Shown: piece after piece, positions 1-64,000 of the stretch | Position numbering within the stretch: position 1 is the stretch's first letter | How the letters are laid out: every line of letters starts with the position of its first letter | From: Candidatus Cloacimonadota bacterium | GTDB taxonomy: Bacteria; Cloacimonadota; Cloacimonadia; JGIOTU-2 | Direction of reading: 5' to 3' | Assembly (NCBI GenBank): GCA_016932035.1 | Contig: JAFGDR010000009.1 | Location: 34,845 to 98,844, forward strand | DNA length: 64,000 nt | Made by a program: the position numbers and the translations under genes | The notes under the pieces: generated by a model | What the model was told of the DNA's origin: nothing | What the model saw: only the letters and a program-made list of their open reading frames with translations | The model's database searches: none

Positions 1-164
1 TCAACACAGTCGTAGCAATGAAATCCATATTCATCAAAGCATCTACATGGGGTGATGTTTTTATCGCTGCAATTTCGAGCTTGATATTTGCTGGAATACT
101 TATTTATTTCATGCTCAAAATGTTCAAAAATGAAAAGATATTATTTAGGATTTGAGGAGTTTTC

Positions 165-1544
165 ATGATCGAGAAAAATATATCAAAATATAACAAATTA
201 TTTTCTGAATATACCGAACTACGTGTTCAGGAAAACAGGAATTGTTCAATATCGGTTGTCAATGGTGACATCATGGGCAACAATAAGAGTTCTGAAAGTG
301 GTGTTTCTGCTCGTGTCTACAAAAAAGGCGTTTGGGGATTTTCATCAAACCCGACAATTTCTGATGAAACCGTAAAAGATGTTATACAAGCAGCTACAGA
401 AAATGCGTTGTACCTTAACGATAGGGAACGCAAAAATAAAGAACCCCTTCCCAAAACGATCGGTACTGCTGAGAAAGATTTCATGACCGATAAGCAGAGA
501 AAAACGCAGAAAGAGATGATCGATTTTCTGAAAGAAGTGGATGATCATATCGGAAAAACGTATAGCGATCTGACTGCAAGAACGACAATGTATAGATGTC
601 TTGAAATGGAAAAAGCATTACTAACGTCTGAAGGTTCCCATTCGTATTCTATGATACCGAGGTCGATCATTTATATTGTAATGAGTTTGGTCAAAGATGG
701 TCAACCTTTCGAGTTGTATGAAGTTCATGGTGGATTCGGGCAGTTTGAAGATATTTTTGATAAACCAGATGATATCTTCGAGAAATTACAGATCCAGTAT
801 GATCATTTGAAGAAAAAATCTGAAGGAGTGTATGCAAAAGCAGGTGTTGCAGATTGTATCTTTGCCCCTGATCTTGCAGGAATTCTCTCACATGAAGCAA
901 TCGGGCATACCGTGGAAGCTGATATTGTTCTCGGTGGTTCTGTTGCAGCAGATTATCTGAATAAACAGGTAGCGAATCCAAACCTGACAATGGTCGATTT
1001 TGCTAATACTGCTCTGGGGCAGATGTGTCCAATTCCTGTTTTTGTTGATGATGAAGGAACGAAGGCAGAGGATGCAGTCCTTATTGAGAACGGTATCTTA
1101 AAAACATTTATGCATAATAAAGAAAGTGCTCAGCACTTTGGCGTGAAACCGAATGGCAATGCTCGTGCATATACCTATTCTGATGAACCGATCATACGTA
1201 TGAGAAATACTGCAATAGTCCCAGGTAAAGATAAACTCCAAGATATGATCGCATCGATCGATGATGGATATTATCTTATGCAGGCTTCGAACGGACAAGC
1301 AGATTCAACCAGTGAATTCATGTTCGGTATTGTTAAAGGGTATGAGATCAAAAATGGTAAACTCGGTCGTGCTTTAAAGGATACAACCATCTCTGGTGTA
1401 GCATTTGATATGCTCAAAACTATCTCTATGATCTCTGATGATATGGTCTGGTCATGTGGCGGCATGTGCGGAAAAAAACAGCTCATTCCTGTTGGTATGG
1501 GTGGTCCAGCAGTAAAATGCAAAGTGAACATTGGAGGTAAATAA
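165..1544 (+). CDS. tldD: TldD-like metalloprotease (TldD/PmbA family, HExxxH-containing member)
   Basis: 459 aa; HEAIGH motif; C-terminal GGMCGK typical of the TldD/PmbA fold. Stop overlaps the next start in ATGA (translational coupling). Confidence 0.75.
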   Translation: MIEKNISKYNKLFSEYTELRVQENRNCSISVVNGDIMGNNKSSESGVSARVYKKGVWGFSSNPTISDETVKDVIQAATENALYLNDRERKNKEPLPKTIGTAEKDFMTDKQRKTQKEMIDFLKEVDDHIGKTYSDLTARTTMYRCLEMEKALLTSEGSHSYSMIPRSIIYIVMSLVKDGQPFELYEVHGGFGQFEDIFDKPDDIFEKLQIQYDHLKKKSEGVYAKAGVADCIFAPDLAGILSHEAIGHTVEADIVLGGSVAADYLNKQVANPNLTMVDFANTALGQMCPIPVFVDDEGTKAEDAVLIENGILKTFMHNKESAQHFGVKPNGNARAYTYSDEPIIRMRNTAIVPGKDKLQDMIASIDDGYYLMQASNGQADSTSEFMFGIVKGYEIKNGKLGRALKDTTISGVAFDMLKTISMISDDMVWSCGGMCGKKQLIPVGMGGPAVKCKVNIGGK

Positions 1545-2839
1545 TGAAAACTGATAGAGAACTCGTTAAATATTGTATCGACCGCATGATGGCAAAAGGT
1601 GCTCAGAAAGCTCAGTGCTATCTCAAATTCAATAAAAAACACGAACTCAATGTCGATGCCGGAGAGATGACCCTCTTGAGAACGACCTTCGATACCAGTC
1701 TTATGCTTAAGGCAATTATCAATGATCAAAAAGGCGTTCTCAAACTCAATAAAAAAGATACCGAATCAATAGATAAAGCAGTTGACCAGGTGATCGAACT
1801 TGCTCAGTCCTCCCTGCCAGATACTGCAAATGATATTGCAGAAAAACAGCCTCCGAAAGAATTCACTGCAGGAAGAGAAAATCCGGACCTCGATCTTATG
1901 TATGACCGTTTGCATGATTTTGTTCTGTATGAAAAAGACCACTATCCGAAAACAGTAATAGAACAGGCGATCATCGATTTTACGCAATCGAATATACTTA
2001 TCCAAAACTCAAATGGTGTTGATTTTGCAGGAAACAGAGGTGTCTATTCATTTTCGGTTATGTTCACATCAAAAGAAGGCGAGAAGGCATCATCGTTCAA
2101 TTATTCGGGATGCTCAATGAAAGAGATCGACAAATCTCTGCATGAGTTTGCTTCTGTCGATGCGCTTCTCAAACAGTCCGGTGAGCAGATACATACTTCG
2201 GCTTTTCCGGGCAAAATGGTTTGTGATGTGATTATTACTCCGGACTGTCTTTCATCATTTATCCATTATATTACCGCGTATTTATCAGATTATTCTCTTA
2301 TATCCGGAAGCTCCATCTATAAGGATAAACTGAATGAGAAGATTGCACATGAGATGTTCACCCTTCATTCATCACCCCGATCGCCGGAAATGGCAAAGAA
2401 TTATTTCTTCACGACTGATGGTTATGAAGCACAAAACATGACGATTATTGATAAAGGGATACTTCGATCATTTCTTCTGTCACAATATGGTGCCAAAAAA
2501 ACGGGAAAACCCAAAGCAGTAAACAGCGGTGGGTGCTACATTCTCGAACCTGGCACTGCATCATTTAATGAGATGGTTTCATCAATTGATAAAGGATTAT
2601 TGTTATGCAGATTTTCCGGGGGCAATCCGAGTGATAATGGAGATTTTTCCGGAGTTGCCAAGAACAGTTATGTGATCGAAAATGGAAAAATAGAAAAACC
2701 GGTTGCTGAAACCATGGTTTCTGGAAACATTGCAGAGATAATCCAAAATATTGTAAATATATCGAAAGAAAGAATCGATTATGGGAGTGCCATGTACCCC
2801 TGGATGCAGGTGAAGGGGATCACTGTTTCAGGAAAATAA
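1544..2839 (+). CDS. pmbA: PmbA/TldE-like partner of TldD (no HExxH)
   Basis: 431 aa; same family architecture (GGxxxxxxxG C-terminal region 'CRFSGGNPSDNGDFSGVAKNSY'); coupled to upstream tldD via ATGA overlap. Confidence 0.65.
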   Translation: MKTDRELVKYCIDRMMAKGAQKAQCYLKFNKKHELNVDAGEMTLLRTTFDTSLMLKAIINDQKGVLKLNKKDTESIDKAVDQVIELAQSSLPDTANDIAEKQPPKEFTAGRENPDLDLMYDRLHDFVLYEKDHYPKTVIEQAIIDFTQSNILIQNSNGVDFAGNRGVYSFSVMFTSKEGEKASSFNYSGCSMKEIDKSLHEFASVDALLKQSGEQIHTSAFPGKMVCDVIITPDCLSSFIHYITAYLSDYSLISGSSIYKDKLNEKIAHEMFTLHSSPRSPEMAKNYFFTTDGYEAQNMTIIDKGILRSFLLSQYGAKKTGKPKAVNSGGCYILEPGTASFNEMVSSIDKGLLLCRFSGGNPSDNGDFSGVAKNSYVIENGKIEKPVAETMVSGNIAEIIQNIVNISKERIDYGSAMYPWMQVKGITVSGK

Positions 2840-2851
2840 AAGGAGTAAGCT

Positions 2852-3307
2852 ATGATTTCATATCAGCATACCCAACGGAGTAAAATATTGATGTATATCA
2901 TCATCTTTGTACTGCTGTTCATGCTCTTTCTTATGTATATGTATGGATTCAACTGGATTGGAGCTGTGGTTATGGTCCTCATGATCTGTGCGCTGTATCT
3001 CTTCAATTCATTAACTGTGAATATCGATCAGGAAAAGGTAAAAGTTGCTTTTGGGTATGGTCTTATTAGGAAAATTATCTACCTAAGAATGATTCAATCT
3101 GCCGAAAAAGTAAGAAATAAATGGTTCTACGGATTTGGCATCAGACTCATTCCGGGTGGTCAAATGTGGAATGTTGCGGGATTTGATGCCATAGAACTTA
3201 AACTAAACAACGGAAGAGTTTTCCGCATCGGTACCGATGAGCCAGACAGACTTCTTGAAGCTATCCGATCTCAAATTGGAGTAAGTTATTTATCTCGAAT
3301 TTCGTAG
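2852..3307 (+). CDS. small membrane protein, hypothetical (two N-terminal hydrophobic helices plus soluble C-domain)
   Basis: 151 aa ORF 13 nt after pmbA, preceded by AAGGAG; N-terminus is strongly hydrophobic. Confidence 0.4.
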   Translation: MISYQHTQRSKILMYIIIFVLLFMLFLMYMYGFNWIGAVVMVLMICALYLFNSLTVNIDQEKVKVAFGYGLIRKIIYLRMIQSAEKVRNKWFYGFGIRLIPGGQMWNVAGFDAIELKLNNGRVFRIGTDEPDRLLEAIRSQIGVSYLSRIS

Positions 3308-3331
3308 CAACTTTACACATCTAGGAGTATA

Positions 3332-3910
3332 ATGAATGTACTGATTATTTATGCGCATCCTTATGAAGGAAGCTTTAATAAAGCGATACTTACCAATACG
3401 ATCGAAGGGCTAAACCATGCTGGTCATCAGTATGAGCTTATTGATCTGAATGGAGAGGGATTCAATCCCGTTCTAACCCGTGAAGAGTTGGAAAAATATC
3501 CTGAGGGTGAGTATCTCGATCCCATGGTGGGGGAGTATCTCACAAAAATTAAAGCAGCTGACCATCTTGTGTTTATCTTTCCGATCTGGTGGGGAGGTGT
3601 GCCTGCAATCCTGAAAGGTTTCTTTGATAAAGTATTGTTAAAAAAACAAACATATGACTTCAAGGGAAAATGGCCCCAAGGGAAGCTGAAAGGAAAATCC
3701 GCGACTGTTATTTCAACAATGAATAGCCCGAAAATTTTCTATAATCTCATAGGAAAAGCACCTATAAAGCACACTGTGATAAATGGCAGCTTGAAGCTGT
3801 GTGGTATTAAACCAGTTAAGTGGATTGAGTTCTCAGAAGTATTATCAATCTCACAAATAAAACGGGAAGGAATGCTCGATAGGATTTTAGATTATTTTAC
3901 GAATTTATAA
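3332..3910 (+). CDS. flavodoxin-like NAD(P)H dehydrogenase (quinone) / YwrO-MdaB-like oxidoreductase
   Basis: 192 aa; N-terminus 'MNVLIIYAHPYEGSFNKAI' and 'FIFPIWWGGVPAILKGFFDKV' match the Flavodoxin_2 / NAD(P)H:quinone reductase fold; AGGAG RBS. Confidence 0.7.
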   Translation: MNVLIIYAHPYEGSFNKAILTNTIEGLNHAGHQYELIDLNGEGFNPVLTREELEKYPEGEYLDPMVGEYLTKIKAADHLVFIFPIWWGGVPAILKGFFDKVLLKKQTYDFKGKWPQGKLKGKSATVISTMNSPKIFYNLIGKAPIKHTVINGSLKLCGIKPVKWIEFSEVLSISQIKREGMLDRILDYFTNL

Positions 3911-5125
3911 TTAATCAAAATTAACCTTGTGTGTCCCAAATAAATATGCCATTGAAAGTATTGAATTACATACACCAATTTGGCTTCTTCTCAGATGCCA
4001 ATGGTCACTTATATCTCCAGTTGATGCATATAACCAAACACCGCTAGAATTCGATTCCATCGATTTTTTTATTTTTTGAGTAAATTCATGATCTTTTGCA
4101 GCGTCGTTACTCCCTTCTGTATGAAATACATACAGTGATGAATTATGAGTATGAGAATCATCCATAGCAGCGAAGGCAAAACCACCAAAATTCTGATGAA
4201 AACCATCCATCAGTTGTAATAATTCATCGATACTCTCAAATCCAAGTCCTTTTGCAAAACCATCTATTGAATTATCGAGATCCTGAACCTTTATTCTAAG
4301 GTCATCATAACTTATGAACTCATCTTTCATTTCAATGGTGAAATGGTATCTTCTCACCTTACACCAGGAATATTCCCATGGAAAATATGCAGAGACTGTA
4401 GCGAGTGAATAGTATTCACCAGGTCCTTCATTTCCAAATACATAATAGCCACCTCCATTTTTATGAAGATCACAACTATGCATGCGACGGAACTTGTTGT
4501 GTAACCAATGCTTGATGAGGAAAGAATCTATGTCCTTAATAATATCACAAAATGAAAATTTAGTGCAACCTGATTCATCTTCTATTTGTTTCAGGTCATT
4601 GATCTTATTTGCTACAACACTGAAGGTTTCATTAACGATCTCTGGATAGTATTCGTATGCATGATAATATCCTTCACCTTCGAGATTTCCAAAATCATTT
4701 ACGGTAAGATTCATTGTTGAAAAAAGATGCATACTGTCGATAGGGGGATCGTTATAAATTGTTCCTTGAGGATTAATATACAGATTGAGCACAATCTCAT
4801 TATCATTTCTTTCACCACTCAGTTTCCAGATCTTGCAGTTACCGGTTAGATTTCCATCATCATCCTCGTAGAGATAAAAATCTTCATAAGATGTACTATA
4901 TTCAGGAAAGTCTGTTCCGCGCATACCTTTGATCAAAGTTTTGTCTTGGTAACTTTCCAGCCCAGTTAACGTAAAAGTGTACTTACCATTGAGTTTATCA
5001 TCAGTAAGATATTTAGTAACTTTTTCGCAGGAGAGGATAGTTAATATTAGAGAAGTTACTATAATAAAAAGTACTATTTTCAAGGAAGAGGAATGTAAAA
5101 ACTTATCTGTTAGTTTTGTGTTCAT
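3911..5125 (-). CDS. hypothetical secreted/lipoprotein, paralog A of a tandem pair (conserved Cys/His motifs)
   Basis: 404 aa; signal peptide then 'LSCEKVTKYLTDDK'; about 60% identical to the upstream paralog; conserved 'HTHN', 'HWHLRRS', 'GVCNS', 'CKVR', 'FCD'. Confidence 0.6.
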   Translation of the reverse strand: MNTKLTDKFLHSSSLKIVLFIIVTSLILTILSCEKVTKYLTDDKLNGKYTFTLTGLESYQDKTLIKGMRGTDFPEYSTSYEDFYLYEDDDGNLTGNCKIWKLSGERNDNEIVLNLYINPQGTIYNDPPIDSMHLFSTMNLTVNDFGNLEGEGYYHAYEYYPEIVNETFSVVANKINDLKQIEDESGCTKFSFCDIIKDIDSFLIKHWLHNKFRRMHSCDLHKNGGGYYVFGNEGPGEYYSLATVSAYFPWEYSWCKVRRYHFTIEMKDEFISYDDLRIKVQDLDNSIDGFAKGLGFESIDELLQLMDGFHQNFGGFAFAAMDDSHTHNSSLYVFHTEGSNDAAKDHEFTQKIKKSMESNSSGVWLYASTGDISDHWHLRRSQIGVCNSILSMAYLFGTHKVNFD

Positions 5126-5150
5126 GTTATCTTACGAAATGGATTTATTA

Positions 5151-6356
5151 TTAATCGTAATTTACTTTATTAGTTCCAATAAGATACATTATAAGAAGCT
5201 GAGAATTACACACACCGAAATCGCTTCGTCTCAAATGCCACGAGTCATGAATATGATGACCAGAATATATATAAACATTACCAACATGTGGATTGAAAGC
5301 ATCGGCAATAGTTTGAATGAATATATGATGTTTTGCTTCTTCATTTCGTTTAGAATCTTGATTTACGTAAATTGAAAGATTATGAGTATGAGTGTCATAA
5401 GCGGTACTAATTGCAAATCCTCCAAATTCGTTGTAAAAATCATCCATTGCATCGAAAAGAGCTTGTAAATTATCAAATCCCAATTCAGATGTGAAATTTT
5501 CTAGTTTTTTATCCAATGCTTCCATAGTAGTTTTCAAAACTTCATAAGTAAGAGTTTCTCCCTCAAGACTTATCTCGAAATGATATGCTCTCACTTTGCA
5601 CCAGGACCACTCAAATGGAAAATAAACGGTTTGAGTATAAGCTGGCAAGATACTGCCAGGTCCTTCGTGTCCGAAAATATAATATCCTCCTCCATCTTTA
5701 TGGAGATAGCAATTACCGATAGGTCTGAAAATTCCATCAGTAAGACATGATATCAGAAAAGAGGATATGCTTGAGATAACATCACAAAAACAAAAACGAG
5801 TATTAATTTCTTCAAAGGAAGAGAGTTCTTCGATTTTATTCGCAGAAACAGAATAGGTCTCATTCTCGATTTCCGGATAATATTCATAAGGATAGTACAT
5901 CCCATCACCTTCCAGGTTTCCGAAATCATCTATAGTTAAGTTCATTGTCGTAAATTTCTGCATATTATCAATAGATTCATCCAAATTTAAAGTTCCCTGC
6001 GGATGAATATAAAGATCCAATTCCACATCCTGACCGTCTCTAGTGCCTTGTATTTTCCAGATTTTACAATTACCGACAATATTACCTTCACCATCTTCAT
6101 ATAGATAAACATCATCGTAGGTTGTACTATATTCCGGATACTCGGTACCGCGTTTTCCTTTGATCATTGTGGTATCCTGATAACTATTTATTCCGGTTAA
6201 TGTGAAAGCGTATTTCCCACTGATTTTGTCATCAGTAAGATATTTCGTTACTTTTTCACAGGAAAGAACGTATAGAAACGATAGAATAATCAGTATTGCT
6301 ATAATTATTTTTAAGGGAATTGAATGGAAAACAAGGTTTACAAATTTAGTTTTCAT
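5151..6356 (-). CDS. hypothetical secreted/lipoprotein, paralog B of the tandem pair
   Basis: 401 aa; same N-terminal 'LSCEKVTKYLTDDK' and conserved Cys/His motifs; 25-nt gap to paralog A suggests co-transcription. Confidence 0.6.
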   Translation of the reverse strand: MKTKFVNLVFHSIPLKIIIAILIILSFLYVLSCEKVTKYLTDDKISGKYAFTLTGINSYQDTTMIKGKRGTEYPEYSTTYDDVYLYEDGEGNIVGNCKIWKIQGTRDGQDVELDLYIHPQGTLNLDESIDNMQKFTTMNLTIDDFGNLEGDGMYYPYEYYPEIENETYSVSANKIEELSSFEEINTRFCFCDVISSISSFLISCLTDGIFRPIGNCYLHKDGGGYYIFGHEGPGSILPAYTQTVYFPFEWSWCKVRAYHFEISLEGETLTYEVLKTTMEALDKKLENFTSELGFDNLQALFDAMDDFYNEFGGFAISTAYDTHTHNLSIYVNQDSKRNEEAKHHIFIQTIADAFNPHVGNVYIYSGHHIHDSWHLRRSDFGVCNSQLLIMYLIGTNKVNYD

Positions 6357-6431
6357 GTTGTCCTCCTAGGGAATTTTAATATATAAAAAAATTTAAATAA
6401 TTGTTATGATTTTGTGTCAAGAATAAAAATA

Positions 6432-6475
6432 TTTGACAAATAAAATTCATGTTCTAAAAAAGTGACCGACGGTCG
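6432..6475 (+). promoter_or_regulatory. putative promoter (-35 TTGACAAATAA) plus palindromic operator CCGAC-G-GTCGG upstream of tetR
   Basis: TTGACA at 6432-6437; inverted repeat ccgacggtcgg at 6465-6475, 25 nt before the tetR ATG (RBS ggag at 6491-6494). Confidence 0.35.
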
Positions 6476-6499
6476 GTCGAATATAAATCAAGGAGTATA

Positions 6500-7180
6500 A
6501 TGGCTCGAATCGTTAAGAAACATGAAGCTCGAAAGAACGAGATCCTCGACGTAGCTCAGAACCTGTTCTACACACAGGGTTTTGATAAAACTTCTATCAA
6601 CCAGATCATCGATGAAATCGGTATTGCTAAGGGAACAATATATCATTATTTTAAATCAAAATATGAGCTCCTCGATGCTGTGGTCGAGCGATTAATCTTC
6701 CAGATGAAGGATGCTGTTCAGCCAATTCTTCTGAATTCAGATTTAACACCTATACAAAAATTCAATATGGTTTTCAAGGCTATTGGGCAGATCAAATTTG
6801 AAAGAAGAGAATTCATGATAGACTTGCTCAAGGTGATGACACGAGACGAGAATGTCATTCTCCATCAGAAGATGGTGGCACGATCCATTGATTTTCTTTC
6901 TCCTGTACTATCAACAATAATCAAAGAAGGTGTTCTGCAGAATTGCTTTAACTGTGAGTATCCCGACGAAGTTGCGATATACATTATAGGTCTTTCAGGT
7001 TACTTGAATAGATATTTAACCAAAACGATCATCGATATCGAAGAAGGACGTGTAGAAGTTGATGTTTTCATTAATCATCTCAAAGGTTTCGAAAGCGTGA
7101 TAGAACGAATGATCGGTGCTGAAAAAGGCACACTTTCACTTGCGAACGAACAGCAGGTTCGAGATTTTTTTACCACATAG
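6500..7180 (+). CDS. TetR/AcrR family transcriptional regulator
   Basis: 226 aa; N-terminal HTH 'TSINQIIDEIGIAKGTIYHYFKSKYELL' is typical of TetR_N. Confidence 0.8.
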   Translation: MARIVKKHEARKNEILDVAQNLFYTQGFDKTSINQIIDEIGIAKGTIYHYFKSKYELLDAVVERLIFQMKDAVQPILLNSDLTPIQKFNMVFKAIGQIKFERREFMIDLLKVMTRDENVILHQKMVARSIDFLSPVLSTIIKEGVLQNCFNCEYPDEVAIYIIGLSGYLNRYLTKTIIDIEEGRVEVDVFINHLKGFESVIERMIGAEKGTLSLANEQQVRDFFTT

Positions 7181-7189
7181 GAGGTTTAA

Positions 7190-7891
7190 ATGCCATTACT
7201 CGAATTACAAGGCGTAACTAAAAATTACACAAAAGGGGAGCAGATCATTCCTGCACTCCGTGGAGTCGATCTGATTATTGAAAAAGGAGATTTCCTTTCG
7301 ATAGTCGGTCCATCCGGAAGCGGGAAATCAACGTTGCTTAATATCATAGGGTGTATCGATACACCAACAGATGGAAGAGTGCTGTACAATGGAAATGATC
7401 TGACAACACTTTCTGATAAAGAAAAGACCTATTACCGAAAAGAAAATATCTCATTCATCTTTCAATCCTATAACCTGATACCTGTATTGACGACTCGGGA
7501 GAACGTGGAACTTCCGCTCATCATCGAAAAGAAGTTCAGCAAAAAAGAGATCCAGGACAAAGCGATGAAGATCATCGAGATCGTTGGACTCGAAGATATG
7601 GCTGATCGATTCCCACGCGAACTTTCGGGCGGTCAAGAGCAACGCGTTGCAATTGCACGTGCATTGGTGAAAAATCCGCTTGTAGTACTAGCAGATGAAC
7701 CCACAGCAAATCTCGATTCTGAAATGTCCGAAGATATCATATCCGTTATGCAGAAAATGAATGAGGAGATACATACCACTTTCATTTTCTCAACTCATGA
7801 CCGGTTGGTGGAGAAACATGCAAAGCGAGTCATAATCCTTAGAGACGGCATGATAGCAAAAGACGAAAGGAAGAATCATGGCAACGCTTAA
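7190..7891 (+). CDS. ABC transporter ATP-binding protein (MacB/LolD-type)
   Basis: Walker A 'GPSGSGKST', signature 'LSGGQEQRVAIARAL', Walker B 'VVLADEPT'. Confidence 0.85.
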   Translation: MPLLELQGVTKNYTKGEQIIPALRGVDLIIEKGDFLSIVGPSGSGKSTLLNIIGCIDTPTDGRVLYNGNDLTTLSDKEKTYYRKENISFIFQSYNLIPVLTTRENVELPLIIEKKFSKKEIQDKAMKIIEIVGLEDMADRFPRELSGGQEQRVAIARALVKNPLVVLADEPTANLDSEMSEDIISVMQKMNEEIHTTFIFSTHDRLVEKHAKRVIILRDGMIAKDERKNHGNA

Positions 7892-9128
7892 TAAGATCGC
7901 ATGGCGCAATGTTCGCAGGAACAAGAGACGCACCTTTCTTTCTGCCCTTGTGATCGCTGTCGGACTTGCTATCTATATTTTGATGAATTCAGTTATGACC
8001 GGTATGAATCGGGCAAATATCGATAATCTCATTGATCTCAGTACTGCTTCAATAAAGATTTCAACAGAAAAGTATCATGAAGAAAAGGAAGCACTTCCCC
8101 TAAAATATGGAATTACAAATGCAGATATGCTGATTTCATTTATAAAAGATCAATCGGATGTCATTGGAGTGACACCGCGAACGCAATTTCTCGGACAACT
8201 CTCGAATTGGGAAGACATCATGCCGGTAATGGGGCAGGTCATCAATGTTGATACAGATATGACAGTTTTTGGTTTTGACAAATACATTATTGGGGAATTT
8301 CTTTCGAACGAGCAGGATAATGAGATCGTACTCGGAAAAGACCTGGCAGAGGAAATGGGCGTTGAAGCCGGTGACTACATAACACTCTATGCTCTTACCA
8401 AATTCGACAGCCGTAATGCTGATGAGTTCTATATTACCGGTTTGCTTGGTACAACTGACCCCAATATCAATCTCAATACTGCTTTGATCAGCTACCAAAC
8501 CGCAAATGACTTTCTTGATCTTGAAAATCTTGTTACTGAAGTGGATGTTGCAGTTGAGAGACGAGTTAACTTTGATCGGTTTACAAATGATGTGAACGAT
8601 CTTGCAACGACGCTTCAGCAATCGTATCCTGAACTTCACATCGAAACCTTTGAGGAAATGGCACAGGCGTTTCTCGGAATCACAGAGCAGAAACAAGTTT
8701 TTGGATCTATCATTATGCTGATCATCCTGGCAATCGCTGCGGTCGGCATTTTCAATTCAGTTCTCATGAGTGTTTACGAGCGCATCCGGGAGATCGGTGT
8801 GCTTCGGGCGCAGGGATTTGAAAGAAAAGAGATCGTTAAACTCTTCCTGTGGGAAGGATTGATCATTGGATTTTTTGGAAGCATCATGGGTGTTACTCTT
8901 GGATGTGGTGTGAATCTGTATCTTGTAATTGTAGGTTTTCCATTGGATAAATTTGCTGGTTTCCAGAGCAGCGGCATACCTTATTGGGGAGTTCTTTACG
9001 GTGAATGGAATATTGGTGCCATCGTCTTTGCATTCTGTTTTGGTCTTGTCGTTGCACTTGCTGCAAGTTACCTTCCTTCAAGAATGGCTTCGCGAATGGA
9101 AGTGACTAAAGCGCTGCGTTTCGTGTAA
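7878..9128 (+). CDS. ABC transporter permease, FtsX/MacB-like
   Basis: 416 aa; N-terminal TM, large periplasmic domain, C-terminal 3-TM FtsX-like region; overlaps the ATPase gene by 14 nt. Confidence 0.75.
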   Translation: MATLNKIAWRNVRRNKRRTFLSALVIAVGLAIYILMNSVMTGMNRANIDNLIDLSTASIKISTEKYHEEKEALPLKYGITNADMLISFIKDQSDVIGVTPRTQFLGQLSNWEDIMPVMGQVINVDTDMTVFGFDKYIIGEFLSNEQDNEIVLGKDLAEEMGVEAGDYITLYALTKFDSRNADEFYITGLLGTTDPNINLNTALISYQTANDFLDLENLVTEVDVAVERRVNFDRFTNDVNDLATTLQQSYPELHIETFEEMAQAFLGITEQKQVFGSIIMLIILAIAAVGIFNSVLMSVYERIREIGVLRAQGFERKEIVKLFLWEGLIIGFFGSIMGVTLGCGVNLYLVIVGFPLDKFAGFQSSGIPYWGVLYGEWNIGAIVFAFCFGLVVALAASYLPSRMASRMEVTKALRFV

Positions 9129-9138
9129 GGAGTTCACT

Positions 9139-10377
9139 ATGTCATTTATACAGAAATTTGCATTAAGAAATGTGGGAAGAAATAAACGCCGCTCCCTGCT
9201 TGCAGTCATTTCAGTCATGCTGTCTATTATGTTGATCATATTTCTCCAGGGATTGATCGGTGGTTTTCTTGATAACCTTGTTCATAATTATACGAAAAAT
9301 GAGACCGGACATATCAGAATTGCAACTAAAGGATTTGAGGAACGAGCAAAATTCTTTCCAGTTACAGAGAATATACAAAATCCAGAACAGATCATAAAAG
9401 CAATTACTGATGATGAATCACTGAACAAAAAGATAAAGTCGATCAGCCAGAGGATCACTTTTGGGGTGTTGCTGACAAACGATGGTAATAACAAACAGGC
9501 AGTTGCCTATGCAGGTGATCCTGAAATTGAGAAAAATTTACTCATGCTTCAGAAATCACTTCTGCCTGGAGGTAGGTACCTGCAAAATGATGATGAAGCA
9601 ATTGTAGGTAAGATTTTGGCTGATGACCTTGGTTATACACTTGGTGATAAGATAAGCGTTATGACACAGGGAAGCGACTATGCTCTTCATCTGAAGAAAT
9701 TCACGATCGTCGGTATCTTTGAAACTGGACTTACATTGTATGATGAGAAGCTGTTCCAGATACCGCTTGAAGGTGCGCAGGATTTACTTCGTATGCCGGG
9801 TGAAGCACAGCAGATCGTGATCATGCTGGATAACTATCACGAATCAGAGAAGTTAGCTGAAGATATTTCATCGAAAGTGGCAAAGTATGATGTCATCGCT
9901 TCGGCATGGTCTGAGATTGGCGGATATGCAATGTGGGTTGATATGGCAAAAAGTATCTACAACTGGATCTATATTATCATAGCTTTTCTCGGTGCATTCA
10001 TTATTGCAAACATACTGATGATGGTTGTTCTCGAGCGACGAAAAGAGATCGGTATCATCAAATCGATGGGATTTACCAATGGTCAGGTACTTTCCATGTT
10101 CGTGAATGAAGGCATGCTGCTCGGATTTATGGGAAGTGTTGTTGGTGCGATCATCGGAATTGGTATTGTGACCTTCCTGCACTATCATGGCATTGATTTC
10201 TCAAAGATGATGGGTGCTATTGAGTTCCCCATGAGTAATATTATCTATCTCAAAATAAATATTCTCAATTTTATTATTGCAGTCTTACTGGGCACGATCG
10301 TTTCGACGATCGTATCATTCTTCCCATCCAGAAGAGCTGAAAAGATGAAGATCGTCGATTCATTGAAAAGCGTATAA
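9139..10377 (+). CDS. ABC transporter permease, FtsX/MacB-like (second copy)
   Basis: 412 aa; same architecture as the preceding permease; starts 'MSFIQKFALRNVGRNKRRS'. Confidence 0.75.
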   Translation: MSFIQKFALRNVGRNKRRSLLAVISVMLSIMLIIFLQGLIGGFLDNLVHNYTKNETGHIRIATKGFEERAKFFPVTENIQNPEQIIKAITDDESLNKKIKSISQRITFGVLLTNDGNNKQAVAYAGDPEIEKNLLMLQKSLLPGGRYLQNDDEAIVGKILADDLGYTLGDKISVMTQGSDYALHLKKFTIVGIFETGLTLYDEKLFQIPLEGAQDLLRMPGEAQQIVIMLDNYHESEKLAEDISSKVAKYDVIASAWSEIGGYAMWVDMAKSIYNWIYIIIAFLGAFIIANILMMVVLERRKEIGIIKSMGFTNGQVLSMFVNEGMLLGFMGSVVGAIIGIGIVTFLHYHGIDFSKMMGAIEFPMSNIIYLKINILNFIIAVLLGTIVSTIVSFFPSRRAEKMKIVDSLKSV

Positions 10378-10389
10378 AAAGGAGTTATC

Positions 10390-11136
10390 ATGAAAAAAAT
10401 AACTGCGATGTTGATCTTTATATTGATTTCAGGTTATCTGTTTGGACAAAATTTGTTCCTTACAGGCCTTGAAATTCTACAAAGAATCGATGAAAATGAG
10501 TTTTACAGAACGATTGAATACACAGGCACGATGACCATTCACATTAATGATGAGGTGAGAACGAAAAAGATGACGACTCAGGCAAAAACTGATGGTCACA
10601 AAGCGTTGGTCGAATTTAACAATCCAGAGGATTTCGGCACCAAATATTTGATGATGGATGATGAATTGTGGATTTATTTTCCAGGTGAAGAAGAGGTGGT
10701 TAAAATATCGGGACACATGCTTAAGGAAGGTATGATGGGCAGTGATTTTTCCTATGAAGATGCTCTTGAAGCAAGCAAGATCGCTGAGAAATACAATGTA
10801 CAAATTGCGAGACAGGATACACTGAATGGTCATGTATGCTGGGTGCTGAAGCTCGATGCAAAGATAAAAGATGTGCCGTATTATTCTCGAGAAATGTGGG
10901 TCGATCAGGAACTCTACGTCCCATGGAAAGAAGAGATGTTTGCAAAATCAGGTCGGCTTCTGAAAGAGATGAATGTGTTGGAGATCAAACAGTTTGGGAA
11001 TCGATATTTTCCTGTGAAGTCTGAGATGGTGAATAAACTGAGAAAGAACAGCAAAACGGTTTTCGAACTCGAGGATATTGCCTTTGATGTTGATCTACCT
11101 GATGATATGTTTAGCTTAAGATATTTAAAGCATTAG
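10390..11136 (+). CDS. LolA-like outer-membrane lipoprotein-sorting protein family
   Basis: 248 aa; signal peptide; sequence type commonly found as the accessory gene of MacB-type ABC operons. Confidence 0.55.
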   Translation: MKKITAMLIFILISGYLFGQNLFLTGLEILQRIDENEFYRTIEYTGTMTIHINDEVRTKKMTTQAKTDGHKALVEFNNPEDFGTKYLMMDDELWIYFPGEEEVVKISGHMLKEGMMGSDFSYEDALEASKIAEKYNVQIARQDTLNGHVCWVLKLDAKIKDVPYYSREMWVDQELYVPWKEEMFAKSGRLLKEMNVLEIKQFGNRYFPVKSEMVNKLRKNSKTVFELEDIAFDVDLPDDMFSLRYLKH

Positions 11137-11144
11137 GGTCAGTT

Positions 11145-12242
11145 ATGAAAAAATATGGATTCAAAATTTTATTACTTGTTATGCTAACATCAAGTCTCTT
11201 TGCTGATACTCAATCGGGTTTACAAATATGGGGTTCGAATTTTATCGATCTCAGTGGATATCACTACCTGAATAATGAAAAAGACTCTCTCAAGATCGGT
11301 GCAATGAATACGTTTCGGTTGAATTTCCAGAACAGGAACAAGCGTTATGCAAAGATCGTTGGTAATCTCGACCTGATCATACCTTTTGGTTATACAGCAG
11401 ACCAATTTCAGGATTTGAACGATACGTCGAATACACTCTCAACACCATATTATCCGCTCTTTGTTTATGGGAATACGCCCGTTCTACTCGACATCAGGAA
11501 ATTATACGTTTCTGTGTATTTGCCATTTGCTGATATCTCTCTTGGAAGGCAGATTATCAATTATGGAAAGGGAGTCGTTTTCTCTCCAATCGATATGTTC
11601 TCGACAGTCGATGTGACAAATATCAATTTTGAACGACACGGCAGCGATATAGCTGCGATAAAGATACCGTTTTCATTCCTTTCCGGGCTTGATCTGATAA
11701 CTGAACTTCCAAGAAAAAATCATGAGTATTCGACAGCAGTTCGTGGCTATTTGAATACCATGGGATTTGATTTCGCACTCAATACGATTTATAAGCATAG
11801 AGCAGAAGAGTTGATTGCCGGACTGTCATTTAAGGGTGATGCTTTCTTTGGCGTGTATGGAGAACTCGTTGAACATTTCGCAAACGATTATTCGGATAAA
11901 TATTTTGAAGGAATGCTCGGACTTGATTATTCGATCGACAATACGTATATTTTTACAACTGAATATTATTACAAAAACAGCAATATACAAAATGAATGGG
12001 GGAAACATAATCTATTCTTGTCCTTCCAATATGTTATAAACGATCTTATGAATGTTTCTACACATGTGATAGGGAGTGATATCGGACAAGACAATCAAAT
12101 GGTCATATATATGGGGCAGTTCTTCTACAATATCTTGCAGAATATAGATCTCATTACGTATGCTCGATATTTTTCATACAAAAACGATTTAGACATAGTA
12201 CCCGATCTGGAATATGCGGTAAGGGTAGAGGTAAAGTTTTAA
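11145..12242 (+). CDS. putative outer-membrane beta-barrel protein
   Basis: 365 aa; signal peptide 'MKKYGFKILLLVMLTSSLFA'; alternating hydrophobic pattern; C-terminal ...VRVEVKF with terminal Phe (OMP beta-signal). Confidence 0.5.
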   Translation: MKKYGFKILLLVMLTSSLFADTQSGLQIWGSNFIDLSGYHYLNNEKDSLKIGAMNTFRLNFQNRNKRYAKIVGNLDLIIPFGYTADQFQDLNDTSNTLSTPYYPLFVYGNTPVLLDIRKLYVSVYLPFADISLGRQIINYGKGVVFSPIDMFSTVDVTNINFERHGSDIAAIKIPFSFLSGLDLITELPRKNHEYSTAVRGYLNTMGFDFALNTIYKHRAEELIAGLSFKGDAFFGVYGELVEHFANDYSDKYFEGMLGLDYSIDNTYIFTTEYYYKNSNIQNEWGKHNLFLSFQYVINDLMNVSTHVIGSDIGQDNQMVIYMGQFFYNILQNIDLITYARYFSYKNDLDIVPDLEYAVRVEVKF

Positions 12243-12361
12243 GATTTCATAAAGAAAAATTTAACCACGAAATGCACCCGGCTTCATTCAATGACAAGTG
12301 CCAGGCAAAAAAAAATGAAGCTAAATATTACATAATTTTTGGAATGCTGACAATTCTTAAA

Positions 12362-12395
12362 CAAAAAAAACGACCGAAAGCATGACTTACGGTCG
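12362..12395 (-). terminator. intrinsic terminator for asnA (hairpin cgaccg-N13-cggtcg followed by U-run on the minus strand)
   Basis: Stem 12371-12376 / 12390-12395; A9 run at 12362-12370 on the + strand equals U9 after the hairpin on the minus transcript; sits 24 nt after the asnA stop. Confidence 0.6.
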
Positions 12396-12418
12396 ATGTA
12401 TTTTATAACGAATATTGT

Positions 12419-13546
12419 TTATTCGAGCACAAAGATGTTTTTCTTTGCACAAATTTCTTTCAGTTTGTCGGGCCATACGGTTACGGTAACTTCACCGAGG
12501 TGGGCTTTTCTGAGGAAGTACATATAGGTACGTGCCTGTCCGATACCGCCGCCAATGCTCAAAGGAATCTGGTCATTAAGAATTGCTTGATGATAGGGAA
12601 GATCCAAGAAATCAAGCTGACCTGAGATCTTAAGCTGTTCTTTGAGAGTGTCTTTTGTAACACGGATACCCATTGAAGAAAGCTCATGACGACGTTTGGT
12701 TACAGGATTCCATACAAGGATGTCACCATTCAGTCCATGAGTTTGCATTCCGTCGGGACCTGTTGTCTCAGTTACCCAATCATCATAGTCTGCTGCTCTC
12801 ATCTCATGAGGATAGCCATCCTTCAGCACCCAGCCGATTCCGATAATGAACACACCGGGATATTTTTTGATAATCTCTGTTTCACGTTGCTTACGAGGAA
12901 GATCAGGATACATTTCAAGGATTTCTTCAGCATGGATGAATTTAAGTTCTTCGGGGAAGTCTGGATATCTGCTGTCTTTAAGTTTCGGGAACATCTCCTG
13001 TGCATGCTTTCCAGCACCGCGGAGAACCTTCCAAATCTTTTTAACGACGGTTTTCAGGAATTCAAGATTCCTATCATCAGCAGTAATAACTTTTTCCCAG
13101 TCCCACTGATCGACATAGGATGAGTGGTCATGATCGAGGAAGTAGTCTTTTCTTACTGCACGCATGTCTGTGTTAATACCTTCTCCCGGCTTACAATCGA
13201 ATTCTTTAAGAGCAAGCCTTTTCCATTTTGTGGCTGCCTGAACTACTTGTGCCTGGATCGGTTTATCAAGACCAAGTCCGCATGGGAACTGAACCGGGGA
13301 TCGTGAACCGTCTCTATCTAGATAGTCATTCACACCACTTCGAACATCGACAATAAGAGGAACCTGAACCATGATCAAGTTCAGTTCTTTGCAAAGATTT
13401 TCTTCGATATACCTTTTCATTTCGTATAAGGCAATCATTGTTTCTCTTGGAGTCAGCAAGGATTTGTAATCATCAGGAAGTATTTGTTCTACTTTTTCAT
13501 ATGTGCTGATTCCTGGTCCTGCTAAATCTGCTTTTTTGTCTAACAT
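12419..13546 (-). CDS. asnA: aspartate--ammonia ligase (asparagine synthetase A)
   Basis: Matches AsnA motifs 'VDQWDWEKV', 'GLNGDILVWNPV', 'ELSSMGIRV', 'IGGGIGQ'. Start is probably the ATG for 'MLDKK', preceded by GGAG; the ORF track began at an upstream TTG (13561). Confidence 0.85.
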   Translation of the reverse strand: MLDKKADLAGPGISTYEKVEQILPDDYKSLLTPRETMIALYEMKRYIEENLCKELNLIMVQVPLIVDVRSGVNDYLDRDGSRSPVQFPCGLGLDKPIQAQVVQAATKWKRLALKEFDCKPGEGINTDMRAVRKDYFLDHDHSSYVDQWDWEKVITADDRNLEFLKTVVKKIWKVLRGAGKHAQEMFPKLKDSRYPDFPEELKFIHAEEILEMYPDLPRKQRETEIIKKYPGVFIIGIGWVLKDGYPHEMRAADYDDWVTETTGPDGMQTHGLNGDILVWNPVTKRRHELSSMGIRVTKDTLKEQLKISGQLDFLDLPYHQAILNDQIPLSIGGGIGQARTYMYFLRKAHLGEVTVTVWPDKLKEICAKKNIFVLE

Positions 13547-13557
13547 GTTTCTTTTCT

Positions 13558-13577
13558 CCAATATTTAGTAATATTGG
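13558..13577. promoter_or_regulatory. perfect palindrome CCAATATT-N4-AATATTGG overlapping the asnA RBS/leader
   Basis: ccaatatttagtaatattgg read directly; 8-bp arms. Confidence 0.4.
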
Positions 13578-13793
13578 GGACAGCAGAAAAAATTATTTTG
13601 AGGATGTCAAATTTCTCAGAAACCAATAAATGTTATATGTGTATACGCTGTAAAAATGACCACAAAAAGCAATAAATATATTCCTCTTAAAATCTAAATC
13701 ATCAACCTAGATCTGCGTACTTATAAAGATACAAAACTCGACATAAACATCAAGCCCAAAAGGTATTGGGAAAAAATAATTTCAGGATTATTA

Positions 13794-15512
13794 ATGATCA
13801 AACGTTTTATTCCATATTACAAACCGCATAAATGGCTTTTCATCCTGGACATGTCCGTAGCATTTGTGGCTGCCATCCTCTCTGTTTTTTATCCGATCAT
13901 AACACGAGATTTGCTCAAAACCTACATTCCGAATAAAGATTTGCAGGGCATTATCATGTTACTGGCTGTCATGGCTGGGATAATGATCTTCAAAACGATC
14001 TTTACCTACATTCGTATCCGCTGGGGACATATCATGGGTGTACGCATGGAAACCGATATGCGAACCGATATCTTTACACATTTGCAGAAACTCTCATTCA
14101 ACTATTTTGATACGGTCAAGACCGGGCACATCATGTCACGTATCTCGAATGACCTGAACATGATTGCCGAAGTTGCTCATCACGCGCCGGAAGATCTGAT
14201 AATCTCAGTATTCATCATTATTGGTTCTTTCATTGCGATGTTCTATTACAGCGTAGCACTTGCAATTATTGCACTTGTTCCTCTTCCCATTCTGCTTGTT
14301 TGGGGTCTTACGTATGGCAGAAGGATGAAAGGTGGATTCCGTCTTGTTCGTAAACGAATAGCTGATATAAACAGCAGCGTCGAGAATTCGGTACAGGGCA
14401 TTCGTGAAGTGAAATCGTTTACCAATGAGCTGCTGGAAATGGAGAAATTCGAGCATATCAATTTCACTTTCAAGATGGCAAAAGAGAAGATGTATAAGAT
14501 CATGAGTACATATTTTGCCGGTATGACATTCCTGACGGATTTTTATTATCTTGCTGTGATTGGCGGTGGTGTATATCTTATCTTCCTTGGTAAGATCGAT
14601 GTTATTGATCTGCTTGCATTTACACTTTATATCAATTTTATTCTTAAACCGATCGAACGTTTGATCCATTTTACCGAACAGTTCCAGCAGGGAAGTGCAG
14701 CTTTCGAGCGATTCATAGAGATCATGGACATAGAACCGGATATCAATGACAAAAAGGATGCCAAAGACCTGCATAATGTCAAAGGTCAGATAGATGTGCG
14801 GAATATGTCTTTCAAATACAATAATTGTGAGGATTGGATTCTCAGAAATATTGATATTGAGATTCCTGCAGGTAGGACAGTCGCATTGGTTGGAGAATCC
14901 GGTGCAGGCAAAACAACGCTAGCTTCACTCATTCCAAGATTTTATGAAATCCAGGAAGGGTGCATATGTATCGACGAACATAATATTGTTGATATAAAAC
15001 AGAAATCTCTGAGAGAAAATATCGGACTTGTGCAGCAAAGTGTATTTTTATTTGATTCTACGATTCGGGAAAATATTCTCTATGGCGATCCTGGTGCAAC
15101 TGAAGAAGAACTGATCGATGCAGCACGAAAAGCAAATATACTTGATTTCGTCGAGTCACTTCCGGATGGATTTGATACGTTAACCGGTGAAAGAGGAGTG
15201 ATGCTCTCGGGTGGACAGAAACAGCGAATCTCTATTGCGCGCGTATTCCTGAAAAATCCGCCCATTCTTATTTTTGATGAAGCAACATCATCATTAGATA
15301 CAGAATCCGAAGCATATATTCAGCAAGCGATGGAAGAACTGGCACATAACCGCACAACGATCATCATTGCTCACCGACTCTCAACGGTGCGAAAAGCAGA
15401 TCTGCTGTATGTGATGAATAAAGGTGAGATCGTTGAACAGGGCAGCCATGATGAACTCATGAAAAATGAGGGATATTATTATAATCTTTACACTAAGAAC
15501 ATGATTTTGTAA
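13794..15512 (+). CDS. ABC exporter, fused permease/ATPase (MsbA-like half transporter)
   Basis: 572 aa; six N-terminal TM segments; 'GESGAGKTT', 'LSGGQKQRISIARVFLKNPPILIFDEATSSLD'. Confidence 0.85.
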   Translation: MIKRFIPYYKPHKWLFILDMSVAFVAAILSVFYPIITRDLLKTYIPNKDLQGIIMLLAVMAGIMIFKTIFTYIRIRWGHIMGVRMETDMRTDIFTHLQKLSFNYFDTVKTGHIMSRISNDLNMIAEVAHHAPEDLIISVFIIIGSFIAMFYYSVALAIIALVPLPILLVWGLTYGRRMKGGFRLVRKRIADINSSVENSVQGIREVKSFTNELLEMEKFEHINFTFKMAKEKMYKIMSTYFAGMTFLTDFYYLAVIGGGVYLIFLGKIDVIDLLAFTLYINFILKPIERLIHFTEQFQQGSAAFERFIEIMDIEPDINDKKDAKDLHNVKGQIDVRNMSFKYNNCEDWILRNIDIEIPAGRTVALVGESGAGKTTLASLIPRFYEIQEGCICIDEHNIVDIKQKSLRENIGLVQQSVFLFDSTIRENILYGDPGATEEELIDAARKANILDFVESLPDGFDTLTGERGVMLSGGQKQRISIARVFLKNPPILIFDEATSSLDTESEAYIQQAMEELAHNRTTIIIAHRLSTVRKADLLYVMNKGEIVEQGSHDELMKNEGYYYNLYTKNMIL

Positions 15513-15568
15513 TAAACGATCAATTACATAAAAGCAAAAATTTACAGAGGTCTTACATAGGGGTAACA

Positions 15569-17353
15569 ATGAAAAAAATGATCTGTCTGTTATGGTTCAT
15601 CATAGCAGTTTCCTGTCACGCGCAAGAATTATCTGTCCAAAAACCAACTAATCTTAATCAGCTTATTGATGACTATTTCCGAACCATCATTGAGCTTAAT
15701 CCCAATACAGCCAGTCATCTTGGATTAGATCCTCAAGGTTCTTATCGCTATGATAAATCAAAACTAACTGATAATACCGAAGCTGCTTACCAGCATGAGC
15801 TGAACGTAGTAAAAGACTATCTCGAGCTATCAAAGGAATGTAACGATCTGTCATCTGATGATGAACTGGAACTCGCTGTTTTTCAGCATTATTTGCAGGA
15901 TGTCTGTGATTCTGACAGGTATCGTTACAATTATTATAAGCTCAATCATCTTTTCGGATTTCACTATCAACTCATTAATCTATTCACCGAAAATCACTCG
16001 CTTCAGACGAGGCAGGATGCAGAAGACTACCTCTCTCGAATGGATCAGCTCTCGACATATTTCGAAAATCTCTTTATCGAACTGGAAGAGCGTGAAAAAT
16101 GGGGTATCATCCCTCCAATTGTAATCCTGAATCAACTGCAGAATATTATCGATGACCAAAACGGACAAAATCCTGAAGATATCATTTATTATACTCATTT
16201 TGTTGATTGTTTACAAGATATGGATTTAGATGATAATGCAAAAAGCTTGTATGCTGAAAGAGCTCTCAAAGCAGTACAAGATCACATAGTGCCGAATTAC
16301 AGAAAAGTATCAGAACATATTGAACAGATTAAGAAAAAAGGCGGATTAGCTCCCGGTGTGTGGAAGCTTCCTGATGGTGATGAGTTCTATCAATTTTGCC
16401 TGCAGAAACATACAACAACAGATCTTACACCTGAAGAGGTTCATCAGATCGGATTGCAAGAAGTTGCTCGAATCCAAGAAGAAATGCTGCAGCGATTTGA
16501 AGAATTGGGTTTTACGGAAGGTGAGAATTTTGTCGAGATTGAAAAACAGTACTGGAATTCTTTGCATGGAAGTGAATTCAATTATGTACAGAATGATTAT
16601 GGCAGAAAACAGGCATTGGATGATTATCTGCAGATACTTGAAGAGACAAAAAAACGCCTATCAGAAATTTTTGGTAAGATACCCACGATACCTGTCACTG
16701 TGCGTGCAGTTCCCAAGCATAAAGAGCAATTTGCCGGTCAATATTATGACAGGGCACCGATCGACGGAAGCAGACCGGCTATTTTCTATACCAACCTGAG
16801 ATGGCTGCCCCAAAAACCCAGCATGCAGACACTCCTGCATCATGAAACCATTCCAGGTCATCACCTGCAGATCGCTTATGCACAGGAACTCGCAAATATT
16901 CCGATGTATCGCAATTTTACTTTTTTCACTGCCTATATCGAAGGCTGGGCGCTATATGCGGAAAAACTGGCTTTTGAATTGGGATGGTATAACGATATTT
17001 ACAGCGAACTTGGTTACTTGAATTCAGAACTGTTCCGAGCGGTGCGGCTGGTTGTGGATACCGGAATTCATTATAAAAAATGGAGTCGCGAAAAGGCAGC
17101 GGAATATATGACTCAAAATCTTTGTTGGGCAAGTTACGGTGAGATCGACCGCTACACGGTTTGGCCCGGACAAGCATGTGCATATAAGATAGGGGAGTTG
17201 AAAATACTCGAACTGCGTGAGAAAGCCAAAGATGCCTTAGGAGATACTTTTGATATTAAGGAATTCCATGATGTGATCCTGCAGAATGGTGCAATTCCGC
17301 TTGATCTGCTGGAGAAGGTTGTATATGAGTGGTTGGATGGGAAAATTAAATAA
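15569..17353 (+). CDS. DUF885 family secreted protein (metallopeptidase-like HExxH fold)
   Basis: 594 aa; signal peptide; motif 'HHETIPGHHLQ' is characteristic of DUF885. Confidence 0.65.
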   Translation: MKKMICLLWFIIAVSCHAQELSVQKPTNLNQLIDDYFRTIIELNPNTASHLGLDPQGSYRYDKSKLTDNTEAAYQHELNVVKDYLELSKECNDLSSDDELELAVFQHYLQDVCDSDRYRYNYYKLNHLFGFHYQLINLFTENHSLQTRQDAEDYLSRMDQLSTYFENLFIELEEREKWGIIPPIVILNQLQNIIDDQNGQNPEDIIYYTHFVDCLQDMDLDDNAKSLYAERALKAVQDHIVPNYRKVSEHIEQIKKKGGLAPGVWKLPDGDEFYQFCLQKHTTTDLTPEEVHQIGLQEVARIQEEMLQRFEELGFTEGENFVEIEKQYWNSLHGSEFNYVQNDYGRKQALDDYLQILEETKKRLSEIFGKIPTIPVTVRAVPKHKEQFAGQYYDRAPIDGSRPAIFYTNLRWLPQKPSMQTLLHHETIPGHHLQIAYAQELANIPMYRNFTFFTAYIEGWALYAEKLAFELGWYNDIYSELGYLNSELFRAVRLVVDTGIHYKKWSREKAAEYMTQNLCWASYGEIDRYTVWPGQACAYKIGELKILELREKAKDALGDTFDIKEFHDVILQNGAIPLDLLEKVVYEWLDGKIK

Positions 17354-17576
17354 TCTGTTACGATGAGCTTGTGGAAGTCTGATGTATTTAGGGGATTTTT
17401 TTCGACTCTGTTGCCCCTTGCTTCGCAATGGCAGGCAGACTCACAATTACAATTTTGAGAATCTGTAAAGGATTGTTAGATTAAAAAGTAATGTGAACGA
17501 TCAAAGCGAGAATTGCCATTCCCGTTTTCGATATGTTTTACGTTTGCATGATATCATGCTTGGTTGAATTACAAAC

Positions 17577-19403
17577 TTATTCCTGACCTATTTTATTTAA
17601 CCTGTTCATTTCTCTTTTCCTGTCGATTTCCCTGAGTATCTTCTTTCGCATCCTGATATTCTTTGGTGTCACTTCCAACAGTTCATCATCATTAATGTAT
17701 TCGAGTGCCTGCTCCAAACTGAACTGGCGTGGTGGAACGAGAACTATCGCATCATCGGATCCGGCTGCACGAACGTTTGATAGTTTCTTACCTTTGACGA
17801 TATTCAAAACAAGATCATTCTCCCGAGAATGTTCACCAATGATCATGCCTGCATAAACTTCAACGCCCGGTCCGATAAAGAGCACTCCTCGTGCCTGGAA
17901 ATTGAATAGAGAATATCCTGTGGCAGTACCTTTTTCCATTGCTATCAGTGCACCGCGGCTTTTTTTGTCTAAATCACCTTTGTAAAATTCATATTCATAA
18001 AAGCTATGATTGATAATACCAGTTCCACGCGTTGTGGTCATGAACTCATTTCTGAAACCGATTAACCCGCGAGCTGGCACTTTATATTCGAGACGTGTAA
18101 AACCATCATTTCCGGGAACCATATCAAGCATCTCACCTTTACGTAGTCCCAGCATTTCGATGACTGTTCCAACAAACTCATCTGCAACATCCACGGTCAC
18201 AAGCTCGATTGGTTCTGTACGTTTGCCATCGAGTTGGCGGTAGATAACTTTGGGCGTTGAAACCTGGAATTCAAAGCCCTCTCTGCGCATATTTTCAATC
18301 AATATTGAAAGCTGAAGTTCACCACGTCCTTTCACAATGAACTCATCTCCATTTTCCGTTCCCTCAACTTTGATGCTGACATTTGTTTGAAGCTCTTTTT
18401 GGAGTCGATCCCAGATATTTCTGGATGTAACATATTTGCCTTCTTTTCCTGAAAATGGTGAGTCATTTACCTTGAAGGTCATAGAAAGAGTCGGAGCATC
18501 GATCTCGATAATGGGAAGCGGTTTGGGATTGTCTTTACATGCAGCAGTTTCTCCCACATCAACCCGTTCCATACCAGCGAGTGAAACGATATCACCGGCA
18601 AATGCTTTTTTTATTTCTTTCTTTTTCAATCCATCGTAATGGTAAATTTTTGTGATCCGATAGAGTAATCTTTCTCCATCACGCTTGAGTAAGACGACTT
18701 CTTGGCCCTGGCTTACCGTTCCATTCGTTATCTTTCCCGTACCGATCTTCCCGAGATAATTATCATACTCGATGGCTGAAACCAGCATTTGAAATGGTTT
18801 GGATTCATCACCTTCAGAATCTTTCACTCTTTTTACAATAGTCTCAAATAGGGGTATCAGATCGTCATTTTCATCTTCCATTTCATGCCGGGCATATCCA
18901 TCTTTGCCTGATGCAAAAAGGACAGGGAAGTCAAGCTGTGAATCATTGGCCTGCAGGTCGCAGAAAAGATCAAACACCATTTCGAGAACCTCTGCAGGAC
19001 GTGCATTTGGTCTATCTATTTTATTGATGATCACGATTGGATCGAGTCCAAGTTCAAGGGATTTCTTGAGTACATACTTTGTCTGCGGCATCGGTCCTTC
19101 AAAAGCATCAACAAGAAGCAGCACCGAATCCACCATTTTCATGATGCGCTGAACTTCTCCTCCGAAATCGGCATGACCGGGTGTATCCACAAAGTTAATT
19201 TTATAGTCTTTATAAGTGAGGGAGGCATTTTTGGAAAAGATCGTAATGCCGCGCTCTCGTTCAAGATCATTGCTGTCCATTATGCGTTCAGCGATTTTTT
19301 CATTATCCCTGAAAATACCTGATTGCTTGAGTGCTGCATCGACCAGCGTTGTCTTGCCATGATCGACGTGAGCAATGATCGCAATATTTTTAATTTTTTT
19401 CAT
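17577..19403 (-). CDS. typA: translational GTPase TypA/BipA
   Basis: N-terminus 'NIAIIAHVDHGKTTLVDAALKQSG', 'DTPGHADFGGEV', 'NKIDRP'; 608 aa, typical BipA length. Confidence 0.9.
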   Translation of the reverse strand: MKKIKNIAIIAHVDHGKTTLVDAALKQSGIFRDNEKIAERIMDSNDLERERGITIFSKNASLTYKDYKINFVDTPGHADFGGEVQRIMKMVDSVLLLVDAFEGPMPQTKYVLKKSLELGLDPIVIINKIDRPNARPAEVLEMVFDLFCDLQANDSQLDFPVLFASGKDGYARHEMEDENDDLIPLFETIVKRVKDSEGDESKPFQMLVSAIEYDNYLGKIGTGKITNGTVSQGQEVVLLKRDGERLLYRITKIYHYDGLKKKEIKKAFAGDIVSLAGMERVDVGETAACKDNPKPLPIIEIDAPTLSMTFKVNDSPFSGKEGKYVTSRNIWDRLQKELQTNVSIKVEGTENGDEFIVKGRGELQLSILIENMRREGFEFQVSTPKVIYRQLDGKRTEPIELVTVDVADEFVGTVIEMLGLRKGEMLDMVPGNDGFTRLEYKVPARGLIGFRNEFMTTTRGTGIINHSFYEYEFYKGDLDKKSRGALIAMEKGTATGYSLFNFQARGVLFIGPGVEVYAGMIIGEHSRENDLVLNIVKGKKLSNVRAAGSDDAIVLVPPRQFSLEQALEYINDDELLEVTPKNIRMRKKILREIDRKREMNRLNKIGQE

Positions 19404-19457
19404 TATAATTAGTTTCTTTTGTTTGTTTTGATAATCATTAAACTGTTTTGTTTTATT

Positions 19458-19491
19458 AAAAAAACGGCATGATCAAACGAGTGATCATGCC
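19458..19491 (-). terminator. intrinsic terminator after the RRM protein gene
   Basis: Perfect 10-bp stem ggcatgatca/tgatcatgcc (19466-19491) with a 6-nt loop; A7 on + at 19458-19464 equals a U-run on the minus transcript. Confidence 0.7.
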
Positions 19492-19514
19492 ATTATGAAA
19501 GACAATTTTAACGT

Positions 19515-19781
19515 TTAATAAGATCGTCTAAAATCTCTGCGATTGTCTCTTTTGGGGCGAGCTTCATTAACTTTGAGGGAACGGCCTTTAAAGTCTTTCC
19601 CGTCAAGGTCGTTGATTGCTTTTTCAGCTTCGGATGAATCTGACATTTCAACAAATCCGAAACCTTTGCCGTCGATGACGATAACCTCAACGACATCACC
19701 ACACTCAGAAAACAATTCTTTGAGTGAATCTTTGGTGACGGAATAATCAAGATTACCAACATAGAGTTTTTTACCTTGCAT
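19515..19781 (-). CDS. RNA-binding protein with single RRM domain
   Basis: 88 aa; RNP2 'KLYVGNL', RNP1 'KGFGFVEM'; GGAG RBS on the minus strand. Confidence 0.8.
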   Translation of the reverse strand: MQGKKLYVGNLDYSVTKDSLKELFSECGDVVEVIVIDGKGFGFVEMSDSSEAEKAINDLDGKDFKGRSLKVNEARPKRDNRRDFRRSY

Positions 19782-19983
19782 CGTTCTATTCTCCTATTTT
19801 TTATTTGTTCTTATACTTATCATGAGAATAGAGGTAAAAAATTCTACTTTCAATCGTAAATATTTTGAACGTATGCAACTTAACATGTAAGTTACTTATG
19901 GGTGACATAAAAAAATCAATACTATATGTCGTCAATGTTAGTGATAATTATTTTTATTGAGACATCCTCCCTCCTCCGATTTT

Positions 19984-20031
19984 TTTGACAAATAATCATC
20001 CTGAAAAAAAGTTCACATATCAAAATTCTGG
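19984..20031 (+). repeat. ~50-bp conserved upstream element, copy 1 (TTTGACAAATAATC...TTCACATATCAAAAT), immediately 5' of pgi
   Basis: About 85% identical to 22715-22763; both copies contain TTGACA and lie directly upstream of a gene. Confidence 0.6.
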
Positions 20032-20038
20032 AGTCTTC

Positions 20039-21718
20039 ATGCTTAAAAAGATACATCCTACAAAAACCAAGGCTTGGCAAGAGTTAAAAAAGCATCACGA
20101 CATAATGCAGCACGCATCAATGAAAGAGATGTTTGATAAAGATGCTGATAGATTTAAGAATTTCTCAATTCAGTTCGAAGAGATACTTCTTGATTACTCC
20201 AAAAATATTATTAATGAAGAAACACTAGAACTCCTCATTCAGCTTGCGAATGAATGTGAGCTTAAAGATGCAATTGATAAGATGTTAACCGGTGATTCCA
20301 TCAATGAAACAGAACACAGAGCAGTACTTCACACAGCGTTAAGAAATTTCTCGGGCAAACCAGTTTTTGTGGATTGCAAGGATGTAATGCCTGAGGTCAA
20401 AGCAGTGCAACTGAAGATGAAAAAATTTTCTGAGAAAATGCTGTTCGGTGAATGGAAAGGATGTACGGGTAAAGCAATTACGGATATTGTGAACATCGGC
20501 ATCGGCGGATCTGATCTCGGTCCGGTGATGGTGACTGAATCACTCAAACCGTACTGGAAGAAAATCACCCCAAATTTTGTGTCGAATGTTGATGGAACGC
20601 ATATTGCAGAAACACTTAAGAATCTAAATCCCGAGACCACACTTTTTATGATCGCATCAAAAACCTTCACAACCCAGGAAACCATGACCAATGCACTTAC
20701 TGCACGAACGTGGTTCCTTGAAAATGCAAAGAATGAGGACAGCATCAAGAAGCATTTTATCGCGATCTCCACGAATGAGGAAGGTGTGAAGAAGTTCGGT
20801 ATTGATCCACAGAATATGTTCCGTTTCTGGGATTGGGTCGGTGGGCGTTACTCATTGTGGTCAGCCATCGGGCTTTCAATTGCCTGTACTATTGGCTACG
20901 ATAATTTTGAGCAGCTTCTTAAAGGTGCCTATGCTATGGATGAGCATTTCAGGAATACATCATTTGGTGAGAATATGCCGGTCATCCTTGCATTGCTTGG
21001 GATATGGTATAATAATTTTTTCAATGCACAGACACAGGCAATTCTGCCGTACGATCAGTACATGCATCGATTTGCTGCCTACTTCCAGCAGGGAGATATG
21101 GAGAGTAACGGCAAATCAACAGACAGAAATGGAAATTCTGTGAACTATCAAACTGGACCGATCATCTGGGGAGAACCGGGCACAAATGGACAGCATGCAT
21201 TCTACCAGCTCATTCATCAGGGCACAAAGCTCATTCCCTGCGATTTTCTCGCCCCGGCGATCAGCCACAATCCAATAGGTGATCATCATATGAAATTGCT
21301 CTCTAATTTCTTTGCACAGACAGAAGCATTGATGAAGGGAAAAACAGAAGCAGAAGTTCGAAATCAATTACAAAAAGCTGGAAAGAAAGATGACGAGATA
21401 GAAAAATTATTGCCATTTAAAATATTTCAAGGCAACAAACCAACAAATTCCATACTGTTCAAGAAATTAACCCCTTATACTCTTGGAAGTTTGATAGCGA
21501 TGTATGAGCATAAGATATTTGTGCAGGGGGTGATATGGAATATTTTCAGTTTTGACCAATGGGGAGTAGAGCTGGGAAAGCAACTTGCAAAAAGCATTCT
21601 GCCTGAACTTGAGACTGATGAACATGTCAACGATCATGATTCTTCGACGAATGGTTTGATCAATGCATATAAGATGATGAGGGAGTTGAGAAAGTTGAAT
21701 TCTATATTGATGGTATAA
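20039..21718 (+). CDS. pgi: glucose-6-phosphate isomerase
   Basis: Start '[16 protein letters not shown]' aligns with the classical Pgi N-terminus and has GGAG 7 nt upstream (the ORF track start at 19985 is too early). Motifs 'GIGGSDLGP', '[13 protein letters not shown]', 'ESNGK', '[11 protein letters not shown]'. Confidence 0.9.
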
Positions 21719-22503
21719 AGGTATCAACCGATATGACTGTACCATATGAATATGAATTGGATACTGGAACAGGAAAAAATGTTAATTATACAATTTATGC
21801 AAAAGCGTTTGATACAAGTAATAATAATACAAATTCTGAAACAATAAATATACTGGTTTGTGAAAATGGTACTGTTACGGATATAGACGATAACGTATAT
21901 CAAACAAAAATGTTTGGAAATCAGGAATGGATGGTAGAAAACCTGAAAGTAAACCATTACAGGAATGGTGATCCGATTCCTAATGCTACAGATGGAAGCA
22001 CATGGGCAGCTCTTACCTATGGTGCCTATTGTTATTATAATAATAATTCTAGCAATTCAGAGACTTATGGAGCTCTTTATAACTGGTATGCTGTTGAAGA
22101 TAGTCGTGGATTAGCACCGGAAGGATGGCATGTTCCTACAGATGATGAGATCAAAGAATTAGAAATGTATCTTGGTCTGAGCGAGAGCCAGGCAAACAGC
22201 GAAGGCTGGCGTGGTACGAATGAGGGCAGTAAGCTTGCTGGTAGCCATGATTTATGGACTAATGGTGCAATGAGAAATGATCCTGAATTCGGCAGCAGTG
22301 GTTTCGATTTAATTCCTGGCGGATTCCGTAACTACTATAGTGGAAGTTTCTACAGTATGGGTTACTCCGGACGCTTCTGGTCATCTACAGAGAACAATAA
22401 ACATCCCGCCTGGTATAGGGATGTGGACTATGATTATACGACTGTGTACCGTTATGGCTTCATTAAATGCGGTGGCTTCTCAGTACGCTGTGTAAAAGAT
22501 TAG
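21673..22503 (+). pseudogene. 5'-truncated paralog of the FISUMP (Fibrobacter succinogenes major paralogous domain) proteins; intact ORF only from internal ATG 21733
   Basis: Homology to the full-length paralogs at 28850 and 29990 ('[26 protein letters not shown]' versus 'EVKFYIDGTQVGTDDTTPYEYEWDTG') continues upstream of the ATG until a TAA at 21670-21672 inside the pgi 3' end. No signal peptide and no first Ig-like domain. C-terminus 'GGFSVRCVKD' is conserved. Confidence 0.55.
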
Positions 22504-22714
22504 TATTTTATCAAAATAGAAATATTAAATTGTATCCACACATCCCAGCTTGTAAAGATGAGTTGGGTTGAAGTGCTTTATTATTTACCCGAGTTGTTCT
22601 CTTCACGACCGACTTGTGATATTTATTTAGTACAATTCATAATCTATATTTATCTATATAATCTGTGTGAACATGTCCGCCTAATGGTAGGATCAGCATG
22701 CTAACATCACTTTC

Positions 22715-22763
22715 TTTGACAAATAATCGTCCCAAATAAATTTTCACATATCAAAATATCAGG
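22715..22763 (+). repeat. ~50-bp conserved upstream element, copy 2, 5' of the tauE/safE-like gene
   Basis: tttgacaaataatcgtcccaaataaattttcacatatcaaaatatcagg; direct repeat of 19984-20031. Confidence 0.6.
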
Positions 22764-22779
22764 GGCAAAAAAAGAAGAA

Positions 22780-23523
22780 ATGGAAACCAACATTATCATT
22801 CTCGGATCGTTCATTATTTTCATGGCTGCGCTTATACAGGGAACAACCGGATTTGGATTTTCGCTCTTTGCTGTTCCGCTACTGACGCTTTTTATCTCAC
22901 CCAAAATAGTCATACCAATGATCCTTCTTGTATCAATGATCATCAATATTTCAGTTCTGTATAACAGCAGAAAATCTTTCAACTTCAAGGTTATTTTACC
23001 AATATTTCTTTTCAGTTTGATCGGCGTACCGATTGGTGCAAAGTTGTTGATCATTTTGCCTGATTATGTTCTTAAAATTATAATAGGTTTCTTCATCCTC
23101 ATCTTTGGGTTATTATTTTTCTTCAATGTACATTTCAAAGTTAAGCATGAGAAGGTCACTCGTGCGATTGTCGGTTTCTTGAGTGGATTGCTGAATGGAA
23201 GTATTACCATGAGCGGTCCACCTGTGATCCTCTTCTTTGCAAATGAGAAAAAAGGTAAAATGCATTTCAGAGCACATCTTGCGTCTTTCTTTCTGCTTCT
23301 TACACTTGCAACGATTCCAGTTTACATCTATTATGGATTAATCACAAAAATAGTAATTAATTATACGCTGACCTTCAGTATTTCAGTCATTGTTGGAGTC
23401 ATTGGAGGTAATTTGTTGATAAAGAAAATACACGACGATCATTTTAGAAAATTGACACTAATAATTATCATCTGTATGGGAGTATTAGCACTATATTCAG
23501 GAATAAGGGGAGTCATATCATGA
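22780..23523 (+). CDS. sulfite exporter TauE/SafE family membrane protein
   Basis: 247 aa; 7-8 hydrophobic helices; glycine-rich 'GTTGFGFSLFAVP' and 'SGLLNGSITMSGPP' internal-repeat motifs typical of TauE. Confidence 0.7.
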   Translation: METNIIILGSFIIFMAALIQGTTGFGFSLFAVPLLTLFISPKIVIPMILLVSMIINISVLYNSRKSFNFKVILPIFLFSLIGVPIGAKLLIILPDYVLKIIIGFFILIFGLLFFFNVHFKVKHEKVTRAIVGFLSGLLNGSITMSGPPVILFFANEKKGKMHFRAHLASFFLLLTLATIPVYIYYGLITKIVINYTLTFSISVIVGVIGGNLLIKKIHDDHFRKLTLIIIICMGVLALYSGIRGVIS

Positions 23524-24752
23524 AAATGCTTGATGTAATTGTCATTGGAGGTGGAGCTGCAGGAATGGTTGCAGCAATTTCTTCCGCCAGGAAAGGGGCA
23601 AAAACAGTTATAGTCGAACGTTTACCCCGCGTTGGTAAAAAGATACTCGTGACCGGAAATGGACGCTGTAACTTCTCAAATACGAATTTAAGTAAGAAAA
23701 AGTATCATGGAACCGATCCATATTTCATAGGATATACATTCTCGCAGTTTGGCAGTAAACAGATCATCGAGTTTTTTGAAAAACTTGGGATACTTCATAA
23801 AGTCGAAGATGAGGAAAAAGTATATCCACGATGTGACCAGGCAGGAGCAGTTCTTGATGTATTACGATATGAATGTCAGCGTTTGGTTGTAGAAGAGTTA
23901 TGTGATCGGGAAGTCTCTGCAATAGTCAAAGAGAAAGATCAGTTTAAACTGCACATTCAAAATGGGGAAGAATATTTGTGTCATTCAGTTATTATTACTG
24001 CAGGAGGAAAAGCGAGTCCTCAGTTTGGTTCGAATGGTTCGGGGTTTGAACTCGCAAGCAAACTTGGTCATACAATTGTCGAACCTTTTCCGTCACTTGT
24101 TCAGATCAAACTGGAGGATGAGTTTCTCAATCATCTGAACGGCATAAAAGTACACGCAAGAGTATCACTGTATGCGAATGAAAGCCATATTGATACGCAA
24201 GAAGGAGAAGTACTGTTTGCAAAATACGGCATGTCTGGTATTCCGGTCTTACAGCTCAGTAGATATGTGTATCATCCCGAGTTGAAAGGAATGGAACTTA
24301 TTTTGCATGTCGATCTCTTTCCGGAATTACAATTTCATGATCTGAAAAAGCTTATCTTAGAGCGATTCCAGAAGCTTCATTACAAATCGATTCAAGATGC
24401 GATGATCGGATTGATTAACAAGCGTATGATCCACGTAATTCTTTCGATAACCACTATTGATAGGGACAAACTTTGCGGTGAATTGAATTCAGTTGAAGTA
24501 GACGCACTTACGAATCAATTGAAGGATAGAAGATTTAAGATAAAGGGAACGCTATCATGGCGAGATGCTCAGGTTACCGCAGGTGGTGTAGCGACCGAAG
24601 AGATCGATGGGAAAACACTCGAGTCAAAGATCGTACCCGGTCTTTTCTTTGCAGGCGAAGTGATCGATATTCATGGAGACTCAGGTGGATACAATCTTGC
24701 CTGGGCGTGGGCATCAGGATATGTTGCCGGAATGTATGCGGGTAAGAGATGA
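23520..24752 (+). CDS. HI0933/BaiN-like NAD(P)/FAD-dependent flavoprotein
   Basis: 'MLDVIVIGGGAAGMVAA' dinucleotide-binding motif; 'KILVTGNGRCNFSN'; C-terminal 'GEVIDIHGDSGGYNLAWAWASG'. Confidence 0.8.
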   Translation: MKMLDVIVIGGGAAGMVAAISSARKGAKTVIVERLPRVGKKILVTGNGRCNFSNTNLSKKKYHGTDPYFIGYTFSQFGSKQIIEFFEKLGILHKVEDEEKVYPRCDQAGAVLDVLRYECQRLVVEELCDREVSAIVKEKDQFKLHIQNGEEYLCHSVIITAGGKASPQFGSNGSGFELASKLGHTIVEPFPSLVQIKLEDEFLNHLNGIKVHARVSLYANESHIDTQEGEVLFAKYGMSGIPVLQLSRYVYHPELKGMELILHVDLFPELQFHDLKKLILERFQKLHYKSIQDAMIGLINKRMIHVILSITTIDRDKLCGELNSVEVDALTNQLKDRRFKIKGTLSWRDAQVTAGGVATEEIDGKTLESKIVPGLFFAGEVIDIHGDSGGYNLAWAWASGYVAGMYAGKR

Positions 24753-24988
24753 ATATCCAATGTCCAATAACCAATATCCAATGATGAAGGTGAATAAATT
24801 GAACGAATATGATTCCCTTCTCCTGGTGAGAAAAAGATCAATTTGGGTTGAGCAAATTGGGTTGCGGTCGATTGAAAAATATTCAAAATGTAAGATTGTC
24901 GAATAGGGATTTAATATGATAAATCTAAAAAAAAAATATGTTGATTTTAAACTTGGAAATTGGTCATTCCTTGTTGGCTATTGGATAT
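24753..24988. repeat. ~236-bp intergenic element bounded by imperfect 18-bp inverted repeats built from 7-bp periodic TCCAATR units (MITE-like or regulatory array)
   Basis: Left: atatccaatgtccaataa, with CCAAT at 24757, 24764, 24771 and 24778 (exact 7-bp spacing). Right: ttgttggctattggatat, whose reverse complement atatccaatagccaacaa matches the left end at 15 of 18 positions. Internal direct repeat caaattgggttg x2. Confidence 0.45.
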
Positions 24989-24994
24989 TGATTT

Positions 24995-26623
24995 ATGATC
25001 AGAATTGAAGAAATAAAACTGCCGATCCATGCTTCTCGAATGCAATTGAAAGAAGAGATTCGTAAGATACTTCAGTTGGATCCAGACGCATTTGATTATT
25101 ACAAGTTGATCAAAAAAGCAGTTGATGCACGAAAAATGAATAACATTAAATTTGTGTATACTGTTGATGTGATAATTTCTAATATTACACTTGAGAAAAA
25201 AATCATAAAACGCATTAATGAAGCAAAATACAATAAAGTTAAGAAAAGACACAGGATACGAGTTGTCGAACCTTATTCTTATGAAATAGCGAGAATTCAA
25301 TCCGAAAAAGCATTCCATCGACCAGTAATAATCGGTTCTGGTCCAGCTGGACTTTTTGCCGGTTTGCTTCTTTCAAAAGCAGGACTGCAACCTCTTATTA
25401 TTGAAAAGGGAAAAGAGGTCGATGAGCGAGTAAAGGATGTTGAACATTTTATAAAAACAGGTGAACTCAACACATGCTCGAACATTCATTTTGGAGAAGG
25501 TGGAGCTGGCACGTTTTCTGATGCAAAACTGTACACACTTATCAATGATCATCGTACTAAATATATTTTTGATGAACTGATTGCTGCAGGAGCGCCAACT
25601 GAGATCGCTTATAGTGCACGACCGCATATTGGAACCGATAATCTTAGAAAAGTAGTCAAAAATCTTCGTGAGAAAATTGAGCAACAGGGTGGCGAATTAT
25701 TATTTGAGCATGAATTGGAAGATGTTTTCATAAAAAACGATTCTATTCATCAGATTAAAATAAAAAATGAAATTCATAATGTTTCGCATCTAGTACTTGC
25801 AGTTGGTAATGCTGCACGTGATACCTTTGAAATGCTGTACAATCATGATATGCAAATGGAAGCTAAACCCTTTTCAATGGGAGTTCGAATCGAGCATCCA
25901 CGTGAGTACATCAATAAACTTCAATATGGTGATTTCAATAAAGATAAGAAATTACCGCAAGCACATTACAAACTTGCTGTTCATCTAAAAAATGGAAGGG
26001 GAGTCTATACATTTTGCATGTGCCCAGGTGGTTCGGTTGTTCCTGCTGCAACGGAAGCAAGTGGTGTAGTCACAAACGGTATGAGTACGTTTGCGCAGGA
26101 TAACATAAATTCAAATTCAGCACTTCTTGTTAGCGTTACACCCGACGATTATCCAACCGAACATCCGCTCTCAGGAATCCAATTTCAGAGAAGATTTGAA
26201 CAGAGAGCGTTCACTTACGATGGAGGAGATTATTTTGCACCAACACAGCTATTGGGAGACTTTCTCGAAGGAAACTCAACATCGCTTTATAAGAGTGTTA
26301 TACCAAGTTATAAACCAGGAACTCATTCTGGAGATTTAAGAGAGTGTTTGCCAGATTTTGTATATGAGAGTTTAAAAGAAGCAATACCTCTTCTTGATAA
26401 GAAAATGCCTGGTTTTGCGTACCCGTCAGCCGTTTTGACTGCAATCGAGACACGCAGTTCATCACCAGTTCGCATCATTCGTGGAGATGATCTTCAATCA
26501 AACATCAAAGGGATTTTTCCGGCTGGCGAAGGAGCAGGATATGCTGGTGGGATTGTATCTTCAGCGGTTGATGGCATGAAGGTTGCAGAGAAGATTATTG
26601 ATTTGTACCGGGGAGCACTATGA
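24995..26623 (+). CDS. FAD-dependent dehydrogenase (COG2509-type NAD(P)/FAD-binding protein)
   Basis: 542 aa; 'VIIGSGPAGLFAGLLL' Rossmann motif after a ~100-aa N-terminal domain; 'GEGGAGTFSD'; C-terminal 'GEGAGYAGGIVSSAVDG'. Confidence 0.7.
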   Translation: MIRIEEIKLPIHASRMQLKEEIRKILQLDPDAFDYYKLIKKAVDARKMNNIKFVYTVDVIISNITLEKKIIKRINEAKYNKVKKRHRIRVVEPYSYEIARIQSEKAFHRPVIIGSGPAGLFAGLLLSKAGLQPLIIEKGKEVDERVKDVEHFIKTGELNTCSNIHFGEGGAGTFSDAKLYTLINDHRTKYIFDELIAAGAPTEIAYSARPHIGTDNLRKVVKNLREKIEQQGGELLFEHELEDVFIKNDSIHQIKIKNEIHNVSHLVLAVGNAARDTFEMLYNHDMQMEAKPFSMGVRIEHPREYINKLQYGDFNKDKKLPQAHYKLAVHLKNGRGVYTFCMCPGGSVVPAATEASGVVTNGMSTFAQDNINSNSALLVSVTPDDYPTEHPLSGIQFQRRFEQRAFTYDGGDYFAPTQLLGDFLEGNSTSLYKSVIPSYKPGTHSGDLRECLPDFVYESLKEAIPLLDKKMPGFAYPSAVLTAIETRSSSPVRIIRGDDLQSNIKGIFPAGEGAGYAGGIVSSAVDGMKVAEKIIDLYRGAL

Positions 26624-27633
26624 CAAAAGTACTGTTCATCTGGAAGGTCAGAGATGAGTTAAAATATTATGTAAGCAAGGGGCTTTCGTCGTTGGATGTA
26701 GAGCTCATCTTTCCTCAAAACGCGAATGAGGAATTCTATTTGGAACATGCCCAGGATGCAGACATTATCGTTGGATGGCGACCGACCCAAGCACTCCTCG
26801 ATAGTGCATCGAAACTAAAATTATTCATAAATCCAGGTGCAGGAGTGCAACATCTACTTCAGATGTTTGGTGAATTACAACGAAAAAAAGACATTGTGCT
26901 TGTAAATGGACATGGAAATGCATATTTCACTGCCCAGCATATCGTCGGTTTGCTCCTTACATTGATGAACAAGATCATACCGCATCATAATTGGATGGTT
27001 GAAGGAAAATGGCGGCTTGGAGATACAGATGCGAAGTCAATACCGTTACGTGATAAGCACATCGGGCTCCTTGGGTATGGGAATGTAAACAAAAGAGTGC
27101 ATACATTTCTGAGTACATTCGATGTTTCTTTTTCAATCTTAAGAAAATACTGGGATAAGGATGAAGATTATCAATATCCGACACATTTCGATAAATATTC
27201 ATTTTCAGAGCTGCATGAATTTCTCAAATCAACCGATATCCTTATTATTGCAATTCCATTGACTTCCTTAACTGAAGGATTAATTGGTGAAAAAGAACTG
27301 AAACTTCTTGGTAAAGAAGGTTTACTTGTAAGTGCCGGTAGGGGGGCAGTAATTGATGAAAAAAATCTCTATGAAGCACTGAGAGATCGAACTATAGCCG
27401 GTGCTGCAATTGATGTATGGTATGACTATCAACCGGAACCTGATAAAGAGGAAAGAAAATTCCCAACAAAATTCCCATTCCATGAACTTGAAAATGTAGT
27501 CCTTTCACCTCACAGAGCAGCTTCTCCATTTGACTATCTGCGACGTTGGGATGAGGTGATAGAGAATATTAACCGTTTTGTAAGAGGAGAGAAGAAATTT
27601 CTCAACGAAGTGAATGTTGAAGAGGGTTATTAA
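26620..27633 (+). CDS. D-isomer-specific 2-hydroxyacid dehydrogenase family protein
   Basis: 337 aa; 'GLLGYGNVNKRV' NAD-binding region and 'RGAVIDEKNLYEAL' within an otherwise conserved catalytic region; ATGA overlap with the upstream gene. Confidence 0.6.
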   Translation: MTKVLFIWKVRDELKYYVSKGLSSLDVELIFPQNANEEFYLEHAQDADIIVGWRPTQALLDSASKLKLFINPGAGVQHLLQMFGELQRKKDIVLVNGHGNAYFTAQHIVGLLLTLMNKIIPHHNWMVEGKWRLGDTDAKSIPLRDKHIGLLGYGNVNKRVHTFLSTFDVSFSILRKYWDKDEDYQYPTHFDKYSFSELHEFLKSTDILIIAIPLTSLTEGLIGEKELKLLGKEGLLVSAGRGAVIDEKNLYEALRDRTIAGAAIDVWYDYQPEPDKEERKFPTKFPFHELENVVLSPHRAASPFDYLRRWDEVIENINRFVRGEKKFLNEVNVEEGY

Positions 27634-27638
27634 ATTCA

Positions 27639-28688
27639 ATGCTAAATCTTAAATCCTTAACATACCCAGAATTAGAAGAGCTGATTAAATCAATAAGTGG
27701 GAAGAAATACAGAGCTACGCAGCTTTTCAAAGCTATACACCAGCAGTATGCTGCTTCAATTCAGGAAATCGATCTGCTCCCCAAAGATCTCAGGAATAAG
27801 TTAGCTAAGCAAAACTATGTCGATACACTTGTTATTGAAAAGCGTTTTGATTCACAGATAGATGGAACAAAAAAATATCTGTTCCGATTACATGATGACC
27901 ATCTGATCGAAAGCGTATTGATGAGATACAAGCATGGCTACAGCGCGTGCCTTTCCACCCAGGTGGGCTGCAGAATGGGATGCCTGTTTTGCGCATCAAC
28001 AAAGGGTGGGCTGGTAAGAGATTTGAGTGCAGGTGAGATTGTCGATCAAGTCTATCATATTCAGCAAGATGCTGGAGTAAAGATCTCTAATATTGTACTT
28101 ATGGGAAGCGGCGAACCGCTCGAAAATTATGAGAATGTTCTAAAATTTCTTTCAATTATCCATGATGAAAATGGACAAAATATCGGATACAGACATATAA
28201 CATTATCAACTGTTGGAATTCCAGAAAAAATAAAACAACTCGCTGATAAGGAATTGCAGATCACGCTTTCGATCTCACTCCATGCACCGAATGATGAACT
28301 CAGGAAGAAGATAATGCCGATTGCACAGAAGTATTCAATCAAAGCAATTCTTGATGCATGTAACTATTGTATAAAGAAAACTCATCGCAGGATCACTTTC
28401 GAATATGCTTTAATAAAGGGCTTGAATGACTCTGAAGATGATACACGACAACTTGCAGCATTACTGAAAGGTATGCTCTGTCATGTGAACCTTATCCCTA
28501 TGAATCCGATAAAAGAGTCGGAACTACAACCTTCATCAAAAAAGAAAACTCAACAGTTTTGTGATACACTTACTTCAAAAAGAATAAATGTAACAATTCG
28601 TAGAGAATTAGGAGGAGATATTAATGCTGCATGCGGGCAGTTGAGACGGGATTATTATTTAACCACGAAAAGCAAAAAAAATAAATAA
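27639..28688 (+). CDS. rlmN: 23S rRNA (adenine2503-C2)-methyltransferase RlmN (radical SAM)
   Basis: 'CRMGCLFCAS' CxxxCxxC cluster motif; 'GSGEPLEN'; second Cys 'NAACGQL' near the C-terminus; length 349 aa. Confidence 0.85.
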   Translation: MLNLKSLTYPELEELIKSISGKKYRATQLFKAIHQQYAASIQEIDLLPKDLRNKLAKQNYVDTLVIEKRFDSQIDGTKKYLFRLHDDHLIESVLMRYKHGYSACLSTQVGCRMGCLFCASTKGGLVRDLSAGEIVDQVYHIQQDAGVKISNIVLMGSGEPLENYENVLKFLSIIHDENGQNIGYRHITLSTVGIPEKIKQLADKELQITLSISLHAPNDELRKKIMPIAQKYSIKAILDACNYCIKKTHRRITFEYALIKGLNDSEDDTRQLAALLKGMLCHVNLIPMNPIKESELQPSSKKKTQQFCDTLTSKRINVTIRRELGGDINAACGQLRRDYYLTTKSKKNK

Positions 28689-28849
28689 AGAAGAGTAAGA
28701 GTGTGGATTAACAAAAAATTGTTGACAAAAAAGTATAGAAAATTTTGGGATTTACTTGTTAGTGTATTCATCCTCAAAGCCATAATCTAATTAAATCAAA
28801 TATTTTAATGATAGAAAAGAAACTAGAATTACATATTGGAGGACAAAGC

Positions 28850-29839
28850 ATGAAAAAAATCATTATTTTGGTTGTTTTAATTTGTGTTTCATTCTTTATG
28901 TTTTCGTGCAGTAAATCAACAGACACAGATACAACAGCTCCAACAGTTACCATAACTTTTCCGGCAAATAACCAGCAATTCACACAAGGGGCAGTTATAA
29001 CAATAACTGTAACTGCAACAGATGCAAGAGGTATTAAAGAAGTAAAATTCTATATTGATGGCACACAAGTTGGAACAGACGATACGACTCCGTATGAGTA
29101 TGAATGGGATACCGGTGCACTTAAAGATACCACGCATTCTATCTATGCAAAAGCGTGGGATAATAATGACAATATCGGTACATCAAGTACGATCAATGTT
29201 ACACTAACAAACACAGTCACAGACTATGATGGAAATGTTTATCATATCGTAAAGATCGGCGATCAAGAATGGTTATTGGAAAACTTGAAAGTAACACATT
29301 TTAAAAACGGGGATGCAATACCTCAAGAAACTGATAATGCAACATGGGCTGATTTAACCACTGCAGCATACTGCATGTATGACAATTCTACTACATACGG
29401 ACAGGCATATGGTTATTTGTATAACTGGTATGCGGTTAGTGATACAAGGGGACTTGCACCTGAAGGATGGCATATCCCGTCAGATGAGGAGTGGAAAGAA
29501 CTTGAAATGGCTCTTGGTATGTCGCAGGCTGAAGCTGATGCAGTAGGTTGGAGGGGTACTGATCAGGGTGGTCAGTTGAAAGAAGCCGGGACAACACACT
29601 GGGCTAATCCAAATACTGCTGCTACAAACACTTCGGGCTTTACTGCTCTGGGTGGAGGACGACGCAGCGGATCAACCGGTTATTTTACATCAATCGGGAA
29701 TTATGCATTTTTCTGGACTTCTACTGAATATGATGCTGATAATATTTGGACTCGCTGGCTTGCCCATGATACTTCACAAATTGATCGAACAGGTTATCCC
29801 TTGAAGGGTGGTTACACAGTCCGATGTGTAAGAGACTAA
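28850..29839 (+). CDS. FISUMP-domain protein with N-terminal signal peptide and Ig-like domain
   Basis: Start MKKIIILVV preceded by GGAGG (the ORF track start at 28808 is too early). 'YGYLYNWYAV', 'GWHIPSDEEWKELE', 'GYTVRCVRD' match the TIGR02145-type Fibrobacter paralogous domain. Confidence 0.75.
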   Translation: MKKIIILVVLICVSFFMFSCSKSTDTDTTAPTVTITFPANNQQFTQGAVITITVTATDARGIKEVKFYIDGTQVGTDDTTPYEYEWDTGALKDTTHSIYAKAWDNNDNIGTSSTINVTLTNTVTDYDGNVYHIVKIGDQEWLLENLKVTHFKNGDAIPQETDNATWADLTTAAYCMYDNSTTYGQAYGYLYNWYAVSDTRGLAPEGWHIPSDEEWKELEMALGMSQAEADAVGWRGTDQGGQLKEAGTTHWANPNTAATNTSGFTALGGGRRSGSTGYFTSIGNYAFFWTSTEYDADNIWTRWLAHDTSQIDRTGYPLKGGYTVRCVRD

Positions 29840-29855
29840 ATAGAAAAAAAAATTT

Positions 29856-29890
29856 GGAGTGTTATGAATATTCATAGCACTCCTTTTTTT
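29856..29890 (+). terminator. strong intrinsic terminator (28-nt near-perfect palindrome plus T7)
   Basis: ggagtgttatgaatattcatagcactcc followed by ttttttt, 17 nt after the FISUMP gene stop. Confidence 0.8.
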
Positions 29891-29989
29891 ATATTTGAAT
29901 GCTACTTTAATCAAAATATTGACAAATATTTTTAAATAAATACGCATGGGGTATGTTTTTGGCAGTCATATTATAAACTTTTTAAGGAA

Positions 29990-30955
29990 ATGATGAAAAA
30001 AATACTACTCATATTTGTTTCTATTTTTGCTATATTGTCAATCTCCTGTAATAACACCGGTCCTGACCCTGAACCAATCACGGTTACAATAACTTCTCCG
30101 GAAGATTCTCAGGAGTTCCTTAAAGGGGATATTGTTACGATATCAGCCACAGTTAATGAAAAATCTGATCTATATTTTGTTGCTTTCTTCATTGATGATG
30201 TCGATATGGGGTGTGATTTTGAACCACCGTATGAGTATCAATGGGACACTGAAATAGCTAAGAATTCTGATCATAGTATCTATGTAGAAGCATGGGATAT
30301 GAAAGATAATACCGGAACTTCAAATGTTATACATGTCACTCTTATTACATCAATTACGGATATTGATGGGAATCAATACAATATCATTAAGGTTGGTTCC
30401 CAATATTGGTTGAAAGAGAACCTGATAGTTACCCATTATCGAAATGGAGATAGCATTCCAATTGTTACTGTTGATGAGGACTGGATCGTTCAGTCTGATG
30501 GAGCTTGGTGTAGTTACAATAATTCTTCGATGTTTGATAAAGTATATGGACATTTGTATAATTGGTTTACTGTGAAGGATGATAGGGGATTAGCTCCGGA
30601 GGGATGGCATGTTGCAACACTGAATGAATGGCAGGTATTAATTGAATTTCTTGGAGGTGATGGCGTGGCTGGAGGGAAATTGAAGGAAGTTGGAAATACT
30701 CATTGGAATATCCCCAATACAGGAGCAACAAATGAAAGCGGATTCACAGCGTTACCCGGTGGATATCGAAGTACTTATTATGATGGTGAATTTTTTCATT
30801 TGGGATATAATGCACATTTCTGGATGTTACAAGAATCAAGCGACATGTATGCGGAATATATTCATCTTCATTATGATTTTCCTAATGTTTTTATAAGTAA
30901 TGAAGACAAAAGGGATGGTTTTTCCGTTCGTTGTATAAAGAACCAAGAAAATTAA
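29990..30955 (+). CDS. FISUMP-domain protein (second full-length paralog)
   Basis: 321 aa; signal peptide MMKKILLIFVSIFAILSISC; 'YGHLYNWFTV', 'GWHVATLNEWQVL', 'GFSVRCIKN'. Confidence 0.75.
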   Translation: MMKKILLIFVSIFAILSISCNNTGPDPEPITVTITSPEDSQEFLKGDIVTISATVNEKSDLYFVAFFIDDVDMGCDFEPPYEYQWDTEIAKNSDHSIYVEAWDMKDNTGTSNVIHVTLITSITDIDGNQYNIIKVGSQYWLKENLIVTHYRNGDSIPIVTVDEDWIVQSDGAWCSYNNSSMFDKVYGHLYNWFTVKDDRGLAPEGWHVATLNEWQVLIEFLGGDGVAGGKLKEVGNTHWNIPNTGATNESGFTALPGGYRSTYYDGEFFHLGYNAHFWMLQESSDMYAEYIHLHYDFPNVFISNEDKRDGFSVRCIKNQEN

Positions 30956-31014
30956 GTTTATTGACAAGCTGTTTAACTAACTAATTTACATCAAAAGATT
31001 CAACAGGAAGTTCT

Positions 31015-34000
31015 ATGCGTAGACTTATTTTTTTGTTGTCGCTTATTATTATCTTCATATTCAATCCATTGTTCGGGAAGAAACAAATCCTAGATGTTGA
31101 ACCCTATCCATACAAATGGCAATTCCAGCAGGATACAAAACCGATTAAAACTGAAATAATTGGAAATCCCTTTGATTATGCTGGAAAACGGATTGGAATT
31201 GACGTTCGCAATTTCGAGCTTCCAAAAGCATATGAAAATTCATATCGACTTGCATGCAGATTTCCACTCATTGATTATATCTCGAATCAACCGCTGTATA
31301 TGAAACAATGGGCTGAAGAAGTAAGTGACACCTTTTTGATTATTCAAAAGCAGAGGCGAATTGAAGTAACCGGATATGCTTTGGAGTTGTTAAGAGATAC
31401 TGAAACATTTCCTTCCATGAAAATCTCGCATGATGTTGATTTATTCAAAGATTTTAAAGATATGTTGTTCTTTCGCTCCTTTACTTCGGAATATCGTATG
31501 GCAGTCTTAAATCTTGTTGAAAACTTTCTTATTGCAAAATCAATGATAACAAAAGCAAAGGAAGATCTGACTAACGAAGATCTGAAGTTTTTTAATGATA
31601 ATCCCGGTTATTTTCTCATTCCTGATGGAGAACATATGCCTTCCTTAACCGGAGATAATTCAACTCAATTAGACTTCATTAAGCATGCAAGGAATGTTAA
31701 GTTCCAGTACATATTCTTTGCCGCAAAGATCATGTCAGAAGCAATTTATAGATATTGGGATACTGTTAAAAACATGGAGGTATCAGACATATATTCAAAA
31801 CCCGCAGCCTATGAAGAACCATTCATCTATGTGACAAATTCCCTAAGGATCGTAATCAGGGGTATCGGAAATGATGTCTATACAAAAGATGCAGATCTGC
31901 TCATTGACGTGGGTGGTAATGATGTTTATCAAAATAATGCAGGGGGATGCAGGTCGAGTTTTGAAGAAATCGCAGTGTGTATCGACCATACAGGAAATGA
32001 TTTATACCAAGCTGGAGAAGATCTCTATGTGCAGGGATTTGGATTTCTCGGATGTGGTTTTCTCGTAGATTTCCAGGGGAATGATATATATGAAGCAAAA
32101 CATTTTTCACAAGGAGTTGGAGTCTGTGGTATTGGTGTTTTGTGGGATGTGGAAGGTTTTGACAGTTATGATGCTCACGGAATTTGTCAGGGTGCTGGAA
32201 TAGTCGGGCTTGGCATGCTATTGGATGACGCAGGAGAAGACCTTTATGATTGTTCCACAATCGGACAAGGGAGTGCAACAACCCTAGGTTTGGGCATTCT
32301 CTCTGATCTTGAAGGAGATGATCGTTACTATCTCGCAATTGACGAGTCGAAGGATAAACTCGGCTATCTTCCCGGCTATGGTCAGGGTGGAGCACTTTCA
32401 TTTAGAAATTACCCATGGAAAAAAAAACTTACTGCATATGGTGGTGCTGGATTACTATTAGATGCATCAGGTAATGATCGATATTGGACAAAGGGCTGGA
32501 GTGATCAGGGTGGGAGTTACATCATGTCTTTAGGCGCACTTGTTGATATTCAAGGAAATGATCACTATACGGCTAATACTGGCCAGGGGAGTGGCATTCA
32601 TATAACTAACGCGATCCTTATCGATAAAGACGGTCATGATATCTACGAAGGAGGATTCCGAACTGGAGGATCGGGAGGAGACAGATCCCCGGGATTTTTG
32701 CTGGACTATGCAGGAAACGATGTATATAGATCTCACACTTCTTCTTATGGTACAGGAGTAAAACCTTCAAGTTACTCACTTTTTATTGATTATCTCGGTG
32801 ATGATACGTATATCTGCGATAATCCAAAGGACAAAATAACATTCAACAATTGGCAGAGTTTTGGTGGTGTATGGCCAGAATCGGATCCCAATAATTGGCC
32901 TTATGCATTATGCTTTGATCTTGAAGGTATTGATGACTATCAGGTTCTCTACCACGAAAACAATTGTGAAAGATCGAGTTTTGGACATGGAATTTTTATC
33001 GATATGGAATGGAGTGGGGGAGATGTTATCGGTCATGTAGATAACACTTTGAAAGAGCAGCTTTTACCGCAAATTCCTGATGATGTCATTCAATCGGAAT
33101 ACAATGAAAATATTCGAGGATTATTATCTCCCAGTACATTTATGCGATTTCAAACGATAGGTAAACTTATTAGTGACTCTATCAAGGTCATACCGTTACT
33201 TGCTGAGATCTTAAACATATCAGAAAATAGAAGTTTAAACAGAGATATACTCGAAATTATTCATTATAAGTTAGTTGAAAATGAAATTAATGAAGCTATA
33301 GAACAATCTTTGATAAATTGCTTGAGTTCTCCAGATGATGAGGTGCGATATATTATTGCTGATGATATTGGAATGTGGAATATTGCATGCGGTGAAGAAG
33401 CTCTGATTCAGTGTGCACAAACTGATACTTCTGCAGATGTTAGGTTTGCTGCTGTACAATCCCTAATGCGTTTTAAATCAAAAAAAGCTCTTCCTTTCGT
33501 ACGCAGATTGAGTGAGAAAGATCATTCAGCTGATGTCAGGAGAATAGCTGTTAAATATCTTGGCATCATAGATGATGGCATCGATCCTTTTCCGTTACTG
33601 AAATATGCCCTTGAACACGATTCTTCTCCAGCTGTCCGGGTGGAAGCTGCAAGATCACTGGGAAAACGAAATGATGAACGAGCTGTTCCACTCCTCGAAA
33701 AAGCAGCTCAGTCCTTTGATGCCTATCTACAACGTGCAGCGGGGAAAAGCCTTGCTGATATGGGGTATATTGAAGGAATAGAGATACTCATTGAATCTCT
33801 TTCATTTCCCTCAATCGATGCATTTGAAAACTACAATTATAATATTCCTAATTTTATTGCAATGTACACGGGAAATGATTTTTCTGAACAAGTCCGTTAT
33901 GATCTGCATACATGGAAGGATTGGTTCGACAAGAATAAGGATTCTATCAATATTGAAGTGAATATTGACATTATGGAAAAGTATAATCTGCTGATTGACT

Positions 34001-34362
34001 CACTATCCTCATTTGAACAGGTGAGTAAAATTCAGCCACTTGATAATTTCGTGAATAAATATCCTCATTTAATGAAAGCAAAAAAGGATCTGGCTTCGAT
34101 TCTCAATAATGTAGCATGGGATTTGGTTACTGCTCCTACAGGTACAAGGAGGTATGATCTTGAGAAAGGACTCGAGTATGCGCTGCGTTGCGTCGAGTTA
34201 GATCCTCAGCTGAATTATATTGATACTCTAGCTGAAGCATATTTACAAAGCGGATTATATCAACAAGCTCTTGACATATGTAATGACGTTCTTAAAGACC
34301 ACCCTGAGAATTCAATGTTTATTGACCGAAAATCAGTCTGTGAATCATTTCTCAATAAATAA
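31015..34362 (+). CDS. large secreted mosaic protein: ~13 tandem 'D-x-x-G-[ND]-D-x-Y' repeats (beta-solenoid-like), PBS-lyase-type HEAT repeats, C-terminal TPR-like region
   Basis: 1115 aa; signal peptide. Repeats across 31861-32960: DVGGNDVY, DHTGNDLY, DFQGNDIY, DVEGFDSY, DDAGEDLY, DLEGDDRY, DASGNDRY, DIQGNDHY, DKDGHDIY, DYAGNDVY, DYLGDDTY, DLEGIDDY. HEAT repeats 'DVRFAAVQSL', 'DVRRIAVKYLG', 'PAVRVEAARSLG' (~33330-33720). Confidence 0.6.
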   Translation: MRRLIFLLSLIIIFIFNPLFGKKQILDVEPYPYKWQFQQDTKPIKTEIIGNPFDYAGKRIGIDVRNFELPKAYENSYRLACRFPLIDYISNQPLYMKQWAEEVSDTFLIIQKQRRIEVTGYALELLRDTETFPSMKISHDVDLFKDFKDMLFFRSFTSEYRMAVLNLVENFLIAKSMITKAKEDLTNEDLKFFNDNPGYFLIPDGEHMPSLTGDNSTQLDFIKHARNVKFQYIFFAAKIMSEAIYRYWDTVKNMEVSDIYSKPAAYEEPFIYVTNSLRIVIRGIGNDVYTKDADLLIDVGGNDVYQNNAGGCRSSFEEIAVCIDHTGNDLYQAGEDLYVQGFGFLGCGFLVDFQGNDIYEAKHFSQGVGVCGIGVLWDVEGFDSYDAHGICQGAGIVGLGMLLDDAGEDLYDCSTIGQGSATTLGLGILSDLEGDDRYYLAIDESKDKLGYLPGYGQGGALSFRNYPWKKKLTAYGGAGLLLDASGNDRYWTKGWSDQGGSYIMSLGALVDIQGNDHYTANTGQGSGIHITNAILIDKDGHDIYEGGFRTGGSGGDRSPGFLLDYAGNDVYRSHTSSYGTGVKPSSYSLFIDYLGDDTYICDNPKDKITFNNWQSFGGVWPESDPNNWPYALCFDLEGIDDYQVLYHENNCERSSFGHGIFIDMEWSGGDVIGHVDNTLKEQLLPQIPDDVIQSEYNENIRGLLSPSTFMRFQTIGKLISDSIKVIPLLAEILNISENRSLNRDILEIIHYKLVENEINEAIEQSLINCLSSPDDEVRYIIADDIGMWNIACGEEALIQCAQTDTSADVRFAAVQSLMRFKSKKALPFVRRLSEKDHSADVRRIAVKYLGIIDDGIDPFPLLKYALEHDSSPAVRVEAARSLGKRNDERAVPLLEKAAQSFDAYLQRAAGKSLADMGYIEGIEILIESLSFPSIDAFENYNYNIPNFIAMYTGNDFSEQVRYDLHTWKDWFDKNKDSINIEVNIDIMEKYNLLIDSLSSFEQVSKIQPLDNFVNKYPHLMKAKKDLASILNNVAWDLVTAPTGTRRYDLEKGLEYALRCVELDPQLNYIDTLAEAYLQSGLYQQALDICNDVLKDHPENSMFIDRKSVCESFLNK

Positions 34363-34427
34363 TCATTAACATATTGACGGAAATATTTCATTTTCATAGA
34401 GTTGAAATCAACTTCATGAACTAAAGG

Positions 34428-36098
34428 ATGCGCATGGAAAAATTTGATATTATTGATTATAAAAAAGTAAATGAAGTACTACATCAATTAAATGAATTGG
34501 TTGAGAAACAAAGCAAGCATATAAGGGAACTCATACATATTGGAGAATCTCTTTCCGCAAAAAATAGTCTCATTAACATCTTCTCTATAATTCTTAAAGA
34601 GGCAATGGATTATGCTAACACAGATGGAGGAACGATTTATGTAATTTCTAATGATAAACAATATCTAGATTTTAAGTTACTCTATAATAAATCTCTTCAA
34701 CAGCGAATGGGAGATATTAATTCTCCAGTAACCTGGCCAAGTGTTCCCTTATATAATTGTGATGGTTCCCCAAATATGAATCATATGGTTTCGTATGTAT
34801 TCCATACAAAGGAGAGTAAAGAATTTGATGATGTGTACAAACAAGACATTTTTGATAATACTGGTACAAAGAAATATGATATGCGAAATAATTATCACTC
34901 AAAATCTATGGCAGCAATACCATTGACAAATCATGAAGACGAGGTATTAGGAGTGATTCAGCTTATTAATGCACAAGATGATGAAGGAAAGATTATCTCT
35001 TTCAACGATAATCATTTATTAATGCTCAATTCCCTTGCATCACAGGCAGCTATCTCTCTTTCAAATAGCAGGTTAATAGAACATCTTGAAGAATTACTTC
35101 TGCAATTTATCAAATCAATTGCTTCTGCAATCGATAAGAAGTCAAAATATACTGCAGGACATGTCAAACGGGTGGCAACCCTTACAGAAGATATTGCACA
35201 TGTGATAAACAATCAGGACAGAGGTCCGTTTCAGGATGTTTTTTTTAGTGCCGATCAGCTTAAGGAAATTTCAATGGCAGGTTGGATGCATGATGTCGGA
35301 AAAATAGTTACGCCTGAATGTATTATGGATAAATCCACAAAACTCGAGAAGATTGTTGATAGAATTGAAATCGTGAATATTCGCTGTGAACTAATAAAAC
35401 AGGTCGTTTTTAAAGATTTAAATAAAATGCGCGCTCAAGGAGTTCTTACTGGTAAAAAAGAACGCGAATTAAATATGATCATTAGTCAAATTGAAAAGGA
35501 TTTCCAGCTAATAGATGAATTGAATTATGGTGCGGAAATTTTCTCTGATGAATACACAAAGGAGATCGAGAGAATCGAATCATTTTCTTATACATCTGAT
35601 GGCATTGAATATAAGCTACTATCTGAAGACGAAGTAAAGAATCTCAAAATAAGTAGAGGTACCCTGACAGAAGAGGAATTTGCAGTTATGAAAGATCATG
35701 CACAGGTTACATGGGAAATGCTTTCACCTCTTCCATTACCAAAGAAGTATGAAAATGTACCCCTTTTTGCTGCATCTCACCATGAAAGACTTGATGGTGG
35801 AGGTTATCCAAACAGACTCCCAGAAAATAAAATACCCCTTCAAGCACGTATAATAGCTGTGGCAGATGTTTACGAAGCTCTTTTAAGTGAGCGTCCATAC
35901 AAAAAAGGAAAAAAACTAAGTGAAGCATTGACCATCATGGCACATATGGTTCTTGAAAATAAATTGGATTGGACCGTTTTAGAAATCCTCTTAGATTCGG
36001 AATTGTATCTAACATTTGCACAGAAAATAGCAAAACCTGACCAGATCGATGAAGTGTCCTTAAAAGATATAAAAAAGATATACCATAAATTAGACTGA
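34428..36098 (+). CDS. GAF domain-containing HD-GYP phosphodiesterase (c-di-GMP hydrolase)
   Basis: 'HDVGK' HD motif and 'HHERLDGGGYP' HD-GYP signature. Confidence 0.8.
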   Translation: MRMEKFDIIDYKKVNEVLHQLNELVEKQSKHIRELIHIGESLSAKNSLINIFSIILKEAMDYANTDGGTIYVISNDKQYLDFKLLYNKSLQQRMGDINSPVTWPSVPLYNCDGSPNMNHMVSYVFHTKESKEFDDVYKQDIFDNTGTKKYDMRNNYHSKSMAAIPLTNHEDEVLGVIQLINAQDDEGKIISFNDNHLLMLNSLASQAAISLSNSRLIEHLEELLLQFIKSIASAIDKKSKYTAGHVKRVATLTEDIAHVINNQDRGPFQDVFFSADQLKEISMAGWMHDVGKIVTPECIMDKSTKLEKIVDRIEIVNIRCELIKQVVFKDLNKMRAQGVLTGKKERELNMIISQIEKDFQLIDELNYGAEIFSDEYTKEIERIESFSYTSDGIEYKLLSEDEVKNLKISRGTLTEEEFAVMKDHAQVTWEMLSPLPLPKKYENVPLFAASHHERLDGGGYPNRLPENKIPLQARIIAVADVYEALLSERPYKKGKKLSEALTIMAHMVLENKLDWTVLEILLDSELYLTFAQKIAKPDQIDEVSLKDIKKIYHKLD

Positions 36099-36139
36099 AT
36101 ATAAATATTTAGTATTTTTTGTAGTATTAAAGGAGTAAT

Positions 36140-37084
36140 ATGAAAGAACTTCAAATATCAATTTTATATGTAGAAGATGAACATATCATTCTTCAATCAG
36201 TAAAAGATATGCTTGAGGGTAAAGTCAGGAATCTTTATCTAGCGATGAGTGCCGAGGAAGCCCTGGATCTCTTTAAAAAACATAAACCAGATGTGGTGAT
36301 CACAGATATTAAAATGCCCGGTATGGATGGGCTTGAATTACTACGCGAGATCAAGAAAATTAAACTCGACACAAAACTTGTCGTGTTAACAGCGTTCGGA
36401 AAAAGGAATTATCTCATGGATGCAATTTCCATAGGCGTAGATAAGTTTATTCTCAAGCCCGTTGAAGAGGATTTCTATTATAAAGAACTCCAGGACCTTT
36501 CCAGATCGATCAAGCTTGAAAAACAACTCAGGCTTGAAGAGGAGCGAAGGAGAAAGGCACAGAAAGAGCTAGAAGAAGCTAATAAACGATTAAGTAAATT
36601 AGCACGAACAGATCCTTTGACTGGACTATCAAATAGAAGAGATATATATGAGAAAATAGAGTATGAGATAAAACGTTTTGAGAGAAATAATATTCCCTTT
36701 TCCATAGTGATCGGAGATATTGATGATTTTAAGGATGTGAATGATAATCTTGGCCATGATGCTGGTGATTTTGTTCTCTTCTCCATAGCTCGGCATATAC
36801 GTTCAATGCTCAGAAAACAGGATGTTGTTGGACGATGGGGCGGAGAAGAATTTATACTTATGCTGCCAAACACAAACCTGGAAGGTGCCAAGATCATAAC
36901 TGAAAGAGTTCGGAAGTCGATTAAAGAAAAAGTTATTCAATATAAAGAGAATGATGTTTCAATAACAATTACCTTCGGAATTTCAGTGTTTGATGAAATG
37001 GAGCCAATCAACGATTGCATAAAAAAATCAGATACTGCATTATATAAAGGGAAAAAGGAAGGGAAGAACTGTGTGACAGTTTGA
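36140..37084 (+). CDS. response-regulator receiver fused to GGDEF diguanylate cyclase (active-site GGEEF)
   Basis: REC 'ILYVEDE...VVITDIKMPGMDG'; GGDEF 'RWGGEEFILML'; AAGGAG RBS. Confidence 0.85.
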   Translation: MKELQISILYVEDEHIILQSVKDMLEGKVRNLYLAMSAEEALDLFKKHKPDVVITDIKMPGMDGLELLREIKKIKLDTKLVVLTAFGKRNYLMDAISIGVDKFILKPVEEDFYYKELQDLSRSIKLEKQLRLEEERRRKAQKELEEANKRLSKLARTDPLTGLSNRRDIYEKIEYEIKRFERNNIPFSIVIGDIDDFKDVNDNLGHDAGDFVLFSIARHIRSMLRKQDVVGRWGGEEFILMLPNTNLEGAKIITERVRKSIKEKVIQYKENDVSITITFGISVFDEMEPINDCIKKSDTALYKGKKEGKNCVTV

Positions 37085-37218
37085 TAAATTATTATAATAA
37101 ATATATATTACTATTAAAATCAGCATATTATAAAAAAACTTGACGCTCCTCCAGACCAGCTTACCTTTTTGTTCAAATTTTTTTGAATAAAAAAATAATT
37201 CATGAAAGCAAGAAGAAA

Positions 37219-38205
37219 ATGACCAAAAAAATACTCCCATTTCTCGTTTTTACTATCATACTGTTTGCAGGTTGTGCTGACTTTCTTGAACCTATTATTT
37301 ATCCCGGGGAATTAATTATTAAAGCAATCATTCCTACAAATGGCTTTGCAAGGGATGTGTTTGTATCAGAAGAATTCATATTTATTGCAGAAGATCAAGC
37401 AGGTTTCTCGATCTATGATAAGGCAACAGATTCACTCCTTGTGCAGTATTATGGGAATATCGAGAATGCCAGGCTTATTCAGGCAATCGATGATATTAAT
37501 CAGGTTTTTGTATACGACAGATACGGTAGCCCAGCTGCTATCATGGTTTATGATTATACCGACCCGAAAAATCCAGTTGAACTACCACCTGTAACTGGCC
37601 AGACGGCAAGCATAGAAGATCTCAAATGTGTGCTACGGGCAGATAATAGCGTCGATGTTCTTTGGACACATGCAAATAGCTATCAATATGGAAATTACAA
37701 TAACATTTGGTTAGGATCCTATGCATATGATTTTCCCAATGCTATTGAAGGTTTTGATATACGTGATACATTATTATTTGTAAGTGGTGAACAGAGAGGG
37801 TTGTATATCACCAACCGAAATAATGGCACGATCATCAGTGAAGTGAATACACCCGGAACTGCTGTAGATGTAAAAGTATATGAGAACTATGCCTATGTCG
37901 CAGATAAAGAATACGGAATATCTGTAATCGATATCTCCGATATTACACAACCTGAACTTGTTTTCAATTATGACACTTCAGGTTATGCACAAAGATTAGA
38001 TGTCGATGGAGATTTTCTTATTCTTGCTTCTGGAGGTGGAGGTGTGTATCTGTTTGATATTTCAAACAGAGAACATCCTGAATTTTCCGATCGATGGGAT
38101 GATTCAGATATTGGATATACGTATGATGTGGAATTTTATGATGGAGAAGTTTTTGTCTCAACCCGTGAGGGTGTGTATCGTATGTCAATTGTATTAAAAA
38201 ATTAA
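37219..38205 (+). CDS. LVIVD-repeat beta-propeller lipoprotein
   Basis: Start MTKKILPFLVFTIILFAGC (lipobox; the track start at 37183 is a TTG). Repeats 'YAYVADKEYGISVIDISDITQPEL' match LVIVD. Ends 15 nt before the first C25 peptidase gene. Confidence 0.65.
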   Translation: MTKKILPFLVFTIILFAGCADFLEPIIYPGELIIKAIIPTNGFARDVFVSEEFIFIAEDQAGFSIYDKATDSLLVQYYGNIENARLIQAIDDINQVFVYDRYGSPAAIMVYDYTDPKNPVELPPVTGQTASIEDLKCVLRADNSVDVLWTHANSYQYGNYNNIWLGSYAYDFPNAIEGFDIRDTLLFVSGEQRGLYITNRNNGTIISEVNTPGTAVDVKVYENYAYVADKEYGISVIDISDITQPELVFNYDTSGYAQRLDVDGDFLILASGGGGVYLFDISNREHPEFSDRWDDSDIGYTYDVEFYDGEVFVSTREGVYRMSIVLKN

Positions 38206-38220
38206 TAATTAGAGGATATA

Positions 38221-41200
38221 ATGAAAAGATTCCTTTTAGTAATTTTGTTTAGTCTTACTATTCTCTCTCTTTCTTACGCTGGATCATTTGAAACTGTTGC
38301 TCTATCACAGGATGAAAATGTAATGAAGTGTCAATTCTCAGATTTATCAACCTCGGAGTTACAGTTTGAACTACCGGAATTTAAGCAATACTTGCATTAT
38401 GAAAAAGATGCTGACTATCTTCAAATCTCGATCCCTTCAGAAGGTTCACTTGTTCTAGAAGGATATCCAGATCTCCCTGTAATAAGCAGACTGATCGCCA
38501 TTCCTCCCCAGGGCAATGTAAATTTTGAGATTCGTAATATCTATGAAGAGGTGATTTCCAATGTAGAAATTTATCCTTATCAGGGAGAAAATAGAACCGT
38601 TGAAAGTCTCCTGAAAAATAAGCAAGTATACAACGGAACCGAACCATATCCTTTGGAGATTATTACTTTATCAGAACCACAGATACTTCGAGATCTCAGG
38701 TTGGTAAGAGTTACTATACAGCCATTTCAATATTTTCCAGCAACCAAGGAACTGCGCATCATAAAAAGCGCTGATGTTGAAGTTACGACTACAGGAAATG
38801 GTGGAACTAATGCTAAGACTTCTCAAAGAAAGATTTCACGATTCTTTGAACCGATATATAAGTCAATGGTTCTGAACTACGAACAGGTATTACCTGAAGT
38901 TGAATACCAGGAACCATGCTATCTTTTTATTTATCCGAATGATACGACTGTTCAAGCATATATGAACTATATTACTGACTGGAAGCATCAAAAGGGATTT
39001 CGTGTCGAAACAACCGACCTCGCTCACACTGGTACGAGCTCTTCTCAAATAAAAACCTTTATTCAAAATGCCTATAATACTTGGGCTTATCCTCCAGAGT
39101 TTATATGTCTTGTTGGTGATGCAGACGGTTCATATAATATTCCTACAAGTTATTATTCAAGCGGTGAGGGAGATCAATATTATACTCTTCTCGAGGGTAA
39201 CGATATACTAGCAGATGTTATAATCGGAAGACTTTCTTTTAACTCTCTCCTGGAGTTACAAACAATCATTGCTAAAATTCTAAATTATGAAAAGACTCCT
39301 TATATGGCAAGCACAGACTGGTATACAAGGGCTCTTCTCGTTGGTGATCCTTCAACATCAGGTCCTTCATGTGTTTCTACATGCAAATTTGTAAAAGAAG
39401 TAATGCAAAATTATTCAAACGAGTTTACTTATGATGAAGTGTATTCTAATCCCTTTGTTTCAGGTATTGCTAATTCGATTAATAATGGAGTAAGTTACTT
39501 TCATTATCGGGGATATTATGGCATGAGTCAATGGGATAATACTGATATTTCAAACCTCTCAAACGGTTTTCTTTTGCCATTTGCTGTCTTTCCTACCTGT
39601 GGAACAGGAGATTTTGATGGCACAACCGGTCGTTCTGAATATTTTTTGAAAGTTGGTTCACCAAGTACGCCGAAAGGTGCTATTGCGGCAATCGGTACGT
39701 CAACCTTAAGCACTCATACTTGTTTTAATAATACAGTATCAGCTGGTGTTTTTAATGGAGTTTTCAGAGACCATATTTTCAATCCTGGTGGGGCTTTAGT
39801 TCGTTCAAAACTTAGTTTGTATAATAGTTATCCAACCAATCCAAATAACTGGGTAAACTGCTTCTCATACTGGAATAATCTTATGGGAGACCCAGGAATG
39901 GAACTTTGGACAACCGTACCGATTCAAATGGTGGTAACACATCCATCTTCCATTCCAATTGGAACAAATAATATCGAGGTAGTGGTTAAAAATTCATTTG
40001 GTTTTCCGTTATCGAATGCATGGGTAACAATCCTGCAGGAAAATGACACAATTTTTGAAAGCGGTTATACTGATTCATATGGTAAAATTGTACTTCCAAT
40101 TAGTACTACCAATACCGATGATGTTACCATTACTGTAACAAAACATGACCATATACCTTATATCTCTGATTTCAGCATCGGACAAGAAGATAATTTTGCA
40201 AGCATCTCAGATATTGAAATCGATGATGATAATAGCGGCTCATCATCAGGAAACAGCGATCATCTCTTGAATCCTGGTGAAGAAGTTGAATTGGTCATTA
40301 GCTTGAAAAATCACGGAAACTACTCACTTCATAATGTCACTGCTACTCTTGAAACTGATGCTGCTGGTGTTACTATTACAGATAATACAGAAGAATATGG
40401 AACCATCAATGTCGGACAAGTAGTTGCCAGCACTGATGATTTTGATATTTCTATAGCTGAGGATGTTTTAGGGAATACAGAGGTGACATTTGAGCTTCTG
40501 ATAACTGACAGTGCTTCTAACCAATGGACAGATTGGTTTACACTGCCGATATTAGGTGCGAACCTTGATTTTTATGATTATACGATAATTGATGGCAATG
40601 ACGGCATCCTCGATCCCGGTGAAACTGCTCAATTGATCGTGACATTGAAAAATTCGGGATCTGTTAGCGCATATTCTATTGACGGGTATCTGCATAGCGA
40701 TGATGACAATATTGTTCTTAATGATAGTCTTGGATTCTGGGGTGTCGTATACTCTAATGATACTGCAACAAATAATAGTAATACTTTCGAAGTATTTGCG
40801 AACACGCAGGTAATACCGGGAAGTCAATATAATCTACCGCTTCATCTTACCAATACAGATGGCTATGATGAAGTAGTCCAGGTATCTCTCGAGGTAGGAG
40901 TTGTCGATGTTGGCGATCCGCTTGGACCTGATAAGTACGGCTATTACTGTTACGATGATGGGGATACGGATTACAGTATAGCTCCATTATATTTTTGGAT
41001 AGAAATCGATCCGGATCTTGGGGGAAATGGCACCGCGTTAAACTTGTATGATTCCGGTGATGATGGAGATATTGCTACAATAGATATTCCTTTCACCTTT
41101 ACCTTTTATGGTCGATTCTATCATACAATAACTATATGCACAAATGGCTGGATTGCGCCAGGCAGCAGCGAAGAGTTTGCTTTCATGAACAGACCCGTTC

Positions 41201-43662
41201 CTGAATCACTCGGACCGTCACCCATGATTGCTGCATTTTGGGATGACCTGAGAACAACAAGCAGCAGTGATGTTTGCTATTACTATGATTCTAATTCGCA
41301 TTATTTCGTTGTAGAATGGTCACATATGAACAATGATTATGATAACTCAGAAGAAACATTTGAAGTTATTTTATACGATCCTGCCTATTATCCAACTCCG
41401 ACTGGTGACTCAGAAATACTTGTACAGTATAAAATATTTAATAATGTCAATGCAGGTTACTATTCTGGTGGTTATATCAATCATGGAGAGTATTCAACGA
41501 TAGGTTTGGAAGATCATAGTGGACTGGTTGGTCTGCAATATAGCTTCTGCAATATCTATCCCCCTGCTGCAAGAACACTCACAAATGAATCAGCAATTCT
41601 CTTTACAACTCGTGGATCTGAAATTCTCGATCCGCCAGTTGCAAATGTAACTCCTTTACAGTTTGAATTTGACCTTGATCAAGGGCAGGTAGGACATGAT
41701 GAACTCTCAATCTCGAATCTCGGAGAATCTAATCTGATCTATTCTATCGAAAAAGATTATAATACTGAGCGCGATGCAGGTGGACCGGATAGTTATGGTT
41801 ATATGTGGTCAGATTCCAACGAACCCGGCGGACCTGTTTATGAATGGATTGATATCAGTGGAATTGGCACAGAAGTTTCTTTTAGTCATAATGATGTTGC
41901 ATCAGGTCCCTTTGATATTGGATTCGATTTTGACTTCTATGGTGAAACTTATGATGAGTTTATTTTAAGTCCCAATGGATGGATCGGATTTGGTAATGAT
42001 TGGGATGATTATCATAACTATTCAATTCCAAGAAATGATGCTCCAAAACCTGCGATTTTTGGTTTCTGGGATGATCTCGATCCTCTGCAGGGTGGTGATG
42101 TATACTATTATTCCGATGGTACAGAAAACCTTATCATCTGGTTTGATCATGTCATACATTTTCCAGGTAATACAAACGGAACATATGATTTTCAGATCAT
42201 AATCTCAAGCGACAATACGATAAAATACCAGTATAGAACTCTCAGCGGGACAATCACAAGCTGTACTGTCGGTATTCAAAACGGAACAGGCTCGGTAGGA
42301 TTAGAAGTCGTCTACAATGGTAACTACCTTCAAAATAATCTTGCAGTAGAGTTCTACAGAGTAATCGATTGGCTCAGCGTGTCTCCTTCGAGTGGAATCG
42401 TTTTTGAAGACGATACACAAATAGTAGATATCGATGTCGAAACTGATGAACTCGAATATGGTTATGAGTATTATTGTGACCTTTACTTATCAACAAATGA
42501 TCCTAATCTCACCCAAACAGTTATTCCAGTACATCTTATAGTTGGTGATATTGAACAGGGAACCGTTCAGGGAACCGTAAATTTGTTTGGAGGATCTTCT
42601 TCTCCAGATGATGTGACTATTACAATAGGGAGTACATCATTACATCCAGATCCTTCAGGATGGTATAGCACAGTAATTCCTATTGGAAATTACACATTAT
42701 CTGCCACATGTCCTGGATACGACAGTTATATTCTTGATATAAACGTTCAAGCTGATCAGATAATAATTGTGAATCCTGAGCTGGAATACATTGAAGCACC
42801 AGAGAATGTATGGGTTGAATTGTCGGAAAATTATATTGCGACAATTATATGGAATGATGTATCACAATACGATAAAGCAAGACTGTTCCAGTGCTACACG
42901 CTTGCACGGCAGATTGATGATGGCAGCTGGATTATCCTTGAGGAAGGTTTGCATGACACTATTTTTGTCGATAATCTTTATGGGCAATCTGATGGTGATT
43001 ATAAATACGGAGTGAAAGCAGTGTACGAAAACACTCAAAGCTCACTCGTGGAGTCAGAGACATTACCAATCTACCGTTTTGTCGATGTCAGGTTTGAATT
43101 TACCCTTTCTAATGGGCAAACCCCTTCTGGAATTCATTTTAACCTAACAGGTCTGGATACGATCTACACCCAGGTTTTTAATGATTCAACTGGTGTTAAT
43201 GGACTCATATCGTATCAGGATGTATTCAAAGCAGATTATCATGTGACCATTGAAAAGACTGGATTTGAAACCATCGATGAAGTCATCACGATAGATGATG
43301 AGCATACAAACTTTCAATATGCACTTCAATATATAACTGATATTGGTGATACTCCAACTCCTCTTGTAAGTAAATTAGAGCAAAATCACCCCAATCCTTT
43401 CCATCGCATCGGTTACGGACATTCTGGAACTGAAATAAACTATCATATCCATAAATCCGCGCATGTACAGGTTGAGATATATAATCTCAAAGGTGAACAT
43501 GTTGCAACGTTAGTTAGTGGCAATATGACACCGGGAATTTATTCAACCACCTGGAATGGATGTGATGAGCAAAACAAGACCGTTGGATCCGGTATATATT
43601 TCTATAGACTTATGATCGATAATATCCCAGTAGAAAGCAGAAAGTGTATTCTTATTAAATAA
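38221..43662 (+). CDS. gingipain-like cysteine peptidase (family C25) with T9SS C-terminal sorting domain
   Basis: 1813 aa; signal peptide; C25 propeptide-like N-domain 'GYPDLPVISRLIAIPPQG'; His-Gly...Cys dyad context 'HYRGYYG...FPTCGTGDF'; C-terminal ~80 aa 'NHPNPF...IYFYRLMIDNIPVESRKCILIK' is a Por_Secre_tail CTD. Confidence 0.75.
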   Translation: MKRFLLVILFSLTILSLSYAGSFETVALSQDENVMKCQFSDLSTSELQFELPEFKQYLHYEKDADYLQISIPSEGSLVLEGYPDLPVISRLIAIPPQGNVNFEIRNIYEEVISNVEIYPYQGENRTVESLLKNKQVYNGTEPYPLEIITLSEPQILRDLRLVRVTIQPFQYFPATKELRIIKSADVEVTTTGNGGTNAKTSQRKISRFFEPIYKSMVLNYEQVLPEVEYQEPCYLFIYPNDTTVQAYMNYITDWKHQKGFRVETTDLAHTGTSSSQIKTFIQNAYNTWAYPPEFICLVGDADGSYNIPTSYYSSGEGDQYYTLLEGNDILADVIIGRLSFNSLLELQTIIAKILNYEKTPYMASTDWYTRALLVGDPSTSGPSCVSTCKFVKEVMQNYSNEFTYDEVYSNPFVSGIANSINNGVSYFHYRGYYGMSQWDNTDISNLSNGFLLPFAVFPTCGTGDFDGTTGRSEYFLKVGSPSTPKGAIAAIGTSTLSTHTCFNNTVSAGVFNGVFRDHIFNPGGALVRSKLSLYNSYPTNPNNWVNCFSYWNNLMGDPGMELWTTVPIQMVVTHPSSIPIGTNNIEVVVKNSFGFPLSNAWVTILQENDTIFESGYTDSYGKIVLPISTTNTDDVTITVTKHDHIPYISDFSIGQEDNFASISDIEIDDDNSGSSSGNSDHLLNPGEEVELVISLKNHGNYSLHNVTATLETDAAGVTITDNTEEYGTINVGQVVASTDDFDISIAEDVLGNTEVTFELLITDSASNQWTDWFTLPILGANLDFYDYTIIDGNDGILDPGETAQLIVTLKNSGSVSAYSIDGYLHSDDDNIVLNDSLGFWGVVYSNDTATNNSNTFEVFANTQVIPGSQYNLPLHLTNTDGYDEVVQVSLEVGVVDVGDPLGPDKYGYYCYDDGDTDYSIAPLYFWIEIDPDLGGNGTALNLYDSGDDGDIATIDIPFTFTFYGRFYHTITICTNGWIAPGSSEEFAFMNRPVPESLGPSPMIAAFWDDLRTTSSSDVCYYYDSNSHYFVVEWSHMNNDYDNSEETFEVILYDPAYYPTPTGDSEILVQYKIFNNVNAGYYSGGYINHGEYSTIGLEDHSGLVGLQYSFCNIYPPAARTLTNESAILFTTRGSEILDPPVANVTPLQFEFDLDQGQVGHDELSISNLGESNLIYSIEKDYNTERDAGGPDSYGYMWSDSNEPGGPVYEWIDISGIGTEVSFSHNDVASGPFDIGFDFDFYGETYDEFILSPNGWIGFGNDWDDYHNYSIPRNDAPKPAIFGFWDDLDPLQGGDVYYYSDGTENLIIWFDHVIHFPGNTNGTYDFQIIISSDNTIKYQYRTLSGTITSCTVGIQNGTGSVGLEVVYNGNYLQNNLAVEFYRVIDWLSVSPSSGIVFEDDTQIVDIDVETDELEYGYEYYCDLYLSTNDPNLTQTVIPVHLIVGDIEQGTVQGTVNLFGGSSSPDDVTITIGSTSLHPDPSGWYSTVIPIGNYTLSATCPGYDSYILDINVQADQIIIVNPELEYIEAPENVWVELSENYIATIIWNDVSQYDKARLFQCYTLARQIDDGSWIILEEGLHDTIFVDNLYGQSDGDYKYGVKAVYENTQSSLVESETLPIYRFVDVRFEFTLSNGQTPSGIHFNLTGLDTIYTQVFNDSTGVNGLISYQDVFKADYHVTIEKTGFETIDEVITIDDEHTNFQYALQYITDIGDTPTPLVSKLEQNHPNPFHRIGYGHSGTEINYHIHKSAHVQVEIYNLKGEHVATLVSGNMTPGIYSTTWNGCDEQNKTVGSGIYFYRLMIDNIPVESRKCILIK

Positions 43663-43742
43663 ATCTGATCCACAAAGGCACAAAGACACGAAATAGAATA
43701 TATTATTCTTTGTGTCCTTGCACCTTGATGGCAAATAAATAA

Positions 43743-46700
43743 ATGAAATTTTTGGAGTTTTTCATGAAGACGTTTTTCATATTAACTATTGTTCTATGTG
43801 CAGTGAATATTGCTTTTGCAGATACAATAGAAAAAATTTACTATTTTGATGATCCACATTTTATCTCTGTCGATGGTAGTTATCAGGTAGTTGGTTTTGA
43901 ATCAACTATTCAATCCGCACCGGCAGGATATCCATCTTTACCTTACCATGCGATTTCATTACTATTACCCCCTGGTCATGAAGCAGTGGACATTGAGGTT
44001 TTGCCTGAGGGCAAAGAAACTCTTGCGGGAACTTACTCTCTTTATCCAGCCCAGTATGTTCAACCATATTCAAAAGAAAAATCAGGGCAATTTCTCTTAA
44101 ATCAAGACATTTATAATCAAAGTGGATCATATCCTGATAATATAAGAGGACAGCTCTCAACTGAATATATGAATGGTTTCGGATTTGCTTTTTGTGCTAT
44201 TACACCGATCGAGTATGTTCCAAAAGAACAACAACTTTCATATTATCATACTATTACCGTGAGGATCACAACCCAGATACATTCAAATAAATCATCACTT
44301 GCCATACCATCTACAGTATGTGAATCGCATTTTGAAACGATTCAAAAATTGGCTCAAAATCCTGAGATGATCACGAAATATGAACGAGATCTTCGTGACG
44401 GAGAATATGAAGTTCTCTTGATAACTCCTGAAGCATTCATAAATGATTTCTCGGACTTGATCGATATGTATCTCACTCAAGGATTACGGACTGAAATTGT
44501 AACTACTCAGACGATAGCATCAACTATGACGGGTGTTGATCTTCAGGAAAAAATCAGGAATTATATTATACAGGAATATCAAACAAACGGAATCCGATAT
44601 GTCATTCTCGGCGGAGATGATGAACATATTCCACATCGGGGTTTTTATTGCGAAGTCCAATCATCATCGTTATATACTGATGATGATATCCCTGCTGATC
44701 TATACTATTCTGCACTTGATGGAACCTGGAATGATGACAATGATAATCTTTGGGGTGAAATAGGAGAGGATGATCTTCTTCCGGATGTGTCGGTTGGGAG
44801 AATGTCATTCAGCAATTCTGCTGAACTCGCAAACATATTGAATAAATCAATGAGTTATCAGGAAAATCCTGTACTTGGGGAATTGACAAGCCCGATCTTT
44901 GCTGGTGAAGATCTGTATAACAGCCCTCAAACCTGGGGTGGTGATTATCTTGATCTTCTGATTGGTTTACGTGAAGATAATGGATATACAACCAATGGAA
45001 TCCCAGCAACTCAAAATATTGAAAAATTATATGACAGAGATCTTGGGTACTGGAGTGCATCCACACTGATAAGTAAAATAAATGAAGGAAAATCCTATGT
45101 TCACCATTCGGGTCATGCGAACCAGACATATTGCATGAGAATGGATGACAGCGATATAACAAATGCTAATTTTTCAAATGTAAATGGTACAACTCACAAT
45201 TATACACATATTTATACTCACGGTTGTCTTTCAGGTGCTTTTGATTCAAATGACTGTATTGCAGAAGATATAGTGAATTTAGAGAATTTTGCAGCATCAT
45301 TCATTGGAAATTCCAGGTATGGCTGGTTCAACGAGGGACAGACAGAAGGTCCATCCGAACATCTTCATCGTGAGTATGTTAATGCATTATATACACTAAG
45401 GAAAGACAGAATCGGAGAAGCGCACCTGTATTCGAAGATCAATACTGCTCCATGGGTGAATGCACCGGGACAGCATGAAGAAGGCGCTTTGCGATGGTGT
45501 TTCTATTGCTGTAATGTGATTGGGGATCCTGTCTTGTCCATCTGGACAGATGAACCGATCTCCATACAGGTTACTTATCCAGATAGCATTTTTATCGGTC
45601 AAACGCAAATGCAGGTTAGTATTTCAAGTTTTAGTAATGTTGAAGGTCTTGTCTGTACGATCATCAAGGACGGTATGTATCATGCTTCAGGAACAGTTGA
45701 CGCAACAGGCCTGGCAACAATCGATATTGATCCCATCTTTACAGATGTTGGGACAGCCCAATTGATCATTACCGGGTATAATTGTCTGAAAGCGAGTTAT
45801 GATATAATCATAACCCCCAGCTCGGGAGCATATGTCATCATTGATAGTGTTGCCACAAAAGACTCGAATAACAACATGCCTGAGTATGCAGAAGAAGTGA
45901 GTTTTGATTTTGTTTTGAAGAATGTCGGAACTCAGGATGCAACCAATGTAACCGCAACGATCAGTTCTGACGATGAATATATTTCCTGCTCATATTCTGC
46001 TGCCAATTTTGGTACAATTACAGCAGGTGGTATTGCTTCACAAGAAGATGTTCTACCGATCATAATTGATGAGTATATTCCGGATCAGCATGTCGCTTTA
46101 TTATCTATGAATATTTCAGCAGATGATAAGCAGTACTGGGCAACACAGTTCTCAATCATTCTTAATGCACCGGTTTTGGAAATTGGACAATGTCAAATAG
46201 ACGACAGCGCAGGCGATAATGATGGTGTGCTCGATCCTGGAGAAACAGTATTACTGACAATACCAACTCTCAACTCAGGCAATGCTACATCTCCTTCAGC
46301 CTCTTCTACTCTTAATTGCACGAACAACTTGATCACGATACAAAACTCATCTGTAAATCTCGGTGCAATTGCATCTGGAGATGCTGCTAATTCAGTTTTT
46401 ACCGTTAGTGCAAGCGATCAAATAGAAGAAGGTTCAGCTGTTACATTCGATTTTTCAGTCGATGCAGGTTTGTACGATATAGATGAAGCGATCAGCATGA
46501 CGATAGGATTAATTATCGAAGATTTTGAAACCGGAGATTTCAGCATGTTTGACTGGTATTTTAATGGAGATGCTGACTGGACAATATCAAATACGGATGT
46601 ATATGAAGGTTTCTTTTCAGCAAAATCCGGTGCAATCGAACATAGTTCTGAGACATCTCTCAAGATTGATGTCGAAGTATTTACAGATGGTGAAATCAGT

Positions 46701-47234
46701 TTCTGGAAAAAAGTATCCTCAGAAAACAATTATGATTATCTGCAATTTTACATTGATGGTTCGCTGCAGGATGAATGGAGTGGTGAGTCATCCTGGTCTG
46801 AAGAATCATATAGCGTATTAGCCGGCGTGCATACTTTTGAATGGCGCTATGACAAGGATGTCTATGTAACTGGAGGAAGCGACTGTGCATGGATCGATTA
46901 TATAATCTTCCCGCCACTTGGTGCACCAACAGCAAATGACGATCCATCAATAATAGCTCAAAATTATCTATCTGAAAACTTCCCGAATCCTTTTAATAAT
47001 TCAACCCATATACATTTTGCGATAAAGCAATCATCTCATGTTACGATTGAAATCTATAATATTTTAGGACAAAAAGTTCGAACGATAGCTGATGATGAAT
47101 TTTCTGCTGGAAATCATGAAGTACAATGGGATGGACGGGATGCTTTTGAACGAAAAGCTGCAAATGGAGTATATTTTTATAAAATGAATACAGATACATT
47201 CAATCAAACAAGAAAAATGATATTGATGAAATAA
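43743..47234 (+). CDS. gingipain-like C25 cysteine peptidase with T9SS CTD and a jelly-roll-like domain shared with the M14 protein at 52602
   Basis: 1163 aa; 'GYPSLPYHAISLLLPPG' propeptide; 'HHSGHAN...YTHGCLSGAFD' His/Cys context; CTD 'ENFPNPFN...GVYFYKMNTDTFNQTRKMILMK'. Confidence 0.75.
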   Translation: MKFLEFFMKTFFILTIVLCAVNIAFADTIEKIYYFDDPHFISVDGSYQVVGFESTIQSAPAGYPSLPYHAISLLLPPGHEAVDIEVLPEGKETLAGTYSLYPAQYVQPYSKEKSGQFLLNQDIYNQSGSYPDNIRGQLSTEYMNGFGFAFCAITPIEYVPKEQQLSYYHTITVRITTQIHSNKSSLAIPSTVCESHFETIQKLAQNPEMITKYERDLRDGEYEVLLITPEAFINDFSDLIDMYLTQGLRTEIVTTQTIASTMTGVDLQEKIRNYIIQEYQTNGIRYVILGGDDEHIPHRGFYCEVQSSSLYTDDDIPADLYYSALDGTWNDDNDNLWGEIGEDDLLPDVSVGRMSFSNSAELANILNKSMSYQENPVLGELTSPIFAGEDLYNSPQTWGGDYLDLLIGLREDNGYTTNGIPATQNIEKLYDRDLGYWSASTLISKINEGKSYVHHSGHANQTYCMRMDDSDITNANFSNVNGTTHNYTHIYTHGCLSGAFDSNDCIAEDIVNLENFAASFIGNSRYGWFNEGQTEGPSEHLHREYVNALYTLRKDRIGEAHLYSKINTAPWVNAPGQHEEGALRWCFYCCNVIGDPVLSIWTDEPISIQVTYPDSIFIGQTQMQVSISSFSNVEGLVCTIIKDGMYHASGTVDATGLATIDIDPIFTDVGTAQLIITGYNCLKASYDIIITPSSGAYVIIDSVATKDSNNNMPEYAEEVSFDFVLKNVGTQDATNVTATISSDDEYISCSYSAANFGTITAGGIASQEDVLPIIIDEYIPDQHVALLSMNISADDKQYWATQFSIILNAPVLEIGQCQIDDSAGDNDGVLDPGETVLLTIPTLNSGNATSPSASSTLNCTNNLITIQNSSVNLGAIASGDAANSVFTVSASDQIEEGSAVTFDFSVDAGLYDIDEAISMTIGLIIEDFETGDFSMFDWYFNGDADWTISNTDVYEGFFSAKSGAIEHSSETSLKIDVEVFTDGEISFWKKVSSENNYDYLQFYIDGSLQDEWSGESSWSEESYSVLAGVHTFEWRYDKDVYVTGGSDCAWIDYIIFPPLGAPTANDDPSIIAQNYLSENFPNPFNNSTHIHFAIKQSSHVTIEIYNILGQKVRTIADDEFSAGNHEVQWDGRDAFERKAANGVYFYKMNTDTFNQTRKMILMK

Positions 47235-47246
47235 AAGGAGATTTGA

Positions 47247-50240
47247 ATGAAAGGTGCTGCAATAGTAATAATAAGTTTGTTATTCTCATCTTTACTTTTT
47301 GGTCAAACGATCTGGGAGGATAATGGTATTCCGATACGTCAGGGCGTTAATATAGAATGGTATCGATCGGGTACATCATTGGAGGATGGCTCAGTAGTAT
47401 ATGTATGGTCTGACACTCGTCTCGGAGATCGAGATGTTTGGGCACAAAGAGTTGATATCAACGGAAATCTCCTCTGGGGTGCTGATGCAGTCATGGTTAA
47501 TGGCGAGATCAATCGACAGGAAGATCCAGTTGTCATCAATACAGGTGATGGAGGAGTCATTATTGCTTGGGTAGATTTCAGAAATGAAGATGCCGGTGAT
47601 GTGTATGCACAAAAGCTTGATGGAGATGGAAATCTTCTCTGGAATGAAGCTGGAGTACCTTTATGTCTTGCATCAGATGTTCAAATATCTCTCAATATTG
47701 TGAATGATGCCAATCAGGGTGCATATGTGATCTGGCTTGATTCCCGAAATCCCGGCGGAATAGATATTTACGGTACGCATGTTAATGCTTCCGGCGATAT
47801 TGTAACAGGATGGGATGTCAATGGAAATCCAATTGCTGCTGAGAATGGTGCTCAAGATGGACACACATTCTGGGAAGATGGTACTGGCGGTGCAATACTT
47901 GCCTGGCATGATACCCGAGTTGCAACCGATGAGAATCTCTATATGCAGCGAATCGCTTCTGATGGAACATTACTGTGGGGAGCTGGTGGAACGCTTCTTT
48001 GTGGTGCCACTGATACTCAAAGCAATGTGAAAGTATGTCCTGATGGAACTGGAAGTTTTATTTTTACATGGCGTGATAAACATAGTGATCCGAATGGAGA
48101 TATCATGGCAATGCGCGTTGATCTCGATGCAAATTTCTTATGGGCTGGAGATGTGCCCATTTTCCAGGATGCAAGTATTCAAAAAGATCCAAGAATAACG
48201 CAGTCTTCAGATACAGGAGCGATCATTGTTTGGGTGGATTACAGAAATGATCCATTAGTTTCAGATATTTATACTCAAAAAATAAATGTTAGCGGTACAC
48301 TCCTCTGGGGTGTAGATGGTATTGCTCTTTGCACAGCTGAAAATAATCAGCTCGAACCTCGTTTGACAAATGATGAAAACGGAGGTTGTTATTTTGTGTG
48401 GACAGACGGAAGAAATGGGGGACATCCACACGAAGATATATATATGCAACACGTTAGTGGTACAGGTACGATTGAATGGGAATCAAACGGACAGGTGATC
48501 TGTAATGCATATGGAGAGCAGTTCTCACCTTTGCTTCGCGGAGACGGAAGCGGAAAAGTCTATGCTATTTGGGGTGATAACAGACAGGGTTCCACAGGAC
48601 TTTACTTCCAGATCCTCAATGGTTCAGGAACAGAGTATCTGACAGAAAATGGCAAATTGATCTATTACGGTCTCTGCGGTGATGCAAAAAATTATTTATT
48701 ATACCAGGGTTTAGATAAATCATTAATTCTCTGGGAAGATAGTAGAAGTCCATATACTGGTAACCAGCTCTATATGCAGGCACTTAATAATGATGGAACT
48801 ATAGATCTTGCTGTTAATGGTGCAGCACTTACTGGTCCAACTGGTTATGATCAGGAAAATGTCGATGCAATATACATAGTATCGGAGGATGAGCTTGCAG
48901 CAGTTTGGGAAGAGAACAGAACTGGCTTTAAACAAATATATGCTCAAGCCGTTGATGGACAATGTTCTCATCTCTGGTTATCAACAGGTTTGGCACTTGG
49001 CGATTTTGTATGCGAGCAGCAGAATCCCAAAATCTCTGCAGTAGCTGGTTCAAGAACAACTGAATACTATGCAGGATGGTCAGATTATAGAGATTTCATG
49101 GATCCAGGAATATTTGGACAGAAGATAGTCGATGGTGTGCTGCAATGGAATGATGAAGGGATTGAGATAGTCAACAGATCTGGTGAAGATAAACTTACGG
49201 ATGTTGTTGGTCTTTATTATATCTTTCAGAGCGGTGCTTGGAACAATCAAAATATATATGTAAAAAAAATTGATAGTAGCGGAAATACTGCAACTGGGTG
49301 GTCGGATGATGGATTGGAAATCTGCGGTGCAGCGAATAATCAGAATAATGCTACGGGACTTCTTGTACCGGAAGGTCTATTCGTCATTTGGGAAGATTCT
49401 CGTGATGGTGTTCTGGCAATCTATGGACAAGTCGTGACAGAAAGCGGTTCGGTGCTCTGGCAGGCAGATGGTGTGCCGATAGCAAGCTACGATAATGACC
49501 AGTCCGCACCGGCATATATTTATGATAATGATTTGTATGCTGTTTGGGAAGATTTCCGTAATGGTGTTGATTATAATATTTATGGTCAAAAGGTGCAAAC
49601 ATCTGATGGATCAATGCTTTGGAATCCAGATGCAGTGCCGATAGTTGATGAAGCAGGTGATCAAACCATGCCGTCAATTACAAAGGTTGGAATCAACCTG
49701 TTCGTTCCATGGCAGGATTTCCGAAACGGATTGAATGCAGATATTTACGGGCAAAAAATTTCATTAGACGGCACTGATGTATGGACATCAGATCTACCTG
49801 TGTGTACAGCTATCAAGAACCAATCCGGTCCATTAACCGTTCCCTTTGATGATTATTACGCCAGTGTAATCTGGCAGGATGCGCGATCAAGCGGGAAAGC
49901 AGATATTTACAATATCTATGCACAAAAAGTACAGATCAATGAAACCTCTGTTGATGATCCACAATCTTCAAATGTTTCTCTTATATCTCATTATCCAAAC
50001 CCGATAACAAACTCCGTTTTTTTCGTGCTTAAGAATAATGTGTTGCATCGAAATAACCGCATTGAGATCTATAATCTCAAAGGACAAAAAGTATACTCAT
50101 ATGATTTTGAAAAAGATCAGATTGAGCATATATGGGATACCAGGGATTTAAGGGGAAATCCAGTTGCAAATGGAGTTTATTTCTATCGGTATTCAAATTT
50201 CAGTGAGTCAACATCACAGAAATTAATTATTTTGAGATAG
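47247..50240 (+). CDS. T9SS-secreted protein with ~16 tandem ~55-aa repeats (propeller-like; motif 'DIY-x-QK[VI]...G...LW')
   Basis: 997 aa; signal peptide. Repeats recognisable by VWAQRV, VYAQKL, LYMQRI, IYTQKI, IYMQHV, LYMQAL, IYAQAV, IYGQVV, IYGQKV, IYGQKI, IYAQKV. CTD 'HYPNPITN...GVYFYRYSNFSESTSQKLIILR'. Confidence 0.7.
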   Translation: MKGAAIVIISLLFSSLLFGQTIWEDNGIPIRQGVNIEWYRSGTSLEDGSVVYVWSDTRLGDRDVWAQRVDINGNLLWGADAVMVNGEINRQEDPVVINTGDGGVIIAWVDFRNEDAGDVYAQKLDGDGNLLWNEAGVPLCLASDVQISLNIVNDANQGAYVIWLDSRNPGGIDIYGTHVNASGDIVTGWDVNGNPIAAENGAQDGHTFWEDGTGGAILAWHDTRVATDENLYMQRIASDGTLLWGAGGTLLCGATDTQSNVKVCPDGTGSFIFTWRDKHSDPNGDIMAMRVDLDANFLWAGDVPIFQDASIQKDPRITQSSDTGAIIVWVDYRNDPLVSDIYTQKINVSGTLLWGVDGIALCTAENNQLEPRLTNDENGGCYFVWTDGRNGGHPHEDIYMQHVSGTGTIEWESNGQVICNAYGEQFSPLLRGDGSGKVYAIWGDNRQGSTGLYFQILNGSGTEYLTENGKLIYYGLCGDAKNYLLYQGLDKSLILWEDSRSPYTGNQLYMQALNNDGTIDLAVNGAALTGPTGYDQENVDAIYIVSEDELAAVWEENRTGFKQIYAQAVDGQCSHLWLSTGLALGDFVCEQQNPKISAVAGSRTTEYYAGWSDYRDFMDPGIFGQKIVDGVLQWNDEGIEIVNRSGEDKLTDVVGLYYIFQSGAWNNQNIYVKKIDSSGNTATGWSDDGLEICGAANNQNNATGLLVPEGLFVIWEDSRDGVLAIYGQVVTESGSVLWQADGVPIASYDNDQSAPAYIYDNDLYAVWEDFRNGVDYNIYGQKVQTSDGSMLWNPDAVPIVDEAGDQTMPSITKVGINLFVPWQDFRNGLNADIYGQKISLDGTDVWTSDLPVCTAIKNQSGPLTVPFDDYYASVIWQDARSSGKADIYNIYAQKVQINETSVDDPQSSNVSLISHYPNPITNSVFFVLKNNVLHRNNRIEIYNLKGQKVYSYDFEKDQIEHIWDTRDLRGNPVANGVYFYRYSNFSESTSQKLIILR

Positions 50241-50243
50241 ATC

Positions 50244-52520
50244 ATGAAAAAATTTATTCTTTGTTTTCTTTTTTTGCTATTTGCAGTCTCATTGTATGGA
50301 CAGATCGGATTGCCAGAGCGGTACCATACATATGATGAGATCAAAGCTGAGCTGGATTCTCTGCAGGCACTCTATCCGGATCTTGTCTTTGTTGATTCAA
50401 TAGATGTGTCAGCCACTGATTCCATACCAATCTGGGCTGTAAAGCTATCTGATAATGCATCAGTAGATGAAGATGAACCTGCAGTTCTTTATGTGGGGCA
50501 ATGTCATGCTGAGGAGGTTCTGGGCGTTGAGATCAGTATGTATATGATCAACGAGATTCTCACCCATTTCTATCAAACACCATATGCGATATGGCTTTCC
50601 GAACTCGAGATATGGTTCATTCCTTCCATAAATCCGGAAGGATTGCAGGTTGTGATGGATGGCTGGGATGTTTCATTCCGAAAGACAAAAAGGGATAATA
50701 ATCTAAACGGTATCTTTGATTTTCAGGAGGGGCCCGGACATGATATTGACGGTGTAGATCCGAATAGAAACTATTCTTATAATTGGGTGCATGGAGACAC
50801 ACTCTATGAACCAAGTGGTGAAGAACGCTATGATTATTATCGTGGTCCTTATCCCTTTTCCGAAGGCGGTACGCAAGCAGTTCGAACCTTAGCAGATGAA
50901 CAACATTTTCTCTATTCAATAAACTGGCATTCATCAAGAACAGGTAATTTTTCTGAAAAAGTTTTCTATTCATGGGAATGGGATGGTGTTAAACGATCTC
51001 CGGATTTCGAATTCAATAAAATAATCGGAGAAACAGTTGCATCACTTATAGAAACTGAAGATGGAATAGCTCATTATGAACCTTCACCCTCAAGAGGTAG
51101 AAATGGATGTGCTCATGATTGGTTTTATAACACCTATGGAACAGTACAACTTCTAATTGAATGCGGAACTGAAAATCTACAGCCGAATGCTGCACTTGTG
51201 GACGACACATGCGAGCGCTGTAAACTTGGTGCTTACTGGCTCATGAACCGAGTAATTGGTTATCAAACCGATGCAGGAATGCTGACAGGCCATATTCAGG
51301 ATGCTCAAACAAAATCACCATTAGTAGCCGAAGTATATATAAATGATCATGATGCAGTGTATTTCACTCCTCGGCATTCTGATGAATTGTATGGTCGATA
51401 TTGGCGTTTGCTGGAACCCGGAACATACTCGGTAACCTATAAAAAAAAGGGATACCAAGACACAACCCTTACAAGTGTAACGATCAATAATTCTTCCTGG
51501 ACTGTGAAAAATGTAGAGCTTGAACCGCTACCACAAGTTACTGTTGTTGGAAATGTTCATAATAACGGCACTCCTCTTACATGTGATCTCATCCTCTCTG
51601 ATGGATATTTCTCAGAAACGCTTTCATTAATAGGAGATTTTTCGTTTAATTACCATACAGGAACCTATCAGGCAACATTTATTTCAGACGGATATGTACC
51701 GCAGATTATTGATATTGTTATCGATGATAGCCTGGAAAATTTAGATATAAATTTTCAGCAGCAAGTTGTAATATTCGAAGAAGATTGGGAATCCGGTATG
51801 GATGAATGGACAGCTGGAAATTTTTGGTGTCTGTATGAAGAACCATACGAGGGCACATTTGCTTTGCGTGATAATAATGACAGGTTTTATCATAATGGTA
51901 TAGAATCTTCGATTAAGACGAGTTCATCAATCAATCTTAATGGTGTGAATGAGGATGTTGTACTTAATTTTTGGCATAACTATCATACAGAATGGGAGAA
52001 TGATATCTGCTCGGTTGAGATATCACTTAATAACATTGACTGGACTGCTCTTGCATCATATTCAGGTGTAAGTCACGGCTGGGAACAAGTACTAATTCCC
52101 ATCAAAGATTATGTCGATTCTCATGTCTATATTCGCTTTACTATCTCAACAGATTCCTATTTAAGCGATCCGGGCTGGCTTATCGATAATGTGAAGATTG
52201 TATCATCACAGGGCAATGGAATCGAAGATCCACCTACTCCGCCGCAATATATATTACAGCAAAATCAACCCAATCCATTCAGATTTATAACATTTTTCCC
52301 TTATGAAATTAACAACTCCAAGAGTGAAGATATAACTATTTCTCTTTACAATATTAAAGGGCAGCTTGTTAAAACTTTTCATATCGAAGAGAAAAACTCA
52401 ATGATTTCATGGGATGGAAAGAATGAAAAGGGAGAACCAGTTGCATCAGGTATATATTTCTATCAATTACTAGCTGATGAAGAGGTTATTGCTACCAAGA
52501 AATGTGTTTTATATAGATAA
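50244..52520 (+). CDS. M14 family zinc carboxypeptidase with CarbopepD_reg-like domain and T9SS CTD
   Basis: 758 aa; 'VGQCHAEE' HxxE zinc ligands; 'NPEG'; T9SS CTD 'NQPNPF...GIYFYQLLADEEVIATKKCVLYR'; 3-nt gap from the upstream gene. Confidence 0.75.
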   Translation: MKKFILCFLFLLFAVSLYGQIGLPERYHTYDEIKAELDSLQALYPDLVFVDSIDVSATDSIPIWAVKLSDNASVDEDEPAVLYVGQCHAEEVLGVEISMYMINEILTHFYQTPYAIWLSELEIWFIPSINPEGLQVVMDGWDVSFRKTKRDNNLNGIFDFQEGPGHDIDGVDPNRNYSYNWVHGDTLYEPSGEERYDYYRGPYPFSEGGTQAVRTLADEQHFLYSINWHSSRTGNFSEKVFYSWEWDGVKRSPDFEFNKIIGETVASLIETEDGIAHYEPSPSRGRNGCAHDWFYNTYGTVQLLIECGTENLQPNAALVDDTCERCKLGAYWLMNRVIGYQTDAGMLTGHIQDAQTKSPLVAEVYINDHDAVYFTPRHSDELYGRYWRLLEPGTYSVTYKKKGYQDTTLTSVTINNSSWTVKNVELEPLPQVTVVGNVHNNGTPLTCDLILSDGYFSETLSLIGDFSFNYHTGTYQATFISDGYVPQIIDIVIDDSLENLDINFQQQVVIFEEDWESGMDEWTAGNFWCLYEEPYEGTFALRDNNDRFYHNGIESSIKTSSSINLNGVNEDVVLNFWHNYHTEWENDICSVEISLNNIDWTALASYSGVSHGWEQVLIPIKDYVDSHVYIRFTISTDSYLSDPGWLIDNVKIVSSQGNGIEDPPTPPQYILQQNQPNPFRFITFFPYEINNSKSEDITISLYNIKGQLVKTFHIEEKNSMISWDGKNEKGEPVASGIYFYQLLADEEVIATKKCVLYR

Positions 52521-52601
52521 CTATTTCGGGAATCCATTTATAGTGAAAAAGTTTACAACAAAATACCAATACAGAAAAAAAGAAAATATTTCAGAAAGGT
52601 T

Positions 52602-55600
52602 TTGTTCATGAAAAAGACCATATTTTTTATTCTATTCGTTCTTATTACAACAACATTTCTCTTCGCATGGCGACCACAGGAAATGGAAGTAAAGGTATAT
52701 CTCTCATCTGAAACTGATTATCAGACATTGTATAATCTCAAACTGAACGGAGATGTCTATTCAGGATTCGCGAGAATATTTGTTACTCCAGATGAATTTG
52801 AAGAACTTAAAGAAACCAATTTGTCATATGAAATAATTACTCAAGATCTGGAAGCTCATTCAGAGCAGATCAAAGAATTAAGAACAGACTGGCTCTGGTA
52901 TGATGATATTATTGCTTTGATGGATAGCTGTGCAGCAGCATTTCCTTTTATTTGTAGGAAAGAATATATCGGAGAAACGGTTGAAGGACGAGAAATTTCC
53001 GCATGTGTTATCAGTGATAATGTCTCATTGGAAGAAAATGAACCGGAGATCATGTTTGATGGGGGAATACACGGAGATGAACTCTGCGCTGCAGAAAACG
53101 TTGCACGAATGATCAGGTACCTTTGTGTGAATTATGGCTCGAATACACAGGTTACAAATATTGTCAATAATACTGAAGTGTGGCTTTATCCGATGGTCAA
53201 TCCTGATGGACGATATCATGTTGTGAGATACAATGCAAATGGTGTTGATCTTAACAGAGATTGGGGTTACATGTGGGATGCATGGGGAGGAAGTCCTGGT
53301 CCTTATTCACAAACTGAAACCAAAGCGCTCAGAAGTTGTATGTATAATCATCAATTTGTTGTTCATACGACGTATCATAGTGGAACTGAATTTATTTCAC
53401 ATCCCTGGAGTTATCGTTCAAACCTATGTCCTGATCATCCACATATAAATCAGCTTGCAGGTATTTACTCAACGAGTTCGGGATATGCAAACCTCGATTA
53501 CGGACCAGGTTGTACTGGCATGTACCCGATCAATGGTAGTTCAAAGGATACAAATTACGGTGTAATGGGTTCAATAAGCTGGTCAATGGAGATTTCATAT
53601 CAAAAGCAACCTCCGACTTCACAAATAGTCTATTACTGGAATCTCAATCTCCCCGCAATGCTTACTATGATGGAGTACTGCAATTACGGACTCAATGGAC
53701 TTGTTACCGATGCAGTATCTGGTGATCCTGTATCAGCTCTTATCTGGGTAAACAACTTCATGCCTACTTATACAGATCCTCAAGTCGGCGATTTTCATAA
53801 GTATGTACTCAATGGAAATTATACTGTCACAGTTACTGCCAATGGATATGAAAGCCAGACGATGAATAATGTCACTGTTACAGCAATGAATGCTACAACA
53901 ATTGATTTTCAATTGCAGCCATCAGATGACGATGCTTTTTACGGATACAAATTCGCCGCAAGCCAGATCCCTGACAATAATACAGGTGACGAAGGAAATA
54001 CACCCGCATGCCTAGGCCAACCAGATAATATAAATTATTCGATAGGTAAAAATGGTTGGTGTATTATTGATATGCAGTACCCGATCGTAGATGGACCATA
54101 TAATGATTTTACTGTATATGAAGGTGATGCATCACCAGAAGGATATGATTGTTATGTTGCAAACTCGATCGATGGACCGTTTTGTATCGTCGGTTCTGGA
54201 ATTGGTACAACAGAATTTGACCTAGGTGATTCTGATATCTCGGAAGCTCAGTTTATAAAAATCGTTGATGATGGTGATGGCACGGCAACGGCAAATGATG
54301 CCGGTTTTGATCTTGATGCGATTTCTACCGAATTCATTCAGGGAGCAAATCTTGTAATTGATGATTATTATGTTGATGATTCTGCAATTGGAAATGGAGA
54401 CGGTATTCTCGATCCGGGTGAACAAGCAATTCTCAATATTATTGTAAGAAATAATGGAACAGAAACCGCACAGGATATCCTCTCAATATTGAGTTGTACT
54501 GATCTTTACGTTTCTGTTAATGGTGACCTGGAACCATTTTCTAATATCGAACCGGGTGAAATGGACACCTCATCTGTATCAATTGCAGCTTTAGCATCGA
54601 CACCGGATGGACATCCTGCTTATTTCTCTCTGGATCTGCACTGTAACAGTAATGCATTTTCCGGAATGTATGATATTATCCTTCATGTCGGTTCAGTACC
54701 ATGCGAAGATTTTGAAACTGGTGATTTTAGCGCATTTGACTGGCAGATGGGTGGTAGCATGGACTGGACCATCGATACTATCAATCCATACCAGGGTTCA
54801 TATTGTGCAAGATCTGGAGCAATAGGACATAATACAACGACTGAGATGTCTGTTACACTTGATGTAAGCAGCGGACAGATTTCATTCTATAGAAAAGTTT
54901 CTTCTGAGAATACCTATGATTTTCTTCAATTCTATATTGATGGTGCAATGCAGGGACAATGGTCAGGAGAGATGAACTGGTCTCAGGAAGTGTACCCCGT
55001 TAATGCTGGAACTCACACTTTTAAATGGGTGTATGACAAAGATTATAATACGATAGGGGGTCAGGATCGGGCATGGGTCGATTGTATCTGTTTTCCTGCA
55101 ACATCACCCGATTATCCTATTTTCTATTTAGCACCAACATATATTGATTTTGGACAGGTGTATATCGGTTCAGATTCAACAGCTCATTTCACCGTGCAGA
55201 ATGTTGGCGGGGGAACACTCCAGGGTTCGATAAGTACACCTGTCGGATTTAGTGTCATGGAATCAGGTGGGAGTAATCCTGGAACCACCCTTGATTATAA
55301 CCTGGCTGAAGGTCAATCACAGGAATACGACCTTATCTTTTGCCCAGCACTTGTTCAATCCTATGAAGATAGTGTGCAGGTTACGATTCTACCGTTCCAG
55401 TTTGAATATATTCATGTCTGCGGCAACGGCATTATTCAAACCGGAGTGCCGAATAATGATAATTATGCTGAAACAAAGCTGCTCGGTAATTTTCCAAATC
55501 CAGTTGGAAGATCGACGGTTATTTCCTATCAACTTAAAGGTAGCGCTCAAATTCAGGATGTCATGATCGATGTTTACAATATTCATGGTGACTATGTTAT

Positions 55601-55724
55601 GACGGTAAAAGGAAATGCTGGAAAAGCAATTCTGGATTGTTCAGAAATTGGCAGCGGTGTATATTTTTATAAATTAAAACATGACAATACAGTGCAAATC
55701 AGAAAGATGGTTATCATCAAATAA
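52602..55724 (+). CDS. M14 family zinc carboxypeptidase with T9SS CTD and the jelly-roll-like domain shared with the C25 protein at 43743
   Basis: 1040 aa; 'GGIHGDE' HxxE; 'VNPDG'; shared-domain segment 'CEDFETGDFSAFDW...WVDCICFP'; CTD 'NFPNPV...GVYFYKLKHDNTVQIRKMVIIK'. Confidence 0.75.
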   Translation: MFMKKTIFFILFVLITTTFLFAWRPQEMEVKVYLSSETDYQTLYNLKLNGDVYSGFARIFVTPDEFEELKETNLSYEIITQDLEAHSEQIKELRTDWLWYDDIIALMDSCAAAFPFICRKEYIGETVEGREISACVISDNVSLEENEPEIMFDGGIHGDELCAAENVARMIRYLCVNYGSNTQVTNIVNNTEVWLYPMVNPDGRYHVVRYNANGVDLNRDWGYMWDAWGGSPGPYSQTETKALRSCMYNHQFVVHTTYHSGTEFISHPWSYRSNLCPDHPHINQLAGIYSTSSGYANLDYGPGCTGMYPINGSSKDTNYGVMGSISWSMEISYQKQPPTSQIVYYWNLNLPAMLTMMEYCNYGLNGLVTDAVSGDPVSALIWVNNFMPTYTDPQVGDFHKYVLNGNYTVTVTANGYESQTMNNVTVTAMNATTIDFQLQPSDDDAFYGYKFAASQIPDNNTGDEGNTPACLGQPDNINYSIGKNGWCIIDMQYPIVDGPYNDFTVYEGDASPEGYDCYVANSIDGPFCIVGSGIGTTEFDLGDSDISEAQFIKIVDDGDGTATANDAGFDLDAISTEFIQGANLVIDDYYVDDSAIGNGDGILDPGEQAILNIIVRNNGTETAQDILSILSCTDLYVSVNGDLEPFSNIEPGEMDTSSVSIAALASTPDGHPAYFSLDLHCNSNAFSGMYDIILHVGSVPCEDFETGDFSAFDWQMGGSMDWTIDTINPYQGSYCARSGAIGHNTTTEMSVTLDVSSGQISFYRKVSSENTYDFLQFYIDGAMQGQWSGEMNWSQEVYPVNAGTHTFKWVYDKDYNTIGGQDRAWVDCICFPATSPDYPIFYLAPTYIDFGQVYIGSDSTAHFTVQNVGGGTLQGSISTPVGFSVMESGGSNPGTTLDYNLAEGQSQEYDLIFCPALVQSYEDSVQVTILPFQFEYIHVCGNGIIQTGVPNNDNYAETKLLGNFPNPVGRSTVISYQLKGSAQIQDVMIDVYNIHGDYVMTVKGNAGKAILDCSEIGSGVYFYKLKHDNTVQIRKMVIIK

Positions 55725-55741
55725 CTAAGAAATGAGGTAAG

Positions 55742-56935
55742 ATGAAATTATCTACTCGTGCTATAGAAATTCAGGCATCACCTATACGAAAGCTAACACC
55801 TTTTGCCGATGATGCAAAAAAGAAGGGCGTTCATGTATATCATCTCAATATCGGGCAACCTGATATTGAAACACCCAGAGAAATCTTGGATGTGTATAAT
55901 CATTTTGATGGAAAGGTACTTTCGTATGGTCCTTCACAGGGGTTGTTGAGTTATAGGCAGAGTCTTGTGCGCTATTATAATAAGCATCACATTCCTATCA
56001 GTATTAAGGATCTGATCGTGACAACTGCCGGCTCTGAGGCTATTATCTTTGCTCTGCTTGCAACCTGTAATGTCGGAGATGAAGTGATCATACCTGAACC
56101 ATTTTACACAAATTATAACGGATTTGGGACTATTGCAGGAGTAACCATTAAACCTCTTACAACCTATGCTGAAGACGGTTTTTCACTCCCTCCAGATGAA
56201 AAAATAATCGAGTGCATAACAGAAAAAACAAAAGCAATTCTCTTCAGTAATCCAGGTAATCCAACCGGTGCTGTTTATTTGAAAAATGATCTTGAACGAT
56301 TAGCGAAGATAGCACTCAAATATGATCTCTATCTCATATCTGATGAAGTGTATAGAGAATTCATATATGACGGTCTTTCTCATACAAGTATTCTACACAT
56401 TAATGGGATCGAGGATCGGGCAATAATGGTAGACAGCATTTCCAAGCGATATAGCGCATGTGGTGCAAGAATTGGATGTATTATATCAAGAAATAATGCT
56501 TTAATGGAATCTATCCTGAAATTCGCACAAGCACGTCTTTGTCCACCTACAATAGACCAGTTAGCAGCACAGGCTGCAGTTGATATTGAGGATGCTTATT
56601 TTATCGATGTTCTCAAAGAATATGATAAAAGACGAAATATTGTTTATAATGAAGTACATAAGATCGAAGGTATCGTGTGTGTGAAACCGCAAGGGGCGTT
56701 CTATATGATCGTGAAGCTGCCTATCGAAGATGCTGAAGATTTTGCTCAGTGGATGCTCGAGGAGTTTTCTGATAATAATGAAACCGTTATGTTTGCCCCG
56801 GCAAAAGGATTTTATGCAACTCCCAAAATGGGAAGAGATGAAGTTCGCCTTGCATATATCCTCAATGAAGATGACCTGAAATGTGCGATGCATTTGTTCC
56901 GAAAAGGTCTTAAGGAATATATAGAAAAACATTAA
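55742..56935 (+). CDS. class I/II pyridoxal-phosphate aminotransferase (aspartate/aromatic aminotransferase-like)
   Basis: 397 aa; 'IQASPIRKL' N-terminal motif; 'SISKRYSACGARIG' PLP-lysine region. Confidence 0.8.
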   Translation: MKLSTRAIEIQASPIRKLTPFADDAKKKGVHVYHLNIGQPDIETPREILDVYNHFDGKVLSYGPSQGLLSYRQSLVRYYNKHHIPISIKDLIVTTAGSEAIIFALLATCNVGDEVIIPEPFYTNYNGFGTIAGVTIKPLTTYAEDGFSLPPDEKIIECITEKTKAILFSNPGNPTGAVYLKNDLERLAKIALKYDLYLISDEVYREFIYDGLSHTSILHINGIEDRAIMVDSISKRYSACGARIGCIISRNNALMESILKFAQARLCPPTIDQLAAQAAVDIEDAYFIDVLKEYDKRRNIVYNEVHKIEGIVCVKPQGAFYMIVKLPIEDAEDFAQWMLEEFSDNNETVMFAPAKGFYATPKMGRDEVRLAYILNEDDLKCAMHLFRKGLKEYIEKH

Positions 56936-56951
56936 TGATCGGAGTTTTTAA

Positions 56952-64000: not shown

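Follow-up and report, generated by a model that had tools for sequence, protein, structure and literature searches.

Calycin-type barrels are known from avidin and streptavidin and, in Bacteroides, from BT_2261 (3h3i), a 'putative lipid binding protein', and BT_2262 (5fq3). Surface lipoproteins of the neisserial type, such as TbpB, fHbp, and NHBA, consist of an 8-stranded barrel and an accessory beta domain, while beta-sandwich or jelly-roll modules are represented by CBM6/35/61, the ColG collagen-binding domain, the nucleoplasmin core, and complement C3/C5 and related thioester-protein chains. In Bacteroidota, the lipoprotein export signal is K-(D/E)2 or Q-A-(D/E)2 directly after the +1 Cys (Lauber et al. 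2016, PMC5080379).

Here, we analyzed two adjacent genes, paralogs A and B, in a window of 64,000 nucleotides from a Candidatus Cloacimonadota bacterium (contig JAFGDR010000009.1). With a probability of roughly one half, we read them as lineage-specific tandem duplicates of an exported, lipid-anchored two-domain envelope protein that acts in binding or as a scaffold and is not a Cys/His metal enzyme.

A tandem gene pair from a rare family

The ORF list agreed exactly with the two minus-strand ORFs and the 25-nt spacer reported from the sequence-only reading. Paralog B (5151-6356, minus strand, 401 aa) is the canonical family copy, and paralog A (3911-5125, minus strand, 404 aa) is a diverged copy that is intact and constrained. 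No terminator-like site was found in the 25-nt spacer between them (5126-5150, minus strand), and the two genes are probably co-transcribed, judging from this arrangement. Their identity had been put at about 60%, which was somewhat high, as full-length BLASTP gave 52% identity and 69% positives (E 2e-137), and the N-domains (64% identity) are more alike than the C-domains (46%). All of the motifs quoted earlier occur in both copies (LSCEKVTKYLTDDK, F[CS]FCD, C[YD]LHK[DN]GGGYY, WSWCKVR, HTHN, and WHLRRS...GVCNS), as do the further His-containing motifs HK and GHEG. The description of these motifs as strictly conserved is true of the two paralogs only, for their His positions vary across the family.

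The NCBI counterpart of the B product in the source MAG is annotated 'hypothetical protein', and a relative of B (P0001) is 88% identical, its cluster including MBN2016734.1 from Candidatus Cloacimonadota. The TypA encoded in the window is identical to MBN2016744.1. The homolog search with B yielded 68 homolog clusters, and the family amounts to 109 representatives among the 1.84 billion proteins searched. Its hosts are uncultured anaerobes, mostly Bacteroidales, together with Ignavibacteria/Chlorobiota and Cloacimonadota MAGs and a few outliers, and all loci holding members are on MAGs or metagenome contigs. The view that the pair belongs to no assignable known family held up in Pfam, NCBIfam, and PDB-sequence searches. 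Neither A nor B matched Pfam or NCBIfam even at E<=10, and PADLOC and PHROGs gave no match to either paralog. When Pfam was applied to all 45 aligned members, the only match was to GH43_C (a 'lipocalin-like' model) at E=0.059. Whether the query was the single protein, the full profile, or the C-domain profile, PDB sequence searches returned only noise, including a match to the influenza HA2 coiled coil (E ~0.07). In the exhaustive search, distant multi-stretch matches to giant HYR/Big_13 proteins and a plant gag protein were dismissed as repeat or composition artefacts. A phage origin of the family was rejected, since none of the viral contigs searched carries a relative. The family is a rare and unnamed lipoprotein family, an ordinary "dark" family and one of many built from common folds.

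The proposal that both products are lipoproteins is supported. Each starts with a signal peptide that has a positively charged n-region and a hydrophobic h-region (MKTKFVNLVFHSIPLKIIIAILIILSFLYVLSC in B and MNTKLTDKFLHSSSLKIVLFIIVTSLILTILSC in A), followed by a lipobox of the form [LVI][ASTVIL][GAS]-C with the +1 Cys, namely V-L-S-C33 in B (residues 1-33, 6258-6356, minus strand) and I-L-S-C33 in A (residues 1-33, 5027-5125, minus strand). Cys33 is invariant in the core alignment (A1), Cys stands at the lipobox column in all 98 sequences aligning there (98/98), and 91 of the 115 full-length members have a lipobox. The sequence would direct Sec export, SPII processing at the lipobox, and acylation of Cys33, then outer-membrane anchoring, and we infer such an anchored envelope location for both A and B.

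Two predicted domains and their conserved residues

The AlphaFold model (pLDDT 87) has two domains, predicted to be a small calycin-type beta-barrel and a beta-sandwich stapled by putative disulfides. In B, the N-terminal domain (5817-6227, minus strand, about residues 44-180) starts with G-x-[WY]-x-F and is predicted to form the 8-stranded antiparallel up-and-down beta-barrel of the avidin/lipocalin (calycin) type, while neither paralog matched the calycin sequence families (Pfam lipocalin, avidin, and lipocalin-like) at E<=10. The C-terminal domain (5154-5801, minus strand, residues 186-401) is the family-defining module, modeled as a beta-sandwich with helical inserts and carrying the motifs DGGGYYxFGxEGPG, EWSWCKVR, GGFAIS, IxDxWHLRRS, and GVCNS. 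Foldseek with the full model against PDB gave nothing convincing, and its matches to PNGase and Xyn30D were rejected (TM 0.14-0.16).

Conservation differs between the two halves. The C-domain holds 20 of the 24 invariant columns and has a mean pairwise identity in the family of 47%, versus 36% for the N-domain, whose invariant positions are three Gly only. Moreover, distant relatives replace or drop the N-barrel while keeping the C-domain, and one subfamily consists of the C-domain only and lacks Cys. The barrel could in principle be the functional part, sequestering a hydrophobic ligand or a vitamin like a small-molecule carrier, with the C-domain being structural only; given that it is the less conserved half, that it is swapped or lost in distant relatives, and that it has no avidin or lipocalin sequence-family match, we regard this as very unlikely.

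The C-terminal module of ~200 residues (DGxGYYxFG ... GxFA[IV]S ... YVN ... IxD ... YLxGT) occurs in several architectures. FCB-group anaerobes have it in lipoproteins, joined to the calycin barrel; elsewhere it follows other N-termini or forms a Cys-less standalone secreted protein, whose gene is the last of a conserved four-gene operon that also encodes a Tat lipoprotein. It may be asked whether the module is an undescribed extracytoplasmic domain, a fold variant of its own that is shuffled between architectures and serves an envelope function such as a new recognition or catalytic activity, glycan- or Ca-dependent and tied to T9SS surface biology. We consider this broader proposal quite unlikely. 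If true, such a new outer-envelope recognition or catalytic module would be a building block for the surface biology of uncultured anaerobic bacteria of the FCB group, including Cloacimonadota, of which little is known.

The conserved Cys and His residues had been taken for a metal-binding or catalytic cluster, and this claim did not survive the family alignment. A metalloprotein that binds Zn, Fe, or Cu through these residues for catalysis or redox would find some support in the four Cys and several His common to both paralogs, and in the invariance of the four mature Cys (C191, C216, C253, and C383) in the 45-sequence core alignment. Nevertheless, the His positions are variable, each being kept in no more than about 30-40% of the members aligned: among ~140 sequences, H219 is present in 45 (otherwise E/Q/S/Y/K), H325 in 38 (otherwise G/N/K/R), and H374 in 54 (otherwise Y/S/N). 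Many motifs are retained in orthologs, as the earlier reading would have it, and the His positions are the part that is not. The Cys, for their part, go in pairs and not as a set of four. C253 and C383 were replaced together in 10 sequences, versus one clear single loss (P0109), and C191 and C216 were replaced together in four; the C191-C216 pairing is less secure because C191 was lost alone in 5 distant sequences, which may be alignment slippage. A whole Cys-free subfamily still has the C-domain. Protein export is moreover known to favor disulfides, and this pairwise loss in an exported protein leads us to expect two structural disulfides, C191-C216 and C253-C383. We therefore hold a Cys/His metalloprotein to be extremely improbable, and our best explanation takes the conserved Cys as structural and the His as lineage decoration.

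An exported enzyme of a new kind, in which the C-domain would act as a hydrolase or lyase on envelope or environmental polymers via conserved Asp, Glu, Arg, and Tyr, deserves separate consideration. R211, E249, R256, Y245, Y258, D371, R377, S378, and N384 are conserved at 70-95% in the core family, and several loci have, next to them, genes for T9SS-secreted proteins or genes of hydrolase type (Metallophos, Amidohydro, and Peptidase_S41). The conserved charged residues of the core family (R211, E249, R256, D371, R376, and R377) could, from the alignment, equally form an active site. The residues had indeed been called catalytic-looking, whereas the universal positions of the wider superfamily are mainly Gly and aromatic. 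Across three subfamilies, the Gly and aromatic positions and the polar D221, T324, N332, and D371 are universal, no polar residue typical of catalysis was found to be so, and R256, R377, and E249 drop out in the wider superfamily that includes the Cys-less C-domain-only subfamily. An enzyme is, in our assessment, unlikely. Between the two options offered earlier, a novel secreted enzyme or a binding protein, the second is favored and the first is not, and we infer binding rather than catalysis.

In the binding reading, the poorly conserved 8-stranded barrel would form a pedestal or, possibly, a cup for a small ligand, and the strongly conserved C-terminal beta-sandwich, stapled by its two disulfides, would be the functional head. 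The head would expose a surface rich in Gly, aromatic residues, and Asp (DGGGYY, Y245, Y258, D371, and W373, joined in the core family by R256 and R377), and this surface may bind a partner, be it a glycan, an envelope protein, or another ligand, possibly via an Asp/Asn/Thr calcium-type site and with no catalysis.

The tandem duplication occurs only in the window and in two other loci (L008 and L039). In columns at least 80% conserved, A deviates from the consensus at 20 of 84 and B at 3 of 84; the deviations of A are common to its ortholog (P0008), and A keeps every invariant column of the core alignment. The dN/dS of A versus its ortholog in L008 is 0.066, and that of B versus its own ortholog is 0.40, a figure inflated by a replaced signal peptide. 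The C-domain of A has diverged fast, yet A is under strong purifying selection. Third-codon-position identity between A and B is flat, at ~0.5 in the LSCEKVTKYLTDDK stretch as elsewhere, and recent gene conversion was therefore rejected as the cause of the identical stretch. A single-copy ancestor would have been duplicated, with B keeping the ancestral head and the head of A diverging and then being fixed under purifying selection, a pattern suggestive of a changed specificity or of B and A acting as partners.

Gene neighborhood

The pair lies divergently beside a module (6500-12242, plus strand) in which Pfam recognized a TetR, an ABC ATPase, two MacB/FtsX permeases, and a LolA_like protein, in agreement with the TetR/MacB/LolA-like module proposed earlier. 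A 365-aa signal-peptide ORF, formerly listed as a putative outer-membrane protein, is also part of the module and had no family match. In the divergent intergenic region (6357-6499), B has an AGGAGG Shine-Dalgarno sequence (6362-6367) and, as its putative -35, a TTGACA hexamer (6420-6415), both on the minus strand, while tetR has a TTGACA of its own on the plus strand (6433-6438). The region also includes GACCGAC-G-GTCGGTC (6464-6478), a perfect 7-1-7 palindrome and likely the TetR operator. The palindrome, both hexamers, and the Shine-Dalgarno sequence are conserved in L008, where the whole intergenic region is 83% identical. The palindrome sits on the tetR promoter, ~50 bp upstream of the putative -35 of B, and because of this position, TetR control of the pair appears unlikely.

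A functional link between the pair and the module was not borne out, in that their adjacency is confined to the window and its close relatives L008 and L039 and the likely operator is on the tetR promoter. Co-occurrence with the transporter genes of the module was absent in all other loci with flanking sequence (~30 independent), and no universal partner gene was found over ~30 independent loci. In L008, GatD/GatE-like genes adjoin the pair, an apparent archaeal signal that was set aside once the window had been linked to a Cloacimonadota MAG. Overall, the neighborhoods vary too much to point to a particular ligand or partner.

We also considered whether the protein works alongside secreted envelope machinery, as an accessory or as a partner. 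It could be a lipoprotein with a tethering, chaperoning, or inhibiting role toward T9SS cargo, or the adjacent MacB/LolA-like transporter could have it as a substrate or an adaptor. Staphostatins and Inh are beta-barrel protease inhibitors and offer an analogy for the inhibitor version. In L003/L020, L023, and L024, the direct neighbor, with the same orientation, is a gene for a T9SS cargo of ~590 aa with beta-propeller repeats, T9SS cargo is nearby in L004, L009, and L030, and the organism of the window encodes many T9SS cargo proteases. Further, in both L008 and L039 the pair has remained with the TetR/MacB/LolA-like module despite a rearrangement breakpoint, and a TolC/MFP/RND pump is next to the family gene of L001. 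However, each of these associations holds for a minority of the ~30 independent loci, many of which have unrelated neighbors; the adjacent T9SS cargo is without a recognized protease domain; and the pair is divergent from the MacB operon and not co-transcribed with it, the operator being placed for tetR. Such a partnership is, on balance, quite unlikely.

Comparison with known systems

These results provide a first description of a family so far annotated only as "hypothetical protein", covering its domain boundaries, probable disulfides, motifs, taxonomic range, and the occurrence of the C-domain on its own, and they remove a misleading "metal enzyme" lead. Compared with avidin/streptavidin, BT_2261, and BT_2262, A and B have no sequence-family match, their barrel is the least conserved part, their C-domain is without a counterpart in those proteins, and their genes are outside an SusC/D-type locus. 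From TbpB, fHbp, and NHBA they differ in domain order and handle architecture; there is no homology, A and B have no Slam or TonB-receptor neighbors, and the phyla differ. The structural scores against the beta-sandwich and jelly-roll modules were at the level of a generic fold, with no sequence similarity, and about half of the C-domain (five helices, a Gly-rich loop, and the two putative disulfides) is without an equivalent in them.

With regard to export, the K-(D/E)2 signal has been validated in Bacteroidota only, and the A/B pair is from Cloacimonadota. The sequence from the Cys of the pair is C-E-K-V-T-K-Y-L-T-D-D-K, in which the two adjacent acidic residues come at +10/+11 (Cys = +1), and thus has no positional fit to the Bacteroidota-type signal. 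Most Bacteroidales members, on the other hand, fit it: they start with C-[KQNEH]-K-D-D-D (e.g., CKKDDD, CEKDDD, and CQKDDD) and are ~50% acidic at +4 to +6, and from this signal after the Cys they are probably exposed on the cell surface, as are the described surface lipoproteins of Bacteroidota.

Gene pair, family and export

Paralogs A (3911..5125, minus strand, 404 aa) and B (5151..6356, minus strand, 401 aa) were described in the sequence-only reading as ~60% identical. The paralogy stands, while the figure was slightly too high: BLASTP gave 52% identity and 69% positives over the full length (E 2e-137). Every shared motif listed there was found in both proteins. Each N-terminus has a basic n-region followed by a hydrophobic stretch of ~20 residues and a lipobox with Cys33 (VLSC in B and ILSC in A). 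Gene B is preceded by a strong AGGAGG Shine-Dalgarno sequence and, further upstream, a TTGACA hexamer. Given that the 25-nt spacer between the genes has no terminator-like site, A and B are probably co-transcribed. A perfect 7-1-7 palindrome (GACCGAC-G-GTCGGTC, 6464-6478) lies just upstream of tetR, immediately downstream of a candidate tetR -10 element and ~50 bp upstream of the TTGACA of gene B. It is 100% conserved in L008, a locus closely related to the window whose whole intergenic region is 83% identical, and is likely the operator for TetR of tetR/macB (the MacB/LolA-like operon), not a site from which B is regulated.

Neither A, B nor any of 45 aligned homologs matched Pfam, even at E<=1-10, and searches of NCBIfam, PADLOC, PHROGs and PDB sequences gave no match either, in line with the earlier failure to assign the pair to a known family. 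The relative P0001 is 88% identical to B, and its cluster includes MBN2016734.1, annotated "hypothetical protein". TypA of the window is identical to MBN2016744.1, in keeping with its origin in a Candidatus Cloacimonadota MAG. A word-indexed search returned 68 clusters, each of ~400 aa and each "hypothetical", and an exhaustive HMM search of 1.84 billion representatives returned 109 matches, several of which are fragments or artefacts. GTDB species genomes contained 23 loci, in MAGs only. They were mostly from Bacteroidales, with some from Chlorobiota/Ignavibacteria, Cloacimonadota (60%) and one bin with the label "Armatimonadota" (66%); bins carrying the labels Truepera, Burkholderiales and Acidobacteriota yielded a few distant copies. 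A further 16 loci came from JGI metagenomes, and the viral contigs searched contained no member. By these searches, the family is rare, phylogenetically restricted and outside every named sequence family.

A recognisable lipobox was present in 91 of 115 full-length members. In Bacteroidales members, the Cys is typically followed by K-D-D-D, K-K-D-D-D or E-K-D-D-D, and ~50% of the residues at +4 to +6 are acidic. This matches the K-(D/E)2 signal by which Bacteroidota lipoproteins are exported to the cell surface (Lauber et al. 2016, PMC5080379), so surface exposure is predicted for these members. The Cloacimonadota pair has a common post-Cys stretch, C-E-K-V-T-K-Y-L-T-D-D-K, which was absent from other lipoproteins of the window and may have a lineage-specific role in tethering or sorting. 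Over this stretch the two proteins are 83% identical, whereas third codon positions are only ~50% identical; by this measure it is maintained by selection, and recent gene conversion was rejected as its origin.

Domain architecture and conserved residues

An AlphaFold2 model from the 45-sequence alignment (pLDDT 87.4, pTM 0.81) comprises a calycin/avidin-type barrel (B residues ~44-180) and a beta-sandwich C-domain (residues 186-401). As a kind of protein, this is an exported beta-rich lipoprotein with no feature that a specialist would find surprising. The C-domain carries 20 of 24 invariant columns, and its mean pairwise identity is 47%, versus 36% for the barrel; a small-molecule carrier centred on the barrel is very unlikely in our judgement. 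Because the C-domain follows other N-termini in distant relatives, and the 237-aa proteins of subfamily P0168-P0178 consist of a Sec signal peptide and this domain with nothing else, it is, on sequence grounds, an evolutionarily independent unit. No specific structural relative of it was found among solved structures. We consider it improbable that the C-domain represents a mobile extracytoplasmic module of a new kind, with an unassigned envelope function.

The C-domain-only secreted proteins (237-256 aa, without Cys) are encoded by the terminal gene of a conserved four-gene operon (L036 3227-7714, L037 3276-7771, and L038) in genomes of 55-58% GC. The other genes encode a 446-aa Tat-signal lipoprotein, a 404-407-aa protein without assigned function and a 383-aa HEAT-repeat protein. 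In L037, a BTAD-AAA_16-TPR regulator is located upstream.

Conservation of individual residues was scored on 164 family sequences aligned to the profile. His was found at H219 in 45 of ~138 aligned sequences (usual replacements E, Q, S, Y and K), at H325 in 38 of ~147 (G, N, K and R) and at H374 in 54 of ~143 (Y, S and N). All four mature Cys were present in 102 sequences. C253 and C383 were jointly replaced in ten (P0071, P0136, P0150, P0121-P0124, P0098, P0117 and P0118), with a clear single loss only in P0109, and C191 and C216 were jointly replaced in P0074, P0098, P0117 and P0118. Five distant sequences lacked C191 alone, perhaps because the alignment slipped in the low-confidence linker helix. 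This pairwise loss, together with lipoprotein-type export and the retention of the domain in the Cys-free 237-aa subfamily, points to two probable structural disulfides (C191-C216 and C253-C383), not a metal cluster. The sequence-only reading had taken the Cys/His clusters as potential metal ligands; with variable His and Cys lost in pairs or altogether, a Cys/His metalloprotein is highly improbable.

Residues retained across the three subfamilies are mainly Gly and aromatic, with few polar ones: D221-G-x-G-x-Y226, G229, G234, an aromatic residue at 245, G312-x-F314-A315, T324, Y330, N332, G366, I369, D371, an aromatic residue at 373, Y391, G394 and T395. R256, R377 and E249 are confined to the core family. 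The pattern fits a scaffold or binding module, and conserved catalytic machinery would be a poorer fit; a novel exported enzyme is rather doubtful. Speculatively, the C-domain possibly holds an Asp/Asn/Thr calcium-type site, as occurs in many CBM and CUB sandwiches.

Divergence of the two copies

The duplication was found only in the window and in the closely related loci L008 and L039, and every other locus has one copy. At the 84 columns at least 80% conserved in the family, B agrees with the consensus at 81, whereas A departs at 20 (e.g., P212R, D221N, P238S, W250Y, N332F and G366S in B numbering), and these departures recur in its ortholog P0008. The two are 64% identical in the barrel and only 46% in the otherwise better conserved C-domain. 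With a dN/dS of 0.066 against its L008 ortholog, A is nonetheless strongly constrained; the higher value for B (0.40) is explained by a replaced signal peptide, 30% identical to that of its ortholog at the protein level, versus 98% for the mature part. This looks like asymmetric divergence after duplication, with altered specificity or a B/A partnership, rather than decay.

Divergence between the two strains is mosaic (window 3911-6499 versus L008 4037-6621). Nucleotide identity is 90.6% for mature A and 100% for its signal peptide, versus 97.6% for mature B and only 52% for its signal peptide, and dS is 0.43 and 0.12 for A and B, respectively. These differences suggest recombination or segment replacement inside the locus.

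Genomic context and functional reading

A Pfam/NCBIfam scan recovered the divergent module as first described. It encodes TetR, an ABC ATPase, two MacB/FtsX permeases, a LolA_like protein and a 365-aa signal-peptide ORF, previously called an OMP, for which Pfam and NCBIfam gave no match. The opposite flank (165-2839 and 2852-3910, plus strand) encodes a TldD/PmbA metallopeptidase pair, whose stop and start codons overlap, and then a small membrane protein and a flavodoxin-like NAD(P)H reductase convergent with A. The stops of the reductase and A abut (3910/3911), leaving no space for a terminator between them. In L008 (8800-12167) and L039 (10625-13005), GatD_N/Asparaginase and GatB_N-type genes (GatD/GatE-like, usually archaeal) stand in place of the TldD/PmbA region, which places a rearrangement breakpoint immediately beside A. 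Adjacency to TetR/MacB persists in both despite this rearrangement, although both are close relatives.

No universal neighbour was found across ~30 independent family loci, and three partial associations recur. First, a ~590-aa beta-propeller-repeat T9SS cargo gene directly adjoins on the same strand in the Bacteroidales loci L003/L020, L023 and L024, and T9SS cargo is nearby in L004, L009 and L030. Second, the upstream genes encode TPR-containing sensors or regulators in L004, L006/L049, L017 and L024, and a BTAD-AAA-TPR protein in L009/L014; the latter is likewise found upstream of the C-domain-only operon in L037. Third, two lineages have an adjoining export system, of the MacB/LolA-like type in the window and of the TolC/MFP/RND type in L001. 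A role as accessory, inhibitor or tether for T9SS cargo or an export module is, in our view, unlikely.

Elsewhere in the window, very large ORFs form a long array on the plus strand (38221-63107), and four of them were scanned with Pfam. They encode two gingipain-like C25 peptidases (38221-43662 and 43743-47234), a beta-propeller-repeat protein (47247-50240) and an M14 carboxypeptidase (50244-52520), all on the plus strand and all but the first with a Por_Secre_tail or CHU_C match. Similar sorting-domain tails were located by tblastn at ~43.3-43.7 kb, ~55.5 kb and ~60.4 kb. In several Bacteroidales loci, the T9SS cargo adjoining the lipoprotein family is a relative of the 47247-50240 protein. 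Upstream of the array, a signalling cluster (31015-38205, plus strand) encodes a 1115-aa HEAT-repeat protein, a GAF and HD_5 (HD-GYP-like) protein, a response-regulator-GGDEF diguanylate cyclase and an LVIVD-repeat lipoprotein. Separately, in L009 (1-2966, Guaymas hydrothermal sediment), two radical-SAM/SPASM genes, a PqqD-like gene and an S24 peptidase, a few kb upstream of the homolog, look like a RiPP maturation cassette.

We favour, at a probability of roughly 50%, an outer-membrane-anchored two-domain binding or scaffold lipoprotein that is exposed at the cell surface in Bacteroidota. The barrel would be a pedestal or perhaps a cup for a small ligand, and the disulfide-stapled C-domain would be the conserved functional head. 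In fold class, A and B are similar to calycin-type lipoproteins and beta-sandwich binding modules, but they belong to no named sequence family.

Follow-up and report, generated by a model that had tools for sequence, protein, structure and literature searches.

The gene at 31015..34362 on the forward strand of the window, the whole 64,000-nucleotide stretch of DNA that was analysed, encodes a predicted exported protein of 1115 amino acids with a central repeat array belonging to a beta-helix family that is very large and has no database model or known function. We favor, with about even confidence, a reading in which the protein is a rigid, Sec-exported beta-helix of the Ca2+ type joined to a HEAT/TPR arm and uses a groove to grip an extended envelope polymer. 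Prediction and homology indicate a product exported via Sec to the periplasm or envelope and made of three packed parts: a helical N-domain preceded by a conserved extended segment, a parallel beta-helix with 13-14 coils of 26-28 residues and an alpha-solenoid of PBS-type HEAT and TPR-like repeats. The groove, proposed on the basis of conservation, would be lined by Tyr502, His529 and Asp556, by Arg464, Arg557 and Lys583 and by two insert loops, and would grip and possibly cut or modify the polymer, while the HEAT/TPR arm would serve to hold a partner. Functionally, the protein would be unconnected to the adjacent c-di-GMP enzymes.

The protein carries a predicted Sec signal and its architecture is conserved across phyla

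An identical protein is deposited at NCBI (MBN2016755.1, from a Cloacimonadota MAG) and annotated as 'HEAT repeat domain-containing protein'. Its hydrophobic N-terminus reads as a signal peptide (aa 1-21, 31015..31077, forward strand), as the first-pass annotation had claimed, with MRR followed by 17 hydrophobic residues and no lipobox cysteine. The AlphaFold2 (AF2) model places a helix at aa 2-16 and a linker at aa 17-24 with pLDDT<50. A comparable N-terminal hydrophobic segment is found in 59 of 63 homologues, and a lipobox in 6. No T1SS, T5SS or T9SS export signal was detected in the 1115-residue protein, the N-terminal Sec signal being the only one. Six neighbouring gene products in the window carry a T9SS sorting domain, unlike the protein itself, which has no Pfam match to a C-terminal sorting domain (Por_Secre_tail, FlgD_ig or CHU_C) and was rejected as T9SS cargo for lack of one.

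The protein had been described as a mosaic, yet its full architecture of N-domain, solenoid, HEAT and TPR repeats is kept end to end in several phyla at 45-55% identity, and the solenoid-HEAT fusion is retained in 42 of 46 relatives of 22-30% identity. The pTM of 0.89 for the full-length model suggests that the three parts form one rigid body. Pfam-A (2025) and NCBIfam (2026) scans were run on the whole protein and on its three parts separately, at E-values up to 10. About 700 of the 1115 residues, comprising the N-domain and solenoid, are unmatched by either collection, with nothing found in aa 1-700.

The region following the signal peptide begins with a segment defined by invariant alignment columns (aa 28-102, 31096..31320, forward strand), which starts GNPxDYAG, contains invariant P70, E74, Y77, R78, R82, P93, L94 and W99 and is mainly of non-regular structure. 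This segment probably packs against another domain, as its pLDDT reaches 85-96 in the model of the whole protein and falls to 59-77 in a model of the isolated N-domain. The all-alpha N-domain itself (aa 103-268, 31321..31818, forward strand) has long helices predicted at residues 95-127, 158-181 and 230-251. Neither Pfam-A (2025) nor NCBIfam (2026) contains a model that matches it even at E <= 10, and no solved structural relative was found.

A beta-solenoid of 13-14 coils is predicted for the repeat array

The array extends over aa 270-668 (31822..33018, forward strand) with the coil consensus G/A-h-L-h-D-x-x-G-(N/D)-D-x-Y ... Q-G-x-G. Twelve exact D-x-x-G-x-D-x-Y corners, with first aspartates from aa 298 to 635 (31906..32940, forward strand), and a period of 26-28 residues confirm the regular array of units of about 25-30 residues noticed in the first-pass annotation, and the beta-solenoid suggested there is predicted by the AF2 model with high confidence. 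No DNA-level tandem repeats were found.

A confident match of the repeats to a known family, which the first-pass annotation had set against its own reading, was looked for in the Pfam scan, and none was found: no Pfam family matches the solenoid region (aa 270-690) at E <= 10, nor does any NCBIfam (2026) model. The RHS/YD models were likewise unmatched at this threshold, in line with the earlier statement that this is not a YD repeat, and a YD/RHS assignment was rejected. When the single sequence and a six-sequence solenoid profile were searched against PDB sequences, neither gave a meaningful match even at E <= 10. Foldseek against the PDB with the full-length model yielded HEAT/ARM matches only and was uninformative on the solenoid. 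Full-text literature searches on the motif strings and DUF6288, and on Cloacimonadota with HEAT and beta-helix, found nothing relevant.

The repeat is not peculiar to this protein. It defines a solenoid superfamily that numbers at least 3,843 clusters at 50% identity and has other fusion partners, and it is carried by thousands of predicted exported proteins and lipoproteins in many mostly uncultured phyla. A Beta_helix Pfam match occurs anywhere in the protein in only 2 of 53 distant relatives. With a model of the domain, a large set of envelope proteins now listed as 'hypothetical' could be annotated.

Conserved non-periodic residues mark a candidate groove

Three non-periodic residues, Tyr502, His529 and Asp556 (32518..32682, forward strand), stand out by conservation as a candidate ligand-binding or catalytic line. 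They lie in coils 8-10, are spaced by exactly 27 residues, or about one coil, and are conserved over 146 superfamily representatives at 0.86, 0.92 and 0.92, respectively. Judged from this spacing alone, they would stack on one solvent-exposed face. Because their offsets from the next motif are -9, -8 and -8, the register may be off by one residue and the three side chains could be buried. Within the orthologue group, Arg464 is invariant and Arg557 and Lys583 are nearly so. Two conserved insert loops are present in the same solenoid, one in coil 7 (aa 439-476, LPGYGQGGALSFRNYPW, 32329..32442, forward strand) with invariant G454, G456, Q457, G458, G459, A460, S462 and R464, and one in coil 12 (aa 604-629, NNWQSFGGVWPESDPNNWP, 32824..32901, forward strand).

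Elsewhere the same solenoid is fused to PDZ, M14 carboxypeptidase and C45-type Ntn hydrolase domains. We infer, weakly, that a peptide or protein chain is the most likely substrate, because of these fusion partners and the protease-rich surroundings of the gene in the window. The fusion partners are those of paralogues and may not report on the orthologue group of this protein. Gene contexts of the PDZ-type relatives are uninformative.

The same residues could instead belong to a glycan-active enzyme of right-handed beta-helix fold (a hydrolase, lyase or epimerase with exopolysaccharide or peptidoglycan as its substrate), a possibility to which we give about half the weight of the gripping groove. 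Tyr502, His529 and Asp556, with Arg464, Arg557 and Lys583, would then form a groove active site, Ca2+ would play the cofactor role that it has in pectate lyases, and the substrate or a partner would be clamped by the HEAT/TPR arm. Against such an enzyme, the protein has no match to the CAZy-type or PbH1-type beta-helix models (Beta_helix PF13229, NosD PF05048 and Pectate_lyase; E <= 10), the top structural neighbours of the solenoid are non-enzymatic (an antifreeze domain and adhesins), the fusion partners in the superfamily favor peptides over glycans and no conserved polysaccharide locus was found among 42 loci. Rather speculatively, and spanning both substrate types, the D-x-x-G-(N/D)-D-x-Y solenoid and helical domain might represent the catalytic core of a large, unnamed superfamily of exported Ca2+-dependent beta-helix enzymes, in which a stacked Tyr-His-Asp line would process polymers of the envelope or the extracellular space (peptides or glycans alike) and the HEAT/TPR, PDZ, M14 and Ntn fusions would be alternative modules for substrate delivery or follow-up.

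The HEAT/TPR arm scores far below the bilin-lyase equivalog cut-offs

The array is followed by an alpha-solenoid (aa 689-928, 33079..33798, forward strand) consisting of a helical linker and PBS-lyase-type HEAT repeats. Pfam scores exceed the gathering thresholds for HEAT_2 (94.9 bits, cut-off 27.7), HEAT (42.8, cut-off 23.5) and HEAT_PBS (42.2, cut-off 20.9). The HEAT_PBS match and the predicted structure bear out the PBS-type HEAT repeats and TPR-like tail read earlier. The database name and HEAT_PBS matches might suggest a bilin lyase or NblB-like HEAT protein. This is effectively refuted by the NCBIfam equivalog scores, which are 13-32 bits against cut-offs of 220-600 overall and 17-32 bits against 220-330 for CpcE, CpcF and NblB; in addition, the protein is predicted to be exported, its host phylum is a non-phototrophic candidate phylum and the HEAT part makes up only about 15% of the protein.

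Alignment and the AF2 model delimit a conserved non-repeat loop and helix after the HEAT block (aa 929-1000, 33799..34014, forward strand), with the pattern SLSFPSIDAF.NY..N.PN ... RY...W..WF and invariant F931, D935 and W967. The segment at aa 28-102 and this loop co-occur in relatives (Fisher p = 3e-15), which mostly reflects subfamily membership and is no independent evidence of contact. The protein ends in a TPR-like helical tail (aa 1002-1115, 34018..34359, forward strand), its C-terminus being a TPR-like helix pair in the AF2 model.

Linkage to c-di-GMP genes is restricted to one clade

As noted in the first-pass annotation, the gene lies directly upstream of an HD-GYP and REC-GGDEF pair. 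Pfam scans identify these genes as GAF-HD-GYP (34428-36098) and REC-GGDEF (36140-37084), both on the same strand, with gaps of 66 bp and 42 bp. The trio is syntenic in nine Cloacimonadota loci of one clade. This arrangement could mean that the protein is a periplasmic or accessory partner of the pair, passing an envelope signal to c-di-GMP turnover, which we regard as very improbable. The linkage is absent from another Cloacimonadota MAG (L008) and, within 6-10 kb of flank, from every WOR-3, Calditrichota, 'Planctomycetota' and Eisenbacteria locus that was inspected, and the synteny is explained by descent because the orthologues concerned are 76-80% identical. The protein also lacks any signalling domain of transmembrane or cytoplasmic type, and Pfam gives only GAF/HD and REC/GGDEF domains of cytoplasmic types in the neighbours. 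The finding reveals no new signalling link to c-di-GMP.

Across phyla, no universal gene partner emerged from the 42 loci analysed. Apart from the c-di-GMP genes, the only synteny was again clade-specific, with a DNA_alkylation (HEAT-like) gene in 10 loci, mostly of WOR-3 MAGs. T9SS cargo or peptidases are nearby in about 11 of the 42 loci, a proximity to T9SS islands that we judge indistinguishable from chance since both are common in these phyla.

The predicted solenoid resembles Ca2+-bound beta-helices and has a wider coil

The solenoid model is a single-stranded right-handed beta-helix, and its best structural neighbour is region IV of MpAFP, the ice-binding adhesin of Marinomonas primoryensis (PDB 3P4G), on which it can be superimposed. 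MpAFP region IV is a Ca2+-bound, RTX-like right-handed beta-helix within a giant T1SS adhesin. RTX beta-rolls consist of tandem GGxGxDxUx nonapeptides with a period of 9 (18 per coil) and two corners per coil, and RTX proteins have a C-terminal T1SS signal and no N-terminal signal peptide. By analogy with both, the D-x-x-G-(N/D)-D corners may bind Ca2+. In each coil, Asp would end a strand, the turn would pass through x-x-G-(N/D)-D and x-Tyr would open the next strand, so that about a dozen Ca2+ ions are probably lined up along the stacked corners. In that case, folding and stiffening of the helix would have to await export. The Asp/Gly/Tyr pattern could also have a structural role alone, comparable to that of an Asn or aromatic ladder, because the coil has 26-28 residues and not 18-21, MpAFP corners are longer by 2-3 residues and neither PF00353 nor the PDB gave a match.

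The MpAFP region IV repeat, xGTGNDxuxuGGxuxGxux, has 19-21 residues (PMC3492233), and the solenoid HMM does not match the 3p4g sequence. In contrast to MpAFP, the third, irregular side of the present helix bears a Q-G-x-G ladder, and the solenoid sits between a helical N-domain and HEAT/TPR repeats. The outward Thr/Asx array of MpAFP is missing: turn positions +1 (L/Y/K/D/H) and +2 (G/A/S/E/K) are variable with no Thr column, and an ice-binding function was rejected on this ground. The structural likeness would also fit a passive surface fibre or adhesin of the MpAFP or autotransporter-passenger kind. We consider this improbable, given the N-terminal Sec signal and TPR C-terminus in place of T1SS, T5SS or T9SS signals, the compact multi-domain appearance with no extended stalk and a motif count fixed at 12 in nearly all orthologues, without the variation seen in adhesins.

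The earlier statement that the repeat is not RTX holds for the canonical nonapeptide, which was rejected because the period is 26-28 residues, only the GxDxU half-motif is present and PF00353 (HemolysinCabind) is unmatched even at E <= 10. It does not hold for the corner, where G-(N/D)-D-x-Y corresponds to that half-motif at a strand-turn-strand junction and the best structural neighbour is itself RTX-like. Gly/Asp richness and a predicted extracytoplasmic location are shared with RTX proteins as well; one corner per coil and the N-terminal Sec signal set the protein apart. With PbH1 and pectate-lyase-like helices (AlgE4, tailspikes, autotransporter and TPS passengers) it shares the general fold class, a coil of about 22-28 residues and conserved residues on consecutive coils that may lie in a groove. 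Compared with other PBS-lyase-type HEAT proteins (PF03130/PF13646; CpcE/F, E. coli YibA and the designed alphaRep), its HEAT block matches no lyase equivalog and forms the C-terminal arm of a predicted exported beta-helix protein. Should the Ca2+ row and the Tyr-His-Asp groove prove true, they would offer a handle on the envelope biology of the amino-acid-fermenting Cloacimonadota and their relatives, and the small group of Ca2+-bound beta-helices represented by MpAFP and RTX would gain a type with a wider coil, of 26-28 residues, and probably with a role in binding or catalysis.

The protein contains an array of 13-14 repeat units

The open reading frame at window positions 31015-34362 (+) was confirmed as real and encodes a 1115-aa product identical to NCBI MBN2016755.1, which comes from a Cloacimonadota MAG and is annotated as 'HEAT repeat domain-containing protein'. 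Between aa 298 and 642 a regular-expression search located 12 exact D-x-x-G-x-D-x-Y motifs, against 0.04 expected by chance from the protein's own composition, and six-frame translation of the 64-kb window yielded only three occurrences outside the array. Motifs are spaced 26-28 aa apart save for two intervals of 52 and 43 aa, which are occupied by insert loops conserved in the orthologue group (GQGGALSFRNYPW and WQSFGGVWPES). With a degenerate unit at either edge the array totals 13-14 units, in agreement with the roughly 13-fold DxxG(N/D)DxY array described in the first-pass annotation. No tandem repeats were found at the DNA level, indicating that the units are ancient and diverged. The coil consensus pooled from 743 units of 63 homologues is G/A-h-L-h-D-x-x-G-(N 48%/D 34%)-D-x-Y(95%), followed by a variable stretch and (Q/G)-G-x-G leading into the next unit. 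A 166-aa antisense ORF (window 31901-32401, -) lies within the solenoid-coding DNA, and antisense ORFs cluster at the corresponding position of 18 homologous loci. It is most likely not a gene but a by-product of Gly/Asp-rich codons, which leave few stop codons on the opposite strand.

The solenoid is predicted to form a beta-helix packed against helical domains

The AlphaFold2 model, computed from an alignment of 63 sequences, is very confident (mean pLDDT 93.1, pTM 0.89). From the N-terminus, it shows a hydrophobic helix (aa 2-16), read as a signal peptide, and a disordered linker. A conserved segment of mostly irregular structure (aa 28-102) and an all-alpha domain (aa 103-260) come next, then a beta region (aa 270-665) and helical repeats (aa 690 to 1115). 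An N-terminal signal-peptide segment is present in 59 of the 63 homologues, with lipoboxes in a few. In the model of each repeat, a 6-residue strand ends at the first Asp and is joined by a tight x-x-G-x-D corner to a strand of 3-4 residues that carries the Tyr; the solenoid anticipated from the periodicity is borne out as a beta-helix predicted with high confidence. For a protein of such size, the high pTM argues that its parts are packed together as a single body. Consistent with this, pLDDT for aa 28-102 is 85-96 in the full-length model and 59-77 when the N-domain is modelled alone.

The only Pfam matches are HEAT_2, HEAT and HEAT_PBS at aa 765-900, all well over cut-offs, and homology identifies these repeats as PBS-type. 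The HEAT part of the proposed HEAT and TPR tail is well founded; TPR models score below threshold (aa 1070-1100). NCBIfam gave nothing close to any cut-off, and a bilin-lyase-like protein is a minor, disfavoured reading as equivalog thresholds were failed. When the three parts were scanned apart, the N-domain returned only noise and the solenoid zero Pfam families, even at E <= 10, in the scan that the first-pass annotation had proposed; the repeat signature lies outside every Pfam-A and NCBIfam model searched. Sequence and prediction together describe an exported, compact three-part repeat protein.

The protein belongs to a conserved orthologue group

Residues 1-720 have matches in more than 1,200 proteins. 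Among the best 120, almost all are about 1,100 aa long with the same Pfam HEAT content, 10-12 motifs are kept, and identity is 45-55% even in WOR-3, Calditrichota, Eisenbacteria and 'Planctomycetota' MAGs. These shared features place the protein in a conserved orthologue group, contrary to the first-pass annotation's description of it as a mosaic. At one relative's locus (L006, 8001-11070) the orthologue is split into a 726-aa N-domain and solenoid gene and an adjoining 287-aa HEAT gene; because this 726-aa product recurs on 6 contigs, the split may be genuine rather than an assembly error.

Neighbouring genes differ between lineages

GAF-HD-GYP and then REC-GGDEF genes come after the gene in the window, and close Cloacimonadota relatives (orthologues 76-80% identical) share this arrangement at eight more loci. 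A different Cloacimonadota MAG (L008) lacks the linkage, as do the loci examined in all other phyla (WOR-3, Calditrichota, 'Planctomycetota', Eisenbacteria and others). In 10 loci, mostly of WOR-3 MAGs, a DNA_alkylation-family gene (PF08713, HEAT-like fold) follows instead; one such clade-specific conserved neighbour is L003 11406-12185. No universal neighbour or conserved operon partner was found among the loci examined, and the c-di-GMP linkage is therefore best explained by descent. The reported adjacency holds for these nine loci, and this context speaks against the protein being a c-di-GMP accessory, a minor and disfavoured alternative.

A 641-aa TPR and Guanylate_cyc (class III cyclase) gene lies between the HD-GYP and REC-GGDEF genes of a syntenic relative (L001, 15106-17031) and of 6 other Cloacimonadota loci; it is absent from the window, where the two are adjacent. 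Immediately upstream in the window are two tandem paralogous genes (28808-29839 and 29990-30955, +) encoding Big_7 and Fib_succ_major (Fibrobacter succinogenes major paralogous) domains, the first followed by a strong terminator-like hairpin (29856-29883). L001 lacks this pair and has RlmN directly in front of the gene.

A dense exported-protease set follows the c-di-GMP pair (window 37183-60641, all +): an LVIVD-repeat protein (37183-38205), three C25 gingipain-like peptidases (38221-43662, 43743-47234 and 56952-60641), an uncharacterised T9SS-tagged 997-aa protein (47247-50240) and two M14 carboxypeptidases with T9SS C-terminal domains (50244-52520 and 52602-55724), the run being broken by an aminotransferase (55742-56935). 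The 1115-aa protein itself has no T9SS sorting domain. T9SS-tagged or C25-like proteins lie within 6-10 kb of the orthologue in about 11 of 42 loci, and at one locus a distant orthologue sits between M3, C10 and S9 peptidases. The M14, LVIVD and PDZ fusions of the solenoid superfamily make this proximity suggestive, but such genes are so frequent in these phyla that it does not stand out from the background.

The solenoid defines a large superfamily

A solenoid-only profile searched against 1.84 billion 50%-identity representatives matched 3,843 clusters at E <= 1e-3, of which 1,789 reach E <= 1e-30. The commonest alternative architecture is PDZ, helical region and solenoid (24 of 53 scanned); others combine the solenoid with an M14 carboxypeptidase, an AAT/CBAH Ntn-hydrolase and PDZ, LVIVD, N-terminal HEAT repeats or a short N-domain. 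M14 and LVIVD, fused directly to the solenoid in these proteins, are both present in the window island. C-terminal HEAT repeats occur in 42 of 46 long-form relatives, only 22-30% identical to one another, and many superfamily proteins start with lipoprotein-like signals. Pfam covers the solenoid in none of nine individually scanned proteins, and relatives are named 'hypothetical protein', 'PDZ domain-containing protein' or 'HEAT repeat domain-containing protein' at source. Homology thus delineates a very large, uncharacterised superfamily. One giant representative (P0215, 3581 aa) has 23 D..G.D.[YFWH] motifs in six separate matched stretches and so probably holds several solenoid modules. A distant relative (P0268, 674 aa) is encoded at L044 1976-11458 by one of six consecutive genes without a Pfam hit (686, 524, 426, 674, 435 and 318 aa), which may be an uncharacterised operon or paralogue cluster.

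Conserved residues suggest a groove on the helix

In 146 diverse representatives aligned to the solenoid profile, conservation extends beyond the periodic D, G, D, Y, Q, G and L positions, where it is expected, to the non-periodic Tyr502 (0.86), His529 (0.92) and Asp556 (0.92). These three lie on coils 8, 9 and 10, exactly 27 + 27 residues apart, or about one coil. Within the orthologue group Arg464 is invariant, Arg557 and Lys583 (27 residues past Asp556) are nearly so, and the N-terminal conserved set is P70, E74, Y77, R78, R82 and W99. The spacing suggests that Tyr502, His529 and Asp556 with their associated residues mark out a functional line, or a groove, along the helix. Measured against the neighbouring motif, Tyr502 and His529 are one residue out of register with each other; the three may therefore be buried or face differently.

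We infer that this candidate Tyr-His-Asp groove would bind, and perhaps process, an extended polymer. PDZ, M14 and Ntn-hydrolase fusions weakly favour peptides or proteins as the ligand; a glycan-active enzyme is the chief rival reading of the helix. That the protein is an adhesin or ice binder is a minor, disfavoured possibility, as secretion and ice-binding features are lacking and coil number is fixed.

The first-pass annotation's view of an undescribed family stands for the 26-28-aa D-x-x-G-(N/D)-D-x-Y coil, its N-domain and their superfamily, none of which is described in the resources queried. They merit a new domain model as well as Ca2+ and structure work, but offer no functional surprise yet. 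Neither the fold class, a right-handed or RTX-like beta-helix, nor the set of HEAT/TPR repeats is new. By analogy with RTX proteins and with MpAFP, the Marinomonas primoryensis ice-binding adhesin with an RTX-like Ca2+-bound beta-helix (PDB 3P4G), we see an even chance that the stacked D-x-x-G-(N/D)-D corners would hold a row of Ca2+ that makes folding export-dependent.

What the first reader, a model, noticed from the sequence alone, without database searches (positions are those of the whole stretch)
47247..50240. T9SS cargo protein built from ~16 tandem ~55-aa repeats of an unrecognised type
Periodic motif roughly '(D/N)-(I/L)-Y-x-Q-(K/R)-(V/I)-x-x-x-G-x-x-x-W-x-x-x-G-V-P-(I/L)' recurs every ~55 residues. 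Several units also contain 'W(V/E)D(F/Y)RN'. The unit count and length are compatible with two 8-bladed propellers, or one large propeller. The protein is located between the C25 and M14 genes with 12-nt and 3-nt gaps. It is not an SBBP, YD or PQQ repeat that I recognise.
Basis: seen in the sequence. Interest (0 to 1): 0.5.

Follow-up and report, generated by a model that had tools for sequence, protein, structure and literature searches.

The report
Double eight-bladed propeller beside secreted peptidases
This gene encodes a secreted surface protein of a Cloacimonadota bacterium whose sixteen ~55-residue repeats most likely fold into two eight-bladed beta-propellers; it is real, sits in a conserved operon with peptidases and has no studied relative, but it is a fairly ordinary kind of protein.

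Summary
ORF 47247-50240 (+, 997 aa) has a signal peptide and a type-A T9SS C-terminal domain. Between them lie 15 complete ~55-aa repeats plus one unit split between the N- and C-termini, making 16 blades.

No Pfam repeat model matches. The only curated similarity is sub-threshold to NCBIfam TIGR04275. A profile of the unit finds more than 14,000 protein clusters (E <= 1e-10). These carry arrays of 7 or 15 full units, and some are archaeal.

Across Cloacimonadota the gene is followed by an M14 carboxypeptidase in 47 of 50 loci (median gap 12 nt), with a C25 peptidase adjacent.

Best reading: a non-catalytic, surface-anchored binding or scaffold partner of these peptidases. The function is inferred, not shown. 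PorZ membership and GH43 membership both fail their tests. I rate it a new member of a known kind, of modest interest.

The parts
47247..50240 (+). Whole ORF, 997 aa plus stop: the repeat protein (T9SS cargo)
   Evidence: It is 100% identical to an NCBI MAG protein named 'T9SS type A sorting domain-containing protein [Candidatus Cloacimonetes bacterium]' (P0001).
47247..47306 (+). Signal peptide, about residues 1-20 (MKGAAIVIISLLFSSLLFGQ)
   Evidence: The sequence shows a hydrophobic N-terminus, modelled as a helix at residues 2-16 with low pLDDT. The exact cleavage site was not determined.
47307..47351 (+). N-terminal fragment of a repeat unit (residues 21-35, strand 28-31). Inferred to supply strand D of the last (16th) blade as a 'velcro' closure.
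   Evidence: It matches repeat-HMM positions 25-41. DSSP shows a strand at 28-31 with pLDDT 83-89. PorZ has the same topology (PMC5121618). The pairing in 3D was not inspected because no coordinates were available.
47352..48677 (+). Propeller 1: blades 1-8 (residues 36-477)
48678..49943 (+). Propeller 2: blades 9-16 (residues 478-899). Blades 9-13 are degenerate. Blade 16 has only strands A-C (858-896).
   Evidence: The C-terminal partial unit 874-898 matches HMM positions 3-24.
49944..49979 (+). Flexible linker (residues 900-911)
   Evidence: pLDDT is below 50 for residues 901-911.
49980..50237 (+). T9SS type-A C-terminal sorting domain (residues 912-997), a seven-stranded beta-sandwich
   Evidence: PF18962 38.4 bits and TIGR04183 36.8 bits. 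The model has seven strands. PDB sequence hits cover only this part: PorU 6za2, and the CTDs of 8glj and 5m11.
43743..47234 (+). Upstream neighbour: C25 (gingipain-like) peptidase with propeptide and T9SS CTD, 1163 aa
   Evidence: Peptidase_C25 E 2.6e-53 and Propeptide_C25. It is not PorU: NF033707 scores 67.7 bits against a cut-off of 420.
50244..52520 (+). Downstream neighbour: M14 zinc carboxypeptidase with T9SS CTD, 758 aa. This is the conserved partner gene.
   Evidence: Peptidase_M14 E 1.8e-32. An HAEE zinc motif is present at residue 88. It lies immediately downstream of the repeat gene in 47/50 loci at >=40% identity. The median gap is 12 nt.
37183..43662 (+). Start of the cluster: LVIVD-repeat lipoprotein (37183-38205) and a 1813-aa C25 peptidase (38221-43662)
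   Evidence: The order LVIVD, C25, repeat gene, M14 recurs in many Cloacimonadota loci.
52602..60641 (+). Rest of the cluster: second M14 (52602-55724), aminotransferase (55742-56935), third C25 (56952-60641)
   Evidence: The same order is seen in L008.

Best explanation
The gene encodes a Sec-exported, T9SS-secreted protein.

Structure (shown). The mature part, residues ~21-900, is built from 16 four-stranded beta-blades.

Structure (inferred from shown results). The blades form two closed eight-bladed propellers. The N-terminal strand (28-31) completes the last blade, so the two propellers are tied together at blades 16/1 and 8/9.

Cargo status (inferred). A disordered linker and a short seven-stranded type-A CTD follow. 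This is the layout of cargo whose CTD is cleaved and which is then anchored on the cell surface.

Family (shown). The repeat belongs to a very large family found in bacteria and archaea. The family has no Pfam model and is only weakly related to NCBIfam TIGR04275.

Function (inferred). In Cloacimonadota the gene is co-transcribed with an M14 carboxypeptidase and lies next to C25 endopeptidases. I take it to be a non-catalytic surface module that binds substrate (protein or glycoprotein debris) or holds the peptidases, so that endo- and carboxypeptidase act next to each other at the cell surface. Candidate binding surfaces are the conserved first propeller and the inter-propeller junction.
For: Repeats and their significance.

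Fold: AF2 with 71 orthologues gives pLDDT 91.2 and pTM 0.80, all-beta, four strands per unit.

The best Foldseek hits are two-propeller proteins: PorZ 5m11 (E 9e-14), then EMC1, Elp2 and DDB1. In 147 relatives, contiguous full-unit arrays peak at 7 (n=70) and 15 (n=22).

Velcro topology: the split unit matches the PorZ description in PMC5121618.

Cargo-type CTD: about 86 aa, seven strands, no extra hairpin. Cleaved CTDs span 67-88 aa; uncleaved PorZ and PorU CTDs span 96 and 108 aa with an added hairpin (PMC11285876).

Synteny:
- 220 relatives in GTDB species genomes, the best 80 nearly all Cloacimonadota;
- M14 immediately downstream in 47/50 loci at >=40% identity, and C25 upstream (26/64) or within 4 kb downstream (22/34);
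- the gap from the repeat gene's stop to the M14 start has a median of 12 nt over 46 loci.

Binding rather than catalysis: elsewhere the repeat is fused to Ig-like, PKD, CARDB, LTD and CTD domains, and none of the 13 relatives scanned carried an enzyme domain.

Conservation: it is concentrated in propeller 1 and in the loops of blades 16, 1, 2 and 8.
Against: No ligand, partner or activity was tested, so the function rests on gene neighbourhood and domain company only.

The more distant Cloacimonas/Syntrophosphaera copies (<40% identity) have an M14 neighbour in only 1 of 12 loci. Two of those loci were inspected, and there the flanking genes are housekeeping genes. A relative in another organism has no peptidase neighbours. 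The peptidase link is therefore a property of one orthologue group, not of the repeat.

Some blades carry conserved His, Asp and Glu residues (QED 91-93, H178, H206, D211), which could be catalytic.

I could not inspect coordinates. The 8+8 partition and the pairing of strand 28-31 with blade 16 are therefore inferred.
Confidence: 0.5

Rival explanations
1. It is the Cloacimonadota counterpart of PorZ. On this reading it is a T9SS attachment-complex component whose two propellers bind anionic LPS and pass it to the PorU sortase, rather than ordinary cargo.
For: PorZ (5m11) is the top Foldseek hit in the PDB: E 9e-14, TM 0.33 normalised to the query and 0.40 to the target.

The architecture is the same: two propellers plus a CTD. 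The unusual chain topology is also the same, with the N-terminal strand closing the last blade of the second propeller.

The family is conserved across the phylum.
Against: The query does not hit the PorZ model NF052228 at all. In the four orthologues whose PorZ match was located, the hit covers only the CTD (profile positions 675-757) and scores 20-26 bits against a cut-off of 260.

Identity to 5m11 is 10%.

The propellers are 8-bladed, not 7-bladed.

The CTD is short and lacks the extra hairpin of the uncleaved PorZ and PorU CTDs.

The family is multi-copy. There are tandem arrays of 3-4 paralogues (L034, L056) and several loci per genome.

The neighbours are cargo peptidases. The adjacent C25 is not PorU: 67.7 bits against a cut-off of 420.
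Confidence: 0.1
2. It is a propeller enzyme, for example a glycoside hydrolase or lyase acting on glycoprotein or cell-wall material, that works alongside the peptidases.
For: Sub-threshold Pfam Glyco_hydro_43 matches occur in 11 of 36 orthologues (best E 2.1e-8), and precomputed GH43 labels appear.

Conserved acidic and His residues occur in blades 2-4.
Against: GH43 is a five-bladed propeller, and TM-scores to GH43 structures are 0.11-0.21. No GH43 hit reaches significance in the query itself.

The most conserved residues (W, D, R, Y, Q, G, W) recur in every blade. That is the signature of a structural repeat motif, not of a single active site.

None of the 13 relatives scanned carries a catalytic domain; the partner domains found were mostly adhesin-type.
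Confidence: 0.12
3. It regulates the neighbouring peptidases as an inhibitor, a zymogen chaperone or a gating propeller acting in trans. The analogy is to the propellers of prolyl oligopeptidase, DPP-IV and tricorn, which control access to an active site.
For: The coupling to M14 is tight (median gap 12 nt) and the operon with C25 zymogens carrying propeptides is conserved.

The propeller domains of S9 peptidases and tricorn appear among the structural matches.

Against: In known gated peptidases the propeller is fused to the catalytic domain. No such fusion was seen among the relatives scanned.

The paralogues without peptidase neighbours argue for a more general binding role.
Confidence: 0.12
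4. It is one 16-bladed super-propeller rather than two rings.
For: The N- and C-terminal half-units imply that blade 16 and blade 1 are adjacent. A single ring would also produce that.
Against: Whole eight-bladed propellers superpose on the model at 2.8-3.1 A over about 305 residues, which is 86-95% of the target chains. That is impossible for a ring with half the curvature.

Relatives exist with single 8-blade modules (7 full units plus a split one).

PorZ shows how two rings give the same adjacency.
Confidence: 0.02

Closest known systems
PorZ (P. gingivalis PG1604, PDB 5m11), surface component of the T9SS attachment complex
   Same: Signal peptide, two tandem four-stranded-blade propellers, then a C-terminal Ig-like T9SS CTD. 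The N-terminal strand supplies the last strand of the last blade of the second propeller, then a very short linker leads into propeller 1.
   Different: Eight blades per propeller rather than seven. There is no sequence similarity outside the CTD: 10% identity, and the PorZ model NF052228 matches only over the CTD, well below its cut-off. The CTD is short and cargo-like, without the extra hairpin. The family has many paralogues. The gene lies with cargo peptidases, not with porU, porV or porQ.
BamB / PQQ-like eight-bladed propellers (e.g. 4hdj, 8adg; cd1 nitrite reductase 1aof)
   Different: No detectable sequence relationship. There is no Pfam PQQ hit, and hhalign of the family or unit profile against E. 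coli BamB gives a probability below 2%. BamB is a single periplasmic lipoprotein propeller; this protein is a double propeller exported by T9SS.
NCBIfam TIGR04275 beta_prop_Msarc repeat (and the loosely related SBBP PF06739 / delta-60 TIGR02608 repeats)
   Same: This is the only curated repeat model with a statistically supported match. The query scores E 1.5e-7, and 19 of 36 orthologues match (best E 5.8e-14). The match falls on the 'strand B, loop, strand C' part of the unit (residues 158-175).
   Different: All scores (19-46 bits) are far below the curated cut-off of 85 bits. Pfam SBBP does not match at all. The unit here is ~55 aa, whereas the model is 40 positions long. These families also have no known ligand or function.
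Gingipain + CPG70 system of P. gingivalis (C25 endopeptidases and an M14 carboxypeptidase, all T9SS cargo)
   Same: The same two peptidase families, each with a T9SS CTD, are encoded around this gene. That CPG70 trims C-termini produced by gingipains is my own knowledge of the literature, not a result obtained here.
   Different: In P. gingivalis the non-catalytic binding function is provided by haemagglutinin/adhesin domains fused to the gingipains (also my own knowledge). No double-propeller partner is known there. Here a separate propeller protein is encoded in the operon.

Membership tests
T9SS type-A CTD cargo | N-terminal Sec signal peptide | tested here: met
   A hydrophobic N-terminus, MKGAAIVIISLLFSSLLFGQ, read from the sequence. 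No dedicated signal-peptide predictor was available.
T9SS type-A CTD cargo | C-terminal Por_Secre_tail / TIGR04183 domain above the curated cut-off, folding as a seven-stranded sandwich | tested here: met
   PF18962 38.4 bits (cut-off 27) and TIGR04183 36.8 bits (cut-off 23). The model has seven strands at residues 912-995.
T9SS type-A CTD cargo | T9SS machinery present in the same genome; CTD cleaved and protein anchored | not testable with these tools
   No T9SS core gene was found among the window ORFs scanned. The presence of T9SS in Cloacimonadota is taken from PMC11285876.
Eight-bladed beta-propeller fold | Closed ring of eight four-stranded antiparallel blades | tested here: met
PQQ-like / BamB repeat family (sequence) | Match to Pfam PQQ, PQQ_2 or PQQ_3, or profile similarity to BamB | tested here: not met
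   No such Pfam hit even at E <= 10. hhalign against E. coli BamB gives a probability of 0.6-1.9%. That test used a single BamB sequence, so it is weak.
SBBP / TIGR04275 beta-propeller repeat | Score above the curated cut-off (TIGR04275: 85 bits; PF06739 gathering score) | tested here: not met
   TIGR04275 scores 31 bits in the query and 19-46 bits in orthologues. E-values are significant (down to 5.8e-14) but all scores are below the cut-off. PF06739 was never reported.
PorZ | Sequence match to NF052228 above 260 bits over the propellers | tested here: not met
   No hit in the query. 15 of 36 orthologues hit the model. In the four whose hit was located, it covers only the CTD part (profile 675-757) at 20-26 bits.
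PorZ | Two seven-bladed propellers | tested here: not met
   16 blades, with eight-bladed geometry. PorZ has 7+7 (PMC5121618).
PorZ | N-terminal strand completes the last blade of the second propeller | tested here: met
   The split repeat unit has its N-terminal fragment on HMM positions 25-41 and its C-terminal fragment on 3-24. DSSP shows a strand at 28-31. This was inferred from the repeat register, not from inspected contacts.
PorZ | Uncleaved, extended CTD (96 aa with an extra beta-hairpin); binds A-LPS; part of the PorU/V/Q complex | tested here: inconclusive
   The model CTD is ~86 aa with seven strands and no extra hairpin, which argues against. Cleavage, LPS binding and complex formation cannot be tested here.
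GH43 glycoside hydrolase | Five-bladed propeller with the Asp/Asp/Glu catalytic residues; Pfam PF04616 above threshold | tested here: not met
   No PF04616 hit in the query. 11 of 36 orthologues give matches at E <= 0.01 (best E 2.1e-8). I read these as sub-threshold from the 'faint' flag on the precomputed hit; the bit scores were not displayed. The blades number eight, not five, and TM-scores to GH43 structures are 0.11-0.21.

The most novel reading that the evidence does not exclude
The conserved Cloacimonadota operon (LVIVD lipoprotein, C25, double propeller, M14, C25) may be a surface 'protein-utilisation locus'. In it the double propeller would be the dedicated substrate-capture or scaffold subunit, the counterpart for proteins of the surface glycan-binding proteins of polysaccharide utilisation loci.

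Alternatively, one paralogue may have taken over the PorZ role in a phylum whose T9SS attachment complex has never been studied.

Either way, a repeat family of more than 14,000 protein clusters that reaches Asgard archaea would gain its first assigned function.
Probability: 0.2. Interest if true: 0.55.

Novelty: new member of a known kind. Interest (0 to 1): 0.3.

Why it matters
Cloacimonadota are abundant amino-acid and protein fermenters in anaerobic digesters and anoxic waters, and none has been grown in pure culture (my own knowledge). How they capture and degrade protein at the cell surface is known only from gene lists.

A propeller protein that is almost always co-transcribed with their M14 and C25 peptidases is a concrete candidate for the missing binding or organising component.

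Separately, the unit profile (alignment A2) defines a very large beta-propeller repeat family: 23,371 clusters at E <= 1e-3, in bacteria and archaea. The family has no Pfam model and only a weak NCBIfam neighbour. That makes it a useful curation target.

It is not a new fold or a new principle.

Tried and rejected

2. Recent duplication of an 8-blade propeller. Blade-to-blade identity is flat at ~30% at every offset, with no signal at offset 8.

3. PorU/PorZ pair. The neighbouring C25 is not PorU, and the PorZ model hits are confined to the CTD.

4. Sequence link to BamB/PQQ. hhalign against E. coli BamB found nothing. Only one BamB sequence was used, so this is a weak test.

5. Model of propeller 1 alone, to count blades directly.
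   - The single-sequence model was unusable (pLDDT 53) and was discarded.

6. AFDB Foldseek search: the library was unavailable.

7. The search for homologous proteins with the 55-aa unit profile. The word index found no candidates, so that search was wasted.

8. Promoter and terminator scan of the cluster. Counts equal the shuffled expectation, so it is uninformative.

9. Rosetta-stone search for fusions of the repeat to peptidases or other enzymes. None were found in the 13 relatives scanned.

10. Literature. No paper mentions TIGR04275, and nothing was found on this protein family in Cloacimonadota.
Full report
**Observation.** ORF 47247-50240 on the + strand encodes 997 aa.
- It lies 12 nt after a 1163-aa C25 peptidase gene (43743-47234).
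- It lies 3 nt before a 758-aa M14 carboxypeptidase gene (50244-52520).
- All three proteins end in a T9SS type-A sorting domain.
- The wider cluster, in order, is: LVIVD lipoprotein, C25, C25, this gene, M14, M14, aminotransferase, C25.

**The repeat.** An HMM seeded on six obvious units and iterated on the protein finds three kinds of match:
- 15 complete units at residues 50-863, period ~55 aa, scoring 37-71 bits each;
- an N-terminal fragment (19-35) that matches the second half of the unit;
- a C-terminal fragment (874-898) that matches the first half.

In 200 shuffles of the protein the seed model never exceeds 5.5 bits. The consensus is VIVVWEDSRNGGDEDIYAQKVDGDGTLLWNADGVPICGAAGEQSNPKI. 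In detail: 16 units, one of them split between the two ends of the chain.

**Origin and distribution.**
- The protein is 100% identical to an NCBI MAG protein of 'Candidatus Cloacimonetes'.
- Full-length relatives of ~1000 aa at 42-76% identity are numerous (1785 hits).
- A scan of one genome per GTDB species found 220 relatives. The best 80 are almost all Cloacimonadota.

**Fold.** AlphaFold2 with 71 orthologues gives pLDDT 91.2 and pTM 0.80. The model is all-beta with four strands per unit, a disordered linker at 901-911 and a seven-stranded C-terminal sandwich. No coordinates were available to me, so the geometry rests on structural searches.

Foldseek ranks two-propeller proteins first: PorZ 5m11 (E 9e-14), then EMC1, Elp2 and DDB1.

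A single 16-bladed ring could not superpose on whole 8-bladed rings at ~3 A. The protein is therefore two eight-bladed propellers.

Relatives give independent support. In 147 of them, contiguous arrays of full units peak at 7 and 15, that is, 8 or 16 blades with one split blade.

**Chain topology.** The split unit means that the N-terminal strand (28-31) supplies the fourth strand of blade 16. Blade 16's other three strands are 858-896, and only five residues separate strand 28-31 from blade 1. PorZ is described in exactly this way (PMC5121618). I infer this topology from the repeat register and the DSSP assignment, not from inspected contacts.

**What the repeat is related to.**
- Pfam has no model for it. 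Neither the query, nor 36 orthologues, nor the best-scoring relatives from other lineages match any Pfam repeat family. They give only scattered sub-threshold hits such as GH43 (11/36 orthologues) and Lipoprotein_15 (9/36).
- No PDB chain shares the repeat by sequence. All PDB sequence hits fall on the CTD.
- hhalign against E. coli BamB finds nothing.
- The one supported link is NCBIfam TIGR04275 (beta_prop_Msarc). The query scores E 1.5e-7 at 31 bits. 19 of 36 orthologues match, with a best E of 5.8e-14. All scores are below the 85-bit cut-off. There are also isolated hits to delta-60 and to an SBBP lipoprotein model.

The repeat is thus a divergent, uncurated relative of a poorly characterised group of propeller repeats.

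**Size of the family.** A profile of the 15 units scored against 1.84 billion cluster representatives finds 23,371 proteins at E <= 1e-3, 14,029 at E <= 1e-10 and 6,458 at E <= 1e-30. Their lengths run from 543 to 5506 aa. They include Asgard archaeal proteins.

**Context.** I compared the window's neighbouring proteins with the ORFs of the 80 loci.
- M14: among loci with >=40% identity and >=1 kb of downstream sequence, an M14 gene follows immediately on the same strand in 47 of 50.
- C25: a C25 gene lies directly upstream in 26 of 64 loci, or within 4 kb downstream in 22 of 34.
- LVIVD: an LVIVD gene often precedes the cluster.
- Spacing: the gap from the repeat gene's stop to the M14 start has a median of 12 nt over 46 loci. 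This argues for co-transcription.

The link is not universal.
- Only 1 of 12 copies below 40% identity (Cloacimonas, Syntrophosphaera) has an M14 neighbour. Two such loci were inspected, and there the flanking genes are housekeeping genes.
- One relative in a different organism has no peptidase neighbours.
- Several genomes carry tandem paralogues: four in L034 and three in L056.

**Mechanism.** The following are shown:
- a secretion signal and a type-A CTD;
- 16 blades;
- eight-bladed geometry;
- a conserved operon with M14 and C25.

The remainder is inferred. The CTD is ~86 aa with seven strands, follows a disordered linker and has no extra hairpin. That resembles cleaved cargo CTDs (67-88 aa) and not the uncleaved CTDs of PorZ and PorU (96 and 108 aa with an added hairpin; PMC11285876). 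The protein is therefore probably ordinary cargo that ends up anchored on the cell surface.

Three observations bear on what it does there:
- Elsewhere the repeat is fused to Ig-like, PKD, CARDB, LTD and CTD domains, and none of the 13 relatives scanned carried an enzyme domain.
- The residues conserved in every blade (W, D, R, Y, Q, G, W) look structural.
- Conservation among orthologues is highest in propeller 1 (blades 1-4) and in the loops of blades 16, 1, 2 and 8, that is, at the junction of the two rings.

I therefore favour a non-catalytic binding or scaffold protein that holds substrate, or the peptidases themselves, at the cell surface next to the C25 endopeptidases and the M14 carboxypeptidase. 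I give this about 0.5 overall: the structural part is much more certain, the functional part less so.

**Rivals.**
- PorZ analogue. This is attractive on architecture and topology. It fails on sequence, blade number, CTD type, copy number and gene neighbourhood. Confidence about 0.1.
- Propeller enzyme. It is suggested by weak GH43 matches and by enzyme propellers among the fold hits. GH43 is five-bladed, TM-scores to it are 0.11-0.21, and no single active-site signature is visible. Confidence about 0.12.
- Regulator or gate of the peptidases acting in trans. This cannot be excluded but has no specific support. Confidence about 0.12.
- One 16-bladed ring. Rejected.

**Novelty and verdict.** The thing itself is a beta-propeller T9SS cargo protein, which is a common kind. 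It belongs to a repeat family that is uncurated but detectably related to a known NCBIfam repeat. I rate it a new member of a known kind, interest 0.3.

Its value is twofold. First, it defines a large repeat family with no Pfam model. Second, it is a candidate accessory subunit of the surface proteolytic machinery of Cloacimonadota, conserved across much of the phylum.

**Dead ends.** The main dead ends were as follows; the separate 'tried and rejected' field gives the full list.
The single-sequence model was unusable (pLDDT 53).
- The AFDB library was unavailable.
- The unit-profile word search found nothing.
- The promoter and terminator scan was uninformative.
- There is no offset-8 signal among the blades.

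Noticed in passing
window 37183-38205 (+): A 340-aa LVIVD-repeat protein with a lipoprotein signal (…LFAGC) opens the peptidase cluster. The same LVIVD gene precedes the C25, propeller and M14 genes in many other Cloacimonadota loci, e.g. L002, L014, L016, L022, L030, L031.
   Followed up: partly
window 55742-56935 (+): A class I/II aminotransferase (cytoplasmic type) is embedded between T9SS-secreted M14 and C25 genes. The same order recurs in L008. This hints at a link between extracellular proteolysis and amino-acid catabolism within one transcription unit.
   Followed up: no
P0127 and cluster members; P0121, P0122, P0160: The same repeat occurs in Asgard archaea (Hermodarchaeota/Promethearchaeota, 1325 aa, 15 full units). 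It also occurs in giant proteins of 4286-5506 aa with 26-29 matched stretches. None of these is annotated.
   Followed up: partly
P0167 (1977 aa), residues 1480-1585: One relative with a 16-unit repeat array also carries a TIR domain (PF13676, E 3.4e-8). This is an unexpected partner for what otherwise looks like an extracellular module.
   Followed up: no
L034 1496-11051; L056 1106-10946; L046; L074; L003: There are tandem arrays of two to four paralogous double-propeller genes in some Cloacimonadota genomes and in a Candidatus Eisenbacteria contig. In L034 and L056 only the last copy is followed by the M14 gene.
   Followed up: partly
window 34428-37084 (+): A GAF + HD-domain protein (556 aa) and a response-regulator-GGDEF diguanylate cyclase (314 aa) lie immediately upstream of the peptidase cluster. 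A PAS histidine kinase (60654-63107) lies immediately after it. This may indicate cyclic-di-GMP or two-component control of the cluster.
   Followed up: no
window 28808-30955 (+): Two adjacent paralogues carry a Big_7 Ig domain plus a Fibrobacter succinogenes major domain (Fib_succ_major, E 2e-51 and 4e-43).
   Followed up: no
window 3911-5125 (-) and 5151-6356 (-): Two adjacent ~400-aa ORFs have no Pfam match at E <= 1e-5.
   Followed up: no
window 47247-47310 and 50244-50310: The signal peptides of the propeller protein (…LLFGQTIW) and of the M14 (…SLYGQIGL) both place a Gln just after the hydrophobic core. This would fit the 'Q-rule' described for Bacteroidetes signal peptidase I substrates (PMC5837995, listed but not read).
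   Followed up: no
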